A DNA stretch of 64,000 bases, taken from positions 96,001 to 160,000 of the forward strand of contig JAHQWK010000012.1 of the NCBI GenBank assembly GCA_029856145.1. The letters are read 5' to 3'. The stretch's first letter is position 1; the number at the start of each line of letters is the position of its first letter. The DNA comes from Promethearchaeia archaeon (GTDB taxonomy: Archaea > Asgardarchaeota > Lokiarchaeia > Sigyniarchaeales > SOKP01). The notes under the pieces are model-generated. The model saw nothing but the letters and a program-made list of their open reading frames with translations, ran no database searches and was not told where the DNA came from. Positions 1-64,000 of this stretch are shown one piece after another. The position numbers and the translations under genes were made by a program.

Positions 1-123
1 GGTGTTACTAGCGTAGAAGACTTAGTTAAAGAAAAACCTGATGAATTATCTACACTAATTAAAGGCGTCTCCGTAGAAAGACTTATAAAATGGATTGAAG
101 AAGGAAAAGAGCTACTAAAATAA
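1..123 (+). CDS. 3' end of a gene cut by the window edge; helix-hairpin-helix/DUF4332-like C-terminus
   Basis: Frame 1 reads GVTSVEDLVKEKPDELSTLIKGVSVERLIKWIEEGKELLK then TAA. Confidence 0.55.
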   Translation, partial: GVTSVEDLVKEKPDELSTLIKGVSVERLIKWIEEGKELLK

Positions 124-264
124 TTTATTACTTTTTTATATTACATTATTATCTTAATAAAAATTCTGGGGTTTCAATCATCTATTACAGAAATTTTATA
201 AATTTTAAATTTATTTTAGAAATAATTTTAATTTTTAAATTAAAGAAAGATATACGGGAAAGAT

Positions 265-762
265 ATGGAATATAATTATTTTGTATATAATAAACCAGAA
301 TGCGGAGTTACAATTAACAAAATGCCAAAGTGGTTTCAAGAAATTGAATATGAAGGTGATGAGAATCAAGGTTTTATTATCTTACATTCTCAAATCGAAT
401 ATGATGAGATTTGGGGTCCGGAATCTAAAATGGAGATAAATTGGGAGAAAAAAGATCGAATAAATCTTTTTTATTATAAAGAAGTTCAAAATTCAATAGA
501 TGTTTACAACGCAATTGGTCTTGTTGTCACAGAAAAAAATAGAGACTGGTTATTGAGTCATGAAATTACATTTTGGTTTGGCCATCGAAATAAAATGATT
601 AGAAAAAGATTTTATCATGAAAGAGGAATACATTGTATTTTTTACTGTGATGTTAGTGAGAGACTTTTTAATATTCATACATCAGTGATCGGGGATAAAT
701 ATGAAAGTTTTAAACCTTATATATTGAATTCTTATAATTCAGTAGTGTGTCATGGGTCTTAG
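265..762 (+). CDS. hypothetical protein
   Basis: 165-aa ORF, no recognised motif. Confidence 0.6.
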   Translation: MEYNYFVYNKPECGVTINKMPKWFQEIEYEGDENQGFIILHSQIEYDEIWGPESKMEINWEKKDRINLFYYKEVQNSIDVYNAIGLVVTEKNRDWLLSHEITFWFGHRNKMIRKRFYHERGIHCIFYCDVSERLFNIHTSVIGDKYESFKPYILNSYNSVVCHGS

Positions 763-1514
763 GATTTTCGAACAAAAACAAAAAAGTTATCTTTGTTAGT
801 AGGTCCACCCGTTATCTTAAACTCTATGATCTTAAAGATTCTCATTAGTTTTTTAAGCTCATGTTTAGAAAAAAAATGATAAAATCGATCATAAGCTTTA
901 TTTTCTTTTGAAAGTGTCCAAGGGACATATTTATCTCCAAATTCTTCTAAACCTATCATTTTTTGTTGGTTCTTATAATCTAAATAAAAATTTCTCTTAA
1001 TCCATTCCCATAGAAAATAATCTCTAAATTTTTTTTGCCATTTACGCCATACTGTCAGGATCAATTTACCTTTTTCTTCTAATGATTCATGCATTTGAAA
1101 TAATGCACTTTTTCTCTCAGATTTTTTCTCTATATGGTGTATTGTAGCAATTGAGAAGATTACATTTATTGAATTTTCTCTAATAGGAAGATTAGCAATA
1201 TCACTATGAATAAGCTGAAAAAACTTTGATTCATAAGAAGAAAATTGATCAACATTTTTTAAATCTGAATTTGCGATCTTTAGTAATTTAAGAGAGATAT
1301 CGATCCCTATTAATTTACTTGGAGGATTATTCATTGTCTTAAAATTTCTGCCATTAGCACACCCTAGATCTAAAATTATTCCTTCAAAGCAATATCCTTT
1401 ATTTTTCAAAAAGTCTAAGAAAAACTCAAGTGGCCGCCATGGCTTTTTTCGTTTTGAATGATAATCTTTTGCAATGTTATTAAAACATGAACCCTCCATA
1501 AAATAGATGCTCAC
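759..1514 (-). CDS. class I SAM-dependent methyltransferase, Trm9/ALKBH8-like tRNA methyltransferase
   Basis: LDLGCANG motif I, GIDIS, SIATIHHI, VPW...RFYHFFS..EL. Confidence 0.75.
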   Translation of the reverse strand: MSIYFMEGSCFNNIAKDYHSKRKKPWRPLEFFLDFLKNKGYCFEGIILDLGCANGRNFKTMNNPPSKLIGIDISLKLLKIANSDLKNVDQFSSYESKFFQLIHSDIANLPIRENSINVIFSIATIHHIEKKSERKSALFQMHESLEEKGKLILTVWRKWQKKFRDYFLWEWIKRNFYLDYKNQQKMIGLEEFGDKYVPWTLSKENKAYDRFYHFFSKHELKKLMRIFKIIEFKITGGPTNKDNFFVFVRKS

Positions 1515-1604
1515 GATATTTCTTTTAAAATATAAATGATAATATGATAATATTGATATATAATTTTCAATATATATTATTGAATGAAATAAGAATATTG
1601 AGAC

Positions 1605-3257
1605 ATGAAAGAAATTACTGATATTCTATCTGTTTTTTTTAATATATTTAGGAACGATATCCTCGAATACTATCAGAAAAGTTATTCTTACTTAAAAGAT
1701 CTTATTGTATATAAAAAAATAGATTTGAATAAACAAATTGAAACTGAGAATGAAAAGCAGATAACAAATACTCTCGAAAAAATGTTAAAAGCCATCAAAA
1801 CTGGTTTAAATACAATTGGTATACCAATAAAACAGTTAAACGAAAATCAAAAAAAGTTTTTGGACACTCTTAGTAAAGAAAGAGCTGTAATCTATGATTA
1901 TAATTCCTATTTTGAGATATATTTGCAAAATTATGTAAATATTTTGTTATTCGAAATTTTAATCGAGTATCTACTCAATATTGATGAAAAAAAATTAGAG
2001 AATATAAATTTATTTGATCTATTACCCCCATATTTTATTTCAAAATTAAATGAATTTAAGAGGAGTCATTTTGGCAATATAGACATTGTTGAAATGTTTA
2101 AACAACAAAATTATAAAAATTATATTAATTTCAGAGATTTAACAATAGTTAAACCTAAGAAGATTTCAGAAGATACTATATTAGATCAATTAAGAGAAGC
2201 AAAAGAGGGTTTTATAGAAACACTTAAAATTCCTAAGAAAGAAGTATTAAGACAATCAACTGAAATAATAAAAGAAGAGATAAATTTAAAAAAAAAAAAT
2301 TCTCAAATTAAAGTTAGCAGACCCATTCCCCAAATGGAACACGATTTAAGTATTGTGTTGAATACTAACACATCCCTGGATTATTTTGGAAACTGTACAC
2401 CAATACATCCTGAAATAATTAATAAATTTAATATTGATAAATTAAGTCTTATAAATTCAAAAATAGTAAATCGGGATTATTTTGATTTAGAGAGTTTATT
2501 TTATTATGTCTCTATTCTTAAAATGCTAAATCTTGAATTCCCCTTTAGCCATACGGAAATTCTAGAAATAATGAAGAACTTTATAAATAGATGGGTATTT
2601 AGTTCTTCAATAGATAATATACCAGATTCAATCAATAATTTTTATGGTCTTGCAATTTTTTCAGAATTGGACTTGCTAAATAAAATAAATATTATCGATC
2701 TTCAAGAAATTGAAAATTTTATTATAGCAGATTTAGAGAAGTTCATTCCTGAAAAATTAGAATTAAATCTGTATTCTCTTTTATGTATAAAATTAATAAT
2801 AAAAATGCAAAAAAAATTATTAGAGAGAAAATTAAATCTGGAATCAATATCTGATTTAAAGTTATTAGGGATGGTAAATTTAAAGCCTACTTTAGATATT
2901 TTTAATCATTTATCATCATTAAAGTTATTAGGGAAAGAAGAAAATATCAATAATTTGAAAATAACATATGCTTATGAGATAAAGAAATTGATTATTTCAA
3001 ATGGGTCTATTGGTGATTTAGTTACCGAATCAGCAAGAGCGTTGCTGATTTTTGATTTACTTAATTTAAAAGAAGCTGAACCAGAGTTATGCAACAATTT
3101 ATTCAATTTTATATTAACTAAGACAAGTTTCTTTATTACAGAAAATCTTGATACAAAATTTAATTGGCGTAGTGATAAATTAGGTTTTAAAATAGAATTG
3201 CAAATGCTATATTGGGCATTATTAGCTAGTTCTGTATATACTCCTAGGAGTAATTAG
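1605..3257 (+). CDS. hypothetical protein, helical C-terminal half
   Basis: 550-aa ORF; only faint resemblance to prenyltransferase-like alpha-barrel repeats. Confidence 0.6.
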   Translation: MKEITDILSVFFNIFRNDILEYYQKSYSYLKDLIVYKKIDLNKQIETENEKQITNTLEKMLKAIKTGLNTIGIPIKQLNENQKKFLDTLSKERAVIYDYNSYFEIYLQNYVNILLFEILIEYLLNIDEKKLENINLFDLLPPYFISKLNEFKRSHFGNIDIVEMFKQQNYKNYINFRDLTIVKPKKISEDTILDQLREAKEGFIETLKIPKKEVLRQSTEIIKEEINLKKKNSQIKVSRPIPQMEHDLSIVLNTNTSLDYFGNCTPIHPEIINKFNIDKLSLINSKIVNRDYFDLESLFYYVSILKMLNLEFPFSHTEILEIMKNFINRWVFSSSIDNIPDSINNFYGLAIFSELDLLNKINIIDLQEIENFIIADLEKFIPEKLELNLYSLLCIKLIIKMQKKLLERKLNLESISDLKLLGMVNLKPTLDIFNHLSSLKLLGKEENINNLKITYAYEIKKLIISNGSIGDLVTESARALLIFDLLNLKEAEPELCNNLFNFILTKTSFFITENLDTKFNWRSDKLGFKIELQMLYWALLASSVYTPRSN

Positions 3258-3337
3258 ACTAAATGTATTTTCTAATAATTAAAATTTTAAATTTGGATAA
3301 AAATTGACTAATTTTAAATGAAAAAGAAATGTGAATA

Positions 3338-3958
3338 TTAAGAATCATCTAATTTAAAAATTGTAAGAAGAAATTTCTTAACCGTCGAGATAATCTTCCC
3401 TTTTTTGACCATATCATTCCATTCTTCTATTACTTTATAATTCCTTTCTAATTCTTCTAAAGTTTTTTCACCAAAAATTATCCATTTTTCATAGTTTATC
3501 AGAGGGGCTTCATCACTAATGCCAGGACAATATTGCTTTCCCTTTTCAGTATAGATTATTTCTATTTTTTTCCTATTTTCTTTATTCTTCTCATCTAATA
3601 ATCTAAATGAAAAGGGGAATGTTCGACAAAACATCGGCCTCAATTTATAAATTAAACATTTTTTCTTTATTGAATTGTAGAAATAACATCCTCCTAAGCT
3701 GTTTTTACGAAGAGCCACAAACGCTAAACCTTTTTCTGTTTCTATAGGAGTAATGACCATTCTTTTTGTATCTTCATTAGTAATTTTTTTTTCATAAATA
3801 TAAAATCCTAGTAGATTAAGTACTTCCTTAAGATCTAATTTCAAACCATTCTTAATTCTTAATATATCTATATATGTTAGATTCACTATTGTATCTTTAT
3901 CAGTACAGCAATTGCCACACCTAGTACACACAAATCTTAAATTCTTCAAATTATTCAT
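3338..3958 (-). CDS. YkgJ family cysteine-cluster (Zn/Fe-chelating) protein
   Basis: FVCTRCGNCC, CYFY, CLIYKLRPMFCRTFPF, CPG. Confidence 0.85.
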   Translation of the reverse strand: MNNLKNLRFVCTRCGNCCTDKDTIVNLTYIDILRIKNGLKLDLKEVLNLLGFYIYEKKITNEDTKRMVITPIETEKGLAFVALRKNSLGGCYFYNSIKKKCLIYKLRPMFCRTFPFSFRLLDEKNKENRKKIEIIYTEKGKQYCPGISDEAPLINYEKWIIFGEKTLEELERNYKVIEEWNDMVKKGKIISTVKKFLLTIFKLDDS

Positions 3959-3999
3959 TGGAAAAATAAAAGAAAAAAAAAGGATATTTTTTAAGGAAC

Positions 4000-6900
4000 T
4001 TAATTACTTAATGGTATAATTATTTTTTGTTTGATTAAATTTTCAATTGCTTCAATAATTAGATCTTTATTTTCTTCATGGACTAATTCAACAATATGAT
4101 TTATATCCGTAATCAAATTATCTTTCGACATTGATTGGAGAACATTAACTACTCGCATTTCCATCTTTGTTAATTTTTTTTCTTTTTTCATTGTAATGAT
4201 GTTAATATCACCCGATAGTCTAAAGGACTCTTTGTAATAGAGATCAAAATATTCATTTATTATCTGGGGAACAATTATTTCAAAATCATCAAGAGCACCA
4301 TCCCAGTTTTCTAATTCTGCAGAAAGCTTCAGATTAAGAGCTAAAACAAGATTTGATAATTCACTTTTTAATCTTTCTGAAGATCTTTCCTTTAGAATAA
4401 AAACTACTCTTATATCTTCAATATCTGCAATTAAGCAATAGAATTGTTTAAAGTTCAATTCAATCATTTTCTGAACCCCATAACTTTTTTCGGCTTGACT
4501 AGTCTCTGACTTTGTTATCTCCTTTTCAGCAAATTCTTCACCAATCATTGTAATTGCCTGAATAAATCCGGCGAAAAGTTCTTTTTTATGTTTTTCAAGA
4601 ATAGAATAACTTTTTGAATATATGGGTATACCACTAAGTCTATGAATGACTACAATTGCTTGGATGTTTTTAAGATCTTTAAATCTCTGAGTTTTCGCTA
4701 ATAATTCCGCTTCCTTTTTCCTTTTTCTAGGTAATAGTATGTATGATCTTAAGCTTAAAGCGGCAAATATGGCACCTACGGCTATAGATGCAAATAATAT
4801 TGCCCATAGCCATATGTTTGGTCCTTCTGGAATTGTGGGAGGGTCTATTATCTCAAATTGATATATATGAATTTGAGACTGATAACCTATTGCTGTAAAT
4901 TCAAAGACTAATCGATATACACCTGTTTGATTATAAAATTCAGTACTAAACTCAATAGCATAGATTCCTTCAGATAGATCTCGTATTGTATAATCATCAG
5001 AATTGGTAATATTAACTACAACCTGAGCATTAGGAATTCCTTCATCATCGAATTCTGAATAATAAAAAAATCGTATTGTACTATTTTCATGAATTACTAT
5101 TTCTGAATCCGATTCTAGCCTTTGCAAATTAGTATTTTCTCCTAAGTTTATAAATAGAGTTAAATTACTATTGATAAAACCTATTTTGATTGAATGAATT
5201 ATAATATTATACAATCCATAACCTCCTAAATCAGAAGTATCGAGTATACCTTCATAGATTCCTAAAGCAGCGTCAACTAAATAATTTGTTTCTCCAGTCC
5301 AATTATATGAGATTATCGCATTTGGGATAGATTGACCAGTTTCAGCATCTCTTAAATAAACTCTTAATGGAATTATATCACCAACAGTAGCCCCTGTCTG
5401 ATTATCTAATTTTGCGTCATCTGGCTTTAAAATTGCCAAATAACTATCATGAACTACAATAAAATTAGATTTTAAGCCACCAATTGCGGTGCCATTGCTC
5501 CAAAATAGAGTATAATTATATATACCTCCCACTGAATTTTCTGATGTAAGTGTTATATCTGAAAAAATAACTGTTCCATTTGAATATGGTGTTTTGGATT
5601 CTTGAAACCAAATAGTTCCATTAGGGAAATACATTGTTAAATTAACATTAGTCATATCTAAATTTGCAGGAACTTCATTTGAATAATTTATTTGCGTTTT
5701 AATTTTTGTAGTATCTCCAGTTCTAAATGAAGTTTCTACCCATTCTCCATCTTTAAACATTTTTGTATTATTGTCATCGATATAATTTGGAGATGTAGCC
5801 CTAAATGTCCACCATCCAGGAAAGATGGCATTCGTCTTATTTATTCTTAAATAAGAATCACCAACATCACCTCCTTCAAAACTAATTGATTGGAATGTAG
5901 GATCTAAAACAGAGATGAGCCTCCAGTTAATTGGTTTGCTTACTTCAAATTCAAAGTCAGAATATTGAGAAGGCATATAAAAATTATGAGTAAATTCCCA
6001 GTATACTGAACCATTTTTTAAAATTTGATAAGATACACCTTCTTGTGTTGTTTGCCCTACTTTTGAAGTAGTCTCATGATATCCATAAATTATTGTGTCT
6101 AATTCAAAATTAAGAGAAGGAGATGCCGTTTGCACTGTTAAAATTACTGGATTTGTGTCCCAAGATTCTGTAAAATTTTGATGAGAGATACCCCAATAAT
6201 TGTCATCAATAAGACTTTCCCCATTTATAGTAAGATCAATATCACTTTGAGTTGAATTACACAGAGTAGTTAGAACTAATGAAATGTTATCAAACCAAAA
6301 AATTTGTTGAAATCTGTCATCAAAACCTGAATATGATACTGAAGCACCACTCATAATCCCTACAGATATATTAAATTCAGAAATATCTTGGATTTCATTA
6401 AAAATTGCTGACGTATTACTCCATAGCTCAATATGAATCTTTCCAGTACTATGCCAAATATTTCTTCCCACATCAACTATATCTCCTAGACCTTTAGAAT
6501 AAATCCTTTTATTATTTATTTCACAATAAATAAAATTCTCATTAGAATCCATCGCATAATCTGCATAATAATCAAAACTAATGTAAGCATCGGTAACAGA
6601 TCCTCTTGGTATTGTTATATTTTGATATATCTCAGCATAATCATCTTCATAGTATGTAGCACCCATAGCTCCATCCCTAAATGGATTTCCTATTAAGGTG
6701 ACATACATAGCTGTATTGTTATTAACTTCACCAGGACCAAAATTTCCTCCAAAATTTCCTACTAAAGATCTGTTATTATATCCCCAAGAACTTTTATAGT
6801 TAAAATAATTAGTACTCGCATTATAATATTCATAAAAATCAATATCATAGCCATACCATTGAATAGTACCATCTGAATTAATTGTAATTTTAAATGTATC

Positions 6901-7590
6901 CCCTGTCATCCAGGGTGTAAAGAAATCTGTAGCCATTCCTGTAAAAGTAAAATCAAGATTATTATTATCATCGTAAACACAAAGTAAATCCCAATCCCTC
7001 TCAATTTCTATTCTCGAAAAGTGTAATCTCATTGCGCTGGCGCCACTTTTACTTATTGTGCTATGAATATTGGAAGGATTACTAGGATCATTATCCAAAC
7101 TATCACTATAATTATGATCAGGAAATCCAGGTGGATCGTTATTTTGAAAGGAAGTATAGTTTCTAAAAGGAATATCTAATTCATAATAATCATTATTCTG
7201 AACCCATTCTCTTGTATCTTGTATATCTCTTATGTTTGTTTGTATTTTTGAAGCTTTCCATTCGTGAATATCATCCAAATAATAATTTAAATTCGTTTCC
7301 GCTTGATTTGATACTGAAATTTCTTGATTAAAATCATAAAGATTTCCAGTGTCATTAATAATCAATGAATCTTCAATTCCTTGAAATAGATATTGTTCCC
7401 CATTAGAAATTTGTACATTTAGATCATATTGGGTAGTATCCTCAAAATTATTGTCTCTATTTAGTATGAATTGTGTGGACCAACATAAGAACTCAGCATT
7501 AATTATTATTATTAAAAAGAGAATTAGTGAAATAAGCAGAGTTTTATATTCTTTCGATTTAAGCATAATTTTTTTTTTTATATTTTTCAA
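4000..7590 (-). CDS. large membrane protein: CUB domain, beta-rich ectodomain, TM helix, cytoplasmic longin-like domain and winged-helix-like end
   Basis: N-terminal hydrophobic segment; CUB-like MRLHFSRIEIERDWDLLCVYD...INSDGTIQWYGY; many N-x-S/T sequons; TM IWLWAILF..LSL followed by RKRKK; IVVIHRLSGIPIY...LFAGFIQAI. Confidence 0.7.
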   Translation of the reverse strand: MKNIKKKIMLKSKEYKTLLISLILFLIIIINAEFLCWSTQFILNRDNNFEDTTQYDLNVQISNGEQYLFQGIEDSLIINDTGNLYDFNQEISVSNQAETNLNYYLDDIHEWKASKIQTNIRDIQDTREWVQNNDYYELDIPFRNYTSFQNNDPPGFPDHNYSDSLDNDPSNPSNIHSTISKSGASAMRLHFSRIEIERDWDLLCVYDDNNNLDFTFTGMATDFFTPWMTGDTFKITINSDGTIQWYGYDIDFYEYYNASTNYFNYKSSWGYNNRSLVGNFGGNFGPGEVNNNTAMYVTLIGNPFRDGAMGATYYEDDYAEIYQNITIPRGSVTDAYISFDYYADYAMDSNENFIYCEINNKRIYSKGLGDIVDVGRNIWHSTGKIHIELWSNTSAIFNEIQDISEFNISVGIMSGASVSYSGFDDRFQQIFWFDNISLVLTTLCNSTQSDIDLTINGESLIDDNYWGISHQNFTESWDTNPVILTVQTASPSLNFELDTIIYGYHETTSKVGQTTQEGVSYQILKNGSVYWEFTHNFYMPSQYSDFEFEVSKPINWRLISVLDPTFQSISFEGGDVGDSYLRINKTNAIFPGWWTFRATSPNYIDDNNTKMFKDGEWVETSFRTGDTTKIKTQINYSNEVPANLDMTNVNLTMYFPNGTIWFQESKTPYSNGTVIFSDITLTSENSVGGIYNYTLFWSNGTAIGGLKSNFIVVHDSYLAILKPDDAKLDNQTGATVGDIIPLRVYLRDAETGQSIPNAIISYNWTGETNYLVDAALGIYEGILDTSDLGGYGLYNIIIHSIKIGFINSNLTLFINLGENTNLQRLESDSEIVIHENSTIRFFYYSEFDDEGIPNAQVVVNITNSDDYTIRDLSEGIYAIEFSTEFYNQTGVYRLVFEFTAIGYQSQIHIYQFEIIDPPTIPEGPNIWLWAILFASIAVGAIFAALSLRSYILLPRKRKKEAELLAKTQRFKDLKNIQAIVVIHRLSGIPIYSKSYSILEKHKKELFAGFIQAITMIGEEFAEKEITKSETSQAEKSYGVQKMIELNFKQFYCLIADIEDIRVVFILKERSSERLKSELSNLVLALNLKLSAELENWDGALDDFEIIVPQIINEYFDLYYKESFRLSGDINIITMKKEKKLTKMEMRVVNVLQSMSKDNLITDINHIVELVHEENKDLIIEAIENLIKQKIIIPLSN

Positions 7591-7713
7591 AAATATCCCC
7601 TAAATTAGAGAATCAGTATATATTTTATGTAATAAAAATAAAGTTTCATAAATTTAAATGATTGTAACTACTATTCTGTCCTAAAATCTCAAATATTACT
7701 CGGTATTTCTTAT

Positions 7714-8028
7714 TTAATTTGGTAGGAATTCCTCTTTTAAATCTTCAATTAAAAATCGTTTATCTTTTTGAGATATACGATTGATATTAACACCACGATT
7801 GTTGTAAATATCAGGAGGGATATCCTCAAATAATGAAAGAATTAAAATTAAAGCATTTGTGACTAGAGTACGGTTTTGGGATCCTTCAAGAAATTTCATA
7901 AGCTCTATTATTGATTTATTTTTCCAAATTTCTATTTCTTCTCGAGTTACTTTTTCTTTTTGAAAATAATCTATAATTTTCAAATATAAATCTAATTCAA
8001 GTTCATCGCTATGAGTATTAATTTTCAT
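7714..8028 (-). CDS. hypothetical protein
   Basis: 104-aa ORF. Confidence 0.55.
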   Translation of the reverse strand: MKINTHSDELELDLYLKIIDYFQKEKVTREEIEIWKNKSIIELMKFLEGSQNRTLVTNALILILSLFEDIPPDIYNNRGVNINRISQKDKRFLIEDLKEEFLPN

Positions 8029-8451
8029 CTTTTCTTAGCTTTTTCTTACTTTCTAATTATTTAAACTTAAAACATATTTTTAAACACATTCATTTCATCA
8101 ATTTTGTGTGATGATATTCCGCACAAATTTGTAATACTTTATATTTATTCCACCGGATACGTATAAAACCTTAAAATTTTAATGCAAATATTTTGTGTGT
8201 AAAAAAACCTGTGATATCCTAATATTAAATCTTCCAGCTATTTTATTTTCCGTTATAATATATAGATATCATTATACTTCAGTGAAGCAAGAATCTGATG
8301 AAATTTATCGACATAATTTCTTTTTAATTAGTTCTCTATAGAATATTTTATAGAAAGAACTAATTTTTATCTCATTCCAATCTTATAAACAGGTTTCTTA
8401 TTTTAAGAAGATAGATTAGATTTACTATCTAGAGTAGAGTTTATAAAAAGT

Positions 8452-8589
8452 GGGGTGAATATAGATTCTTTTTTAAAGGAATTATTGTGTTTTCCTATTT
8501 TTAGTATTAAATGTACTTAATTATGAGCCTAATGGATGCATTAGCTTTTTAGGTACATTGTATATACGTATTCGTCTATATATCACCCC
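8452..8589 (+). ncRNA. candidate structured non-coding RNA or inverted-repeat element
   Basis: Nested stems GGGGTGA-ATATAGAT/GTCTATAT-ATCACCCC, AATGTACTTAA/TTAGGTACATT and CTAATG/CATTAG inside a 700-bp ORF-free gap. Confidence 0.3.
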
Positions 8590-8726
8590 TTATTTTAAGA
8601 GAATGATTTTATTTCTGCAATTCAATAATAAGACAAATCTGTATATAAACCTTTTCTTGTGATTTAAATTTAGTAAATAACTTCTAATTCAGTATAAGTA
8701 GTTAAAAAAATAATATTGATAAAAAA

Positions 8727-9836
8727 TTAGATTTTCCACTTACCTTCTTCATAGATAACTTTATCATCAACTAGAATTTTAGAACCCGGGAGGCTCATAT
8801 CTTTTAATATATCCCAATGTATCCCACACTTATTTTTTGAACCCGCCTCTTCAATTCCAGATCCAAGAGCGCAATGAATCGTTCCTCCCATTTTTTCATC
8901 GAAAAGCATGTTTTTTGTAAATTGAGTGATACCATAATTAGTCCCAATAGCAAATTCACCCAATATATCAGCATTTTCAATTTTTAATAGTTCTTTTAAT
9001 AGTTCATCGCCCTTATCTGCTGAGGATTTTATTACTTTTCCATCCTTGAACTCCAAATATATATTCTGGATTTCTTTCCCTTGAAATATACCTGGATAAG
9101 TAAACCGAATATGACCATTTACAGAATCTTCTATTGGAGCACTTAGAACTTCTCCATCAGGCAAATTTAAATGACCACATTCATTTACCCATATTCTATC
9201 TTTAACTGACATTGTTAAATCAGTATCTTCACCAATTATTTGGATTTTTTCAGTATTTTTTAAGTGTTTACAGATGTCATCTTGTCTTTTCTCCATCTCT
9301 AACCATTCATTTACAGGTTCTTCTTTATCTAGAAACAAAGCTTTCTCTATAAACTTAAAATAAGAAAATAAATCTACATTTGCTTCTTGAGCAAAGGCAT
9401 TGCATGGGAAAGGTAAAAGAAGATATTTTAATTCCTTATTACCTATTCTCTCCATCAAGATGTCCCAAATCTCCCTATTAGCTGGTGATCCTTGAACTTT
9501 TGATAACAATTTTGGATCAACCAAACTCATTTTACGAGTATTATAATCTCCAGATATTACAATATAGGCATCAAATTCTTTAAGGATGGTTATTTGAATA
9601 GGATCAACATAAAGTAATTGTTCTTCAGAGGCATATTTTAGTTTTAATTCTTGTGTTCCTTCAATTCCCACATTGAGAAGAGGATAACCTCCAGCTTTAA
9701 TTGTTTCAATATATAAAGCTTGGAAAAGCTCTTTTGCTAAAGCTGGACCAGTAATAAGTACTCTATTTCCCTTTTTTATGTTAACAGCGTAATTTACCGC
9801 TAATTTTGCTAACTTTTCATAGAACGAGTTTATCAT
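8727..9836 (-). CDS. aminopeptidase, M29 (AmpS/AmpT) family
   Basis: NLPDGEV, GEFAIG, LFDEKMGGTIHCALG, IHWDI. Confidence 0.92.
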   Translation of the reverse strand: MINSFYEKLAKLAVNYAVNIKKGNRVLITGPALAKELFQALYIETIKAGGYPLLNVGIEGTQELKLKYASEEQLLYVDPIQITILKEFDAYIVISGDYNTRKMSLVDPKLLSKVQGSPANREIWDILMERIGNKELKYLLLPFPCNAFAQEANVDLFSYFKFIEKALFLDKEEPVNEWLEMEKRQDDICKHLKNTEKIQIIGEDTDLTMSVKDRIWVNECGHLNLPDGEVLSAPIEDSVNGHIRFTYPGIFQGKEIQNIYLEFKDGKVIKSSADKGDELLKELLKIENADILGEFAIGTNYGITQFTKNMLFDEKMGGTIHCALGSGIEEAGSKNKCGIHWDILKDMSLPGSKILVDDKVIYEEGKWKI

Positions 9837-10135
9837 ATTTAAACTAATTATTCATGTTTTTTTTAAGTTTATGAAATTAAGACTTAAATAATTTTAAAGA
9901 GAATTAGAATTATCAAAAATAGTTTTAACTAGAAAAAAATTAGTGAAAAATTTTGTCGAAAACAAAAAATTTAGTAGCTATGGCTTTTGATACTGGATAT
10001 ACAATGTCAGATACCTTCATAATCGATGAGAAAGGAGTTTTTATTGTAGGAAAAGCCCAAACAGCCCCAAATAATGAATCTGAAGGAATTTTATGAAAAA
10101 AGGTTAGGAAAAAAAGCACCAGACAAATAGCATTT

Positions 10136-10414
10136 CTAAACTATAGGTGCTTTCAAATCTTTTTTCTGATCATATTTATCAAAATTTTTTTCTTTATACC
10201 AAGAATAAATCCCTAATCCTATTAAGAAAAAAGAAAACGCCAAATAACCACCAAAAAATGTTATACTAATTGTAAACCACCCTATACTAGCAACTCGCTT
10301 AAAAATAATAGCGCAAATTATACCAGTTAAAGCTATAACGCATGATGTGATGCCACAAAATATATCAAAGTAAATTGCTCTACTTTCATCTTTAGATTGC
10401 TTTGTCCTTGCCAT
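10136..10414 (-). CDS. small 2-TM membrane protein
   Basis: Two hydrophobic segments in 92 aa. Confidence 0.55.
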   Translation of the reverse strand: MARTKQSKDESRAIYFDIFCGITSCVIALTGIICAIIFKRVASIGWFTISITFFGGYLAFSFFLIGLGIYSWYKEKNFDKYDQKKDLKAPIV

Positions 10415-10592
10415 AAATTTTCAACCTTTATAAATTCTCATTAACTAGGGCTAATGAGCCCAAGTTAAAAAATTTTCTAGTAATTTAAATAGGGCTTCTT
10501 TGACTTCCATTTTTGACAATAAATGTAAATTTTTTTTTATCAATATTATTTTTATTTATAAATCCGTTATTTAAATGATGATTTGGAAAATT

Positions 10593-11708
10593 TTATAAAA
10601 GTTCTTCTATATCTTTAAAAGGATAGTCAAAAGATTCTGCAATTTCTTTTATTGTTATATTACCCTTAAAAAGATTAACACCCCTTCTTAGTGAAGGATA
10701 TTTTTTGAGAACTTTAGCAATATCTTCATCTGATATTAAGTTTAATAAATATGGAAATAAACTTTCAGATAGTGCTTCTGTAGATGTCCTTGGATAAGCA
10801 CCAGGCATATTTGTAACACAATAATGAATTATACCTTCTTCTAGATAGGTAGGTTCTTCGTGATTTGTAGGTCTACTAGTTTCTATACAACCTCCTTGAT
10901 CAATAGAAACATCAATTATAACAGAACCAGGGCTCATTGATCTAACCATATCTCTTGAAACGATTCTTGGTGCTTTTGCATTTGGAATTAAAACTGTCCC
11001 GATTAAAATGTCTGCTTTTTTAACTTTTTTTCTTATATTTCTTATATTTGACATAATAACATTAATTCCATTTGGCAATATTTCCTTTAGATATCGAATA
11101 CGTTCTATATTTCTTTCTAAGATTGTTACATCAGCACCCAAACCATAGCCTGCTAATGCAGCATTAATCCCCGCAGTACCTCCACCTAATACAGTAATAT
11201 GTCCTCTATATACTCCAGTAGCCCCTCCTAATAAAACCCCTTTACCTTTATTATGGAAAGATTGTAAATTAGCACCCTTAATCAGAGCCATCCTTCCAGC
11301 TATCTCAGACATAGGTATTAAAATTGGCAGATGCCCATCAGCTAATTCAACAGATTCAAAAGCGATTGCGGTTGCTTTACCCTTTATAAATACATCTGTT
11401 AATTCTTTAACTGCAGATAAATGTAAGAAAGAAAATAATATTGGTCCAGGATTAAAATAATTTAATTCCTCTAAAACAGGTTCTTTAACTTTAACAAGAA
11501 TATCTGAATCTGTATATATCTGTCTTTTAGTATCATATATTTTTGCTCCAACTTTAAGATATTGGTTATTATCAAATCCTGCATTTTTTCCCGCATCACG
11601 TTCGATTATTACATTATGACCTAGATGAACAAGTTCCTCAACATTATAGGGAGAAAGACTTACTCGCCCCTCTCCCAACTTTATTTCTTTTGGGATTCCT
11701 ATTATCAT
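10593..11708 (-). CDS. ald: alanine dehydrogenase
   Basis: [54 protein letters not shown]. Confidence 0.95.
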
Positions 11709-12035
11709 ATTTCAATCAAGCTTATTTTATAATTTAAATATTTTTGTATTAATTTAAAATAATGTTTTTAAAAAAATTAAATTAATTAATAAAAAGGATA
11801 ATTTATTTGATAAAAATTTTAATAATTATATTTAAAGCCTTTTAACATACTTTTATATTTAAAAAGTAGGAAATTATGAAGAAGAAAAAAATTTCATAAT
11901 ACATTAATATAAAAATGATTAGGATAAATAGATAAAGTCAAGACATATAAAACTTAACCTAATATGTAATAATAGATAAAGTGAATTAATTATTTTAAGA
12001 TTAAAAAAATATAAAAAAAAAATAAGAATTTAATT

Positions 12036-12770
12036 TTATTGAACCTGCGTCATAGGTATACCTTTAAATTCATGACCACATTTTCCGCAAAACTTAAGGG
12101 AAGGATCTTCGATATCTGCTCCACATTCAGGGCAAAATTTAAGTGTGGGAGCGTCTGAAGGTTTTGTCTTTTCAACAGGGGTTTTAGGTTCTTTCTTTTC
12201 AGGGATTTTCTCTTCTCGTTCTTTTGAGTAATAATGAGCTGCTCCAGCGCCACCAAAAGCTAAGCCAGCTGCTAAGAATCCTCCAATAACTCCAAAATTC
12301 ACAGTATGCAGAGACATACTTATACCATAAGCGTTTATGTTCCAGAAATCGTAAGTAACACCGGGAGGTGGAGGACCTAAGTAACTCTCTATCGGAAAAT
12401 TTAAAGGTACTAATATAAGCCATAATAACTCAGCGACAATAAATAGAATTCCCAATATTGCAGATGGAATTATAACTTTTCTTATTTTATCATTTCTTTT
12501 AAGGGTAATACCAGATACGAGACTTCCAACTCCACCTATAGCGATTAAAATAGTTGCAATTAAACTGGGAATCATAACCATAGGTTCTGTAATAAAATCT
12601 GTACCTACTAACATTCCGCCGTAATCATATATATATAAATCCCACATCCAAAGATTTGCTGTCACCGTTCCCATAAGATTTATTGAAGCTACTGGAGTTA
12701 CTATAGCGATGAATGCTAGAATTCCAGCAACTAAAGGAAAAACCCAAATATATTCTCTTATTTTTGTCAT
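12036..12770 (-). CDS. 4-TM membrane protein with C-terminal zinc ribbon
   Basis: Four hydrophobic segments; FCPECG...FCGKCG. Confidence 0.8.
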   Translation of the reverse strand: MTKIREYIWVFPLVAGILAFIAIVTPVASINLMGTVTANLWMWDLYIYDYGGMLVGTDFITEPMVMIPSLIATILIAIGGVGSLVSGITLKRNDKIRKVIIPSAILGILFIVAELLWLILVPLNFPIESYLGPPPPGVTYDFWNINAYGISMSLHTVNFGVIGGFLAAGLAFGGAGAAHYYSKEREEKIPEKKEPKTPVEKTKPSDAPTLKFCPECGADIEDPSLKFCGKCGHEFKGIPMTQVQ

Positions 12771-12958
12771 AAAAAAATCACTTTAAAATTGAGTTTCGTT
12801 ATTGTTTTATTATTTCTCATAAAAGTTTATAAAGTTTATGAAATCAGATAAGAAATTATAGTTTTTATTTTTATCAGAATTTATTATAAACAAAGATATT
12901 AGCACAAATAAAAAAAAATAAGTTAAATTGATTTAGTTATGATTTTTCTATAGCTTTA

Positions 12959-13369
12959 TTACATAAAAAGGGCAGCTGCTCCAGCAAGTATGACTACAAT
13001 ACCACCTATTAGTGGTAAGTAAAAACCAATACTTAGATACATATCAGCACCCATAAATACAGGTATTAATGACCCAATTAATAATAAAACGCCACTAATT
13101 AGCCAAATAATGCCCATTATTTTCAACTCTTCACGTTTTTTAGCTAAAAAACCAGTAGCTAATGCTATAACTGCGAAGATTATAATAAGGATACCTGCAA
13201 ACACTATATCACTCATTACCCATTGTGTAATTCCCATTATTGATACTAATCCCCATGACCACATCATCATAGGTCCTGTCGTTATCCAAATGTATGGTGT
13301 ACACCAGCCAATTAAGCCAAGAATTCCTCCAACAAGTGCTATAAGCCAAGCTTTTTCTTTTAATCCCAT
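12959..13369 (-). CDS. 4-TM membrane protein
   Basis: Hydrophobic 136-aa ORF resembling the membrane part of 12036-12770. Confidence 0.7.
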   Translation of the reverse strand: MGLKEKAWLIALVGGILGLIGWCTPYIWITTGPMMMWSWGLVSIMGITQWVMSDIVFAGILIIIFAVIALATGFLAKKREELKIMGIIWLISGVLLLIGSLIPVFMGADMYLSIGFYLPLIGGIVVILAGAAALFM

Positions 13370-13640
13370 ATTTAAAAACCTTTTTTTGTTTTATAATAAT
13401 TTTTATATTTTTTTTTGAATTTCTAATGTTGTTAGTTATATATTTTTTCTCTATAATATATAAAGATTTCTGATTATTAGATTAGTAAATTTTTCAAGAA
13501 GATAGAAAGCTGTTATTAAAACTTTATTGTTTGTAATACTTTCTTATTAGGTTTAGATTCATAATATTAAGTCAGATAAATAATTAAAACAAAAGTTACA
13601 ATTACATCCTTCAAAAATCAAATAAAATAAAAATAATTTA

Positions 13641-14711
13641 TTATAATAATAAAGTCCAATCAATTTCTTTTTCAATTATATCTAAAACTTTCTCAATTTC
13701 ATCTTCTTGTATTCCCGGTTTTAAACGTTCTAGATTCATCATTGTGGTATATGTGTCAGATGGACTAAGGATTATTGGTATCCCCTTTTCATTAGCTGCA
13801 GTAATTACACCCATATCAGGTTGGATAAAACCTGTAAGAATTAAAGTAGAAACATTCTGATCTAATGCTGCCATTGCTAAATCAGTTCTATCTCCCCCTG
13901 TAATAAATGCTGCTCTTTTAACTTGCCGTAAATATTTTAAAGCAGCCTGTGCATTCATAGCACCAATTAGGAATGTCTCAACTAAATTGTTTAAACCAGA
14001 TGATGCTTGCTCATTAATTAATTCTCCACCAATTTGCTCTTTAAGTTCATTAACTCGAGGTGAAAATAATTCAACACTCTTTTCAATTATTCCTAATACA
14101 GGAATATCGTATCTCTTTATATGGTCTTCGGTAAGTTCTTTAATTCTTGCAATATACTCGTAATTTATTTTATTAAAAAGAATACCCATAATCTTAATAT
14201 TTCGAAACTTAAAATAATTCTTCGTGAAAAAAAAGTTATCTATAGATCGATCTGACGATTCTGTAGAAACATAAATTAATTCATTAATGCCTAAATCTTG
14301 AGCAATAGTAATATCATCTAGTCCTATTCTAATAAATTTCCTAATACTAGGGTTACCTTCAATAATTACATAATCCATATTCGTGGTGATTTTATCATAA
14401 GCATTTTTAATTTTTTGCATGAATTCTTCTTTTTTAGTGGAATCAACTAAATCAACATAGTATGCATCTGGAATTGATACAGGTGAAATAAAATCATATG
14501 GGTGATCTGTTCGAAAAACAGTGTTTAAAATAAACCCGACATCAGGATCTGCTTTATTTGTAAACGCACTTTTAGGAATACCAATAGGCTTAAAATAAGC
14601 AAATTTTTTCCCTTCTTTTTTTAATTTTTGAATAAAACCTATTGAAAGAAAGCTTTTTCCAGCACTTTCTTCCAATGAGCTTAAATAAAATACTTTTACC
14701 ATTCTTCTCAC
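13641..14711 (-). CDS. phosphotransacetylase N-terminal-like protein (BioD-like plus DRTGG domains)
   Basis: SAGKS P-loop, YFKPIG, IIEG, GAM, ITGGDRTD; follows the acd gene. Confidence 0.88.
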   Translation of the reverse strand: MRRMVKVFYLSSLEESAGKSFLSIGFIQKLKKEGKKFAYFKPIGIPKSAFTNKADPDVGFILNTVFRTDHPYDFISPVSIPDAYYVDLVDSTKKEEFMQKIKNAYDKITTNMDYVIIEGNPSIRKFIRIGLDDITIAQDLGINELIYVSTESSDRSIDNFFFTKNYFKFRNIKIMGILFNKINYEYIARIKELTEDHIKRYDIPVLGIIEKSVELFSPRVNELKEQIGGELINEQASSGLNNLVETFLIGAMNAQAALKYLRQVKRAAFITGGDRTDLAMAALDQNVSTLILTGFIQPDMGVITAANEKGIPIILSPSDTYTTMMNLERLKPGIQEDEIEKVLDIIEKEIDWTLLL

Positions 14712-14720
14712 TTCTTTTTA

Positions 14721-16871
14721 TTATCTTTTAATTGTAATTTTAATATCTACAGCACTATACCCCTTTATAAAAGCTAAAAGGGGATTTATATCCAACTCTA
14801 CAATTTCAGGAAAATCATTAACTAGCTGTGAAAGTCTTAACAAGACATCAATTATGGCATCAATATCAGATGGAGCCTCTCCTCTAACACCTTGGAGAAG
14901 ACTATTAAGTTTTGTGCTGCTTATTAGCTTTTTTGCATCTGTTTTTGTGAATTTATGTGATAAAGCAAAAGCAACATCTTTGATAAAATTGGCGTAAATC
15001 CCTCCCGTTCCAAACATTAATAATGGCCCAAATTGAGAGTCCCTAGACATGCCTATTATAATCTCATTTACTTTTACTTCAGATTTAATATCTATCATCT
15101 GTTGCACTTCTACTCCATAAATCTTAGCATTTTGAGGGCCAAATTTTTTCGCATTATTGACAATTTGTATATATGCTTCAAAAGCATCTTGTTCTGTTTC
15201 AATATTTAATAAAATTCCTCCAACATCGGTTTTATGTATGATATTAGGGCTAACTATTTTCATAACAGATTTTCCAATTTCTGATTGTAATTTCATAGCT
15301 TGTCTAGGAGTTTGAGCTAAACGTGATTTTGGAGATTTAATGCCATAGCAATCAAAAACTTCACTTGTTTCATAGCTTAATAAAACCATCCTACGATCCT
15401 TACGAACATTAGAGAAAATCTCTGCTATCCTTTCCTTATTTACCTTAAATGAAAGAATTTCAAGCTCATCTAAAGCTGTACTATTTAAGTATTCACGTCG
15501 TTTTATTAATGTCCTTAATGAATGAGCAGCTCGGTCCGGAAAATGATAACATGGTATGTGATTTTGTTTTAAAAATTCTCTACCCTCTGAAATATTTTTT
15601 CCTCCTATGAAAGAACACACTATTGGTTTACCATTTAAATGATTGGAAAATATATTATGTATAAGTCTAGCGACTTCAGTAGGTTTTGTTTGAGCTTGAG
15701 GAGTTACAATAATTAAGGCACCTTGGGTAGTTATATCGCCATAATCTTGCCCAGAATTCAAACCGAAAACAGTCTTAATTGTAAAATCATACCGATCAGG
15801 TTTAGCATCTCCTACAATATCTATTGGATTGAAAATTGCAGCTTCTAATGGTAAATTTTTTCTTAAACTATGAAGAATTGGTTCTGAAAAGCTTGCAAAC
15901 TTTAAATCTTCACGTTCAAAAGCATCAGTTGCCACAATACCAGGTCCACCAGCATTTGTAATTATCGCAAAAGAGTTCTCTTTTGGTACGGGTTGGTATA
16001 GGAAAATCTCACCGTAATCAAATAGATCTTCTATAGTTTTGGCTCTAATCACCCCAGATTTACTGAATGCCAAATCATAAGCAATATCAATTCCTGCTAA
16101 GGCTCCAGTATGGCTTGAAGCAGCTCTGGCACCGGCTTCACTAACTCCAGATTTTAAAATTACTATTGGCTTTTTCCGAGTAGCTCTTGGGAGAACACTT
16201 AAGAACTTCTCTCCATCTTTAATGCTTTCCAAATAACATAATATTACTTTTGTATTTTCGTCATCAGCAAGGTATTTAATAAAATCAACTGCACCTAAAT
16301 CAGCCTTATTTCCCAAACTAATATTACATGAGAATCCAAAAGCCTGTGTCATACTGTAATCCATCATACCAGTAAGCATGGCACCTGATTGTGATATCAT
16401 AGCGATCTCTCCTTTTTTAGGGGTCTCTGCAGCAAATGATCCATTATAGTTTAAACCTATTAGACCCAAACAATTCGGGCCTAAAATTCTCATATTATAT
16501 TTTTTACTAATTTTGATTAGTTCTTCTTCCCTTTTAACGCCTTCTCCACCGACTTCTTTAAATCCTGCTGAAATGATAATTAACCCTTTAACTTCCTTTT
16601 TACCACATTCCTCTGCTGCTTTATTCACAAATTTTCCTGGAATAACAAAAATGGCTATATCAATATCACCCGACACATCTAAAACGCTCGTATAACAAGG
16701 TAAATCACAAATCTCCCTAGCTTTCGGATTTATTGGAAAGATCTTACCACTATAACCTGAATTTATTATATTATTTAATACTGTGTTGCCTACTTTCCCC
16801 TCTTTCTCGCTAGCTCCAATTACAGCAATACTTTTAGGATTGAAGAAAAATGAGATATCGTTATTGGCCAT
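14721..16871 (-). CDS. acd: acetate--CoA ligase (ADP-forming), fused alpha/beta
   Basis: PKSIAVIGAS, LGPNCLG, SQSGA, ASSHTGAL (phospho-His), TNAGGPG, HKTDVGG, ELDINPL. Confidence 0.9.
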   Translation of the reverse strand: MANNDISFFFNPKSIAVIGASEKEGKVGNTVLNNIINSGYSGKIFPINPKAREICDLPCYTSVLDVSGDIDIAIFVIPGKFVNKAAEECGKKEVKGLIIISAGFKEVGGEGVKREEELIKISKKYNMRILGPNCLGLIGLNYNGSFAAETPKKGEIAMISQSGAMLTGMMDYSMTQAFGFSCNISLGNKADLGAVDFIKYLADDENTKVILCYLESIKDGEKFLSVLPRATRKKPIVILKSGVSEAGARAASSHTGALAGIDIAYDLAFSKSGVIRAKTIEDLFDYGEIFLYQPVPKENSFAIITNAGGPGIVATDAFEREDLKFASFSEPILHSLRKNLPLEAAIFNPIDIVGDAKPDRYDFTIKTVFGLNSGQDYGDITTQGALIIVTPQAQTKPTEVARLIHNIFSNHLNGKPIVCSFIGGKNISEGREFLKQNHIPCYHFPDRAAHSLRTLIKRREYLNSTALDELEILSFKVNKERIAEIFSNVRKDRRMVLLSYETSEVFDCYGIKSPKSRLAQTPRQAMKLQSEIGKSVMKIVSPNIIHKTDVGGILLNIETEQDAFEAYIQIVNNAKKFGPQNAKIYGVEVQQMIDIKSEVKVNEIIIGMSRDSQFGPLLMFGTGGIYANFIKDVAFALSHKFTKTDAKKLISSTKLNSLLQGVRGEAPSDIDAIIDVLLRLSQLVNDFPEIVELDINPLLAFIKGYSAVDIKITIKR

Positions 16872-17019
16872 TTTTAATTCTGAAAATTAATATATTCTAA
16901 AGCGTGTATAAAATTCTATTATTGTGATTATTTTTAAATTTTTCATTGATTAAAAATACATCTTTAAAACATAAAGTTAAAAACATAATCATTAAAAATT
17001 TTTCATCTTTTCTTTTTGT

Positions 17020-17496
17020 ATGACGAGAATTATTATAGTAACGAATAGAGGAGAGATAAATCTCAATTTATTTGATGATGATGCTCCAATGACAGTTACT
17101 AGCTTTTTACACTTGATAAGTCAAGATTTCTATAATGGCATTGTTTTTCACCGCGTAATAGCTGACTTCATGATTCAGGTTGGCTGCCCTTTAGGTCGTG
17201 GAATAGGAGGTCCAAGAGATAAAGGAATAAGTTCCTTTCCTTATCGAGGTCAACAAATTAGTTATCCATTTGCAGATGAGTTCCAAAGTGGAAGAAAATT
17301 TGATAAACCAGGCATCTTAGCGATGGCAAATGCTGGAGCAAATACAAATGGATCACAAATTTTCATCACACATGTACCTACATCACACCTTAATAATAAA
17401 CACACAATTTTCGGGGAAGTTATAAATCCCTCAGATCAAGATGTTGTTAATTCAATAGTTCAAGGAGATAAAATTATTGCAATAAAAATAGTCTAA
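17020..17496 (+). CDS. cyclophilin-type peptidyl-prolyl isomerase
   Basis: FHRVIADFMIQ, AMANAGANTNGSQIFIT, HLNNKHTIFG. Confidence 0.95.
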   Translation: MTRIIIVTNRGEINLNLFDDDAPMTVTSFLHLISQDFYNGIVFHRVIADFMIQVGCPLGRGIGGPRDKGISSFPYRGQQISYPFADEFQSGRKFDKPGILAMANAGANTNGSQIFITHVPTSHLNNKHTIFGEVINPSDQDVVNSIVQGDKIIAIKIV

Positions 17497-17658
17497 AATC
17501 AATAGATCTTAAATTAAACTCTTTATTTTTTTTTAAACTAAAATCTGATATGTTTTTTATATTCTGGATAATACTAAAAATTTATAGATATTACTAATAT
17601 TAATAAATTGGATTATGAATAATTTTTCTTAAAACTAATTTAATTGTGGCTATAGATC

Positions 17659-18939
17659 ATGAGTAAAGATCTGAAAGACTTAATTAATTCAGTTGAAAAG
17701 GAAACAAAATCTCAAGCTGAATTAGAACAAATTATACATTCATTAAAAGATGAAATAAATCGATTAGATTTTACAGTTAACGAGCAAAAATTATTAATTG
17801 AAAATCTTAGGAGCCAAATGAAAGACGAAGATCTTGAACAAGCTGAATTACCAAGCGAAATAAATGTTTTAAAAGATATTATCACATCCCAAAGAAAGGA
17901 ATTGGAAGAAAAAGACAACATAATTGACAATTTAAATGATAAAATTTTAGAATTCGATACAGAAATTGAAAACAGTGAAGATTTTAATTCAAGAGAAAAA
18001 CTTGATGAAGAATTTTTTAATGCTCAAAAATTAATAATACAACTAACTGATGAAAATGAGCACTATAAAACCCAAATCGAACAATTACAGAACCGACTTG
18101 ATGATATTCAATTAGAAGAAGGAGATATTGATGATTTTCTTGATGATGAAACAAAAATCAGAGAGAATGAAGAATTAATAAATTTTAAAAAGCTAAATTT
18201 CCAATTGATGCAAGAAAATGGTTTATTACGAGTAGAAATAGAATCTATGAAAGCTAAAATGCAAGAAAGAATAGATGAGGCAAGTTCAGAAGAATTGGAA
18301 ATAGCATATGCAAAAATCGATGCTTTAACCTCAGAACTCGAAGATTATGAATCACAGATAAAATATTTACAAGAACAGCTAAAAAATTTAAGTGAACCAG
18401 TAACAGTTTCAACCGAAGAAGCATTAGAATTTGCCAAACTTAGAGAAGAATTTGATAATTTGAAATCTGAGTTATTTAAATATCAACAAGAAAATAAAAC
18501 TCTTCACGATAATTTAAATGAAGTAAAAAAAAGAAATCAAGATCTTGAAAGTGTAAAAGTTCATAGCACATCTATAGTACGAGGAATGCCAAAAAAAATA
18601 AAACACACTCTTTTTAATAGAATGTATCGCTTACTTGATGAAGATAATAAAAATAAGGTTATAGACTTCCTTATTCAAGATTTAAAAAGTAATAATAATG
18701 AGACAAAGAGAAACGCTATAAAAATATTGAGTCAGATAAAGGATAACAAAGTTTATGATGCCTTTCTTGAAATCATTGATGATAAAGATTGGTTAGTTAG
18801 ATATAATCTTATAAAAGCCCTTAATCAATTTGAAAATAAAAGTAATGAATTTAAAGGTTTGTTAAAAAAGCTTTCTAAAGATGTTGATGTAGATGTTAGA
18901 GAGCTTGCGGGAAAAATTTTAAATAATTACTCTGAATAA
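17659..18939 (+). CDS. long coiled-coil protein with C-terminal HEAT repeats
   Basis: About 300 aa of E/K/L/Q heptads, then KRNAIKIL...DKDWLVRYNLIKAL...DVDVDVRELA. Confidence 0.75.
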   Translation: MSKDLKDLINSVEKETKSQAELEQIIHSLKDEINRLDFTVNEQKLLIENLRSQMKDEDLEQAELPSEINVLKDIITSQRKELEEKDNIIDNLNDKILEFDTEIENSEDFNSREKLDEEFFNAQKLIIQLTDENEHYKTQIEQLQNRLDDIQLEEGDIDDFLDDETKIRENEELINFKKLNFQLMQENGLLRVEIESMKAKMQERIDEASSEELEIAYAKIDALTSELEDYESQIKYLQEQLKNLSEPVTVSTEEALEFAKLREEFDNLKSELFKYQQENKTLHDNLNEVKKRNQDLESVKVHSTSIVRGMPKKIKHTLFNRMYRLLDEDNKNKVIDFLIQDLKSNNNETKRNAIKILSQIKDNKVYDAFLEIIDDKDWLVRYNLIKALNQFENKSNEFKGLLKKLSKDVDVDVRELAGKILNNYSE

Positions 18940-19038
18940 CTTATAGAATTGACAGATTTGTCATTTACTAATAGACGCATTCATAAGTTATTATTCTTTT
19001 CATTTAAATACAGCTTTGTCATAACAGGATGCTAAATA

Positions 19039-19302
19039 ATGGGAAGAAGGTTATTTACACCCAATAGATGGAATTGGTCCCAAAAGGCAGAAAAATGGGT
19101 ATACGTCGAAATAACGAAAGATGGAAAGAGAAAATATCAATACAAATTAGATCCACCACAAGAATTTATCGAATTAACAATAAAAATGAAAAAGCTTAAC
19201 GAAAAACTATTGGAAGCAACAGATCCAGAAGAAAATATGAATATCTTTAATGAATTAATGATTATATCGCAAAAAATGCAAGAAATGGGAAAATTCGATT
19301 AA
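19039..19302 (+). CDS. hypothetical protein
   Basis: 87-aa ORF with ATG start. Confidence 0.55.
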   Translation: MGRRLFTPNRWNWSQKAEKWVYVEITKDGKRKYQYKLDPPQEFIELTIKMKKLNEKLLEATDPEENMNIFNELMIISQKMQEMGKFD

Positions 19303-20039
19303 ATATAATTATTTACTTCTTTTCTTGAGAGCTTGTCTGCTAAATAAAGTGGTTCTGGTTGTCGGTGTTCTTTAGTTGATTCTAAGCAGACTTTTAAAGC
19401 AATATCAAGTGTAGTGTTATAACCATTACTTATAAAAACAGGCTTTGAACCGTCGTTTAAACATACCACATATCCTAACAATTCGTTTAATGAGTTTTCA
19501 GTTGTAATTTCAGGATCTTTTGCCCATATTAGAGATTTATTACCTTTGATTAATTGAATTTTATGCCAATTACAATATCCAACGTAGGGATTTTTTGCAA
19601 CTCCTATAGTTGAGATATTTAAAGCGAGACCAAGATGAACTGCTTCCCCAAATCTTCTAGGGTGTATTTTCCCATGACCATCACACATTATAAGATCAGG
19701 TTTATTTGGAAGTTTTGAAATTACCTTTGCTAAAAGTTTACATTCTCGAAATCCTAAAAATCCTGGTTTGTAAGGAAATTTAATTAGTTCTTTAGCAAAA
19801 TAATATGACTCTGCTTTTTTTTGATTAAAATTCCAAACTACCACACAAGCCACTCCATAATCGATTTTTCCTTTTTCATAGTATGAGATATCTACTCCAA
19901 CAATGGTTTTAATAGCCTTAAAATCCTTTATGTGTTTATTTTGGGGCAATTGGATAATTAGGTTTTGATATTTTACTTGAATTGCTTCTGCTTGTTTAAA
20001 TGAATAATCGTCTACTAGTAACTCTTGAATAATTGGCAT
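19299..20039 (-). CDS. nfi: endonuclease V
   Basis: GVDIS, FPYKPGFLGFRE, DGHGKIHPRRFG, IGVAK, PEPLYLAD. Confidence 0.93.
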   Translation of the reverse strand: MPIIQELLVDDYSFKQAEAIQVKYQNLIIQLPQNKHIKDFKAIKTIVGVDISYYEKGKIDYGVACVVVWNFNQKKAESYYFAKELIKFPYKPGFLGFRECKLLAKVISKLPNKPDLIMCDGHGKIHPRRFGEAVHLGLALNISTIGVAKNPYVGYCNWHKIQLIKGNKSLIWAKDPEITTENSLNELLGYVVCLNDGSKPVFISNGYNTTLDIALKVCLESTKEHRQPEPLYLADKLSRKEVNNYI

Positions 20040-20193
20040 TCTAAATTAAGTATTTTGTAATTCTTATGTAATATTAAATTCAGATGGTTTAATATTATTC
20101 TAGTTTAGTAATTCACTCTAAATTATTTGAATTTATAAATAAAAACTTTAATTTACTTCGATTTATACTCTAAATTAGTTTGGTGATTTTTCT

Positions 20194-20997
20194 ATGAAAA
20201 TTAGTGTAAGTGGAAAGGGTGGTGTTGGAAAGACTTTAGTTGCTGGTATTCTAGCAAGAATGTTTGCAAAAGATGAATTTAAGGTTTTAGCAATTGATAA
20301 TGATTCTGCTATGAATCTTAGTTATACTTTAGGCATCGATGAAAAGACTAAGGCTCAAATCGTCCCAATTAAAGAAATGAAATCAATGATAGAAGAAAGA
20401 ACGTTTGTAAAAGGTGCTGGTCCTGGAGTATATAATATAAACCCAGAAGTCTCTGACATACCCGATAAATTTAAAGTATCAGGTCAAGATGGCTTACAAT
20501 TGCTGGTTTTAGGTGGAATTGAAGAACCAGCTACAGGATGTTTATGTCCAGAAAATGCCTTAATAAGAACCCTCTTATACAATTTATTTGTTAAAAGGGA
20601 TGAAATTGTAATTGTCGATTTTGAAGCAGGTATAGAACACTTAGGGCGTGGCACAGCAAAAGGTATTGATTTAATGTTAGTTATAACAGAGCCTTCTCAA
20701 AAATCTTTAGATCTCTGCAAGAAAATAATAGATCTTTCAAAAAAATTAGGAGTTATTAATATTTATTTAATTGCAAATAAAATAGCTGACGAGTCTCAAA
20801 AAGATGTGATTAATCAAAAAATTAAAGATTGGGAGGTTCCCCTTTATCATTCAATCCCTTTTGACCCTGAAATTGGGAAAGCTGATTTAGAGGGTATATC
20901 TCCAATGGACCATAACTCAAATTCAAAGGCAATTCTATCAATTAAATCTCTTTATAATAAATTAAAAAAATTAAAAGCTGAACTCTTTGATTTATAG
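20194..20997 (+). CDS. cooC: CooC/AcsF-like nickel-insertion ATPase (MinD family)
   Basis: GKGGVGKT, GCLCP, DFEAGIEHLGRG. Confidence 0.88.
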   Translation: MKISVSGKGGVGKTLVAGILARMFAKDEFKVLAIDNDSAMNLSYTLGIDEKTKAQIVPIKEMKSMIEERTFVKGAGPGVYNINPEVSDIPDKFKVSGQDGLQLLVLGGIEEPATGCLCPENALIRTLLYNLFVKRDEIVIVDFEAGIEHLGRGTAKGIDLMLVITEPSQKSLDLCKKIIDLSKKLGVINIYLIANKIADESQKDVINQKIKDWEVPLYHSIPFDPEIGKADLEGISPMDHNSNSKAILSIKSLYNKLKKLKAELFDL

Positions 20998-21148
20998 GTA
21001 AATAAGTCATTTTATTTTTCTTCTATATAATTTATTTAAGTTACTATATATTCTATATAGTTCACCTATAAATACCTAATTTTTGTTTAGGTGATTGGAG
21101 ATAATCCAAAATTAAAAAAATTAAAAAAATAGAGGTGGAATAAAGAAG

Positions 21149-21331
21149 TTGAGAAAGAAAGAAAACCTTCTAGTATTAGGAATGTTTTGTTTAATCATAG
21201 CATTCGTTTTAGAAATGGCAGGTAATGGAACTTTTTTAGCTAATTTCATAAGTTTGTTGTTTGTCGGAATAGCAATTTTTTCTAATGCTGAATATCTGGT
21301 TTTAACTTCTTTAGAGAGAAATAAGAAATAG
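21149..21331 (+). CDS. small 2-TM membrane protein
   Basis: 60 aa, TTG start after GAGGTGG. Confidence 0.45.
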   Translation: MRKKENLLVLGMFCLIIAFVLEMAGNGTFLANFISLLFVGIAIFSNAEYLVLTSLERNKK

Positions 21332-21347
21332 TTTCAAATATTTTTTT

Positions 21348-21590
21348 TTAAATTACATCCGTTAAATTCAAATCCTGATCTTCAGCAAGTTCTCTCCATT
21401 GTTCGATAGATTCTTTAGCTTCTTCTTCATTCATCATTTCAATTGCATATCCTGCATGAACGATAACATACTTTCCAATTTCAGGTTTTTGAATTAACGC
21501 AATAATTACATTTTGTTTAATTCCATCAAAATCTACTAATGCAGAATTCTCATCAATTTCTAAGATTTTTCCTGGTATTGCTAAGCACAT
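21348..21590 (-). CDS. hypC: hydrogenase maturation chaperone HypC
   Basis: MCLAIPG, YVIVHAGYAI. Confidence 0.96.
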   Translation of the reverse strand: MCLAIPGKILEIDENSALVDFDGIKQNVIIALIQKPEIGKYVIVHAGYAIEMMNEEEAKESIEQWRELAEDQDLNLTDVI

Positions 21591-21740
21591 AAAAATTCTC
21601 TAGTCAAAACTACAATTAGTAATTCTTATAATATAATTAAATAAATAAAATTATCTTTTTCTTCAATTAAAAAGCCCGTTTTAAATAAAATGAAAGGATA
21701 AGGGAGGATGAGCAAAGTAGACAAAAAAATTTAATCTAAC

Positions 21741-22535
21741 TTATTTTTTCATGCTATAGTAAGCTATAAGGTCGTCTAACCAATTGAAGATTTCTTCTTT
21801 TGATAGATTGTCAAGATTAAACTTCAGTCTTTCTAATTCTCTTAGAATATTTTTAATATCCAATGGTATAGATCGTTGACATAGTTCAAATAAAAATTCA
21901 TTACTCTTTGTAACCAATGATTTAATTTCCGAATCCATTGCTTCAAATATAGGAGTATTATCTAATTCATCCACAGTTTTATCAATATCTACAAGTAAAT
22001 TTATTAAATCAAAAAGTCTTCCCGTTTCATTTCCTTTAAATGAACTATGAAACTGAAAGAAATAACCCCTGTAATCATCTATAGGAATTAATTCGGAATA
22101 TTGATTCGCTATTCGAATAACAGATTTTATATGTTTATATAGATTCGATGGAGCCCATGCATATAAATCAAGACTAGACTCTACTTCCTTACTTCGTATA
22201 TCTAAATTAAATTGATGCTCATCTTTAAAATAACCAAAAGGAATAATAACAAAATCCAATGAATTTACACTATTTTTCGTTAAAGAAAAGCTTAGATCAT
22301 CTATAGTATAAGCTTGATCTAGTGAATGTCTATATAAGTTAAATTTTATTTTTTTAATACCTGGTTTATACATATAAAATAATAATCCTTCAAATCCCTG
22401 AAGACTAAACTCTACTGAAAATTTTATATCTCTTTTTATATTCGCTCCATTATTAAATCTTACATCAAGAAATAAATGATAATAGTTTTCAAGATACTGG
22501 AAAAACCAAGGAGCATCGCGCTTTAAATTAAACAT
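21741..22535 (-). CDS. hypothetical protein
   Basis: 264-aa ORF. Confidence 0.6.
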   Translation of the reverse strand: MFNLKRDAPWFFQYLENYYHLFLDVRFNNGANIKRDIKFSVEFSLQGFEGLLFYMYKPGIKKIKFNLYRHSLDQAYTIDDLSFSLTKNSVNSLDFVIIPFGYFKDEHQFNLDIRSKEVESSLDLYAWAPSNLYKHIKSVIRIANQYSELIPIDDYRGYFFQFHSSFKGNETGRLFDLINLLVDIDKTVDELDNTPIFEAMDSEIKSLVTKSNEFLFELCQRSIPLDIKNILRELERLKFNLDNLSKEEIFNWLDDLIAYYSMKK

Positions 22536-22682
22536 AATTATTTTAACTATATTTTATTATTTATTTCTTATTATCTAATAATCCCTAAGATAAATACAAT
22601 GGAATTGTGTAATTGTACAAAATTATAAAATTCCAAATTATTAAATAATCCTTTATTATTTAAACTTTACAATCGTTTTTAA

Positions 22683-22973
22683 TTAAGTTTTAAAATCTAA
22701 AATTCTAGAACCATGAAATAATCTAACTATTTGAACCTTATCTCCAAAAATTCTATAAATAAGACGATAATTTCTTAAAATTAATTCTCGAATATTTGGA
22801 TCGTCGAGCTCTGGTACTTTTCTTCCCAATTTCGGAAATTGAGTTAAACTTTCAACTTTTTCACGAACCAGTTCATAAAAGGAAAGAGCATATTCAAGCG
22901 AGTCTTGAGCAATATAATCAATAATCTCATTCAAATCATTTTCTGCTGTTGGAGACCATTCTATTTCAACCAT
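22683..22973 (-). CDS. RelE/ParE family toxin
   Basis: WSPTAENDLNEIIDYIAQDS, FPKLGR, YRLIYRI, IVRLFHGSR. Confidence 0.88.
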   Translation of the reverse strand: MVEIEWSPTAENDLNEIIDYIAQDSLEYALSFYELVREKVESLTQFPKLGRKVPELDDPNIRELILRNYRLIYRIFGDKVQIVRLFHGSRILDFKT

Positions 22974-23161
22974 TTTTCCAATCTCTTTTTAGCATTTTCC
23001 ATGACTTGTTCATGAGGAATTACTTTTCCTAGCTTAACTTCTTCAATACCCGTTAATATCTTCTTTTTAACATATAGATGATACATGATATCATCAATTG
23101 TAGCATCTTCTGGTAATTTTCTTATAAGGGCTATTATTTCTTCCTTAAGATTAGTAGTCAT
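22961..23161 (-). CDS. putative antitoxin of the RelE/ParE pair
   Basis: LPEDATIDDIMYHLYV...G.VIPHEQV; overlaps the toxin start. Confidence 0.8.
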   Translation of the reverse strand: MTTNLKEEIIALIRKLPEDATIDDIMYHLYVKKKILTGIEEVKLGKVIPHEQVMENAKKRLEKWLK

Positions 23162-23527
23162 AAGTTCTCACTATCTAAATAATCATTTTAACTTTTATAA
23201 TTACTTATCCACTTTTAATAACCCATAGAAATGATAACAATCTTTCTAATTGAAAAACTTTCTGGCATTGTCATATTCATTAAATTTAAAAAAAAATTAT
23301 TTAATTAAAATTCTCCAGTTATTTCATCTTGTCTCAAAACTTCTCTGAATTTGGTACGATTGAAAGAAATTAAAGATATTTTTTCAATCAGATCTCCGTT
23401 ATTTGAAGCGAATACCAGTCTAGTTGGTTCTTTATTATCGTATCTTTCTTATTTAAATCTTACAATCTCAATAAGAATGTTTAAAAAAATTAAAAAAATA
23501 AAAGAATTTTAAGATTATACTATTTAT

Positions 23528-24406
23528 CTATATACCAAGCTTTTCTAATACTCCAGATAATCTTGTACGATGAAATTTTAATCCTAATTCATCCGGACTA
23601 AATCCCATTGCTAAAGCATATAATTCTGTTAGATACAAAACAGGGATTCCATATTCGGTTTCGAACATCTTGCCGAGATCTCTTTGTCTAGTATCAAATT
23701 GCTGGAAACATGATGGACAGTTCACAACAATGACGTCCGCACCAGTCTTTTTAATACTATCCATTTTTTTCTTTAGATTTGCCATGCCATGTTCCTCATA
23801 TGCATTTGTTACTGCTGAACCGCAACAAAGTGCAATTTCTTCATAGTCTACTACTGTAGCCCCAGAAAGAGCTGCTAACTCTTTTAAATTAGTCGGTCGC
23901 ATTGGATCGTCGGATTCCATCCATTCAGCGGGTCTCATATAATGACACCCTGGATGGCAAGCTACTTTCAAACCACCTAATTGTTTAGTTATAGCTCCTC
24001 TAATCTTATCCAATCCCACTTCATCTTTCAATACATCAACAAAATGCTTTATATCTATAGACCCTTTAAATTCCTTCCCGATTTTTGCCAGCTCCGAATT
24101 GACCTTTTCCTTCTTCAAGCTATCATGCTCTAATTGATGCTTTACACCTCTTAAAGTATTAGCACAACCATTACATAATGATACAATGTCCTTACCCTCT
24201 GTTTCTGCTAAACATAGATTTCGAGCACCGATTGTTAACCACGCATCATTATCAAAACATTTTACTCCAGTAGGATCTGGACAACATGAGAATGGTGCCT
24301 GAGAGGTTTCAATACCTAGCTTATCAAAAACTTTTCTTGAAGCAGCTTCAATAAAAGGAATTCTATTACCAATAACACATCCCTCAAACATTTTATATTC
24401 TGTCAT
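23528..24406 (-). CDS. hdrB: heterodisulfide reductase subunit B (copy 1)
   Basis: Two CCG domains: GC..SCCP..CNGC and GCH..CCG..CPSC. Confidence 0.92.
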   Translation of the reverse strand: MTEYKMFEGCVIGNRIPFIEAASRKVFDKLGIETSQAPFSCCPDPTGVKCFDNDAWLTIGARNLCLAETEGKDIVSLCNGCANTLRGVKHQLEHDSLKKEKVNSELAKIGKEFKGSIDIKHFVDVLKDEVGLDKIRGAITKQLGGLKVACHPGCHYMRPAEWMESDDPMRPTNLKELAALSGATVVDYEEIALCCGSAVTNAYEEHGMANLKKKMDSIKKTGADVIVVNCPSCFQQFDTRQRDLGKMFETEYGIPVLYLTELYALAMGFSPDELGLKFHRTRLSGVLEKLGI

Positions 24407-24422
24407 TTTTCTTATCCTCGAA

Positions 24423-24932
24423 TTATTTTAGTTTTTTATCTGTTCCAATATTTTTTAGTAATGTTTGTACTTCATTCACATCTGGTACTACTACCGCTGG
24501 TAAACCTAATTGTTCTCTTCGTCTCTCAATTGCAGGTTGTGAAGGAATTGCTTTGGCATTTTCGAAAACTGTTTTTGCCTGTGAATAGATAAATTCTGGA
24601 CCTTTCCCTAGAGCAATACTCTGGTTTTTTAGAAATGTAAAGATTTCTGTAAGCTCAATATTTTGGGGACATACCTCATCACATGTATCACAAACAGTAC
24701 AACCCCAAATAGTTAACTCATCTCCTCCAAGGAGTAAACCTTTATATCCTAAAAGAGCAAATAAGATATTTTTTCTAGGATTATAACCCTTAGCCGGGTC
24801 ATAAAAATCCGCGGTAACATCAGTTACAGGACAATTATCAGCACATCTACTACATTGATAACAGTATTTAATCACATCAGGCCCAATATGGTAATCTAAA
24901 ATCTGTTTTCTCCATTCAAAGTTTACTTCCAT
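24423..24932 (-). CDS. hdrC: heterodisulfide reductase subunit C (copy 1)
   Basis: CYQCSRCADNCP and CTVCDTCDEVCP; upstream of hdrB. Confidence 0.9.
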   Translation of the reverse strand: MEVNFEWRKQILDYHIGPDVIKYCYQCSRCADNCPVTDVTADFYDPAKGYNPRKNILFALLGYKGLLLGGDELTIWGCTVCDTCDEVCPQNIELTEIFTFLKNQSIALGKGPEFIYSQAKTVFENAKAIPSQPAIERRREQLGLPAVVVPDVNEVQTLLKNIGTDKKLK

Positions 24933-24977
24933 TTTTTTTCACTTTTTTTCTTATTTTTTGAATGATTTTTTTTATTT

Positions 24978-25055
24978 GTAGGCTTTAACCCCACGCAAGG
25001 GGCAGTTATATCCAATTTCTATTATTTTTATTGGACATTCATCCTATAAGCCTAC
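24978..25055 (-). promoter_or_regulatory. candidate SECIS-like element in the vhuU 3' UTR
   Basis: AUGA, 9-bp helix AUGUCCAAU/AUUGGAUAU, A-rich loop, a CCCC/GGGG hairpin, all closed by GUAGGCUU/AAGCCUAC. Confidence 0.5.
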
Positions 25056-25190
25056 GTTCAAATTTCGAGAGTAAATCTCAGTGCCCTCTTCATTAACTAC
25101 AGTAATGTGAGCAGCACACGATAGTCAACAGTCAAAACAGCGAACTATCATTTCCAAGAGATTTACTACACCTTCTGGTATATCACTCAT
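25044..25190 (-). CDS. vhuU: [NiFeSe]-hydrogenase small peptide subunit VhuU, selenoprotein (Sec at codon 22)
   Basis: Manual translation MSDIPEGVVNLLEMIVRCFDC(TGA)LSCAAHITVVNEEGTEIYSRNLNVGL; supplies the L2 Ni-binding motif missing from the upstream large subunit. Confidence 0.92.
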
Positions 25191-25233
25191 CTTTTTTTAT
25201 TCACTTTTTTATTTAATTTTCAATATATTTGAT

Positions 25234-26538
25234 TTATTTAATCCATGGGTCTGGTAATTTTAATCCATCTAGTGCCTTGTCTTCGAAAACCTGTTTAGCT
25301 ACATGCATTAATGTCTTTTCAATTCCCGCAATATTATGGTTAGTTGCTACTAAGAGATTTGCTTTTTTACAAATTCCTTCAGCATCTGACCAAATATGAT
25401 ACAAAAGTAATCCTCGTGGAGCTTCAGTGACGCCAACACCATCTCCTTCTCGTGGTTGGACATCCAAAGTTTTACAATCTGGATTTACCACATCATCATC
25501 TTGAAGGAGTGTTGCTACAACTTCAATTGACTCAACTAATTCAATTAATCGAGCCCAATGATATGCGAATGTATGATGAGGTATGTTTCCAACTTTTGCT
25601 CTCATTGCTTGCAATGCTTCATCAGCTAAGGGAGTTGCCATTTTATCTGCACAGTTAATCATTGCTAATGTATTCGCTCGATAAATACCTTCAGGGTATC
25701 CAGCAGGTTTATAATACATGTGAGTTGCATAAGAATGTTCTGGAATGTGTTCACCTAAAGCGTCTAAATATTTCTGAGGTGGATAATCGAATTTCTCTCC
25801 ATCAGGAGAAACAATACGAATATCACCATCATAAATATCATGAACACCATTTTTAGTCATACCTAAGTAATAAGTTGGAACAACACCAACATTAGCAACA
25901 ACATCCCAATAATCTTCGACAACTTTTAAACCAATATCCACAGTCTTTTTTGTCCATTCAACTTGATCCTCAATTTGTTTTAAAAACAAATCTCGAACAT
26001 CTTCATCTAAAGGCTTTTTCATTCCACCAACTATAGCAGAAATTGGATGTACAGATTTACCACCTACTGCAGCGCATAATTTCTGTCCAAAATCCATCAT
26101 TTTTAATGCCATTGTACCGACTTCTGGCATTTTATTGATGACATGAACAACATTCCTTAGCGCAGGATCAGCGAAAGGTCCTAATAAGAAATCAGGAGCT
26201 GCAAGTGCATAGAAATGAAGTGCATGTGATGAATATTGCTTTGCATTCTGTAACAATTGACGTAATTTATATGCTGCAGGAGGAATTTGAACGCCCCAAG
26301 CGTCTTCTACTGCTTTGGTAGGTGTTAGATGATGAGGTATCGGACATATACCACAAATTCTTGGAGTAATTCTAGGGATATTTTCGCAATATCTTCCTTC
26401 AAGAAATTTCTCAAAAAATCTTGTCGAAGTGATATTGAATTGAACATCTTGTACCTTTCCATCATCACCTAAGACTAATCTTAAGCCTCCATGTCCCTCT
26501 AATCGAGTCACGGGGTCTACTACTATTTCTTTTACCAT
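25234..26538 (-). CDS. vhuA: F420-non-reducing (group 3c-like) hydrogenase large subunit lacking the C-terminal L2 motif
   Basis: DPVTRLEGH, RICGICP, EAPRG; no DPCxxC at the end. Confidence 0.92.
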   Translation of the reverse strand: MVKEIVVDPVTRLEGHGGLRLVLGDDGKVQDVQFNITSTRFFEKFLEGRYCENIPRITPRICGICPIPHHLTPTKAVEDAWGVQIPPAAYKLRQLLQNAKQYSSHALHFYALAAPDFLLGPFADPALRNVVHVINKMPEVGTMALKMMDFGQKLCAAVGGKSVHPISAIVGGMKKPLDEDVRDLFLKQIEDQVEWTKKTVDIGLKVVEDYWDVVANVGVVPTYYLGMTKNGVHDIYDGDIRIVSPDGEKFDYPPQKYLDALGEHIPEHSYATHMYYKPAGYPEGIYRANTLAMINCADKMATPLADEALQAMRAKVGNIPHHTFAYHWARLIELVESIEVVATLLQDDDVVNPDCKTLDVQPREGDGVGVTEAPRGLLLYHIWSDAEGICKKANLLVATNHNIAGIEKTLMHVAKQVFEDKALDGLKLPDPWIK

Positions 26539-26542
26539 TTTT

Positions 26543-27856
26543 TTATACGCCTCCTTTTCTTGATGCTAATGTAAATTTTTCAAAAGTGCCAATAGGATCT
26601 TTTACTTGAGCAAGTAGTTCATCTTTGGATAAACTCACATTGAATCCCTTAAGTATAGTATCTGCAAATCTCTCTGCTTGATCAACACCCCATTCTGTCT
26701 GACCATAACAGCCAGAACATGGAGCGTTAACCTTGATACATAGACCGCCACAGCCAGCACGAGTAACAGGACCCATACAGATATATCCTTGTTCAATAAG
26801 ACAATCATCCATATTAGGAAGCCCTTCATAGTCTCTTTTAACTTTTGTCATTGTAGATTTGCTTCCAATAATCCGAGGACATGTGTCACAGACGTTTGAG
26901 ATTTCAGTGAAATCTGAATTATCTCTCAAGAAAGCCATTAAACTTCCCGCAATTTCCTCTGTTGTTGGAGGTAAATTTGCTATGGGTGTGTCAGGAGTTC
27001 CATGTTTCTTTACTTGTTTTAGGATATCTCCAGCTAAATCAAAACCTGCCATTAATGGGACATTCAAGAATAATGTTAGAAATTCATACAAATTCTTTTT
27101 ATCTCCTGAACTAATAGCACCAAGACTCTTCGTCATACTGCCTAATTTTTCTGCTCTAGAATCAACTGTCTTTGCAGGCCCAAAGCAACCAACACAGGGT
27201 TTTCCTTTACTGGTACATTTTAAGCTGCAACCAATACTAGTTATGGGACCGAAGCATAATTTTCCTGCGTCTAATAAACAGTTATCTTTAATAGCACAAT
27301 CATTACAATATGCAAGATCATTCATAGGAAATGGCTTTTGTCCTAATAAGAATATCACAGCACTGACAATCTGTTCTGGTCTAGGCGGACACCCTGCCAT
27401 ATAAACATCTACATTAATAATATCATCAACAGGAACGATTTTATCTCTAAAACCGGGAGTATGTTGTGTTGGTTCACCACCACTTCCATCAGCTATACTT
27501 TCTACTTCAGAGAATTTTCTTCTTACTAAGTCATCTTTATTCCACTGGTTAGCTAATCCATGTACATTTCCATAGCAGGAACAACTTCCAAAATTAATGA
27601 TTAGAGCGCATTTTTCTCTCATTAGTTTGACGTTTTCATAATCTTCATTAGTTCTAACAGAACCTTCAATGAATCCGACTAATATTGAACCGTTTTCTCT
27701 CGCTTTCAATGAATCATGTTTAAAGTCTACTACTGCTGGCCAGTAAACTATTTCGAGTGCTGGAAGAACTGGCAATAATCCTAAATGAGCATTCAATAAG
27801 GATTGATGACAACCCCAACAATCGGAAAGTTGCATAAAAGCTACTTTTACTGCCAT
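26543..27856 (-). CDS. vhuG: F420-non-reducing hydrogenase small subunit with duplicated C-terminal Fe-S module
   Basis: CWGC, GSCS, GCPP and two 8-Cys modules. Confidence 0.88.
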   Translation of the reverse strand: MAVKVAFMQLSDCWGCHQSLLNAHLGLLPVLPALEIVYWPAVVDFKHDSLKARENGSILVGFIEGSVRTNEDYENVKLMREKCALIINFGSCSCYGNVHGLANQWNKDDLVRRKFSEVESIADGSGGEPTQHTPGFRDKIVPVDDIINVDVYMAGCPPRPEQIVSAVIFLLGQKPFPMNDLAYCNDCAIKDNCLLDAGKLCFGPITSIGCSLKCTSKGKPCVGCFGPAKTVDSRAEKLGSMTKSLGAISSGDKKNLYEFLTLFLNVPLMAGFDLAGDILKQVKKHGTPDTPIANLPPTTEEIAGSLMAFLRDNSDFTEISNVCDTCPRIIGSKSTMTKVKRDYEGLPNMDDCLIEQGYICMGPVTRAGCGGLCIKVNAPCSGCYGQTEWGVDQAERFADTILKGFNVSLSKDELLAQVKDPIGTFEKFTLASRKGGV

Positions 27857-28407
27857 TTTTTATCAATTTTTTTTTGTATATTTTGTTTGTTTAAATTAGC
27901 TAATTTAAATTAAAAAAAATTAGTTGAGATATGTTATTCATAACTGTATTAAAAAGTTCTGATTCCTTTTACATTCTGATAAAATTATTTTTACAATATG
28001 AATAAATATTCAAAATTTACATTTAGCTAAATTTGGAAGCAGATTTTTAATTAACTCCTTATTATATTTTAGAAAATGAAATATTTATTTTTTTATTCGT
28101 TTTAAGCGAAAATAATAAGCCTTTTATCGAATAAATTAACTAAATTTATCTGATTGTGGTAAATGATAATTCCATTAAAATAACTATGTTCTTGTGTTAA
28201 ATTTTAATTATTAATGTCGACCTTGTTTTAAGAGTATTTGAAGATAAATTTTGTATTAATAAAACTGATAATTTTGTAGAAGAAAAACTGACTGACTAAT
28301 TTCATTAATTTTAAATATTTTACCATCTAATTAGAATTATCATTCATTTACCTATCGAATGATTATTCAAAACAATTAAATAAAAAACAAAAAAAAGTTG
28401 GATAGAA

Positions 28408-28641
28408 ATGGTAGATATTACAGATACACTGGATTGCACGGGCGATGTTTGTCCTTATCCAGATGTAAAAAGCAAAAGAAGAGTTAAAAAGATGAATTCA
28501 GGAGAAGTACTTGAAATTCTCCTTGATTATCCTCTTTCAGCTGAGAGAATTCCCGAAACTATGAAATCTCTAGGGCATGAAGTGCTATCTGTAGATAAGA
28601 CCGGAGATTCTTCTTGGAAGATTCTCATCCAAATAAAATAA
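28408..28641 (+). CDS. tusA: TusA/SirA (YeeD/YedF-like) sulfur carrier
   Basis: LDCTGDVCPYP, GEVLEILLD. Confidence 0.9.
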   Translation: MVDITDTLDCTGDVCPYPDVKSKRRVKKMNSGEVLEILLDYPLSAERIPETMKSLGHEVLSVDKTGDSSWKILIQIK

Positions 28642-28654
28642 GGTGAAAAAAAAA

Positions 28655-29701
28655 ATGGAATTTTGGTATGCATTAATAGTAGGACTTATTATTGGAGGTA
28701 TTTTTGGTTTTATATTACAGCGCGGAAGATTCTGTATGAATTCAGCCTTCAGAGATATCATTTTAATGAAAGAATTTAAGCTCGCAAAAGCAGTCGTGGT
28801 CTCATTGGCCGTCTTAATGATTGGTTTCGCGATATTTGCATTTGGCGGAGTAATTAATTTAGCTCCAAAACCATTTAAACCATGGGCAGCAATAGTTGGT
28901 GGTTTAATATTTGGAGGTGGAATGGTTCTTGCAGCTGGGTGTGCAAGTGGAACTACATATCGAGTCGGAGAAGGAATGATGGGATCTTTTGTCGCTGCTG
29001 TTGGGTTAACAACCGGTGCAATAATGACAAAGTTTGGGCCTCTAAATCCATCAATGCTATTCTTACAAGATGTTGTAGTTGGAGGAAACCTTACAATTTT
29101 TGGAGAATTCGCAGACTTAGGAACAATATTACCGACTTTGATGATTATTATTGGTATAGTAGGGATTGCCCTTATGCTTTTTTTCTGGGGATGGCCAGCT
29201 ATAAAGAAAAAAAGAGAAGCAAAGGAACCTTTAATAAAAACTGAAAATTTTGTAGAATCAACCTTTAAAAAAGGATGGCCTTGGTGGGTTACTGGTATTG
29301 GTGTTGGTATAATATTAATAGCTGGTTACGTTGCTAGTAATGGTGTAGTAGGTATTACAGGTGGTTGGATTAATATCGATTTATGGCTCGTTTTTGGAGG
29401 GTTAAGTCCTATTGGATGGACTGGTGCTATAATTTTCGGTATTATCCTTGGATCATTCGTTAGTGCTATTATCGCTAAAGAGTTTAAGTTTAGGGTTCCG
29501 AAAGAAGGGTTCACATTGGTTAAGCAGTTTATAGGCGGAGGCTTAATGGGATTTGGTGCTGTAACAGCGATGGGATGTAATATAACAAACATATTAGGTG
29601 GAGTACCTCAGTTTTCATTACATAGTATTATAGCGGGCGCATGTATAATGTTTGGAGCTTGGATAGCAGCTTATCTTCTATTTATGTGGAGACAAGACTA
29701 A
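28655..29701 (+). CDS. YeeE/YedE family thiosulfate/sulfur-compound transporter
   Basis: QRGRFC, LAAGCASG, MGCNI; multi-TM; ATG at 28655 after AGGTGA. Confidence 0.9.
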   Translation: MEFWYALIVGLIIGGIFGFILQRGRFCMNSAFRDIILMKEFKLAKAVVVSLAVLMIGFAIFAFGGVINLAPKPFKPWAAIVGGLIFGGGMVLAAGCASGTTYRVGEGMMGSFVAAVGLTTGAIMTKFGPLNPSMLFLQDVVVGGNLTIFGEFADLGTILPTLMIIIGIVGIALMLFFWGWPAIKKKREAKEPLIKTENFVESTFKKGWPWWVTGIGVGIILIAGYVASNGVVGITGGWINIDLWLVFGGLSPIGWTGAIIFGIILGSFVSAIIAKEFKFRVPKEGFTLVKQFIGGGLMGFGAVTAMGCNITNILGGVPQFSLHSIIAGACIMFGAWIAAYLLFMWRQD

Positions 29702-29723
29702 CTTTTGGAGATGAGAGAGAAAT

Positions 29724-30086
29724 ATGGGACGACTTGGAATACTTTTTTTCAATGGACCATACCAAGCAGAGTCTGCTGAAACTGTTTGTAAATTAGCGAG
29801 CACAGCATTAGATAAAGGTCATGAAGTGCGAATTTTTTGCTATATGGATGCTGTCAATGCAGCTTTAGAAAATCAAAAAGATATTGAAGGAATATATAAC
29901 ATCGAAAAAGCGTTCAAAGAAATCCTTGAAAAAGGAGCAACTGTGAGATTATGTAACCTATGTCTTTTAGTGAGAGGTACCATGAAAAATTGTTTAAAGA
30001 GAGAATGCGGAGATGTTAAAAGAGCTGGGACACCAGATCTTGCTAAGATTATTGATGAAACTGATAAATTAATAGTAATATGTTAA
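29724..30086 (+). CDS. DsrE/TusD family sulfur-relay protein
   Basis: GPY, IFCYMDAV, CNLCLLVRG. Confidence 0.85.
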   Translation: MGRLGILFFNGPYQAESAETVCKLASTALDKGHEVRIFCYMDAVNAALENQKDIEGIYNIEKAFKEILEKGATVRLCNLCLLVRGTMKNCLKRECGDVKRAGTPDLAKIIDETDKLIVIC

Positions 30087-30097
30087 GGTGATAATAA

Positions 30098-30442
30098 ATG
30101 TCAGAAGAAAAAGAAGTAGTAATACTTTTACGGCAACCCCCTCATGGAACACTTTATCCCGTTGAGGGTCTAAGAATGTCGGTTGCTGTAAGTGCAGATT
30201 TTGATCCAATAACCATTGCTATTAATGATGGTGTCTATACCTTTCTTAAAGATGTAGATAAAACGATGTATTCAATGCACATAGATTTTCTTAAGAATAT
30301 TGACTTGGATATTTATGTAGATAAGAAATCACTTGATGAACGTGGTCTTACGAAAGATGATCTAATAGAACAAATTGAGATCAAAGAACATGGTGAAATT
30401 TTGAAAATGATTGAAAATTCAACCGTAACTATACCATTTTAG
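30098..30442 (+). CDS. DsrF/TusC family protein
   Basis: PPHG...EGLR, DGVY, SLDERG. Confidence 0.85.
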   Translation: MSEEKEVVILLRQPPHGTLYPVEGLRMSVAVSADFDPITIAINDGVYTFLKDVDKTMYSMHIDFLKNIDLDIYVDKKSLDERGLTKDDLIEQIEIKEHGEILKMIENSTVTIPF

Positions 30443-30447
30443 GAGGT

Positions 30448-30756
30448 TTGATGACAATGAGCAAAAAAGTCTTGTATTTTATCACAAGTGAAGATATCAC
30501 AGGAGTAGAACTTGCTATGGAACATACTGATGAAGATGATGTAACAATTCTCTTACTCCAAAATGCTGTATATTTCGCAAATAAAACCAATAAAACTGTT
30601 TCACAAGCACTCAATCAAAAGAAAACTGTAGCAGCCTGTAAAGAGCATATAGATTTACGAGGTTTAAACAATTTCGTCTCTGATAAAATTAAATTAGTTG
30701 CTTCCGAACAAGTTATCGACTTAATTTTCGAAAATGATACTATCATAAATATGTAA
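30448..30756 (+). CDS. DsrH/TusB family protein
   Basis: ILLLQNAVY, DLRG; third gene of a DsrEFH-like triad. Confidence 0.8.
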   Translation: MMTMSKKVLYFITSEDITGVELAMEHTDEDDVTILLLQNAVYFANKTNKTVSQALNQKKTVAACKEHIDLRGLNNFVSDKIKLVASEQVIDLIFENDTIINM

Positions 30757-30900
30757 TTGACAAAATTTAATCATTCTAAATTTTTTTTTAATTTTTTTAT
30801 TCTTGTAGATAAATTAGTCTAGATTTAAAACTTAATTACTCAAAGGTAAAATCTTAATTGATTCTATTATAACCTAAATTCTTTTAATTTTTGTTTCTAT

Positions 30901-31962
30901 TTGACACTTATGAGTGTAAAAAAAGAAAGCTCAAATATAATCCGCCTAGCACATGGGGCGGGTGGAAGTTTACAAGAAGAATTAATTGATTTCATCACTA
31001 AAAATATTCCTTTTAAAAATATAAATAATGGGATTGGAGTTGAGGCATTAGATGATGGTGCTACAATTCCTTTAAATGGTTATGAAAAAGAAATCGTTGT
31101 AACAGCAGATGGGCATACAATTTATCCTCTTTTCTTTCCTGGGGGAGATTTAGGAACTTTAAGCATTTGTGGAACTGTAAATGATCTTTTAATGATGGGT
31201 GCAGAACCATTAGCTTTAACGTCCATGATAATCATAGAAGAAGGTTTTGAATTCAAAAGTTTAGAAAAAATAATTAATTCAATGAATATAATGACACAAA
31301 AAGCGAATATTGCAATAATTGCGGGAGATACTAAAATAATGCCCCGAGGATCATTAAATGAAATAATTATAGCAACAACAGGGATAGGAATAAAAGATAA
31401 AAGCATAAATATTTTAGATAGCCGCCTAAAAGTTGGAGATCATATAATTATAACTGGGAGTATAGGAGATCATGGAACAGCACTAATGGCTTCTCGAGAA
31501 GGGTTAAATATTTCTACGGACCTAAAGTCAGATCTTTCACTTTTATTAGAAATTCATAATGCAATCAAGTTTGAAATTAATAATAATTTTATTCATGCTA
31601 TGAAGGATCCAACACGTGGAGGTATTGCAGCTGCTTTAAATGTTTGGGCCGTGAAATCAAATGTAAGCATCTGGATTGATGAGGAAAAAGTCCCGCTTAA
31701 AAAACAAGTCACAGCTATATGTGATATGTTAGGATTAGATCCATACAATATAGCAAGCGAAGGGAGAGCTCTCTTAGCAGTTGATCCAGAGCATTCTGCA
31801 AAAATATTAAAAAAAATCAAGTCAACTGAGATCGGAAAAGATGCTGAAATAATTGGGGAGGTAAAAGTACAAAATCCTCGAAGAGTGTTCTTAAAAACAA
31901 TTGTAGGAGGAACCCGGTTTATAGATATGCCTCTGGGGGACCCAATACCTCGTATTTGTTAA
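30901..31962 (+). CDS. hypE: hydrogenase maturation protein HypE
   Basis: HGAGG, FFPGGDLG, GDTK, DPTRGG, C-terminal PRIC. Confidence 0.96.
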   Translation: MTLMSVKKESSNIIRLAHGAGGSLQEELIDFITKNIPFKNINNGIGVEALDDGATIPLNGYEKEIVVTADGHTIYPLFFPGGDLGTLSICGTVNDLLMMGAEPLALTSMIIIEEGFEFKSLEKIINSMNIMTQKANIAIIAGDTKIMPRGSLNEIIIATTGIGIKDKSINILDSRLKVGDHIIITGSIGDHGTALMASREGLNISTDLKSDLSLLLEIHNAIKFEINNNFIHAMKDPTRGGIAAALNVWAVKSNVSIWIDEEKVPLKKQVTAICDMLGLDPYNIASEGRALLAVDPEHSAKILKKIKSTEIGKDAEIIGEVKVQNPRRVFLKTIVGGTRFIDMPLGDPIPRIC

Positions 31963-32318
31963 TCATTGTATCCATTCTTATCTTTTTTACATAAAATTTT
32001 TTCTATACCTATTTTAAGAATAGATATGTCTTTCTTAGCAGTATTCCATACTTCTTTTAGATCCACTGTGAAGTATCCGTGGATTAATTTATCTCTTATT
32101 CCAGCTAATTTTATCCAAGGTTTATTTTTGAAGTTTTTTCTTATATCATCAGAAAGGTTCATTGTAGCTTTTCCAATTATTTCAAGTTCTCTAATTACGG
32201 CACTTTGAATCAAGCATTTCTTTATGAAAGTTTTAAAATAAAAATCCTTTGTAAATTCTATGATATGTATACAGGAATCAATTATATGACTTTAAAGAAG
32301 GTCATTTTTATCATTCAT
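31959..32318 (-). pseudogene. HEPN/DUF86 (HepT-like) toxin with in-frame TAA at codon 9
   Basis: ATG at 32318 overlaps the antitoxin stop; MNDKNDLL*SHIIDSC... is in frame with RDKLIHGY (Rx4HxY). Confidence 0.75.
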
Positions 32319-32614
32319 TCATAAATCACAATTACTTCTTTCAATACTTGATCCTTAATGTGAGGGCTTATTCCATTTCGAGATAATAGATCAATTTTCA
32401 TATCCAAAGCTTCAGATAATTCAATTTCTATGCCAACATGATCTAACAAACTAGTTCCCTCAGGGAAATCTACAATTAAATCTAAATCACTTTTTGGTGT
32501 TGCTTCTTTACGAGCATAAGATCCAAAAACTAAAATTCTTTTAATATCATGCTTTACAAGAATAGAAATTATTTTTTTTTTAATTTCCTCATTTAATTGT
32601 AACTCTTTTTTCAA
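32315..32614 (-). CDS. MNT nucleotidyltransferase antitoxin (MntA-like)
   Basis: FGSYARKEATPKSDLD (GSx10DxD), KIDL. Confidence 0.88.
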   Translation of the reverse strand: MKKELQLNEEIKKKIISILVKHDIKRILVFGSYARKEATPKSDLDLIVDFPEGTSLLDHVGIEIELSEALDMKIDLLSRNGISPHIKDQVLKEVIVIYE

Positions 32615-32752
32615 TTTGTATCAGTTCTAATTTATATTGAATATATTTTAATTATAGAGAAAGATTATCTTAAATAACTTCTACTATAAATAAAGATAAT
32701 TTACATTATTATAATTTGCTAAACTTTCAAGAATTTTTACTTAGATAATATT

Positions 32753-33847
32753 ATGAATATTCCCGGAATAAGTATCCTTAGAAGTAAAGAGTTTACAAAG
32801 AAGATTATAAATTCAATCAATAAATTAGTAAAAGATATCAATAGATCTGTTAAATTTATGCATATTTGTGGAACTCACGAACATACAATTTCTAAATACG
32901 GATTAAGAACTCTCTTACCTAAAGAAATTGAAGTGTTATCCGGTCCAGGATGTCCTGTATGTATATGTCCAGCAGCAGATATTGATAAAGCCATTGAGCT
33001 TGGAAAACGGGATGATACGATAATCACTACTTTTGGAGATATGATCCGAGTTCCTGCCTCTAAAATATCTCTAGCAGAACTAAGAGCTAAAGGTGCAGAT
33101 GTGAGAATTGTCTATGGTCCAAATGATGCGGTGAAAATAGCGAAAGAAAACCCAGATAAAGAAGTAATCTTTTTTGCGATAGGATTTGAAACAACCGTTC
33201 CCTTAATTGGCTATGAAATTCAATCTGGACCTCCTTCAAATTTCTCCGTAATTTGTGCACATAAATTAATTCCAGCTGCGTTAGAACTCTTGATTAGTCA
33301 GTCTCAGCTAAAAATAGATGGATTTATCTCGCCGGGGCATGTTTCTACAATTATTGGGCTTCAACCTTATAAAATCTTTTCAGATGCTTATAAAGTTCCA
33401 AATGTAATTGCTGGTTTCGAACCTAATGATGTATTGGTTGCTATATTGATGCTCCTAAAGCAGAGAAAAGAAGAAAAGTTTGAAACCTTAAATGAATACT
33501 CCCGAGTTGTAAAACCAGAGGGAAATAAGATTGCTCAACAAATTATTGCAGATGTTTTTGATTCTGTTTCCTCTCCATGGAGGGGTATTGGAAGAGTCTA
33601 TGATGGAGGTTTAGTTATTAAAGAGAAATATCAGGCATTTGATGCTGAAAAGAAATTTGATATAAAAATCGAAAAATCCCAAGACATCCCTCCTGGTTGC
33701 TCTTGTCATTTAGTGATGGTAGGTAAACTCTATCCTTATGAATGTCAATTATTTAGAAAAGAATGCACTCCTATTAATCCTATTGGACCATGTATGGTAT
33801 CTATGGAAGGTACTTGTAGTATTTATTATAAATATCATAGTGAATAA
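32753..33847 (+). CDS. hypD: hydrogenase maturation protein HypD
   Basis: CGTH, GPGCPVC, GFETT, PGHVS, GPCMVSMEGTC. Confidence 0.96.
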   Translation: MNIPGISILRSKEFTKKIINSINKLVKDINRSVKFMHICGTHEHTISKYGLRTLLPKEIEVLSGPGCPVCICPAADIDKAIELGKRDDTIITTFGDMIRVPASKISLAELRAKGADVRIVYGPNDAVKIAKENPDKEVIFFAIGFETTVPLIGYEIQSGPPSNFSVICAHKLIPAALELLISQSQLKIDGFISPGHVSTIIGLQPYKIFSDAYKVPNVIAGFEPNDVLVAILMLLKQRKEEKFETLNEYSRVVKPEGNKIAQQIIADVFDSVSSPWRGIGRVYDGGLVIKEKYQAFDAEKKFDIKIEKSQDIPPGCSCHLVMVGKLYPYECQLFRKECTPINPIGPCMVSMEGTCSIYYKYHSE

Positions 33848-33852
33848 AATTA

Positions 33853-34725
33853 TTAAACCGACCATGGAAAACAAGAATTATATTTATCAGCTCCCCAAGC
33901 ATCTGTAGCGGGGAAATTACACCGGTATCCTTTTTCATAATTTTTGTTGTAATATGTTTTTACGTGCATTCCCCACACGATACTATCAAAATCAGCTCTT
34001 GTTAATCTTTGGGCGTCAGAATTTTGAGAAAAATTTTGGGTGCTATACTCAAGACTACATTTCCAATAATATGTTTTTTCTTTAAGATATGATGATTTAT
34101 CTCCTTGATCCTCTTGTACCCAAGAAACAAAACAGACATCATCTTTTCCTTCCAAGCAATTAGTCAAATATTTTAACCTAGAATCAAAACCGCCTTCATT
34201 AGCGGCCCAATATCCGCCCCAATAACTTACAAGAACAATTAGGATACGTCCTTTTAATTCTCTTACTGTTGGCCATTTATAATTCTTTTCTCTGAAATCT
34301 TTATAAGTAAAAAGAGTATTAGGTTTAAACGAATCAATTATAATCTTATTTAATTTCTTGATCCCATAAAGTTCTCCAGGTTGATTATTCGAGTCAATAA
34401 TTGAATCTTTAAGTTCAATAAAGAGTGTGATAGGCGCATGGTTTTTATATTGTTCATTAGACCATTCATCTAAGATTTTAAGCCAATTATGGAAGAGAAG
34501 ATTATTAGGGTTGCCATCCTCATTAAGAAGAGTATCGATATGATTTTGTAAATGGTATACTTCAAAATCTTCTAATTCTTGTATTTTATCGTCATGTATA
34601 TCATATTCAAGACCCCTAACTCCCTTGTTTAGTTGTTCTCTTATAGAATATTCATATGAATTATGGCTTGTCTTAAAAAATGCTTTATTATAAGGTACAT
34701 CCCATAGATTTTCTTTGATAGTCAT
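33853..34725 (-). CDS. PI-PLC X-domain-like phosphodiesterase
   Basis: SHNSY...SIREQLNKGVRGLEYDIH, HAPITLFIELK, WPTVRELKGRIL. Confidence 0.75.
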   Translation of the reverse strand: MTIKENLWDVPYNKAFFKTSHNSYEYSIREQLNKGVRGLEYDIHDDKIQELEDFEVYHLQNHIDTLLNEDGNPNNLLFHNWLKILDEWSNEQYKNHAPITLFIELKDSIIDSNNQPGELYGIKKLNKIIIDSFKPNTLFTYKDFREKNYKWPTVRELKGRILIVLVSYWGGYWAANEGGFDSRLKYLTNCLEGKDDVCFVSWVQEDQGDKSSYLKEKTYYWKCSLEYSTQNFSQNSDAQRLTRADFDSIVWGMHVKTYYNKNYEKGYRCNFPATDAWGADKYNSCFPWSV

Positions 34726-34874
34726 TTTGGTACTGTATTACTGCATGTGTTATTTGATTCTAAAACGAAATCTTAATTTAATAAGGCTTTTCATAATAAA
34801 ATATTAATCTTTTTTTTTAGCGATTATTTAATAATTTAGAATTAAAATTAAATATGAAAATTTGAAGGAACTAG

Positions 34875-37277
34875 TTGAGAGATTATAAAACAGTAGAGAT
34901 TCGAATCACAGGAATAGTTCAAGGTGTAGGATTTAGACCCTTTTTATATAATTTAGCTCGCTCCTTAAATCTCAATGGTTATATTTTAAATAGAGGGAAT
35001 GCAGGAGTAAGATTAATATTACAAGGTTATTCTCAAAATATTAAAAGATTTTTAGAAGATATTAGAATAAAAAAACCAGAAATTTCTTTTATTGAAGATA
35101 TTGAAATAGATTATTTAGATGTTCATGAAGAATTTAAGGATGTAGAGATAAGGAAAAGTGAACAAGGACGAGGTATTAGTCAATCACTTCCACCAGATAT
35201 AGCAATTTGTAATGATTGTTTAAAAGATATGCGTAACACCCAAAATGAAAAGTATTATAACTATCCTTTTATTGCGTGTGCAGTGTGTGGTCCAAGATTT
35301 ACTACAGTCACAGAATTACCTTATGATAGGGAAAGGAGTACTATGGGTGAATTTCCTTTCTGCCAACGAGCTGAACCCGAATCTTGTGTTCGAGAATATT
35401 CAAATTTTAATAATAGAAGATTTCATGCTCAAACATTTGCTTGTTCTGTTTGTGGCCCTCATTATACTTTGTATAATAAAAAGGGAGAAATTATTAATGA
35501 TGACTCAATAAGTCTTATCTTGCAAAAAACGGCTAAGATGATTAATGACGGAAATATTGTTGCTGTTAAAGGTCTCGGAGGTACACATCTAGTTAGTTTA
35601 GCTGATGATGAAACTATTATAAAACTACGTAAAAGAAAAGGAGAAAGAAAGAATAAACCTTTTGCTTTAATGGTACCAAATTTGAATTTAAGTGAAAATG
35701 CATTAGAAATTTCACCTTTAGAAAGAGAACTCTTAACTTCATTCCGCAGACCTATTGTACTTTTACAGCTAAAGGATCCTTCCAATCATTCAATAATTAG
35801 TAATCAGGTGGCACCCGGATTAAATAATGTTGGAATTATGCTCCCGTATTCAGGGATCCATTATTTATTATTCGATTTTATTGGAGAAAAACCTTTAATA
35901 TACACAAGTGGAAATAAATCTTATATTCCTATGGCGATAGAAAATACGGATATATTTAATCAACTTGAAGATTTAGCTGATGCGTTTCTACTTCATAATA
36001 GACGAATTTATCAAAGAGCCGATGATAGTGTTTTAAGAATTCATGATAACAAAGTAAAATTAATTAGACGCTCAAGAGGTTTTGTTCCAGAATATTTACC
36101 GTTACCGTTTAAGGTAAATGTTCAAGGTGCTCTTGCTACAGGTCCCGAATTAGCTACAACGGGAGCTATTTTAAGATTTAATAGAATATTTCCAACTCAA
36201 CATATAGGGCATGTAACTCATCTTGAAACTTATGAGTTCTTAAAAAATTCGCTTTTGCATATGAAAAATCTACTTCAAATTAAAGATCCTGAAATAGAAT
36301 TTATAGCATGTGATTTACATCCAGAATTTATTACCACCAAATTTGGAAAGGAATTATCTACTCAATTTAATGTTCCACTTTATCCTATCCAACATCATTT
36401 TGCTCATATCTTGGGATTAATGTCAGAAAATAAGGTAGAATCTGAAGAAGAAATTATTGGAATAAGCACAGATGGTGTTGGGTATGGTGATGATGGTAAT
36501 GTATGGGGTGGAGAGGTCATCTTATGTAGTTATAATGAGTATAAACGACTTGGCCATTTAGAATATCAACCAATGATAGGAGGAGATCGTTGCACTAAAT
36601 ATCCCGCTCGAATGCTAGCTTCAATATTATTAAAAGAACTCGAAATTGAAAAAGCTTCAAAGATCTTTAGTAGCCTAAAACTACAAAATGATTTAGAATA
36701 TAAAGAAACAGAATTAAAAACTCTAATTTCACAATTTAAGGAAGTTAACAACCAATTCCCTTCTAAAAATATCCCGCTTACAAGCTCTACAGGCAGGATT
36801 TTTGATGTTGTCTCATATATTTTAGGAGTAACTAATATAAAAACATATAGAGGGGAACCTGCGATGAGACTTGAAGGATTAGCTTCAATAGGTAACCCTG
36901 ATAATGTTAAACTGAAAATTAATATAATTAAAAGAAATAACATCTCAATAATAAATAGCTCGAAACTTATTCTTGATATTATAGAGTTATTTAAAGATAA
37001 AAAAAATCATCCATCAGATATTGCTGCTAGATTTCAAATAGAATTAGCATTAGCATTTGCAGATGTTGCTAAAGAAATAGCTGAGTTGCAAGGAATTAGT
37101 AAAATTGGGTTAACTGGAGGTGTTGCTTACAATTATTCATTTGCAAAAACAATAAAAGAAAACATAGAATTAGAAGGTTTTACCTTTTTAGAGCATAATT
37201 TGGTTGCCCCTGGAGATGCTGGTATTAGTACTGGACAATTAATTGGAGGATTATTCCAACACCTTAATAATAAATAA
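34875..37277 (+). CDS. hypF: carbamoyltransferase HypF
   Basis: GIVQGVGFRPF, Zn fingers, KGLGG, QHHFAH, DGVGYG, PGDAGISTGQ. Confidence 0.96.
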   Translation: MRDYKTVEIRITGIVQGVGFRPFLYNLARSLNLNGYILNRGNAGVRLILQGYSQNIKRFLEDIRIKKPEISFIEDIEIDYLDVHEEFKDVEIRKSEQGRGISQSLPPDIAICNDCLKDMRNTQNEKYYNYPFIACAVCGPRFTTVTELPYDRERSTMGEFPFCQRAEPESCVREYSNFNNRRFHAQTFACSVCGPHYTLYNKKGEIINDDSISLILQKTAKMINDGNIVAVKGLGGTHLVSLADDETIIKLRKRKGERKNKPFALMVPNLNLSENALEISPLERELLTSFRRPIVLLQLKDPSNHSIISNQVAPGLNNVGIMLPYSGIHYLLFDFIGEKPLIYTSGNKSYIPMAIENTDIFNQLEDLADAFLLHNRRIYQRADDSVLRIHDNKVKLIRRSRGFVPEYLPLPFKVNVQGALATGPELATTGAILRFNRIFPTQHIGHVTHLETYEFLKNSLLHMKNLLQIKDPEIEFIACDLHPEFITTKFGKELSTQFNVPLYPIQHHFAHILGLMSENKVESEEEIIGISTDGVGYGDDGNVWGGEVILCSYNEYKRLGHLEYQPMIGGDRCTKYPARMLASILLKELEIEKASKIFSSLKLQNDLEYKETELKTLISQFKEVNNQFPSKNIPLTSSTGRIFDVVSYILGVTNIKTYRGEPAMRLEGLASIGNPDNVKLKINIIKRNNISIINSSKLILDIIELFKDKKNHPSDIAARFQIELALAFADVAKEIAELQGISKIGLTGGVAYNYSFAKTIKENIELEGFTFLEHNLVAPGDAGISTGQLIGGLFQHLNNK

Positions 37278-37317
37278 CCATGTGAAAATTTAAGTAATAC
37301 TCTATTTTTCGAATATT

Positions 37318-38409
37318 ATGATTGTTTCTAATAAACATAAGGAAGATTTAGTAAAAGTAGCAAAAAAATTAGAAAGAAAGACTCAATCCTTTCCTAAGGA
37401 TGAGAATGGGGAGCCTACTGATACTTATTTAGAATATCTTAGCTTGATGTATGATCCTGATGTTGCAGAATTAGTTATACCCTTACCTGTTTTCCCAGAA
37501 ACTATCTCCATTGTTAGACTTGCTAAAAAGACAGGATTAGATAAGAATACATTAAAAAAAAAGCTTGAAATACCGGCTAAGAGAGGTTTTATTATTAAAT
37601 TAGGTAAAAGTTATGCTCAACTAATGCCTTTATTTGTCTATGATATACCATTTATTTTAAAAGTAAATTATGAAGACCATAAAGATGAAATAAAGAAGTT
37701 TGCTTATTTAAGTCGAAAATTCTATACTGAGGAAGGATATTATAAAACTTGGCAGAATAGTAGAAAAGGTGTTCCCAGATTTAGAGTACTAACGGTTAGT
37801 GAAGAAATTGAACCCAATCGAGAAATTATCCCTATTGAAGAGGTCTATAGTATTATTGATAAATGGGATGACTTTGCGGTAATTCCATGCCCTTGTAGAA
37901 AAAGAGCAGAAATAGAAGGAATAAGAGAATGTAAAGAGAAATATCCTATTCATAATTGTGTATTATTTGGACCTTATGCTAAAGCTGTATTAGAAATGGG
38001 AGATCCCATAATAAAGTCCGCTTCTAAAAATGAAATCGTAAAAATCACCAAGGAAGCAGCAGAAGTGGGATTGGTTCATTGTACTGATAATAGAGCAGAA
38101 AATTGTACGATATTGTGTGCTTGCTGTGAGTGTTGTTGCGGAATGCTGAAAGGATTAACAAGATTAGATAATCCAAGAGCTATAGCAAAAGCTAATTTTA
38201 TTTCACATATAGCCGAGGATGATTGTATTGCTTGTGGAACTTGCGTAGAAAGATGTAAGTTTGGTGCAATAATAGTAGATGATATTGCTCATGTTAATCC
38301 TGAAAAATGTGTTGGGTGTGGATTATGTGCTGTAACTTGCTCAAACAACGCAATTATTATGAAAAGATTTGAAAGAGAAGAAATTCCAGGAGCCAAAATT
38401 ACAAATTAA
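37318..38409 (+). CDS. 4Fe-4S dicluster protein with Cys-rich central domain
   Basis: CPCR, CACCECCC, CIACGTCVERC, CVGCGLCAVTC. Confidence 0.85.
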   Translation: MIVSNKHKEDLVKVAKKLERKTQSFPKDENGEPTDTYLEYLSLMYDPDVAELVIPLPVFPETISIVRLAKKTGLDKNTLKKKLEIPAKRGFIIKLGKSYAQLMPLFVYDIPFILKVNYEDHKDEIKKFAYLSRKFYTEEGYYKTWQNSRKGVPRFRVLTVSEEIEPNREIIPIEEVYSIIDKWDDFAVIPCPCRKRAEIEGIRECKEKYPIHNCVLFGPYAKAVLEMGDPIIKSASKNEIVKITKEAAEVGLVHCTDNRAENCTILCACCECCCGMLKGLTRLDNPRAIAKANFISHIAEDDCIACGTCVERCKFGAIIVDDIAHVNPEKCVGCGLCAVTCSNNAIIMKRFEREEIPGAKITN

Positions 38410-38520
38410 TTATATGTTTTTTTCCAAATTATTCAGGTGCATCTTAGCTTTTTCAAATCATATTGGATTAATAATATTATTTAATAACATTTTTTCGTTC
38501 AAATATATAGTGAAATGATC

Positions 38521-39918
38521 ATGGGTGGGCTCTTCGGTGTTTATTCAGATTCAGATTGTTTAGAAGATCTTTTTTATGGAACAGATTATCATTCTCATTT
38601 AGGAACAAGAAGAGGAGGATTAGCAGTAAAAAACTCAAGTGGTTTTCAAAGATTCATCAAAGATATCACAACAACTCAATTTAGATCTAAATTTGAGAAA
38701 GATATTAAGAAAATGCATGGTAATAAAGGAATCGGGGTGATTAGCGATTATGATGATCAACCATTAATAATTAACTCACATTTAGGCGTATTTGCTATTT
38801 GTACTGTTGGAAAAATTAATAACATAGAAAATTTAGCAAAAAAAGCTTTAAAGAATGGATCTCATTTTTCAGAGATGCATGGAGGTGAAATAAACCCTAC
38901 AGAATTGGTAGCAACAATAATAAGCCAAGGTGATAGCTTTAAAGATGGAATTCAAGAAGTTCAAGATATGATAGATGGATCATGTACTATGCTTATATTA
39001 ACAAGTGAAGGTATTTATGCAGCTCGCGATAAACTTGGAAGAACCCCCCTTGTAATAGGAGAGAAATCTGGTTCTTATGCCGTTACAATGGAAACTTGTG
39101 CATTTCCAAATCTTGGGTATAAAATAACAAAATTTCTTGGACCAGGAGAAGTAATTTATATAAGTAAGAACGGTCTTGAACAAAAAATCACACCTGGTAA
39201 CCGAATGCAAATATGTGGCTTTTTATGGGTGTATTATGGATATCCAGCATCAAATTATGAGAATATTAATGTAGAAGTTGTTCGTTATAAATGCGGCTCT
39301 TATTTAGCAAAAAATGATGAAACCCAAGTTGATCTTGTTGCGGGTATTCCTGATTCTGGTACTGGACACGCTTTAGGTTATGCAAGCGAAGCAAAAATTC
39401 CTTTCTCACGACCATTTGTAAAATATACTCCAACTTGGCCCCGTAGTTTCATGCCTCAAGATCAATCTATTAGGGACGAAGTTGCGAAGATGAAACTCAT
39501 CCCGATTAAAGAACTCATTAACCAAAAGCGTTTACTTTTCTGTGAAGATTCAATTGTGAGAGGGACACAACTTAAGAAGACAATTCAAAGGTTGTATGAA
39601 TATGGAGCCAAGGAAGTCCATATGAGACCTGCATGCCCCCCACTAGTTTATAGCTGCAAATTTCTAAATTTTTCGCGGTCTCGTTCAGAATTAGATTTAG
39701 CGGGACGGTGGGCAATAAAAGAACTAATTGGAAGAAATATTGATAATCCCATTGAGTATACTGACCCTGATTCTGATAATTACAAAGCTATGGTTGAGGT
39801 TATACGTAAAAGGTTGGGATTGACGACCTTACAATACCAGAGGCTTGAAGATTTAATTAACGCCATAGGATTACCAAAGGAAAAGATATGCACGTATTGT
39901 TGGGATGGTATAGAATAA
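38521..39918 (+). CDS. purF: amidophosphoribosyltransferase paralogue lacking the N-terminal Cys (MGGLFG type)
   Basis: RDKLGRTPL, PDSG, EDSIVRGT, CTYC; no Cys1. Confidence 0.85.
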   Translation: MGGLFGVYSDSDCLEDLFYGTDYHSHLGTRRGGLAVKNSSGFQRFIKDITTTQFRSKFEKDIKKMHGNKGIGVISDYDDQPLIINSHLGVFAICTVGKINNIENLAKKALKNGSHFSEMHGGEINPTELVATIISQGDSFKDGIQEVQDMIDGSCTMLILTSEGIYAARDKLGRTPLVIGEKSGSYAVTMETCAFPNLGYKITKFLGPGEVIYISKNGLEQKITPGNRMQICGFLWVYYGYPASNYENINVEVVRYKCGSYLAKNDETQVDLVAGIPDSGTGHALGYASEAKIPFSRPFVKYTPTWPRSFMPQDQSIRDEVAKMKLIPIKELINQKRLLFCEDSIVRGTQLKKTIQRLYEYGAKEVHMRPACPPLVYSCKFLNFSRSRSELDLAGRWAIKELIGRNIDNPIEYTDPDSDNYKAMVEVIRKRLGLTTLQYQRLEDLINAIGLPKEKICTYCWDGIE

Positions 39919-39930
39919 AGAAAAAATTGA

Positions 39931-41427
39931 TTAAGCTCTACTTTTAACAATTGATTTTTCCAATTCAGCTAATTTTTGTACAGATTTTAATGGATAATTT
40001 CCTGTTAAACACGCTAAGCATAATTGATTTTTATTCTTTCCAATAGCATTAGTTAAACCGTCAATAGTTTGATATAATAATGTATCTGGTCCAATTTTTT
40101 TTTGAATCTCTTCTAAATATTTTTCACCATAGAGGTTTCGAAATCTTCCAGCAATTAATTCATTTTTTGTAGGAAAATCGATTCCCATATAGCATGGACT
40201 AATAATAGGGGGACAGCTTATACGTAAATGAACGCGCTTAGCCCCTCCTTTCTCCTTTAATAATGAAACGATTTGCTGGGTTGTTGTTCCTCTCACAATA
40301 GAATCATCTAAAAGAATAATATCTTTACCATTAACAACGTTTTTAATAGGGTTTAATTTTTCTTTTACAGCAATTTTGCGTTTTAATTGACCAGGCATGA
40401 TGAAGGTTCTATGCACATATCTATTCTTCATTAACCCTTCTTCGTAGGGAAGATTAGCTTCTTTTGCATATCCCACAGCAACACCTCGCCCAGAATCTGG
40501 AACTGGAACAACTATTGCATTTTCTCTTATTTCGTGATTATTTAAGATGGGATCGTTTTTTGCTAAATGCATTCCTAAACGTAATCTTGCCTCTGCAACT
40601 GAAACACCATCGATAACTGAATCTGGTCTTGCGAAATATACATATTCAAATTGACATATAGCTGTTTTGTTTGTTTTAATTATCAATTCTGAATGAATAT
40701 CTTTTTGATGGCTTAGATGTACGATTTCTCCTGGTTTTACATCTCGTAAGAGTTTTCCTCCAACTACATCTATCGCACATGATTCAGATGCAACAAAATA
40801 TATATTTCTTTGTTCTGATTTTAATTCACCAATACATAACGGCTTGAATCCCAAGGGATCTCTCATAGCATAGATATCTCCATCAGCAGTCATAAGTATT
40901 AGAGAATAAGAGCCATCCAATATCCTACTCGCTAATCTTAATATTTCTGGCCAATCTTCAGTCCCTAATGCTATTGATCCAATTAATTGTGCCATCACTT
41001 CAGTATCAGTATCAGTGATAAAAACACGCCCCATATTATCCATATTCTTTTTGATTTCATCAAAGTTTGCTATAGTTCCATTAAAAGCCATAGAAAACTC
41101 AATTTCATTATTTTTAAAATGAAAAGGTTGCATATAATCAGTTGATTTATATCCAACCGCTCCTGTAGTTGCATACCTATTATGCCCAATTCCTACATTT
41201 CCCCAATATTGCGAAATTATTTTATCTTCTAAAACTTTCGAAACTAATCCATTTTTTTTATAAGTAAATATTTTTCCCCCAGTTTTTAAAATAGATATAC
41301 CTGTAGATTCTTGTCCTCTATGCTGCAAAGCAATTAAACCTTGATACAAAAGCTTTGAGACAGAATAACCGAGATCATCACAAGTTACACCAAAAATAGC
41401 ACAATTTTCTCTAGGTTTTTCTCTCAT
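39931..41427 (-). CDS. purF: amidophosphoribosyltransferase, canonical (propeptide plus Cys1)
   Basis: KPRENCAIFG, LQHRGQES, GHNRYAT, DDSIVRGTT, CLAC. Confidence 0.93.
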   Translation of the reverse strand: MREKPRENCAIFGVTCDDLGYSVSKLLYQGLIALQHRGQESTGISILKTGGKIFTYKKNGLVSKVLEDKIISQYWGNVGIGHNRYATTGAVGYKSTDYMQPFHFKNNEIEFSMAFNGTIANFDEIKKNMDNMGRVFITDTDTEVMAQLIGSIALGTEDWPEILRLASRILDGSYSLILMTADGDIYAMRDPLGFKPLCIGELKSEQRNIYFVASESCAIDVVGGKLLRDVKPGEIVHLSHQKDIHSELIIKTNKTAICQFEYVYFARPDSVIDGVSVAEARLRLGMHLAKNDPILNNHEIRENAIVVPVPDSGRGVAVGYAKEANLPYEEGLMKNRYVHRTFIMPGQLKRKIAVKEKLNPIKNVVNGKDIILLDDSIVRGTTTQQIVSLLKEKGGAKRVHLRISCPPIISPCYMGIDFPTKNELIAGRFRNLYGEKYLEEIQKKIGPDTLLYQTIDGLTNAIGKNKNQLCLACLTGNYPLKSVQKLAELEKSIVKSRA

Positions 41428-41568
41428 TTTTTGTCCTTTTTTTTTAAGAAGCATGATATTCGTAATCGTAAATTTGAGAGAAGCAATTTAATTATCTTCA
41501 ATTAATTTAAATCATATATAATTTTTAATTATTAGTTTATTAAAATATTAGATATTTCGTGGAAAAAA

Positions 41569-42240
41569 TTGTCAATGATAAGTATTGATCCTAAATATCT
41601 TGCTATTGCGATATTAGTTGGAGGAAAAAGCACTCGATTTGGAAGTGATAAAGGACTTTATGAAATCCTCGGAAAACCATTAATATCATATTTACTTGAA
41701 AATTTATTTCAAAATAAATTCGACATTTTTATTGTTGCTCATTCGAATAGACAAGTTCAAAATTATATCAATAAAATTGATATTAGAAAAATTGTCGCTT
41801 TTATTATCGACGATCAAATACTTTCATTAAAAACAAATAAACACTCACCAATGATTGGTTTATATTCTGCTTTTAAAGAATTAAATAAATTAAGTTATGA
41901 AAAAACATTGGTATTGCCGTGTGATACTCCTTTAGTTCAAAAAAATGTAATAAATTTACTAATAGAGGAATCTAAAGAATATGACTGTTGTATACCAAGA
42001 TGGAATAATGGCTTTCTTGAACCTCTTATAGCAGTTTATCCAATTGAAAAATCTTTTAAAAGAGCAGGAGAGATTTTGAAAGGAAATAATTATAAACTGA
42101 CTAACCTCCTAGCAGAAGATTGGAAGATTAATTATATCTCAATAGAGAATTCAATCCAACCTTTAGATCCACAATTGCTCTCTTTTTTTAATATTAATGA
42201 ACAATCAGAGCTAGAAATGATTAAAAAAAAATTCAAATAA
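41569..42240 (+). CDS. mobA: molybdenum cofactor guanylyltransferase
   Basis: ILVGGKSTRFGSDK, PCDTP, EPLIAVY, FFNIN. Confidence 0.88.
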   Translation: MSMISIDPKYLAIAILVGGKSTRFGSDKGLYEILGKPLISYLLENLFQNKFDIFIVAHSNRQVQNYINKIDIRKIVAFIIDDQILSLKTNKHSPMIGLYSAFKELNKLSYEKTLVLPCDTPLVQKNVINLLIEESKEYDCCIPRWNNGFLEPLIAVYPIEKSFKRAGEILKGNNYKLTNLLAEDWKINYISIENSIQPLDPQLLSFFNINEQSELEMIKKKFK

Positions 42241-42302
42241 TCATTAAATTGAATACTTTTAAAATAAGAATTTTAAAAAAAAAAAAGAGAATTTATTTTG
42301 TT

Positions 42303-42797
42303 TTAAAAATCATCAGGACCCATTATTCCGCCAATTAGGCCTAAAACACCGCCACCGAGTAAAAGGTATGTGCCTAGTCCAACTGTAGCAAAAATACTTC
42401 CCCCAAGACCTACATGAAGTGGGATGATCCCTTCAACTAAAGGAAGATTCACGAAAACAGTGACACCTAAGAGAAGATCTCCTGTAAAAACCATATAAAA
42501 ACTTAAGAGGAACCATACACTCATAAATATCGCAAAAACAGAACCAATTATACCAATTGCTCGACTCTTCACTCCTAATATTATTAAGAGCCCTGAGAAC
42601 ATAAGGATAATACCTAATATGGCAAATACTATGGCTAATGCTATACCTGATCCGAAGACATCACCAATGTTCAAAAATAAACCTAGACCATAGAAATAAG
42701 CACCAGGAAGAAGGGGAAAATCTCCAAATGAAAATAGGTAGCAAGCTAAAAGTGTGACTATTCCTCCAAGGATACAAAATATTTTTCCAGCACCCAT
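42303..42797 (-). CDS. 4-TM membrane protein
   Basis: Gly-rich hydrophobic ORF. Confidence 0.7.
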   Translation of the reverse strand: MGAGKIFCILGGIVTLLACYLFSFGDFPLLPGAYFYGLGLFLNIGDVFGSGIALAIVFAILGIILMFSGLLIILGVKSRAIGIIGSVFAIFMSVWFLLSFYMVFTGDLLLGVTVFVNLPLVEGIIPLHVGLGGSIFATVGLGTYLLLGGGVLGLIGGIMGPDDF

Positions 42798-43029
42798 ATA
42801 TTTACACTTCTTTATTTGTTTTAATTTTAATTTTTAATATTAGATAGATTAACACACATATATAATATTAATCTAATTTTAACAAAATGGTGTTACATAA
42901 ATAGATTTGGATTAAAAGCTAATTATTAATTATAACAATATGTAAGTAATATCAATTAGTTGAATTTCAGATTTCTTAATTATTTTTATTTGAGTATAAA
43001 AAACTAGTTTATTTAAGCTGAAAATTAAT

Positions 43030-43410
43030 TTAATGTTCCATAATTAAATCATTATTTACAATCTGCCGAATCATTATTAATAATTGCTGCATTTTGAATG
43101 GTTTATCAAGAAAAGCACATGCACCAATTGATTTAGCTTCTTCCTTTACAGTAATATCAGCGCTGGCGAAAATAATTTTTTCATTTTTGTTTATTTTCAA
43201 AATCTCAGCCATAGTGTCGAGCCCATTTTTTATCGGCATTCTATGGTCCATCAAGATTATATCCGGCTTCAATTCTAATTTATTATATTTTTCAATAGCA
43301 TCTTTACCATTTATTGCAGTAGCTATTATCTCAAAACCCGCTTCTTTTAATATCAAGGCATAAAGCCGTTGGAGTGATTGGTCATCATCGACGATAAAAA
43401 TTTTTATCAT
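43030..43410 (-). CDS. stand-alone response regulator receiver (CheY-like)
   Basis: IVDDD, PDIILMDHRMP.KNG, KPF. Confidence 0.92.
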   Translation of the reverse strand: MIKIFIVDDDQSLQRLYALILKEAGFEIIATAINGKDAIEKYNKLELKPDIILMDHRMPIKNGLDTMAEILKINKNEKIIFASADITVKEEAKSIGACAFLDKPFKMQQLLIMIRQIVNNDLIMEH

Positions 43411-43710
43411 AGAGAAATACCTGATACCTTTAAGGAAACAACAATTTACTTAATTTATGTTAGTACTAACAACCCATCATTTATTTTTTTAAACAAACTA
43501 AAAATGAAAATACTTTTATTTAAGTTTAAACATAAATAAAAAAACTGCATATTGTAATCAAAATACTCTAAAATATATTTCAGTAATTTGTTTAAAATTT
43601 ATAATAAATCTTTATAAAAATAATAGATTCTTTAAATTATTGGATTTATTCTAAATGATATAAATTGCAAAACAGTAGCAAGAACATGGAAATTACATAG
43701 GAAAATTACG

Positions 43711-45432
43711 ATGAAAGATTTAATAATAAAAAATGGCTTAGTATACGACCCATTAAACAATATCGATGGTGAAAAGAAGGAGATCCATATTAAAGATGGT
43801 ATTGTCGTAGAAAAAGGTAATAGTGATGCGAAAGTAATTGATGCCTCTGGAATGATTGTTATGCCAGGAGGAGTCGATATCCATTCGCATATTGCAGGAA
43901 CAAAAGTAAATGCTGGGCGTTCCTTTCGACCTGAGGATAAACTTGAAGAATTTAATGAAAAGAGAACGAAATTAACTCGAAGCGGAACTGGTTGGTCAGT
44001 ACCCTCAACTTGGGCAACCGGATACCGTTATGCTAAATTGGGTTATACCACTGTTGTTGAACCCGCAATGCCATTACTTAAAGCAAGACATACACATGAA
44101 GAATTTTTGGATATTCCGATTATAGATAAGGCTGCTTTTCCTCTTTTTGGAAATAATTGGTTCGTAATGGAATATGTTAAAGAAAAGAATTATCAAAAAC
44201 TTGCTGCCTACATTGCTTGGATATTAAAAGCTGTAAAAGGTTATGCGGTAAAGATTGTAAACCCCGGCGGAGTAGAAAATTGGGCATGGGGCAAGAATGT
44301 TAACTCGTTAGATGATCACGTATTTCATTTTGAAGTCAGTCCAAGAGAGATTGTTGAAAGTTTAGCAAAAGTCAATGAAATCTTAAAGTTACCCCATACA
44401 ATTCATGTCCATGCCAACAATTTAGGACACCCCGGGAATAAAGAACATACACTTGAAACATTTAAAGCTGTTGATAAAATTAAACCAAAAACAGGGAGAA
44501 AATCAGCATTTCATCTCACACATTGTCAATTTAATGCATATGGGGGCACTAACTGGGGTAATTTTGAATCTGGTGCCGCTGATATCGCTGAATATTTAAA
44601 TTCACACAATCATATTACTGTTGATGCAGGTCAAGTTATCTTTGGGAAAGCTGCAACAACAACAATGACCGCGGACGGGCCTTGGGAGTTCGCACTTCAC
44701 CATATAGGCGGTACTAGTGGATGGGGAGCACGTCCTGGAATTAAATGGATAAATGGGCAAGTAGAAGGAGAATCTGGTTCAGGAATCGTCCCATATTTCT
44801 TTTCACCAAAAGTAGCTGTTAATGCAGTTCAATGGGCAGTAGGGTTAGAGTTAATGCTATTAACTAAGAATCCGTGGCAAATTTTTATGACAACTGATCA
44901 CCCAAATGGTGGACCATTTACTTCTTATCCTCAAATTGTTCGCTGGTTAATGGATAAAAAATCGAGAGATGATGTTCTTCTAAATCAATGTTCTAAAAAA
45001 GCCTCTGAAAAGTCTCAATTAAAAGATATTGATCGCGAATTGAATTTGTATGAAATATGCATAGTTTCACGAGCAGGTACAGCTAAATGTTTAGGGATGA
45101 CAGACAGAGGACATTTAGGGAAGGGGGCAATTGGTGATGTTGCTATATATAATTTAGATCCTAAAAAAATGAATGGGCATACGATAGAAAAAGCGTTTAC
45201 TTTAGCAGCTTATACAATTAAAGATGGACAGATTGTTGTTAAAGATGGTGAAATTACAGCTACTCCTATGGGTACAACAATTTGTGCAGAAGGAAAAGTT
45301 AAAGATGGGGTTATGGAGGCTATGCTTGATGATGTTAAAGCTCATTGGCGTAATCATTATAGCATTAACTTCAACAACTACGCGATTGGTGACTATTATA
45401 CTCCAAAAATTAAAATTATGAATGGTACCTAA
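43711..45432 (+). CDS. fwdA: formylmethanofuran dehydrogenase subunit A
   Basis: PGGVDIHSHIAG.KVN.GR, KIVNPGG, HANNLGHPGN, TTDHPNGGPF. Confidence 0.93.
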   Translation: MKDLIIKNGLVYDPLNNIDGEKKEIHIKDGIVVEKGNSDAKVIDASGMIVMPGGVDIHSHIAGTKVNAGRSFRPEDKLEEFNEKRTKLTRSGTGWSVPSTWATGYRYAKLGYTTVVEPAMPLLKARHTHEEFLDIPIIDKAAFPLFGNNWFVMEYVKEKNYQKLAAYIAWILKAVKGYAVKIVNPGGVENWAWGKNVNSLDDHVFHFEVSPREIVESLAKVNEILKLPHTIHVHANNLGHPGNKEHTLETFKAVDKIKPKTGRKSAFHLTHCQFNAYGGTNWGNFESGAADIAEYLNSHNHITVDAGQVIFGKAATTTMTADGPWEFALHHIGGTSGWGARPGIKWINGQVEGESGSGIVPYFFSPKVAVNAVQWAVGLELMLLTKNPWQIFMTTDHPNGGPFTSYPQIVRWLMDKKSRDDVLLNQCSKKASEKSQLKDIDRELNLYEICIVSRAGTAKCLGMTDRGHLGKGAIGDVAIYNLDPKKMNGHTIEKAFTLAAYTIKDGQIVVKDGEITATPMGTTICAEGKVKDGVMEAMLDDVKAHWRNHYSINFNNYAIGDYYTPKIKIMNGT

Positions 45433-45505
45433 ATTCTTTCTATTTTTGCTTATTATTTGAGAAAAAAAAAAATATAGGTTAAATTAGAGAAGAAGAACAA
45501 AACTA

Positions 45506-45760
45506 TTATAATAACTTTGTTACTTTTTCACTCCAGTTAGACTTATTTGTTCCAGCCATAGCGAATCCATTTGGTAGCATATTTGGAGGTACAAATTGTG
45601 AACTTCCCAAGATTTGGCTTATTTTTTTCCTTACACATTGATCTTGTTTCCTTCCCTTACAAAACATGTAAATAAAACCTTTCAATGCTAAGTGCTTACT
45701 TTTATCATTTTCAAACATTTTGAAGAAATTACAATTCTCCAAATTTTGGCATTCAGACAT
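45506..45760 (-). CDS. small Cys-containing hypothetical protein
   Basis: CQNLENCNFF...FC.....C.R...VPPNMLPNG. Confidence 0.65.
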   Translation of the reverse strand: MSECQNLENCNFFKMFENDKSKHLALKGFIYMFCKGRKQDQCVRKKISQILGSSQFVPPNMLPNGFAMAGTNKSNWSEKVTKLL

Positions 45761-46207
45761 TTTTTATCATTTGAATTAAAAATTATTTTGAATAATTATT
45801 TAATAAAGATAAAAAAAACCTCTGGTTATATTATCATTTAGAATAAATTAATTGTATGTAGCAATATCGCATAATAATTCAAAAAAAAATTATAAATGGA
45901 CTTTAAATTTACTCTTTTTAATTCATTTTAAAGAGAAGAAAGATAAAGAAAAAATATTTTATTTTCTTAAATTGCCTTTGTGATTAGATCCATTCTAATA
46001 TTGATGAACATCCAAGACCTTTTTTATCTTCAATCCTGCCATGAACAATAAATGTATCACCTTCATATCCACACTCAGGACATTTATTTTTTGATACTAA
46101 TTCTACTAAATCTTGAGAATATGATTTAATTTTTAAAGCTAAGTAAAAACTAAATAAGTTAGATTATGATAGTTTTCATAATATATTTTGGATAAATAAT
46201 AAATAAA

Positions 46208-46513
46208 TTGATGTTAAAGATGCAAAATGAAGATTTGATGAAATTATTAGCTGTTCTCGGTGGAGTTATCGCGATAATTGAAGCAATTTTGGGATTTAAT
46301 GATAAGAATATAGAAACCACGCGAATAATTTTGTTAGTAATAGCTATAATTCTAGGAGTGATTATCATATTAAGTGTGGTTATACCTCATAAGTTTATAG
46401 ATTTGAATTGGATCATTTGTGTGGTAGTAGGTATTGTTATGATTATATACATAAGTACAATTGGTGGAGTTCTGATATTAATTGCTGGCTTTGTAGGATA
46501 TACTGAAAGATAA
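46208..46513 (+). CDS. small membrane protein
   Basis: Three to four hydrophobic segments. Confidence 0.65.
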   Translation: MMLKMQNEDLMKLLAVLGGVIAIIEAILGFNDKNIETTRIILLVIAIILGVIIILSVVIPHKFIDLNWIICVVVGIVMIIYISTIGGVLILIAGFVGYTER

Positions 46514-46544
46514 TATTATCTAAAAATTAGAAATATAAAAATAG

Positions 46545-46666
46545 AGCCAGTGATGGGAATTTCATGCTTCATTTATCCAATAAAGTATTTTGAACCCATG
46601 ATGAATGGCTTTCTTCTTCAGAAAAGAAGTCTGCAGGCCATCGCCTTACGACTCGGCAACACTGGC
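46545..46666 (-). tRNA. tRNA-Cys(GCA) with two introns (37/38: 46611-46630; 59/60: 46559-46588)
   Basis: Acceptor GCCAGTG/CACTGGC, discriminator U, D stem GCC/GGC, anticodon stem ATGGC/GCCAT, T stem ATGGG/CCCAT; removing both inserts gives 7-nt loops CTGCAGA and TTCAAAT. Confidence 0.9.
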
Positions 46667-46892
46667 TTATAAGCTTTAAAATCGAATTCTATTTTAAAAT
46701 TTTGTGTGTGTTATATAAAAAGTTATTCTTGATTTTTTTTTAGCTTTTCTATTATAAAGAATTATAATATTATTAAGCCCAAACTTTCAACCGATCTAAA
46801 TTTTAATCATCAATGAGTTTAAATTATCAAACCATATTATATATCTAGGGAAATTAGGTTTTAGAAAAGTAAATAGAATTAAGGGAGTTATA

Positions 46893-47495
46893 TTGAGCGA
46901 TCTTATTTTAGTATCAAAAGATCAAATAAAGCTAGCAAGTTATGTAATAAGTGAAGCGTTTTTTAATGATCCCTTAATGTTATATTTATTTCCTAAGCCA
47001 AAAGAAAGAAAAATAAAATTAAAATCAATGATGGAGTTATTACTTCGCATTGGTATAAAATATGGAATAGTACATACAACATCAGCAAAATTAGAAGGGA
47101 TTGCTATATGGTTTCCTTCTAATAAAGCGAAAATTACTACATGGATGGGACTTCTAAGTGGAGGAATTTCTTATTTCTTTAAGCTAGGGAGCAAAGCTGT
47201 TAAGAAACAGAATAGACTTTATAATTACATTTTGACAAAACATATGAACCTCATGCCTTCATACCATTGGTATTTATCAATTATTGGTATAAATCCTATA
47301 TATCAAGGAAAGGGATTTTCCAGTGTTTTATTTAATTCTATGTTTAATCAAATTGATAAACAGAATTTACCTTTTTTTCTCGATACTAATAATGAGGAAA
47401 ATTTGCCCATATATAACCGATTCGGGTTTAGGCTTCTTGAAGAATATCAAATACTAGACACCAATGTAGTTAATTGGGCAATGATTAGAGATTAA
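46893..47495 (+). CDS. GNAT family N-acetyltransferase
   Basis: AFFNDP, WYLSIIGINPIYQGKG, NLPIYNRFGF. Confidence 0.88.
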   Translation: MSDLILVSKDQIKLASYVISEAFFNDPLMLYLFPKPKERKIKLKSMMELLLRIGIKYGIVHTTSAKLEGIAIWFPSNKAKITTWMGLLSGGISYFFKLGSKAVKKQNRLYNYILTKHMNLMPSYHWYLSIIGINPIYQGKGFSSVLFNSMFNQIDKQNLPFFLDTNNEENLPIYNRFGFRLLEEYQILDTNVVNWAMIRD

Positions 47496-47602
47496 TATTG
47501 AACAACTTGATTTAAACAGGAGAATTATATTAAATTAAAGAAAAGAATAAATGGCTTAGAATTTTAAATTATTCTTGATTAGATTCTTTTCTATTTGATA
47601 CT

Positions 47603-48631
47603 ATGAAAGAAGAAAAAGCACAAAAAAAAAAAACTTTAATTGGGCTTGGTTTGGTATCAGGAGGTTTAGACAGTTTAACTGCTTGTCTTTTATTACAATT
47701 ACAAGGAATTAAAGTTATTGGGTTAAACTTTACATCTCCCTTTTGCCAATACGGTAAAGATTCTGGTCAGTCTGAATGTAGATTGGATTTACTTGAAAAA
47801 AAACTGGGAATAGAATTACATTATTTACCATTAAACAATGATTATTTAGAAATCATCCGTAATCCTAAATTCGGCTATGGTAAAAATCTAAATCCCTGTA
47901 TTGATTGCAGGATATATATTTTAAGAAAAGCAAAAGAATTTAAGGAAGAAATTAATGCTGATTTTATATTTACCGGCGAAGTTCTTAACCAACGACCAAA
48001 ATCTCAACATATGAAGGCGCTTGAAATTGTAGAAAAAGAGGTTGGACTTGAAGGTAAACTTTTAAGACCATTGTCAGCTCATCAGTTAAAGCCAACTATA
48101 TACGAAGAACAGGGTTTAATAGACCGAAAGAAATTGTTAGGAATAAAAGGGAGAAGTAGAAAAATTCAAATGGAATTGGCTAGAAAACATAGACTTTTAG
48201 AAAATTATTATGCTTGCGGGGGTTGTCTATTAACTGATAATAGTTTTACAAATCGGATGAGAGACTACTTAAAGTCTAATGAGAATCTGATATTGGAAGA
48301 TATAAATATATTAAAATGTGGCCGTCATTTTCGGTATAAAAATTCTAAAATTATCGTGGGGAGAAATGAATCCGAAAATAATATGTTATTGAACCTTAAA
48401 AAACAAAAAGATTTGATACTTGAAGCGAAAGGTGTTCCAGGACCAATTACAATAATACAAGGAGAATTTGATGATGAGGCATTCAATTATGCTGCCATGT
48501 TAACACTAAGATATTCCGATTTGTCTGAATCGATAGGGCAAGTTATTTTTGGAACTGATTATAACGATTTAAGCAATGAAAAGACGGTTAAAATAGAAAA
48601 TGAAAAAAATTTGAAGAAACATATTTTATAA
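47603..48631 (+). CDS. PP-loop tRNA thiouridylase (ThiI/MnmA-like) with DUF814-like C-terminus
   Basis: SGGLDS, NPCIDCR, TGEVLNQRP, GGCLLT, GRHFR, VGRN. Confidence 0.82.
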   Translation: MKEEKAQKKKTLIGLGLVSGGLDSLTACLLLQLQGIKVIGLNFTSPFCQYGKDSGQSECRLDLLEKKLGIELHYLPLNNDYLEIIRNPKFGYGKNLNPCIDCRIYILRKAKEFKEEINADFIFTGEVLNQRPKSQHMKALEIVEKEVGLEGKLLRPLSAHQLKPTIYEEQGLIDRKKLLGIKGRSRKIQMELARKHRLLENYYACGGCLLTDNSFTNRMRDYLKSNENLILEDINILKCGRHFRYKNSKIIVGRNESENNMLLNLKKQKDLILEAKGVPGPITIIQGEFDDEAFNYAAMLTLRYSDLSESIGQVIFGTDYNDLSNEKTVKIENEKNLKKHIL

Positions 48632-48789
48632 TACGCTTAACATTATGATTTTGTACATTTTACTATTACGAAAATGTTATAATAAGGTAAGATATAAATA
48701 AACCTACTCTTATAAAGGATTTATAGTTCCCATAAGATATTTGCAATTTTCTTTAAATTGAAATTTCTTATGATTTTGGTGAATTTCAT

Positions 48790-51700
48790 ATGATATCTAA
48801 TGAAAAAAAGAATAATCCTAATTTTAAGAAAATTCTTCCCTTTTTGATGGAAACAATTGATGATTTAATTATTATTGCTTCATCAAATAATTCTTTCGAA
48901 ATTGAACAACTTTATGAATGTAGGTTTTTAGATCAATTAGGATATTCGAATAATAAACTAATTGGAACATCACTATTGAAATTATTTCATTTTGGGGATG
49001 AAATTACACGAAAGGATTTTATACAGTTAATAAAGCAAGAAAAAAGTACGCAAAATATTCAGATTATCAAAAAAAATGGGAACTTAATCTGGACTGAATT
49101 AAACATTAAAAAATTCAACGAGAAAAAAAGCCAAGAAAAATACGTTTTCAAATTACGAAATATTTCAGAATTAAAAGAATTAGAATCAAAATTGGAAGAA
49201 TCAGAAAAAAATCTCAAAAAGATTGCCAAGGTAGTTCCTGAAGTTAGAACTTGGGATTTATTCACACCAAAAATATATGATAAAGCCTTACACATCTCAT
49301 CTGAAAAGCTCCGTCAAAATGAAGCCAAATTTCATACAGCAATAGAGAGCTTGCCATTTGGTTTCTTTATGATAAATAAAGATGGTTATTATGTGATGCA
49401 AAATACAGTTTGTAAGGAGAATTGGGGAAACATTATCGGAAAACGCCCAGAGGATGTAGCTAATAGTAAGGACACTTTAGCAATATGGAAAGAAAATAAT
49501 TTAAGAGCTTTTTCTGGAGAAATTGTCAAATCTGAAATTGAACTTAAAATAAACGAGAGGATACAATATTTCTACAATATAATCACACCAGTTTATATAG
49601 ATGACAAAATAGAATATATTCAGGGAGTTAACATTGATACAACAGATCGTAAAATTGCAGACCAAAAGCTAAAAGAATCAGAAGAAAGATATCGATTAAT
49701 TTATGAAAATACTAATGACCTAATTAGAGTCTTTAATAACAATTTTGAATTTGAATACCTTAATGAAAAAGTCCATAAACGAGTTTTGGAGTATTCAATC
49801 GAGGAGCTAGCCAATATGGATCCAATATCACTTTTTCACCCAGAAGATCGAAAACATGCAATTAATAGATTAAGTAAAATCCTGAGAAAAGGGGAGGGAT
49901 CTTATGAAGCAAGATTCAAGCATAAGGATGGACATTATAAATGGTTAGAATTATCAGCTAAAAATTTTGTAGATAGTAAAGGAAATAAAAAGATTCTTTC
50001 AATTGGTAGAGATATTACTGACCGCAAAATCATTGAACAAAGAATAAAAGAATCTGAAGAAAAATATAGAACGATTGCAGATCAATCAATATTAGGCATA
50101 ACAATATTTCAAGATGATGCAGTTAAATATATTAATCAAAGAGGAGCAGATTTGTTAGGATATACAGTTGAAGAGATAACGAAATGGAGCTCGAATGAAT
50201 ACGCAAGTAGTATTCATCCTGAAGATAGGCAATTAGTTGTTGAACAGGTAAGGAAGAAACAATTAAGAGATCCTAATGTAATAACTCATTATCAATTTAG
50301 ATGTCTTACGAAAACAGGTGAAACTATATGGGTTGATAATTATTCAAAAACTATCGATTATGAAGGTAGACCAGCTGATTTTGTAGCAGTAATTGATATT
50401 ACGGGAATGAAAAAAGCCCAACAAGCATTAAAAGAATCTGAGGAAAAATTCCACAATATTTTAGAAACATCTTCAGTTGGAGTAATGGAACTTGATGTTG
50501 TCAAGAAAAAATTATTATATATTAACCCGAAATTGTTGAATATAATTGGGTATAAAAAAGAAGAGATAACAGAAGATCTTTTCCGCAGCAATCTTATTCA
50601 TCCAAAAGATTTAAACAAACTTTTAATGACAAATGAGGAATCAGAATTAGAATTTCGAATCATTGATAAACAGGGAAAATTAAAATGGTTAGCGGGAAAG
50701 AGAATTCCTCATTTTAATGAAAATGGAGAAATTTCTAGTATTAGAATATGGTTAGACGATATAACAGAAAAAAAGATGTATGAAAACTTAATTTATGAAT
50801 TAAATATTAATTTTCTCAATTTCACAACTGATATTCGGAATAATATCGATTTACTCTTAAATACTTGCTTGAATTTACTAGATGGAGACTTGATATTATA
50901 CATACATAAAATAATATCTGATGATAAAGAAAATTACCAAATAATATCATCTGATGAAACTTATATTTATAATTCAAAAGATATCAATCAACTCTTTCTT
51001 AGTGGTTTATTCTATGAAGAACACGATTTTCCTCAAACTTTTTTTGATATTGATAGAATGAAATATGCAAAAACGGATCCATTCATTATAGAGCATAAAT
51101 TTAAAGGCAGTTTTGGAAAAGTAATTAAGTCAAACGAAGGCTTTAATAGCGCTGTATGTATTTTTTATAAAAATAATCCTATTATTAGTGGGGAAGATAA
51201 TTTAGTTTTATTTTTAATTTGCGATGCACTTGAAATAGAGCAAAGACGTTGGCAAGTACAGAAAGATTTAGAAAAACAAAACATAACATTGAATAAAATA
51301 AATAAGTTAAAATCCGAGTTATTTTCAAGAACATCACATGAATTGAAAACACCTTTAATTTCGGTTAAGGGCTTTACAGAACTTTTATTAACGCTTTATA
51401 AATCTAAATTGGACCCCGAAATTATTTCAATTTTAGAGGAAATTAGTGATGGAAGTAAACGTCTTGAAAAAATAATTAATTTGCTTTTGGATAGTACAAA
51501 ATTAGAAGCAGGTCAATTATCCTTGAATCTACAAGATGAAAATTTAACCTTTTTAATCAAGTTTTGTGTTAAAGAACTCCAAGGTTTAGCTAAATTAAGA
51601 GATCAAACTATTTCTCTTAATTTACAAGATAAGTTAGAAACAAAATTTGATAAAGAGAGGATTTACGAAGTGATTTCAAACCTATTAGTAAATGCAATTA

Positions 51701-51999
51701 AATATACTCCTCCCGGAGGGAAAATAACAATTGAATCCAAGAAAAATGAAGAATCATATGAAATTTCAATTAAAGATAATGGAATTGGATTTACCGAAGA
51801 AGAAAAAAATCAAGTTTTCAGACAGTTTGGGAAAATTGAACGATATGGACAAGGCTGGGATATTGCTGCTGATGGTACAGGTCTAGGACTATATATTACA
51901 AAAAGCCTTGTAGAATTACATGGAGGAAAAATTTGGATTGAATCTGAAGGAAGAAATAAAGGAACTACATTCCATTTTTCCTTACCGATATTAAAATAA
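48790..51999 (+). CDS. cytoplasmic multi-PAS sensor histidine kinase
   Basis: Repeated HPEDR / DITDRK..E..LKESEE PAS-PAC units; SHELKTPL, NLLVNAIKY, DNGIG, GTGLGL. Confidence 0.93.
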   Translation: MISNEKKNNPNFKKILPFLMETIDDLIIIASSNNSFEIEQLYECRFLDQLGYSNNKLIGTSLLKLFHFGDEITRKDFIQLIKQEKSTQNIQIIKKNGNLIWTELNIKKFNEKKSQEKYVFKLRNISELKELESKLEESEKNLKKIAKVVPEVRTWDLFTPKIYDKALHISSEKLRQNEAKFHTAIESLPFGFFMINKDGYYVMQNTVCKENWGNIIGKRPEDVANSKDTLAIWKENNLRAFSGEIVKSEIELKINERIQYFYNIITPVYIDDKIEYIQGVNIDTTDRKIADQKLKESEERYRLIYENTNDLIRVFNNNFEFEYLNEKVHKRVLEYSIEELANMDPISLFHPEDRKHAINRLSKILRKGEGSYEARFKHKDGHYKWLELSAKNFVDSKGNKKILSIGRDITDRKIIEQRIKESEEKYRTIADQSILGITIFQDDAVKYINQRGADLLGYTVEEITKWSSNEYASSIHPEDRQLVVEQVRKKQLRDPNVITHYQFRCLTKTGETIWVDNYSKTIDYEGRPADFVAVIDITGMKKAQQALKESEEKFHNILETSSVGVMELDVVKKKLLYINPKLLNIIGYKKEEITEDLFRSNLIHPKDLNKLLMTNEESELEFRIIDKQGKLKWLAGKRIPHFNENGEISSIRIWLDDITEKKMYENLIYELNINFLNFTTDIRNNIDLLLNTCLNLLDGDLILYIHKIISDDKENYQIISSDETYIYNSKDINQLFLSGLFYEEHDFPQTFFDIDRMKYAKTDPFIIEHKFKGSFGKVIKSNEGFNSAVCIFYKNNPIISGEDNLVLFLICDALEIEQRRWQVQKDLEKQNITLNKINKLKSELFSRTSHELKTPLISVKGFTELLLTLYKSKLDPEIISILEEISDGSKRLEKIINLLLDSTKLEAGQLSLNLQDENLTFLIKFCVKELQGLAKLRDQTISLNLQDKLETKFDKERIYEVISNLLVNAIKYTPPGGKITIESKKNEESYEISIKDNGIGFTEEEKNQVFRQFGKIERYGQGWDIAADGTGLGLYITKSLVELHGGKIWIESEGRNKGTTFHFSLPILK

Positions 52000-52272
52000 T
52001 TCAATTATAAATAACGTTCTCATTTTTCCCTAAATTTTTTTTAAATTACGATTTATTAATTGATTTAAACATTAACTAAAAGCTAAACAACATTTAGATT
52101 TTTTATCTTTGATTTTAATTTATTATAAAATTGTACGAAATTTATGAATTAAGTATTAAGTCTATAGAAGAAATGGACTCCTAATTTTTTATTAAAGACT
52201 TTAAATAATATTAAAACAAAAGAGTTAATCTTAAAATTTTTAATCAAACTAAAAATGGATTAGATCAAAAAA

Positions 52273-52497
52273 ATGAAAGAATTGGGAGAAAATGGAGAAC
52301 TTGAAGAAATACCAGAAATTAAGAAGTACTTTTCAAGAATCTATACGACTTTATCTAAAGATATTAGGGAAAAATTAAGGGATTTAGATCTATCAAAGGA
52401 AAAGAAAAAAAAGATAAAAAAAGAATTAGCATTCTTAACAAAAGATAAACAAATTGAGTATTTAGATGAATTAATTCAACTGAATAATCATGGATAA
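52273..52497 (+). CDS. hypothetical protein
   Basis: 74-aa ORF. Confidence 0.5.
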   Translation: MKELGENGELEEIPEIKKYFSRIYTTLSKDIREKLRDLDLSKEKKKKIKKELAFLTKDKQIEYLDELIQLNNHG

Positions 52498-52766
52498 ATT
52501 TTTGCTAAATTTCTAACCTCTTTTTAGTTTAGCTAAAATGCTAAAATGTTGAGCATTTTTTACTTATAAAAATGTAAAATATAAGAAATAACTGTTCTTT
52601 TAGATTTAGTTATGAATTATCGATAACAAATTTTTTTAAGAAATATACTTTTTTCTTTTTAAGATTATCAATTAATTTGTTTGATCAAACACATAAAAGC
52701 AAACACCTTGTTTTTTTACAAAATTGCAAATCAATTTTTAAATCATATGCGAGATTCGAAAGAATT

Positions 52767-53369
52767 ATGAGCGAAAATGTGGAGAAATATATAAAAAGAA
52801 AAGTCTATAAGTCTACAAGTTCAAGAATTGCACAAAAGTTTGTTGATGCGGGATTAGAAAAAATAAGAGCATGTATCAACTGTGGAACTTGTACCGGAAG
52901 TTGTCCAAGTGGACATCGAACAGCATTTAGGACTCGTTCTGCGATTCGCCGAGCTCTTACAGGAGATGAAAGCGTATTGAGCGATATAGATATTTGGCTT
53001 TGCTCTACTTGCTATTATTGCTACGAACGTTGCCCAAGGGACATTCCTGTGACAGATATGATAATAAAATTAAGAAATATAGCAGTTGAAGAGGGATATA
53101 TTTTAGATACACATTTTACGCTAGCTAAAGATATTTTTTATGCTACTGGGCATGGTGTACCCGCAACTGGCGAAAATAATAAAAAATGGAGAGATTTAAG
53201 AAAATCCTATGGATTGCCACCATTACCACCAACAGTTCATTCCTACCCTGAAGCTGTTAAGGAGTGCCAAGAATTGATGGATGCTGTAGGATTTAAAAAA
53301 TTATTGGATAATGCAGAAAAATTAAAAAAAGAGAGAGCAAATGCAAAGAAAAAAGATAAGGAGGAATAA
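52767..53369 (+). CDS. hdrC: heterodisulfide reductase subunit C (copy 2)
   Basis: CINCGTCTGSCPS, CSTCYYCYERCPR; ATG at 52767 is the likely start. Confidence 0.93.
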   Translation: MSENVEKYIKRKVYKSTSSRIAQKFVDAGLEKIRACINCGTCTGSCPSGHRTAFRTRSAIRRALTGDESVLSDIDIWLCSTCYYCYERCPRDIPVTDMIIKLRNIAVEEGYILDTHFTLAKDIFYATGHGVPATGENNKKWRDLRKSYGLPPLPPTVHSYPEAVKECQELMDAVGFKKLLDNAEKLKKERANAKKKDKEE

Positions 53370-53371
53370 TT

Positions 53372-54322
53372 ATGGCTGAAGATTATAAATGGCGATATGG
53401 ATTTTTTTTAGGATGTGTAATTCCTAACCGTTACCCTATGATTGAAGCCTCAATTAGAAGTGTTTTCGACCATCTCGGTGCTGAGCTTTTAGATTTACCG
53501 GGGGCTTCATGTTGTCCCGCACCTGGTGTTTTTAGAGCATTTCATATACCAACTTGGCTTGTTATTGCTGCAAGAAATATCTCTATCTCAGAAGGATTAG
53601 GAGTAAGTCCAATTACCGGTTGTAATGGTTGTTATGGAACTCTCAGAGATGCCTGGTATGAACTTGAACATGAATATGAATTAAAAAAAGAAGTTAATGA
53701 ATATCTTGCTAAAATTGGTCGAACGTATAAAGGCAATCTGGAACCAAAACATGTGGTTCAAGCTTTCTATCTTGATATGGGATTAGATCATTTAAAAGAT
53801 TATATTAAACTTAAATTTTCAGATTTAAAAGTAGCTGTACATTATGGGTGCCATATTGTAAAACCAAGTGATAAAAGACCTTGGAATGGTGAATATGAAG
53901 CTCCTAGATTTCTTGATGAGATTGTTGAAATCACAGGAGCAAAAAGTATTGATTATAAAGATAAATATATGTGTTGTGGAGCTGGTGGAGCTGTCAGAAC
54001 TGCTGTTAAAGAAGTTGCAGCAGATTTTACACGAGAGAAATTAGTGAATATGAGAGAGGCGGGAGTCGATATTATTATTAACTGCTGTCCTTTCTGTCAT
54101 CTTCAATTAGACCTAGGCCAATTAGAGGTAAATAATTTTTATGGAGATATAATTGGAGAACCATTTCACATTCCCGTAATATATATAACTCAACTCTTAG
54201 GAGTTGCGTTTGGCATGGATCCGAATTTATTAGGGTTAATTAAGAATCATGAATTGCAAGGCGTTTCTCCCTTTATTTCTGTAGATCCATTCTTGAATAT
54301 TGTTAAAGACCAATTAATTTAG
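53372..54322 (+). CDS. hdrB: heterodisulfide reductase subunit B (copy 2)
   Basis: FFLGCVIPNRYP, SCCPAPG, CNGC, HYGCH, CCGAGG, CPFCHLQ. Confidence 0.94.
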   Translation: MAEDYKWRYGFFLGCVIPNRYPMIEASIRSVFDHLGAELLDLPGASCCPAPGVFRAFHIPTWLVIAARNISISEGLGVSPITGCNGCYGTLRDAWYELEHEYELKKEVNEYLAKIGRTYKGNLEPKHVVQAFYLDMGLDHLKDYIKLKFSDLKVAVHYGCHIVKPSDKRPWNGEYEAPRFLDEIVEITGAKSIDYKDKYMCCGAGGAVRTAVKEVAADFTREKLVNMREAGVDIIINCCPFCHLQLDLGQLEVNNFYGDIIGEPFHIPVIYITQLLGVAFGMDPNLLGLIKNHELQGVSPFISVDPFLNIVKDQLI

Positions 54323-54336
54323 ATAGAAGTGAATAA

Positions 54337-56334
54337 ATGACAGAAACGAAAAAAAATATTGACATTACCGGCAATGAAAGACCTAAGATTGGAGTTTATG
54401 TATGTCATTGCGGGATAAATATTGGTGGTGTAGTCTCAGTTCCTGATTTAGTAGATTATGCTAAAACTCAACCTAATGTTGAAATTGCCCGAGAATATAA
54501 ATTCTTTTGTTCTGATGTAGGTCAGAAAATGATTAAAGAAGATATTGAAGCGGGATTGGTGAATAGAGTTATTGTTGCAGCATGCTCTCCCAGAATGCAT
54601 GAACCTACTTTTAGAATAGCATGCAAGGAAGCAGGATTAAACCAATTTTTATTTGAGATGGCTAATATTCGAGAACACTCTACTTGGGTCCATATGAGGG
54701 AACCGGAAGGAGCTTATGAAACTGCTAAGGACCATATTAGGATGGCTATTGCAAAAGCAAGAGAATTAGTACCGCTTGAAGTTCAAAAAGTAAAAGTTGA
54801 ACCCTCTTGTTTAATAATTGGTGGAGGTATTGCAGGAATGAATGCAGCATTAGATCTTGCAAATAGTGGTTATAAAGTGTATCTTGTTGAAAAAACTCCT
54901 ACCATTGGCGGACATATGGCTCAACTTGATAAAACATTTCCTACAATGGATTGTAGTAGTTGCATTCTTACTCCAAAAATGTCTGAAGTTTCACGTGAAA
55001 AGAATATAGAACTCTTAACCTATTCTGAAGTAGTAGAGGTTTCAGGGTACATAGGTAATTTTGAAGCTACAATCTTAAAAAAACCACATTATGTGGATCA
55101 AGTAAAATGTACTGGATGTGGAATTTGTGTAGATTACTGTCCTGTAACTGTTGGAAATGAGTTTGAACTTGGTTTAGGAACAAGAAAAGCAATATATATT
55201 CCATTTCCCCAAGCTATTCCCGGACAATATACAATAGACATGGATCACTGTATTGAATGTGGAATTTGTGCAAGACTAGATGTATGTGAACCAGAAGCTA
55301 TAATTTATGATGATAAACCAGAATATTTGAAAGTTAAAGTAGGAACTATTATTGTAGCAACAGGATGGGATTTATTTGACCCAACAGAGTTAAAACAATA
55401 TGGGTATGGAAGATATACAAATGTTATTACAGGTTTTCAAATGGAGCGTTTATTAAGTTCTTTTGGACCAGTAATTGGCAAACCAGTTAGACCTTCAGAC
55501 CTTAAAGAGCCACATAGCATTGCTTTCCTTCAATGTGTTGGAAGTAGGAATTTTAGAGAAGGAGGTAATCAATATTGCTCTCGAGTCTGTTGTATGTATG
55601 CAACAAAACAAGCAAGGCAGTATAAAGAAAAGCATCCTGATGCTGACGTGTATATATTCTATATGGATGTTCGAGCTTTTGGAAAAGGATATGAGGAATT
55701 TTACGAATCTGCTGGTCGAAATTATGGAATAAATTATGTGAGAGGTAGAATTGCAGAGGTTACTGAAGATGAAGATCATAATATTATTATTCGATCTGAA
55801 GACACATTACTTCAGCAACCAGTTGAATTAAAAGTTGACTTATTTATATTATCTTGCGGCTTAGAACCAAGAGCAGATGCAGATATCATAACTTCTCTAT
55901 TAAGAATTCAAAGATCAGCTGATGGATTCTTTTTAGAAGCACATCCAAAATTAAGACCCGTTGATACTTTAACAGATGGGATTTTTATTGCGGGAGCCGC
56001 TCAAGGACCAAAAGATATTCCAGATGCTGTAGCTCAAGCTAAAGGAGCAGCATCTAGTGCGGCTGTATTAATGGCTAAAGGTGAAGTAGAAATAGAACCA
56101 TTTTTTGGTATTGTTCATCCTGAAAGATGTATTGGATGTGGTATGTGTGTTGAGAATTGTGCTTATGGAGCAATTGAGCTTGTTGAGGACCGATGGTTTG
56201 GAACTGTAGCCAAAATCAATGAAGCACTCTGTAAAGGGTGTGGTGCTTGCTCAGGAAATTGTAGATGTTCAGCAATAGACATTAAAGGGTTTACAGCTGA
56301 ACAAATTTACTCAATAATCACAGGAAGGCTATAA
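54337..56334 (+). CDS. hdrA: heterodisulfide reductase subunit A (no in-frame TGA)
   Basis: GVYVCHCG, AACSP, NIREH, GGGIAG, DKTFPTMDCSSC, CSRVCC, ferredoxin motifs. Confidence 0.96.
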   Translation: MTETKKNIDITGNERPKIGVYVCHCGINIGGVVSVPDLVDYAKTQPNVEIAREYKFFCSDVGQKMIKEDIEAGLVNRVIVAACSPRMHEPTFRIACKEAGLNQFLFEMANIREHSTWVHMREPEGAYETAKDHIRMAIAKARELVPLEVQKVKVEPSCLIIGGGIAGMNAALDLANSGYKVYLVEKTPTIGGHMAQLDKTFPTMDCSSCILTPKMSEVSREKNIELLTYSEVVEVSGYIGNFEATILKKPHYVDQVKCTGCGICVDYCPVTVGNEFELGLGTRKAIYIPFPQAIPGQYTIDMDHCIECGICARLDVCEPEAIIYDDKPEYLKVKVGTIIVATGWDLFDPTELKQYGYGRYTNVITGFQMERLLSSFGPVIGKPVRPSDLKEPHSIAFLQCVGSRNFREGGNQYCSRVCCMYATKQARQYKEKHPDADVYIFYMDVRAFGKGYEEFYESAGRNYGINYVRGRIAEVTEDEDHNIIIRSEDTLLQQPVELKVDLFILSCGLEPRADADIITSLLRIQRSADGFFLEAHPKLRPVDTLTDGIFIAGAAQGPKDIPDAVAQAKGAASSAAVLMAKGEVEIEPFFGIVHPERCIGCGMCVENCAYGAIELVEDRWFGTVAKINEALCKGCGACSGNCRCSAIDIKGFTAEQIYSIITGRL

Positions 56335-56518
56335 AAAACAATATTCAAATTGTTTTTCAAAATCCATTAATATTAATTTTTATATTTCCAGCCAAATGTA
56401 GAATGATAGATTCTATAATTGATAAATTATAAGAAATATTTTTATTGAATGTAGACATATTTGTAAATACCGTTAATTTCAAAATGAAATCTAAAATAAA
56501 ATTTGAGGTGTTGTGAAT

Positions 56519-56809
56519 ATGCCAAAATTTATTGTTGTACATTCTGTACCTAGAGATGCTTTAGAAAAAATGGCCGAAATTCCCCCTGAGGAAAACAAAA
56601 TGATTATTAATATAAGAAAAGCTGGTAATTATGATGCTTATTGGATAAGAACTTGGGCAGTACTAGACCATGAAAAGTTATATTGTGAATGGAATGCAAA
56701 AGATGCTGAATCAATCCGTAAAATATGGGATGAAAATGTCAAAGGAATAGGAATTGATTCCATTGCTGAAATGCAAATTGTCGAAGGTGAAGATTATCGA
56801 GAAAAATAA
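56519..56809 (+). CDS. DUF4242/SCO4226-like small protein
   Basis: MPKFIVVH...W...KLYCEWNAKDAESIRK. Confidence 0.6.
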   Translation: MPKFIVVHSVPRDALEKMAEIPPEENKMIINIRKAGNYDAYWIRTWAVLDHEKLYCEWNAKDAESIRKIWDENVKGIGIDSIAEMQIVEGEDYREK

Positions 56810-56905
56810 AGATTTAAAACCTATAAGTTTTAACTCATTTTTTTATTAATTAATTTTCTCAATAAACATAAAGCAATTAATAAATACAATATTCTGTATT
56901 TATCT

Positions 56906-57532
56906 ATGATCGATAAATGGCTTTCAAAAACTAAATTTAAAGTATTAGTTGAAAAATTAGTCAAGCGATTATTTTATAAAAAAATTTCAGCTAATCAAAT
57001 TACCGTTTTAGCTTTAATTTTGGGACTATTGAGTTCTTTATCTATTTTTTTAAGTGGAATAATGGTATGGAAAATTCAATTAATTATATGTGCTGCAATT
57101 TTAATGGTTATATCCTTTTTCTTTGATGCTTTAGACGGAGCATTAGCAAGGTTAGATAAACCTACTACTTTTGGAGGCATTTTGGATATTTTTAGTGATA
57201 GAACTGTTGAAGTAGTCATTATTATATCTCTTATCTCTACTGACCCTTTGACTTTAATGTGGCCAGGAATTTTTTCCCTTGGAGCAATAGTACTATGTAT
57301 TTCAATGTTTTTATTGATAGGAGGGGCTTTAAAAGAAGATGAATTAGACGAATTGAAAAAAGTAATATATTATCGCCATGGACTTATGGAACGTTCAGAA
57401 ACTTTTTTGTTTCTTTTCTGCATTACTCTTCTAATTTCATTACGTTTTCTATTATTATGGATTTTTGCAGGATTAGTATTCTTTACAGCAGTTTTCAGAC
57501 TAAGAGATGCATATATCCTTTTAAACTCTTAA
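56906..57532 (+). CDS. CDP-alcohol phosphatidyltransferase family protein
   Basis: ANQIT, DALDGALAR...FGGILDIFSDR. Confidence 0.9.
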   Translation: MIDKWLSKTKFKVLVEKLVKRLFYKKISANQITVLALILGLLSSLSIFLSGIMVWKIQLIICAAILMVISFFFDALDGALARLDKPTTFGGILDIFSDRTVEVVIIISLISTDPLTLMWPGIFSLGAIVLCISMFLLIGGALKEDELDELKKVIYYRHGLMERSETFLFLFCITLLISLRFLLLWIFAGLVFFTAVFRLRDAYILLNS

Positions 57533-57607
57533 GATAATCTTAGAAATAAAATTAATTCATAATATATTATAATAATCTTTTAAAATCTAAAAATTATAAT
57601 TATCATT

Positions 57608-58846
57608 ATGAGTTCTCAAAGTCCAGAAGACATTCTTGATATAATCCTCCAAGAAAATAAAGGTAAATTTGGCTTAATTTGCCTAAACTGTTTGATAGTA
57701 AGATCACGATTTAAAGAATTAGAGAATTTTGTGGAAACCGATAGGATTCCAATTCCACAAGGAGAAGACCTAACAAAATTAGATTATCTAGACCATATCA
57801 GTATCCATTTCTATAAGAAATACAAAGATATTGCGGAACTTCAAAAATTATATCCTACTTGCCTTGCATTCATCGCGGATATGCTCTTTAAAGATGATAA
57901 AATTAAAAAATATTTGTCTAGATTTGATTTCATAGCAAAACATGAATTAATAGATGTGTTTGCTGATTATTGCGCTGATTTGGGGATAGATGTATATGAT
58001 ACTTCTAATATTGACGAAACTAAATATAAAATAGATTTATATTTAGCAAAAAAAAAACCTCTATTAAGAACTGAAGCTGTTTTTGTGCGAACAGGTCCTC
58101 AAATGACAGAGGAAGAATATAAGAATACATTCTACCTTTTAAATGAAGCATCAAAAATTGCAACTTGGACAGTATTTGTCACAACACCAAGAGGAGTTTA
58201 TAATATCGGTTTAGAAAGACTAATTTCAGATATGGAAAAATTAAATGTTTGGTTGTACGTTGTTGATCCTATTCATCAGAGAGTACTAGGAATTACCAAA
58301 GGTAAGAAATCTAAAGATCATGATATAGAAATTAGAGATGATTATATTAAGAAACTTCCACGTGAGCCAATAAGAGCCCAATCCAGAATAACAAAAATTT
58401 CTAATTATGAGTTTAATGAGTCAGATTCATATAATCCAAAAAAATTTGTTTTATATGAAATTTTACCAAAAGAAGAAGCACTAGAACGAGAAAAATCATT
58501 AGTAAGAAAGACAAGATACAGAGATAATTTTAGAACATTAATAATTATTGATAAAATATCTGGCCTACCTTTAATTAACTATGCACGTGAAGATTTAAAG
58601 GTAGATCAAGAGCTAGTGTCTGGATTCTTAAGTGCTATGGACTCTTTTGTGTCTGAAATCAGTGGAGCAGAAGGAATGGAGGAAATCAAATACAAAGGGT
58701 TTTATATACACGCTGTTTATGGACAATGGATTAAATTAGCATTATTTCTTTCAGCTCCCGCAGAAAAAGGGTTAAAGGAGAGGTTGGCTTACTTTTTACA
58801 GGATTTTGAAGAACGTTATAGTGAGGAAATAAATAAATTCCTTTAA
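57608..58846 (+). CDS. hypothetical protein with C-terminal longin-like domain, possibly truncated by a premature TAA
   Basis: IIIDKISGLPL...DQELVSGFLSAMDSFVSEI; frame stays open for 22 codons after the stop. Confidence 0.65.
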   Translation: MSSQSPEDILDIILQENKGKFGLICLNCLIVRSRFKELENFVETDRIPIPQGEDLTKLDYLDHISIHFYKKYKDIAELQKLYPTCLAFIADMLFKDDKIKKYLSRFDFIAKHELIDVFADYCADLGIDVYDTSNIDETKYKIDLYLAKKKPLLRTEAVFVRTGPQMTEEEYKNTFYLLNEASKIATWTVFVTTPRGVYNIGLERLISDMEKLNVWLYVVDPIHQRVLGITKGKKSKDHDIEIRDDYIKKLPREPIRAQSRITKISNYEFNESDSYNPKKFVLYEILPKEEALEREKSLVRKTRYRDNFRTLIIIDKISGLPLINYAREDLKVDQELVSGFLSAMDSFVSEISGAEGMEEIKYKGFYIHAVYGQWIKLALFLSAPAEKGLKERLAYFLQDFEERYSEEINKFL

Positions 58847-59214
58847 ACAAGTAGAATAACTTATTTTGATTCAGAAAAAATAATTCCAGACATAAAAGAT
58901 ATACTCGATGTATAATTTAAATAAGTTTTATTGCTATTTACTCAAGTATTTAAATTGGTTGGTTTCTAAAAAATGTATGATTAAATAAAGTTCAAATTAT
59001 TAATTAAAATCAATAATTCTTAGAAGTTTATAATAATCTTTTTATATAATTATTGTGCAATCGATTATTATTGTATTTTCTTCTATGAGATTAATTTTTT
59101 TAAAAGTTTTTTTCAAATGTTTATTGATAACCATATAAATTAATTAACACATGGATATATAAAGGATTATTCTTGTTAATATTACGGTAATCGTTTTACC
59201 CCACAATCTTATTC

Positions 59215-60483
59215 TTGAATATATCTCGTGGGATTTTAGGGGATAATAATTCAAGAATAAATTTTTTAATATTACTAAAATTGATATCAAAATTGGTGGT
59301 TGACATAATAAAAAAAGGATTATTTATTGAAGAGGAACATCAAAAAAGTATAAGTGTTGACTTATTTTGTCCAGTCTGTAATGCAAAAGGACAAGTTAAT
59401 GTGCCGAAAAATATCTTGAAGGAAAATGGATTAACAACGATATCAATTCCAAGTAATTCAATGTGTGAACACAATTTTCAGATCTTTATAGACCAACATT
59501 CTAGTGTTCGAGGATATCAAAAAGTTGATTTTGAAATTATATCGAGTCGTCATGATTCAACTGGATTCACTTGTTTAATGTGTGATGCAGATGTTACTTT
59601 TAATATCAAAGATGAGAATACATACTTGAAAAAGAAAGTAAATGAAAAATTCTTGGGAAAAGAAACGTATTCATATGAAGTAGCACATTACTATGATAAT
59701 GAATTACATGTAAATAATGTTCTCGTTGATAATTATGGAAGATTTCAAGATTACTTAAATACTTATAAGATAAAGCTTGAAAATTATACCCATGCTGAAA
59801 AAAAACCTCAACGATTTTTTAAATTAAGCAATGAAGGTCTAGAACCTCTGGAAACCCATTCATTCTTCAAGATATTTCTTATATTCAACACATTTAATAA
59901 TTGGTTATTCGAGCTTGTATCTCCCTCTCAATTTAATACCGTAGAACTCACAAATCTTCTCTATAATAAAATGGAAGAGACATTTAAAGTATATTCTTCT
60001 TTCCCTAATTATTTAAATATACCAGTAGCAGAAAAGACTTTTCACGTTTGGATTTCAGGTTCAAATATCATATGTATTAATTTAAATGAAGGAATAGAAA
60101 TCCCGTGGATTAAGTCAGTAATTAAAAATATTAATAAGAATATTAATTTTGATGGAAATTTAATTGCTAAAAGTCCTAGGATTTTATTGATATCAGAATT
60201 CTTTAACGGAGCAGATTTGAATCAAAAACAGGATTCTATTATAAAACGGTTAATTTTTGACGACTTACTTCATTCAAAAATAACAATAAAATTTGAAGAG
60301 CGAATAAAACGGATTGTTGATAGAATCAGTTCTAATTTTAAAATAAGACCTGAGATACTTAATGAATTTTTTAATGAGAATCTAAGTACAATTGAATATT
60401 TAAGGAAATCTGGAAATACTGACCTATTAGAAAAATTCATTGATATAATCGATTTCATTAACAGAAGGAAATTATTAGAGTAA
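59215..60483 (+). CDS. hypothetical protein with putative Zn-binding N-terminal modules (start uncertain)
   Basis: CPVC...CEH.F...ID...VRGYQKVD; CLMC...H. Confidence 0.6.
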   Translation: MNISRGILGDNNSRINFLILLKLISKLVVDIIKKGLFIEEEHQKSISVDLFCPVCNAKGQVNVPKNILKENGLTTISIPSNSMCEHNFQIFIDQHSSVRGYQKVDFEIISSRHDSTGFTCLMCDADVTFNIKDENTYLKKKVNEKFLGKETYSYEVAHYYDNELHVNNVLVDNYGRFQDYLNTYKIKLENYTHAEKKPQRFFKLSNEGLEPLETHSFFKIFLIFNTFNNWLFELVSPSQFNTVELTNLLYNKMEETFKVYSSFPNYLNIPVAEKTFHVWISGSNIICINLNEGIEIPWIKSVIKNINKNINFDGNLIAKSPRILLISEFFNGADLNQKQDSIIKRLIFDDLLHSKITIKFEERIKRIVDRISSNFKIRPEILNEFFNENLSTIEYLRKSGNTDLLEKFIDIIDFINRRKLLE

Positions 60484-60842
60484 AGCTTAGTGCTATAGGC
60501 TCATTAAAAGGTTGGACGATATAAAATAAGAATAAAATAGAGAGTAATACACAATATATTCAAAGAAAATAACGTATAATTAAATTCAATGAAATATACA
60601 TAGATTATTCAATTAGCTTTTTCTGGGCATTATGGAATTTAAACAAGAAATTTATATATTTTAATTTTTGACATAAATGAGCCATAAATTTTAATATTCT
60701 TCCTGCAAATTTTTATGACATTGATTTTTATATTCGGTTTTCTATGTTATTCAAGCATATTATTAAGAACAGTTTATCTTAAAATACTCTTAAAACTAAG
60801 TAGTATTTAAATTCCTAACTAAATGTGGGAGGATTTTCTAAT

Positions 60843-61814
60843 ATGAAAAATAACATCATCATAAGGAATTTAGTTCAAGAAGATGCTGAAAAAATTGTGG
60901 AATTAATCAAAAATGTCTATGGAAAGTTATATTATGAGCCAGAATATTATGACATTGAATTTATACAAGAGAAAATAAGAGAAAAACACACTTATTGGAA
61001 AGGGGCTTTTTTAAATCGAAAGTTGATTGGACAAATGCTTTTTACTATAAACCATAAAGCTGGATATTTAAAAGTCACAATGGTTGATCCAGAATTTCGA
61101 GGAATGGGGATTATTACACAATTTGGTATTGAAATGATGAAATTGAAAAAAATTATGAATTCCTCAATTCTAAAATGTGTTTACGCTATTATTAATGAAG
61201 ATAATAATCCCATAATTAAAGAATTAAAGAAATTCAATTTTAAATTTTTAGGTAGGATTCCTTATCAAGATAACAGTAAAGGGTTGATAATTTTTGGTCT
61301 TATCCAATATGATTTTAATTGGAAAATGATCAAACCACACTTAAAACTAAGTCTTTCAGTCTATAATTCAATTCAATCTGCAGGAATAAAAAGGATTCTA
61401 TCCGCTTCAAATTTAAATAAGGATTCCCAGAACATCAAGAGCAGTGATATAATAATTTCTAGATCTAAAGTAAAAAATAATGGAGCAAAAATTATCCAAA
61501 TTTGTATGAAAGATGGGGAAAATATAGCAGAAATTATCGAAAATCAATATCAAAAATGTTGGTATGATTTTAAATTTCTAAGAAATAATATGAATCTCAC
61601 AAGTAAAAAGAAAGTAATTGACATTATCTTAAATGAATACTCAAACAATAATAGCATAAATTCAATCTCATTTCCAATATCGGTTAATGATTTTATTAGT
61701 CAGAATATACTTATTGATTTAGGTGCAAAATACTACGCTTACCTCCCTTTCTATTACAAAGATTATGATTCAATATTATTAGGATTTTCAAAAATTAAGA
61801 AAGAGGTGTATTAG
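60843..61814 (+). CDS. GNAT-fold acetyltransferase-like protein
   Basis: IIRNL..EDAEKI, MVDPEFRGMG, N.PII..LKKFNF. Confidence 0.7.
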   Translation: MKNNIIIRNLVQEDAEKIVELIKNVYGKLYYEPEYYDIEFIQEKIREKHTYWKGAFLNRKLIGQMLFTINHKAGYLKVTMVDPEFRGMGIITQFGIEMMKLKKIMNSSILKCVYAIINEDNNPIIKELKKFNFKFLGRIPYQDNSKGLIIFGLIQYDFNWKMIKPHLKLSLSVYNSIQSAGIKRILSASNLNKDSQNIKSSDIIISRSKVKNNGAKIIQICMKDGENIAEIIENQYQKCWYDFKFLRNNMNLTSKKKVIDIILNEYSNNNSINSISFPISVNDFISQNILIDLGAKYYAYLPFYYKDYDSILLGFSKIKKEVY

Positions 61815-61832
61815 AAAATTAAAGTTAAGATA

Positions 61833-63344
61833 TTGTACATTAAATCTCTTCCATCAAAATTAAGATCTACTGAAGAATTTGCTTTAGAAGTATTGGATAA
61901 TCCAGAATATGATAAATTCCCCCAATATGTAAATAAAAATGACATCCAAAAAGCTTTTGATGAGTTTGGGTATAAACTTAATCCGTATAATTCCACGATT
62001 TATGCTAATAGTTTAGGGTCTCCAAATATAGAAGGTCGTTTCTTATCAAAAAATATTCCTGAAATTGAATCTATTGTCATTGATAAAGCTATCACAGAGG
62101 AAAATATTAAAGAAATAATTGATAAATCAGATGATATCACTCATATAGGCTTAAGTATATATGCTCATAGATTAGAAAATGCCATTAAAATAATTGAAGT
62201 TATTAACAAGAATTACCCCGAGCTAGAGTTATTTATAGGAGGTACTGGGACATTATTTGAAAGATTAAGCAAACTAGTTCATAAAAAAAACATTTGTACT
62301 GGGAATGGAATTGTTTGGTTAAGAAAGAAATTTGGATTATCTCAACTAAAAATAAGAGATTATAAGATTTCTACTGTAATCATGAATACTCGGATATTAC
62401 CCATAAATATTAAAACAGCTTATATGGTAACTCAAATTGGTTGTCCATATAATTGTGATTTCTGTACTACATCAAAACAGTTGCAATATTTACCATTTTC
62501 AAAGTCAGAAGTTATTATAGAAAACTTGAGAAATTTATTAGAAATGGATCGAAGGGATAAATTTTTATATTTATGTGAACCCAATGCATGTTTTCCTGAA
62601 CGAGATTGGAATGAAGTATTTAATTATTTTATTAACTATAAGGGAAGTTATGATAATTATTTGTATATTATTTGTCTGATTTCATTAAATCACTTAAAGA
62701 ATTTTAACCTCAGATTAATACAAGAAAAATGTCGAATTAAATTTCTTATGGTAAATTTTGGCATTGAATCAACACTTAAAGGAGGTTATGAAAAAAATCG
62801 TGGTATATCCAAGGATTATATTAAAAATTTGTCTGATCTTGGAATTATTACCAACCATAATTTTATTCTTGGATTACCTTATCATACAAATAAAAATATT
62901 GATTTAGAAATAAAAGGAAACCTTGAGTATAATTCTAATATATATTTCATTTCAACACTTAAAACATTGCCTCGAACTTATTTGTACGAACTCCTTAAAA
63001 AAGATGGACGCCTTTTTGGAGATGATTTACCTGCTGAGTTAGTTTATCAAGATGGATTTTTTACTTTTAATCATAAAGCACTTGGAGGAGGATTTTCTGC
63101 ACTCAAATATGCGTTTAAAGCATATAATGAAGTTGAAAAAAATGTTATTGATGTATACTCAAATATGGCTGAAACTTTATTTAAGTCTCCTATTGCTGAT
63201 AATTCATCTTTTTTAAAAAAAATAATTAAGATATTATTAAACCTTAGTAATCACAACTTTAAACTCTTTGAACCAAGAATGCCAAGAACGCTTTCTAATA
63301 TATTCCGTGCCAAAACCCAAATGTTAATCAAAAATCTTCAATGA
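61833..63344 (+). CDS. radical SAM protein with B12-binding-like N-terminal domain
   Basis: IGLS, FIGG, GCPYNCDFC, FGIES, FILGLP. Confidence 0.85.
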   Translation: MYIKSLPSKLRSTEEFALEVLDNPEYDKFPQYVNKNDIQKAFDEFGYKLNPYNSTIYANSLGSPNIEGRFLSKNIPEIESIVIDKAITEENIKEIIDKSDDITHIGLSIYAHRLENAIKIIEVINKNYPELELFIGGTGTLFERLSKLVHKKNICTGNGIVWLRKKFGLSQLKIRDYKISTVIMNTRILPINIKTAYMVTQIGCPYNCDFCTTSKQLQYLPFSKSEVIIENLRNLLEMDRRDKFLYLCEPNACFPERDWNEVFNYFINYKGSYDNYLYIICLISLNHLKNFNLRLIQEKCRIKFLMVNFGIESTLKGGYEKNRGISKDYIKNLSDLGIITNHNFILGLPYHTNKNIDLEIKGNLEYNSNIYFISTLKTLPRTYLYELLKKDGRLFGDDLPAELVYQDGFFTFNHKALGGGFSALKYAFKAYNEVEKNVIDVYSNMAETLFKSPIADNSSFLKKIIKILLNLSNHNFKLFEPRMPRTLSNIFRAKTQMLIKNLQ

Positions 63345-63353
63345 TGAATAGAT

Positions 63354-63968
63354 TCATTTTAAATATATAGAATTCTCGAACTCCTCATATTCAAGTTTTG
63401 ATTCATTAAAAATTATTTTTATAATATTATATTCTGTTGTATGCTTTTCAATTAATAGCTGAAAAGATAATTTAGATTCATTAATGTGAGTAATCCATCT
63501 TAATTTATTAAATAGCTTTAATAATTTAAGCTTAAACTCTCTTGGTTTTATCCATTTGTTTAAATCATCAATTATTTCCCTTATTAGCTTTAAACCATCT
63601 TCAATATTTTTAAAAGAAATTAAAGGAAGGTTGGACTCATTAATTCTTACCCATAAATGTAAATCCTCCTCATCCTCTAAGATCTTATTAAAATTTGTAA
63701 AATATGCTGTATTATACTCAAAAAGCTTTATTCTATCCTCTAAAGCGGGAGCATCCACTTTGAATAACTCTGTCGATCCAAAGTCCATTCTAGTATAATT
63801 GTTAGAATGAGTTATTCTATCAATTTTAATACCTAAAAATCCCAAAATGCCAGCAATACACTTAGAAAAATCATAATGCATATCAGGATAAATTCCAAAA
63901 TATTGAAATATGTATTTATTTCCACTACGCTCAATCATCACATCCTTAGTGGTATTATTATTAATCAT
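63354..63968 (-). CDS. hypothetical protein
   Basis: 204-aa ORF. Confidence 0.5.
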   Translation of the reverse strand: MINNNTTKDVMIERSGNKYIFQYFGIYPDMHYDFSKCIAGILGFLGIKIDRITHSNNYTRMDFGSTELFKVDAPALEDRIKLFEYNTAYFTNFNKILEDEEDLHLWVRINESNLPLISFKNIEDGLKLIREIIDDLNKWIKPREFKLKLLKLFNKLRWITHINESKLSFQLLIEKHTTEYNIIKIIFNESKLEYEEFENSIYLK

Positions 63969-64000
63969 AAAGTTTTTAAACCTATTTAAAGTGATAATAG

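Follow-up and report, generated by a model that had tools for sequence, protein, structure and literature searches.

The closest described relatives of the locus studied here are the MvhAGD-HdrABC and VhuAUGD-HdrABC complexes of Class I methanogens (PDB 5ODC, 9SFI, 9SW2), in which MvhD or VhuD is encoded with mvhAG and the published electron path runs from MvhG through MvhD to HdrA. In Methanosarcina acetivorans, an Fe-S donor can deliver electrons to HdrB2 via HdrC2 without HdrA: the heterodisulfide is reduced from ferredoxin without HdrA2 (0.62 vs. 3.6 mol/min/mol; PMC5296606), although the physiological complex has HdrA2. The sHdr, YeeE-YeeD and yeeE-tusA-dsrEFH (YTD, DsrEFH type II) clusters resemble our locus in placing a CPxP TusA, DsrE-family proteins and YeeE beside Hdr-like genes. 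However, sHdr has HdrA and two types of HdrB/C and works oxidatively with LbpA, so that the shdrC1B1AHC2B2 arrangement differs from the single hdrC and single hdrB, without hdrA, described here.

In Nerearchaeum marumarumayae, mvhG, hdrC, hdrB and mvhA carry consecutive locus tags, and the accessible parts of the 2025 preprint propose that H2 drives the reduction of persulfides on TusA/DsrE, the thiosulfate being taken up through TsuA (bioRxiv 10.1101/2025.07.22.663070). Those parts thus already contain the idea of TusA/DsrE persulfide reduction by a group 3c hydrogenase-Hdr enzyme; they do not note the missing HdrA/MvhD, an insert in VhuG or a direct interface, and give no experimental test. 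Our literature search, which covered papers outside subscription access, found no published precedent for a hydrogenase-HdrBC enzyme lacking HdrA.

Gene content of the hydrogenase-hdrCB operon

The window, a 64,000-nucleotide stretch of a Promethearchaeia contig, carries a co-oriented run of vhuG, vhuA, vhuU, hdrC and hdrB (Table 1). The initial annotation had described this run as free of hdrA and vhuD, and each gene is indeed in place. The genes are separated by 4 bp (vhuG-vhuA), 43 bp (vhuA-vhuU), 111 bp (vhuU-hdrC) and 16 bp (hdrC-hdrB), with a lokiSECIS-like element inside the 111-bp gap (z -2.2 for its 76-nt region) whose features are those described for lokiSECIS (Mariotti 2016, PMC4989117). 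As in the methanogen complexes, a group 3c large subunit with an RxCGxC motif is paired with a separate selenocysteine (Sec) peptide (U-x-x-C-x-x-H plus SECIS). Sec is present in every vhuU read from relatives, and vhuA is the sole match to such a large subunit in the source genome. hypC and a cooC-like ATPase gene lie beyond hdrB.

The upstream region of about 550 bp had also been described as lacking hdrA and vhuD. It contains no open reading frame longer than 63 aa, even when TGA is read as Sec, which rules out a concealed vhuD. A promoter and terminator scan returned signals at chance level, and an atlas search with the conserved open reading frame at 21741-22535 gave no usable match. Pfam and NCBIfam profiles gave the cassette and hypE assignments; tusA-yeeE-dsrEFH-hypE start divergently from the hydrogenase operon.

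Table 1. Features of the hydrogenase-hdrCB operon and the divergent genes (positions within the window)
Feature	Position	Strand	Description
hdrB	24406-23528	minus	VhuG-linked clade
hdrC	24932-24423	minus	VhuG-linked clade
GC-rich hairpin	25003-24988	minus	just after the lokiSECIS-like element
lokiSECIS-like element	25042-25005	minus	AUGA, 9-bp stem, A-rich loop, AAC
vhuU	25190-25044	minus	48-aa selenopeptide with Ni-ligating Sec; TGA 25127-25125 in DC-U-LSCAAH
vhuA	26538-25234	minus	434 aa; large subunit of group 3c in its split form; match to NF041785 at E 1e-141, under the cut-off
vhuG	27856-26543	minus	437 aa; small subunit of the [NiFeSe] hydrogenase, enlarged; residues 1-175 proximal domain, ~176-312 insert, 320-432 C-terminal module of MvhG type with two clusters
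VhuG canonical medial and distal cluster module	26708..26890	minus	C323-C383
VhuG insert helices, residues 250-272	27041..27109	minus	most confident predicted HdrC contacts (model)
VhuG extra 8-Cys module	27185..27307	minus	C184-C224
Divergent intergenic region	27857-28407		551 bp; without vhuD/hdrA
tusA/yeeD-type sulfur carrier	28408..28641	plus	CPxP; C15 in 20/20
yeeE/tsuA-family transporter	28643..29701	plus	conserved Cys 31, 100, 312; R37/R107/E110
dsrE-dsrF-dsrH (TusDCB-like)	29724..30756	plus	sulfur-transferase trio; starts 29724, 30098, 30448
hypE	30901-31962	plus	first gene of the hypE-hypD-hypF block; hypD 32753, hypF 34875

VhuG folds like MvhG and has the ligands of three clusters: two of its stretches match 5ODC_E, and 287 of 298 residues superpose (Z 28.3, rmsd 2.7). 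Beyond MvhG it contains an insert of about 130 residues, and it carries two 8-Cys modules. Wherever a source was named, full-length matches to the insert came from Promethearchaeota; other Asgard classes gave only short matches in frames of about 260-340 aa. A fold search with the isolated insert model (pLDDT 77.5) reached a best Z of 4.4, which shows neither novelty nor absence. Two weak matches beyond this class, P0168 and P0266, were set aside as unrelated: both are small subunits of the group 3b type, and their hydrogenase operons contain no hdr genes.

HdrC has two CxxCxxC motifs and HdrB both non-cubane [4Fe-4S] ligand sets, with C10, 41, 42, 78, 81, 154, H155, C194, 195, 230 and 233 invariant in 58 proteins. 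Both nevertheless differ from their methanogen counterparts. The first-cluster motif of VhuG-linked HdrC is CYQCxRCxDxCP, in place of the HdrA-type TC(S/T)GxCP, with D/E in 47/51 proteins. In HdrB the site loops CCPAPGVF, CCGAGGG and CPFCH are replaced, a subtype that also occurs in hdrA-linked copies, and the protein scores below the TIGR03288 cut-off (281 vs. 345 bits). Phylogeny placed VhuG-linked HdrB and HdrC, including orphan copies, each in one dedicated clade (FastTree 0.87/0.94); the window's other hdrCB is methanogen-type. A sister clade of orphan HdrC keeps TCS(G/S) in 30/30 proteins, like hdrA-type HdrC, and has the second-cluster motif in common with the VhuG-linked proteins. The source genome's orphan hdrC has the HdrA-type first motif, and this gene occurs in 29/30 genomes of the family.

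Recurrence of the unit and the predicted VhuG-HdrC contact

A synteny survey found vhuG in 134 of 151 Lokiarchaeia genomes, with VhuG-linked hdrC at most about 3 kb downstream in 60 of 80 loci; among the remaining 20, 7 stop at a contig or locus edge. The layout without hdrA and vhuD is therefore class-wide and not a chance arrangement. hdrC lies directly behind vhuG in 21 loci that span all seven sampled families, 8 of them with no vhuA nearby, and an independent metagenome record has vhuG, hdrC and hdrB abutting. Co-oriented hdrA/mvhD adjoin the unit in only 1/60 loci (L074). hdrCBA-mvhD stands beside it there and in L079, L080 and L083, and in family f7 (L074, L079) hdrA-mvhD belongs to the same run as vhuG.

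Complex prediction gave VhuG and HdrC a score of 0.86, against 0.02 for the best of three controls. Of the solved pairs 58/80 attained the mark used, and of the mismatched ones 2/110, rough counts for which own alignments were used. The runs agree in at least 93% of contacts, with partner pLDDT of at least 85. In the model, HdrC docks mainly on the insert helices, with the best contacts from residues 254-269, and VhuG residues 320-327 and 367-371 also touch it. The HdrC face includes the first-cluster motif and brings that cluster beside the ordinary distal cluster of VhuG. Carry-over from 5ODC is an improbable source of this prediction, since methanogen MvhG has no counterpart of residues 254-269. 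Predicted contact pairs covary slightly above re-paired residues (p 0.03), a weak and model-dependent signal at Neff 24. Unsupervised mutual information between VhuG and HdrC returned phylogenetic noise as its top pairs, and the interface showed no significant enrichment of clade-diagnostic HdrC residues (Fisher p 0.17). Eight vhuG paralogues without an hdr neighbour conserve the interface positions no less than other parts of the protein.

These models support direct binding of HdrC by VhuG through the insert, whereas in methanogens MvhD and HdrA take over from MvhG. The initial annotation had further proposed that the extra Fe-S module bridges electrons to HdrC. Synteny, the HdrCB clades, the motif and the complex prediction support the contact; the bridging role, as worded there, finds no support. 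Of the two extra clusters, the one in modelled contact with HdrC (C210/214/221/224) can be dispensed with, being lost in 15-16 of 21 VhuG proteins of other families. The other (C184/187/193/201, kept in 80-81 of 81) is nearly invariant but lies outside the confident interface residues. All eight Cys of the C323-C383 module are invariant in the 81 proteins.

The sulfur cassette

The transporter YeeE has three membrane Cys and an adjacent CPxP TusA-type protein, and its R37/R107/E110 lie at the same intervals as the residues through which StYeeE binds YeeD (PMC11073785), a match of spacing and not of direct alignment. It scores below both the TsuA and the YedE cut-offs. DsrE retains C77/C80/C90 in 22/22 proteins, including the active Cys expected near position 78. 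DsrEFH normally feeds DsrC, yet DsrC/TusE (PF04358) was not found in five genomes, three of them closed, with a positive control in E. coli.

The cassette is present in 42/151 genomes; about 70% of those keeping the unit showed none, and it adjoins the unit in 23/40 genomes with both. Adjacency recurs in five genera, in divergent and co-oriented forms, and is therefore not due to chance; one closed genome has both operons in tandem. Relatives that lack the cassette likewise have the hypE-hypD-hypF block divergent from vhuG. Thus hypE, previously counted with the sulfur-relay operon, shares its divergent start but belongs to the maturation block. The sulfur relay is accessory and optional to the unit. 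The earlier suggestion that TusA/DsrE-bound sulfur is the substrate is accordingly only weakly supported, the cassette being much rarer than vhuG.

Alternatively, the cassette may supply sulfur or selenium for the Fe-S-rich selenoenzyme, or be merely co-regulated, and not be the source of the HdrB substrate; we regard this as quite possible, if somewhat short of an even chance. Even where it is separated from vhuG, the cassette is often followed by hypE/hypD (four loci), the best NCBIfam match of TusA is the selenium-linked YedF, below cut-off, and yedE and tusAD are induced by selenium depletion in Methanococcus (PMC11097638). However, Sec-VhuU occurs throughout, whether or not the cassette is present, so that the cassette is not required for selenium supply. 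In two genera the cassette precedes vhuG, co-oriented and without intervening hyp genes. Moreover, the source genome has a second dsrEFH-dsrE2-tusA set beside another hdrCBA, so the link between relay and Hdr recurs.

Proposed electron route and significance

We favour, as fairly probable, a self-contained, cytoplasmic, flavin-free and non-bifurcating [NiFeSe]-hydrogenase-HdrCB complex acting as an H2:(per)sulfide oxidoreductase. H2 would be oxidised at the Ni-Fe-Se site of VhuA/VhuU and electrons would pass through the proximal, medial (C369-383) and distal (C323-360) clusters of VhuG directly to the first HdrC cluster (C24/27/30/88), cluster roles that we presume from homology. The second HdrC cluster would then serve the two non-cubane HdrB clusters, cleaving an S-S bond. 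The insert would act mainly as a docking clamp for HdrC that replaces the MvhD-HdrA bridge, and a hydrogenase subunit would be the fixed donor, unlike the soluble ferredoxin of HdrB2C2. The direction, from H2 uptake to S-S cleavage, is inferred. HdrB probably acts on some disulfide or persulfide different from CoM-S-S-CoB, with imported thiosulfate or sulfane sulfur on TusA/DsrE a plausible optional feed where the cassette exists. The narrower proposal of an H2:protein-persulfide oxidoreductase that reduces YeeE-imported sulfur on TusA/DsrE via a lineage-specific clamp, the conserved extra VhuG cluster serving as a possible second electron exit, appears unlikely.

Class-wide synteny, the insert, the HdrCB clades, the complex prediction, the motif, covariation and the HdrB2C2 precedent all speak for the direct complex. 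On the other side, the interface is modelled, thiosulphate did not serve MK-D1 as an electron acceptor (PMC11316595), and hdrA-vhuD pairs encoded elsewhere are a natural complement. The f7 loci, the vhuG paralogues without hdr neighbours, the lack of significant enrichment of clade-diagnostic HdrC residues and the HdrB loop subtype shared with hdrA-linked copies also count against it. A canonical bifurcating Vhu-Hdr complex, in which VhuAUG and HdrCB are joined by a Sec HdrA-VhuD from elsewhere and the insert is accessory or stabilising, is the main rival, though it seems to us rather improbable. The source genome encodes 11 MvhD/VhuD domains and numerous HdrA, but only one such hydrogenase. 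Four Sec hdrA-vhuD pairs, on three other contigs, have neither hdrBC nor hydrogenase genes adjacent; such pairs are typical of the class (PMC4989117), Sec-VhuD occurs in all five relatives checked, and the MvhG-type C-terminal module of VhuG is intact. These pairs are better candidates than the hdrA at 54337 suggested earlier, which is disfavoured: it comes with a methanogen-type hdrCB of its own (52677-54322), lacks Sec and is not followed by mvhD. Any source in trans is likely another one. However, the orphan hdrC and an orphan hdrB offer the pairs alternative partners, the predicted HdrC site occupies the distal-cluster exit that MvhD, by homology, would need, and the hdrA-mvhD found beside the unit brings its own methanogen-type hdrB. 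A mixed state, with one hydrogenase serving both types of partner, is possible.

The direct complex might also run in reverse, HdrB oxidising low-potential thiols and the [NiFeSe] site releasing H2 to a syntrophic partner, which we consider very unlikely. These organisms depend on partners that remove H2 or formate (PMC11316595), HdrB is reversible in vitro (PMC5296606), the group 3c large subunit is the only NiFe large subunit found in two closed genomes, and the reaction should be thermodynamically feasible at low H2. However, the genes adjoining the unit include no identified thiol carrier, and the accessible parts of the Nerearchaeum preprint propose [FeFe] hydrogenases for H2 release (bioRxiv 10.1101/2025.07.22.663070).

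In the solved hydrogenase-Hdr complexes, HdrB receives its electrons by way of MvhD and the bifurcating flavin of HdrA; compared with these, a hydrogenase joined directly to HdrC would represent a new architecture. Without HdrA there would be no bifurcation and no ferredoxin reduction, and hence the enzyme would be a non-energy-conserving sink or a step in reductive sulfur assimilation. Metabolic reconstructions usually assume that group 3c hydrogenases bifurcate and reduce ferredoxin; if the junction is direct, that of Lokiarchaeia need do neither. Were the narrower protein-persulfide proposal right, Asgard heterodisulfide reductase would gain a substrate and a function. The unit also singles out a small HdrCB clade that is open to substrate assays in vitro. 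It is carried by cultured members of Lokiarchaeia, which hold a central place in hydrogen-based models of how eukaryotes arose.

The hydrogenase island of the genome

The genome carrying the window (G000) is 97% complete, and its contig C13 (30% GC) holds all the genes of the initial annotation in the divergent layout described there (see table). No hidden ORF was found in the 551-bp spacer between the two operons. Since hypE, hypD and hypF lie on one side and hypC and a cooC-like ATPase gene on the other, we regard the region as the hydrogenase island of this genome, in which a vhuA query found no second large subunit. The additional Cys beside the Ni-ligating Sec of VhuU is present in nearly all relatives (the L075 locus has DPU), whereas methanogen VhuU has D-P-U.

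Features of the hydrogenase island and of related genes elsewhere in the genome (window positions unless a contig or fetched locus is named)
Feature	Position	Strand	Remark
vhuG	start of 27856-23528 unit	minus	437 aa
vhuA, vhuU, hdrC, hdrB	to 23528	minus	with vhuG
vhuU		minus	48 aa; TGA within DC-U-LSCAAH
VhuU motif	25125-25139	minus	RCFDC-U
lokiSECIS-like hairpin		minus	between vhuU and hdrC
GC-rich hairpin	24988-25003	minus	immediately past vhuU SECIS; similar short hairpins trail 3 vhuD genes
tusA, yeeE, dsrE, dsrF, dsrH	28408-30756	plus	beyond the spacer
hypE	30901-31962	plus	beyond the spacer
hypD, hypF			downstream of hypE
hypC, cooC-like ATPase			other side of unit
264-aa ORF	21741-22535	minus	between hdrB and hypC; kept in 27 family loci; no match in Pfam or Atlas
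small gene pairs	22683-23161, 31959-32614		flank island; resemble toxin-antitoxin or nucleotidyltransferase modules (by eye, translations alone)
purF-like gene pair	38515-41454		convergent
hdrA	54337		after its own methanogen-type hdrCB
orphan hdrB	C32:3774 (L118)		59% identical
orphan hdrC	C20:20224 (L119:725-1228)		54% identical
second sulfur-relay/Hdr cluster	C26:15988-25601 (L117)		dsrE-dsrF-dsrH-dsrE2-hdrC-hdrB-hdrA-mvhD and further genes

Linkage of vhuG and hdrCB across the class

The vhuG-hdrC linkage recurs class-wide. Long-type vhuG is present in 134 of 151 class genomes, and in 60 of 80 fetched loci a related hdrC lies no more than about 3 kb downstream (7 of the other 20 stop at an edge). 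The window's family mostly has the order vhuG-vhuA-vhuU-hdrC-hdrB; in the other families the order is vhuG-hdrC-hdrB, either continued by vhuA-vhuU or with vhuA located elsewhere. Because hdrCB stays with vhuG when vhuA is displaced, the vhuG-hdrCB tie is at least as tight as that of vhuG to its own large subunit. In 1 of the 60 loci (L074), hdrA-mvhD lies co-oriented beside the unit, and wherever hdrA-mvhD is near the unit it has its own methanogen-type hdrB. VhuG-linked HdrB and HdrC form one clade each, with the orphan copies falling inside.

The linkage has exceptions: eight hdr-less vhuG paralogues, two cases of vhuG-fwdA-hdrC, and the closed genome G092, where the unit is split. The long paralogues at L091-L098 (50-54% identical) have no vhuA or hdr neighbour and keep every cluster ligand; at L101 and L108 (genus g3), fwdA and then a methanogen-type hdrC lie behind a second long vhuG copy. 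Separately, a divergent hdrC-hdrB pair precedes an FdhA-like molybdopterin oxidoreductase gene at L039, L063, L169 and L170 (clear in the first three), with no hdrA seen adjacent.

The VhuG insert and its predicted contact with HdrC

The sequence match to methanogen MvhG covers VhuG residues 1-175 and 320-432, and 287 of 298 MvhG residues fit the VhuG model on superposition; the C-terminal module therefore most likely carries the ordinary medial and distal clusters, the insert being an addition. Besides four helices, the insert contains a second 8-Cys module. Of these Cys, four are kept in 80-81 of 81 proteins, whereas the remaining four are absent in 15-16 of the 21 proteins of other families that retain the hdrCB link. 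Only about 14 clusters among 1.84 billion representatives match the insert strongly; where a taxon is given, it is Promethearchaeota or Helarchaeota.

We cofolded VhuG and HdrC, each with a 51-row alignment, and obtained a score of 0.86 against 0.02 for the best control. In calibration, 58 of 80 solved pairs reached the score mark, as did 2 of 110 mismatched pairs; these counts are only a rough guide here because the alignments were custom. At least 93% of contacts are shared between runs, and partner pLDDT is 85 or higher. In the model, confidence is highest for contacts of insert helices 254-269 with HdrC 5-24 and 57-61, while VhuG 320-327 and 367-371, flanking the canonical cluster ligands, touch the HdrC face with C24/C27 and 87-90. 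By homology, we take this face to hold the HdrC input cluster, next to the hydrogenase exit cluster. Solved MvhG has no clamp and passes electrons to MvhD and HdrA, so the prediction is unlikely to have been copied from a solved complex; the unit encodes neither protein, and its predicted contact runs from VhuG to HdrC.

A matching control comes from sequence: the first-cluster motif of VhuG-linked HdrC (CxxCx[R/K]CxD type) contains an acidic residue in 47 of 51 proteins, whereas the sister orphan clade has TCS(G/S) in 30 of 30, as in hdrA-type HdrC, and shares the second-cluster motif with VhuG-linked HdrC. The predicted pairs show weak positive covariation (p 0.03), clade-diagnostic HdrC residues have no significant enrichment at the interface, and interface residues are kept also in the hdr-less paralogues. 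The initial annotation suggested that the extra Fe-S module could bridge to HdrC; direct contact is what the model predicts, but mainly through the insert helices, and four insert Cys are dispensable.

Residues of the HdrB non-cubane motif are invariant in 58 proteins, and HdrB chemistry is probably kept. Loops near the site, however, are unlike those of methanogen HdrB and of the second hdrB in the window; this subtype also occurs in hdrA-linked copies.

Electron route and sulfur cassette

HdrBC turnover without HdrA has biochemical precedent (PMC5296606). The main rival to direct wiring is that Sec HdrA-VhuD completes the unit in trans, which we consider possible but less likely. Of 11 MvhD-family domains in the genome, none lies in the unit and four are two-Sec VhuD genes directly after Sec-HdrA; these stand-alone pairs (L113, L114, L115 and L116), adjoined by neither hdrBC nor hydrogenase genes, are available for such a role and have an arrangement already known from Loki (PMC4989117). 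However, they could be occupied instead by the orphan hdrC and hdrB, the closest paralogues of the VhuG-linked genes, since the orphan hdrC clade retains the HdrA-type first motif; orphan hdrC is present in 29 of 30 family genomes, and orphan hdrB is among six hdrB genes here. The hdrA at 54337, suggested initially as an example of a donor, is unlikely to serve, its own hdrCB preceding it. Behind one Sec pair lies an FdhB-like gene, which neighbours an aldehyde-oxidoreductase-like gene.

In the cassette, the three YeeE cysteines, TusA CPxP and a DsrE Cys near 78 are conserved; a search of five genomes for DsrC gave no match. Counted by hand among kin genomes that are not independent, yeeE lies within 3.5 kb of vhuG in 23 of 40 genomes having both, one of these copies being a remnant. 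The arrangement is divergent in three genera but co-oriented in two, and several other genomes show decayed remnants; the closed genome G105 has both operons in tandem. The cassette-unit link is real and probably old. It has often been lost (yeeE occurs in 42 and cassette-type dsrE in 37 of 151 genomes), so the cassette cannot be an obligatory substrate source. Detached copies often remain with hypE/hypD, so the cassette may supply cofactor sulfur; universal Sec-VhuU makes a strictly selenium-related role unlikely. MK-D1 did not respire thiosulphate (PMC11316595), in keeping with a role that is assimilatory or does not conserve energy.

The second sulfur-relay/Hdr cluster also encodes a degenerate MvhG-like protein (417 aa), an FrhB/glutamate-synthase-like flavoprotein fusion (823 aa) and TusA; a like gene set appears in the Nerearchaeum supplement (bioRxiv 10.1101/2025.07.22.663070). 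The same preprint already proposes persulfide reduction, sharing TusA/DsrE persulfide as substrate with our reading of the cassette.

Taken together, the unit is a variant within the Mvh/Vhu-Hdr family. Most likely it forms a hydrogenase-HdrCB complex that works without flavin and is clamped by a Loki-specific insert, for which TusA/DsrE persulfide is a candidate optional substrate.
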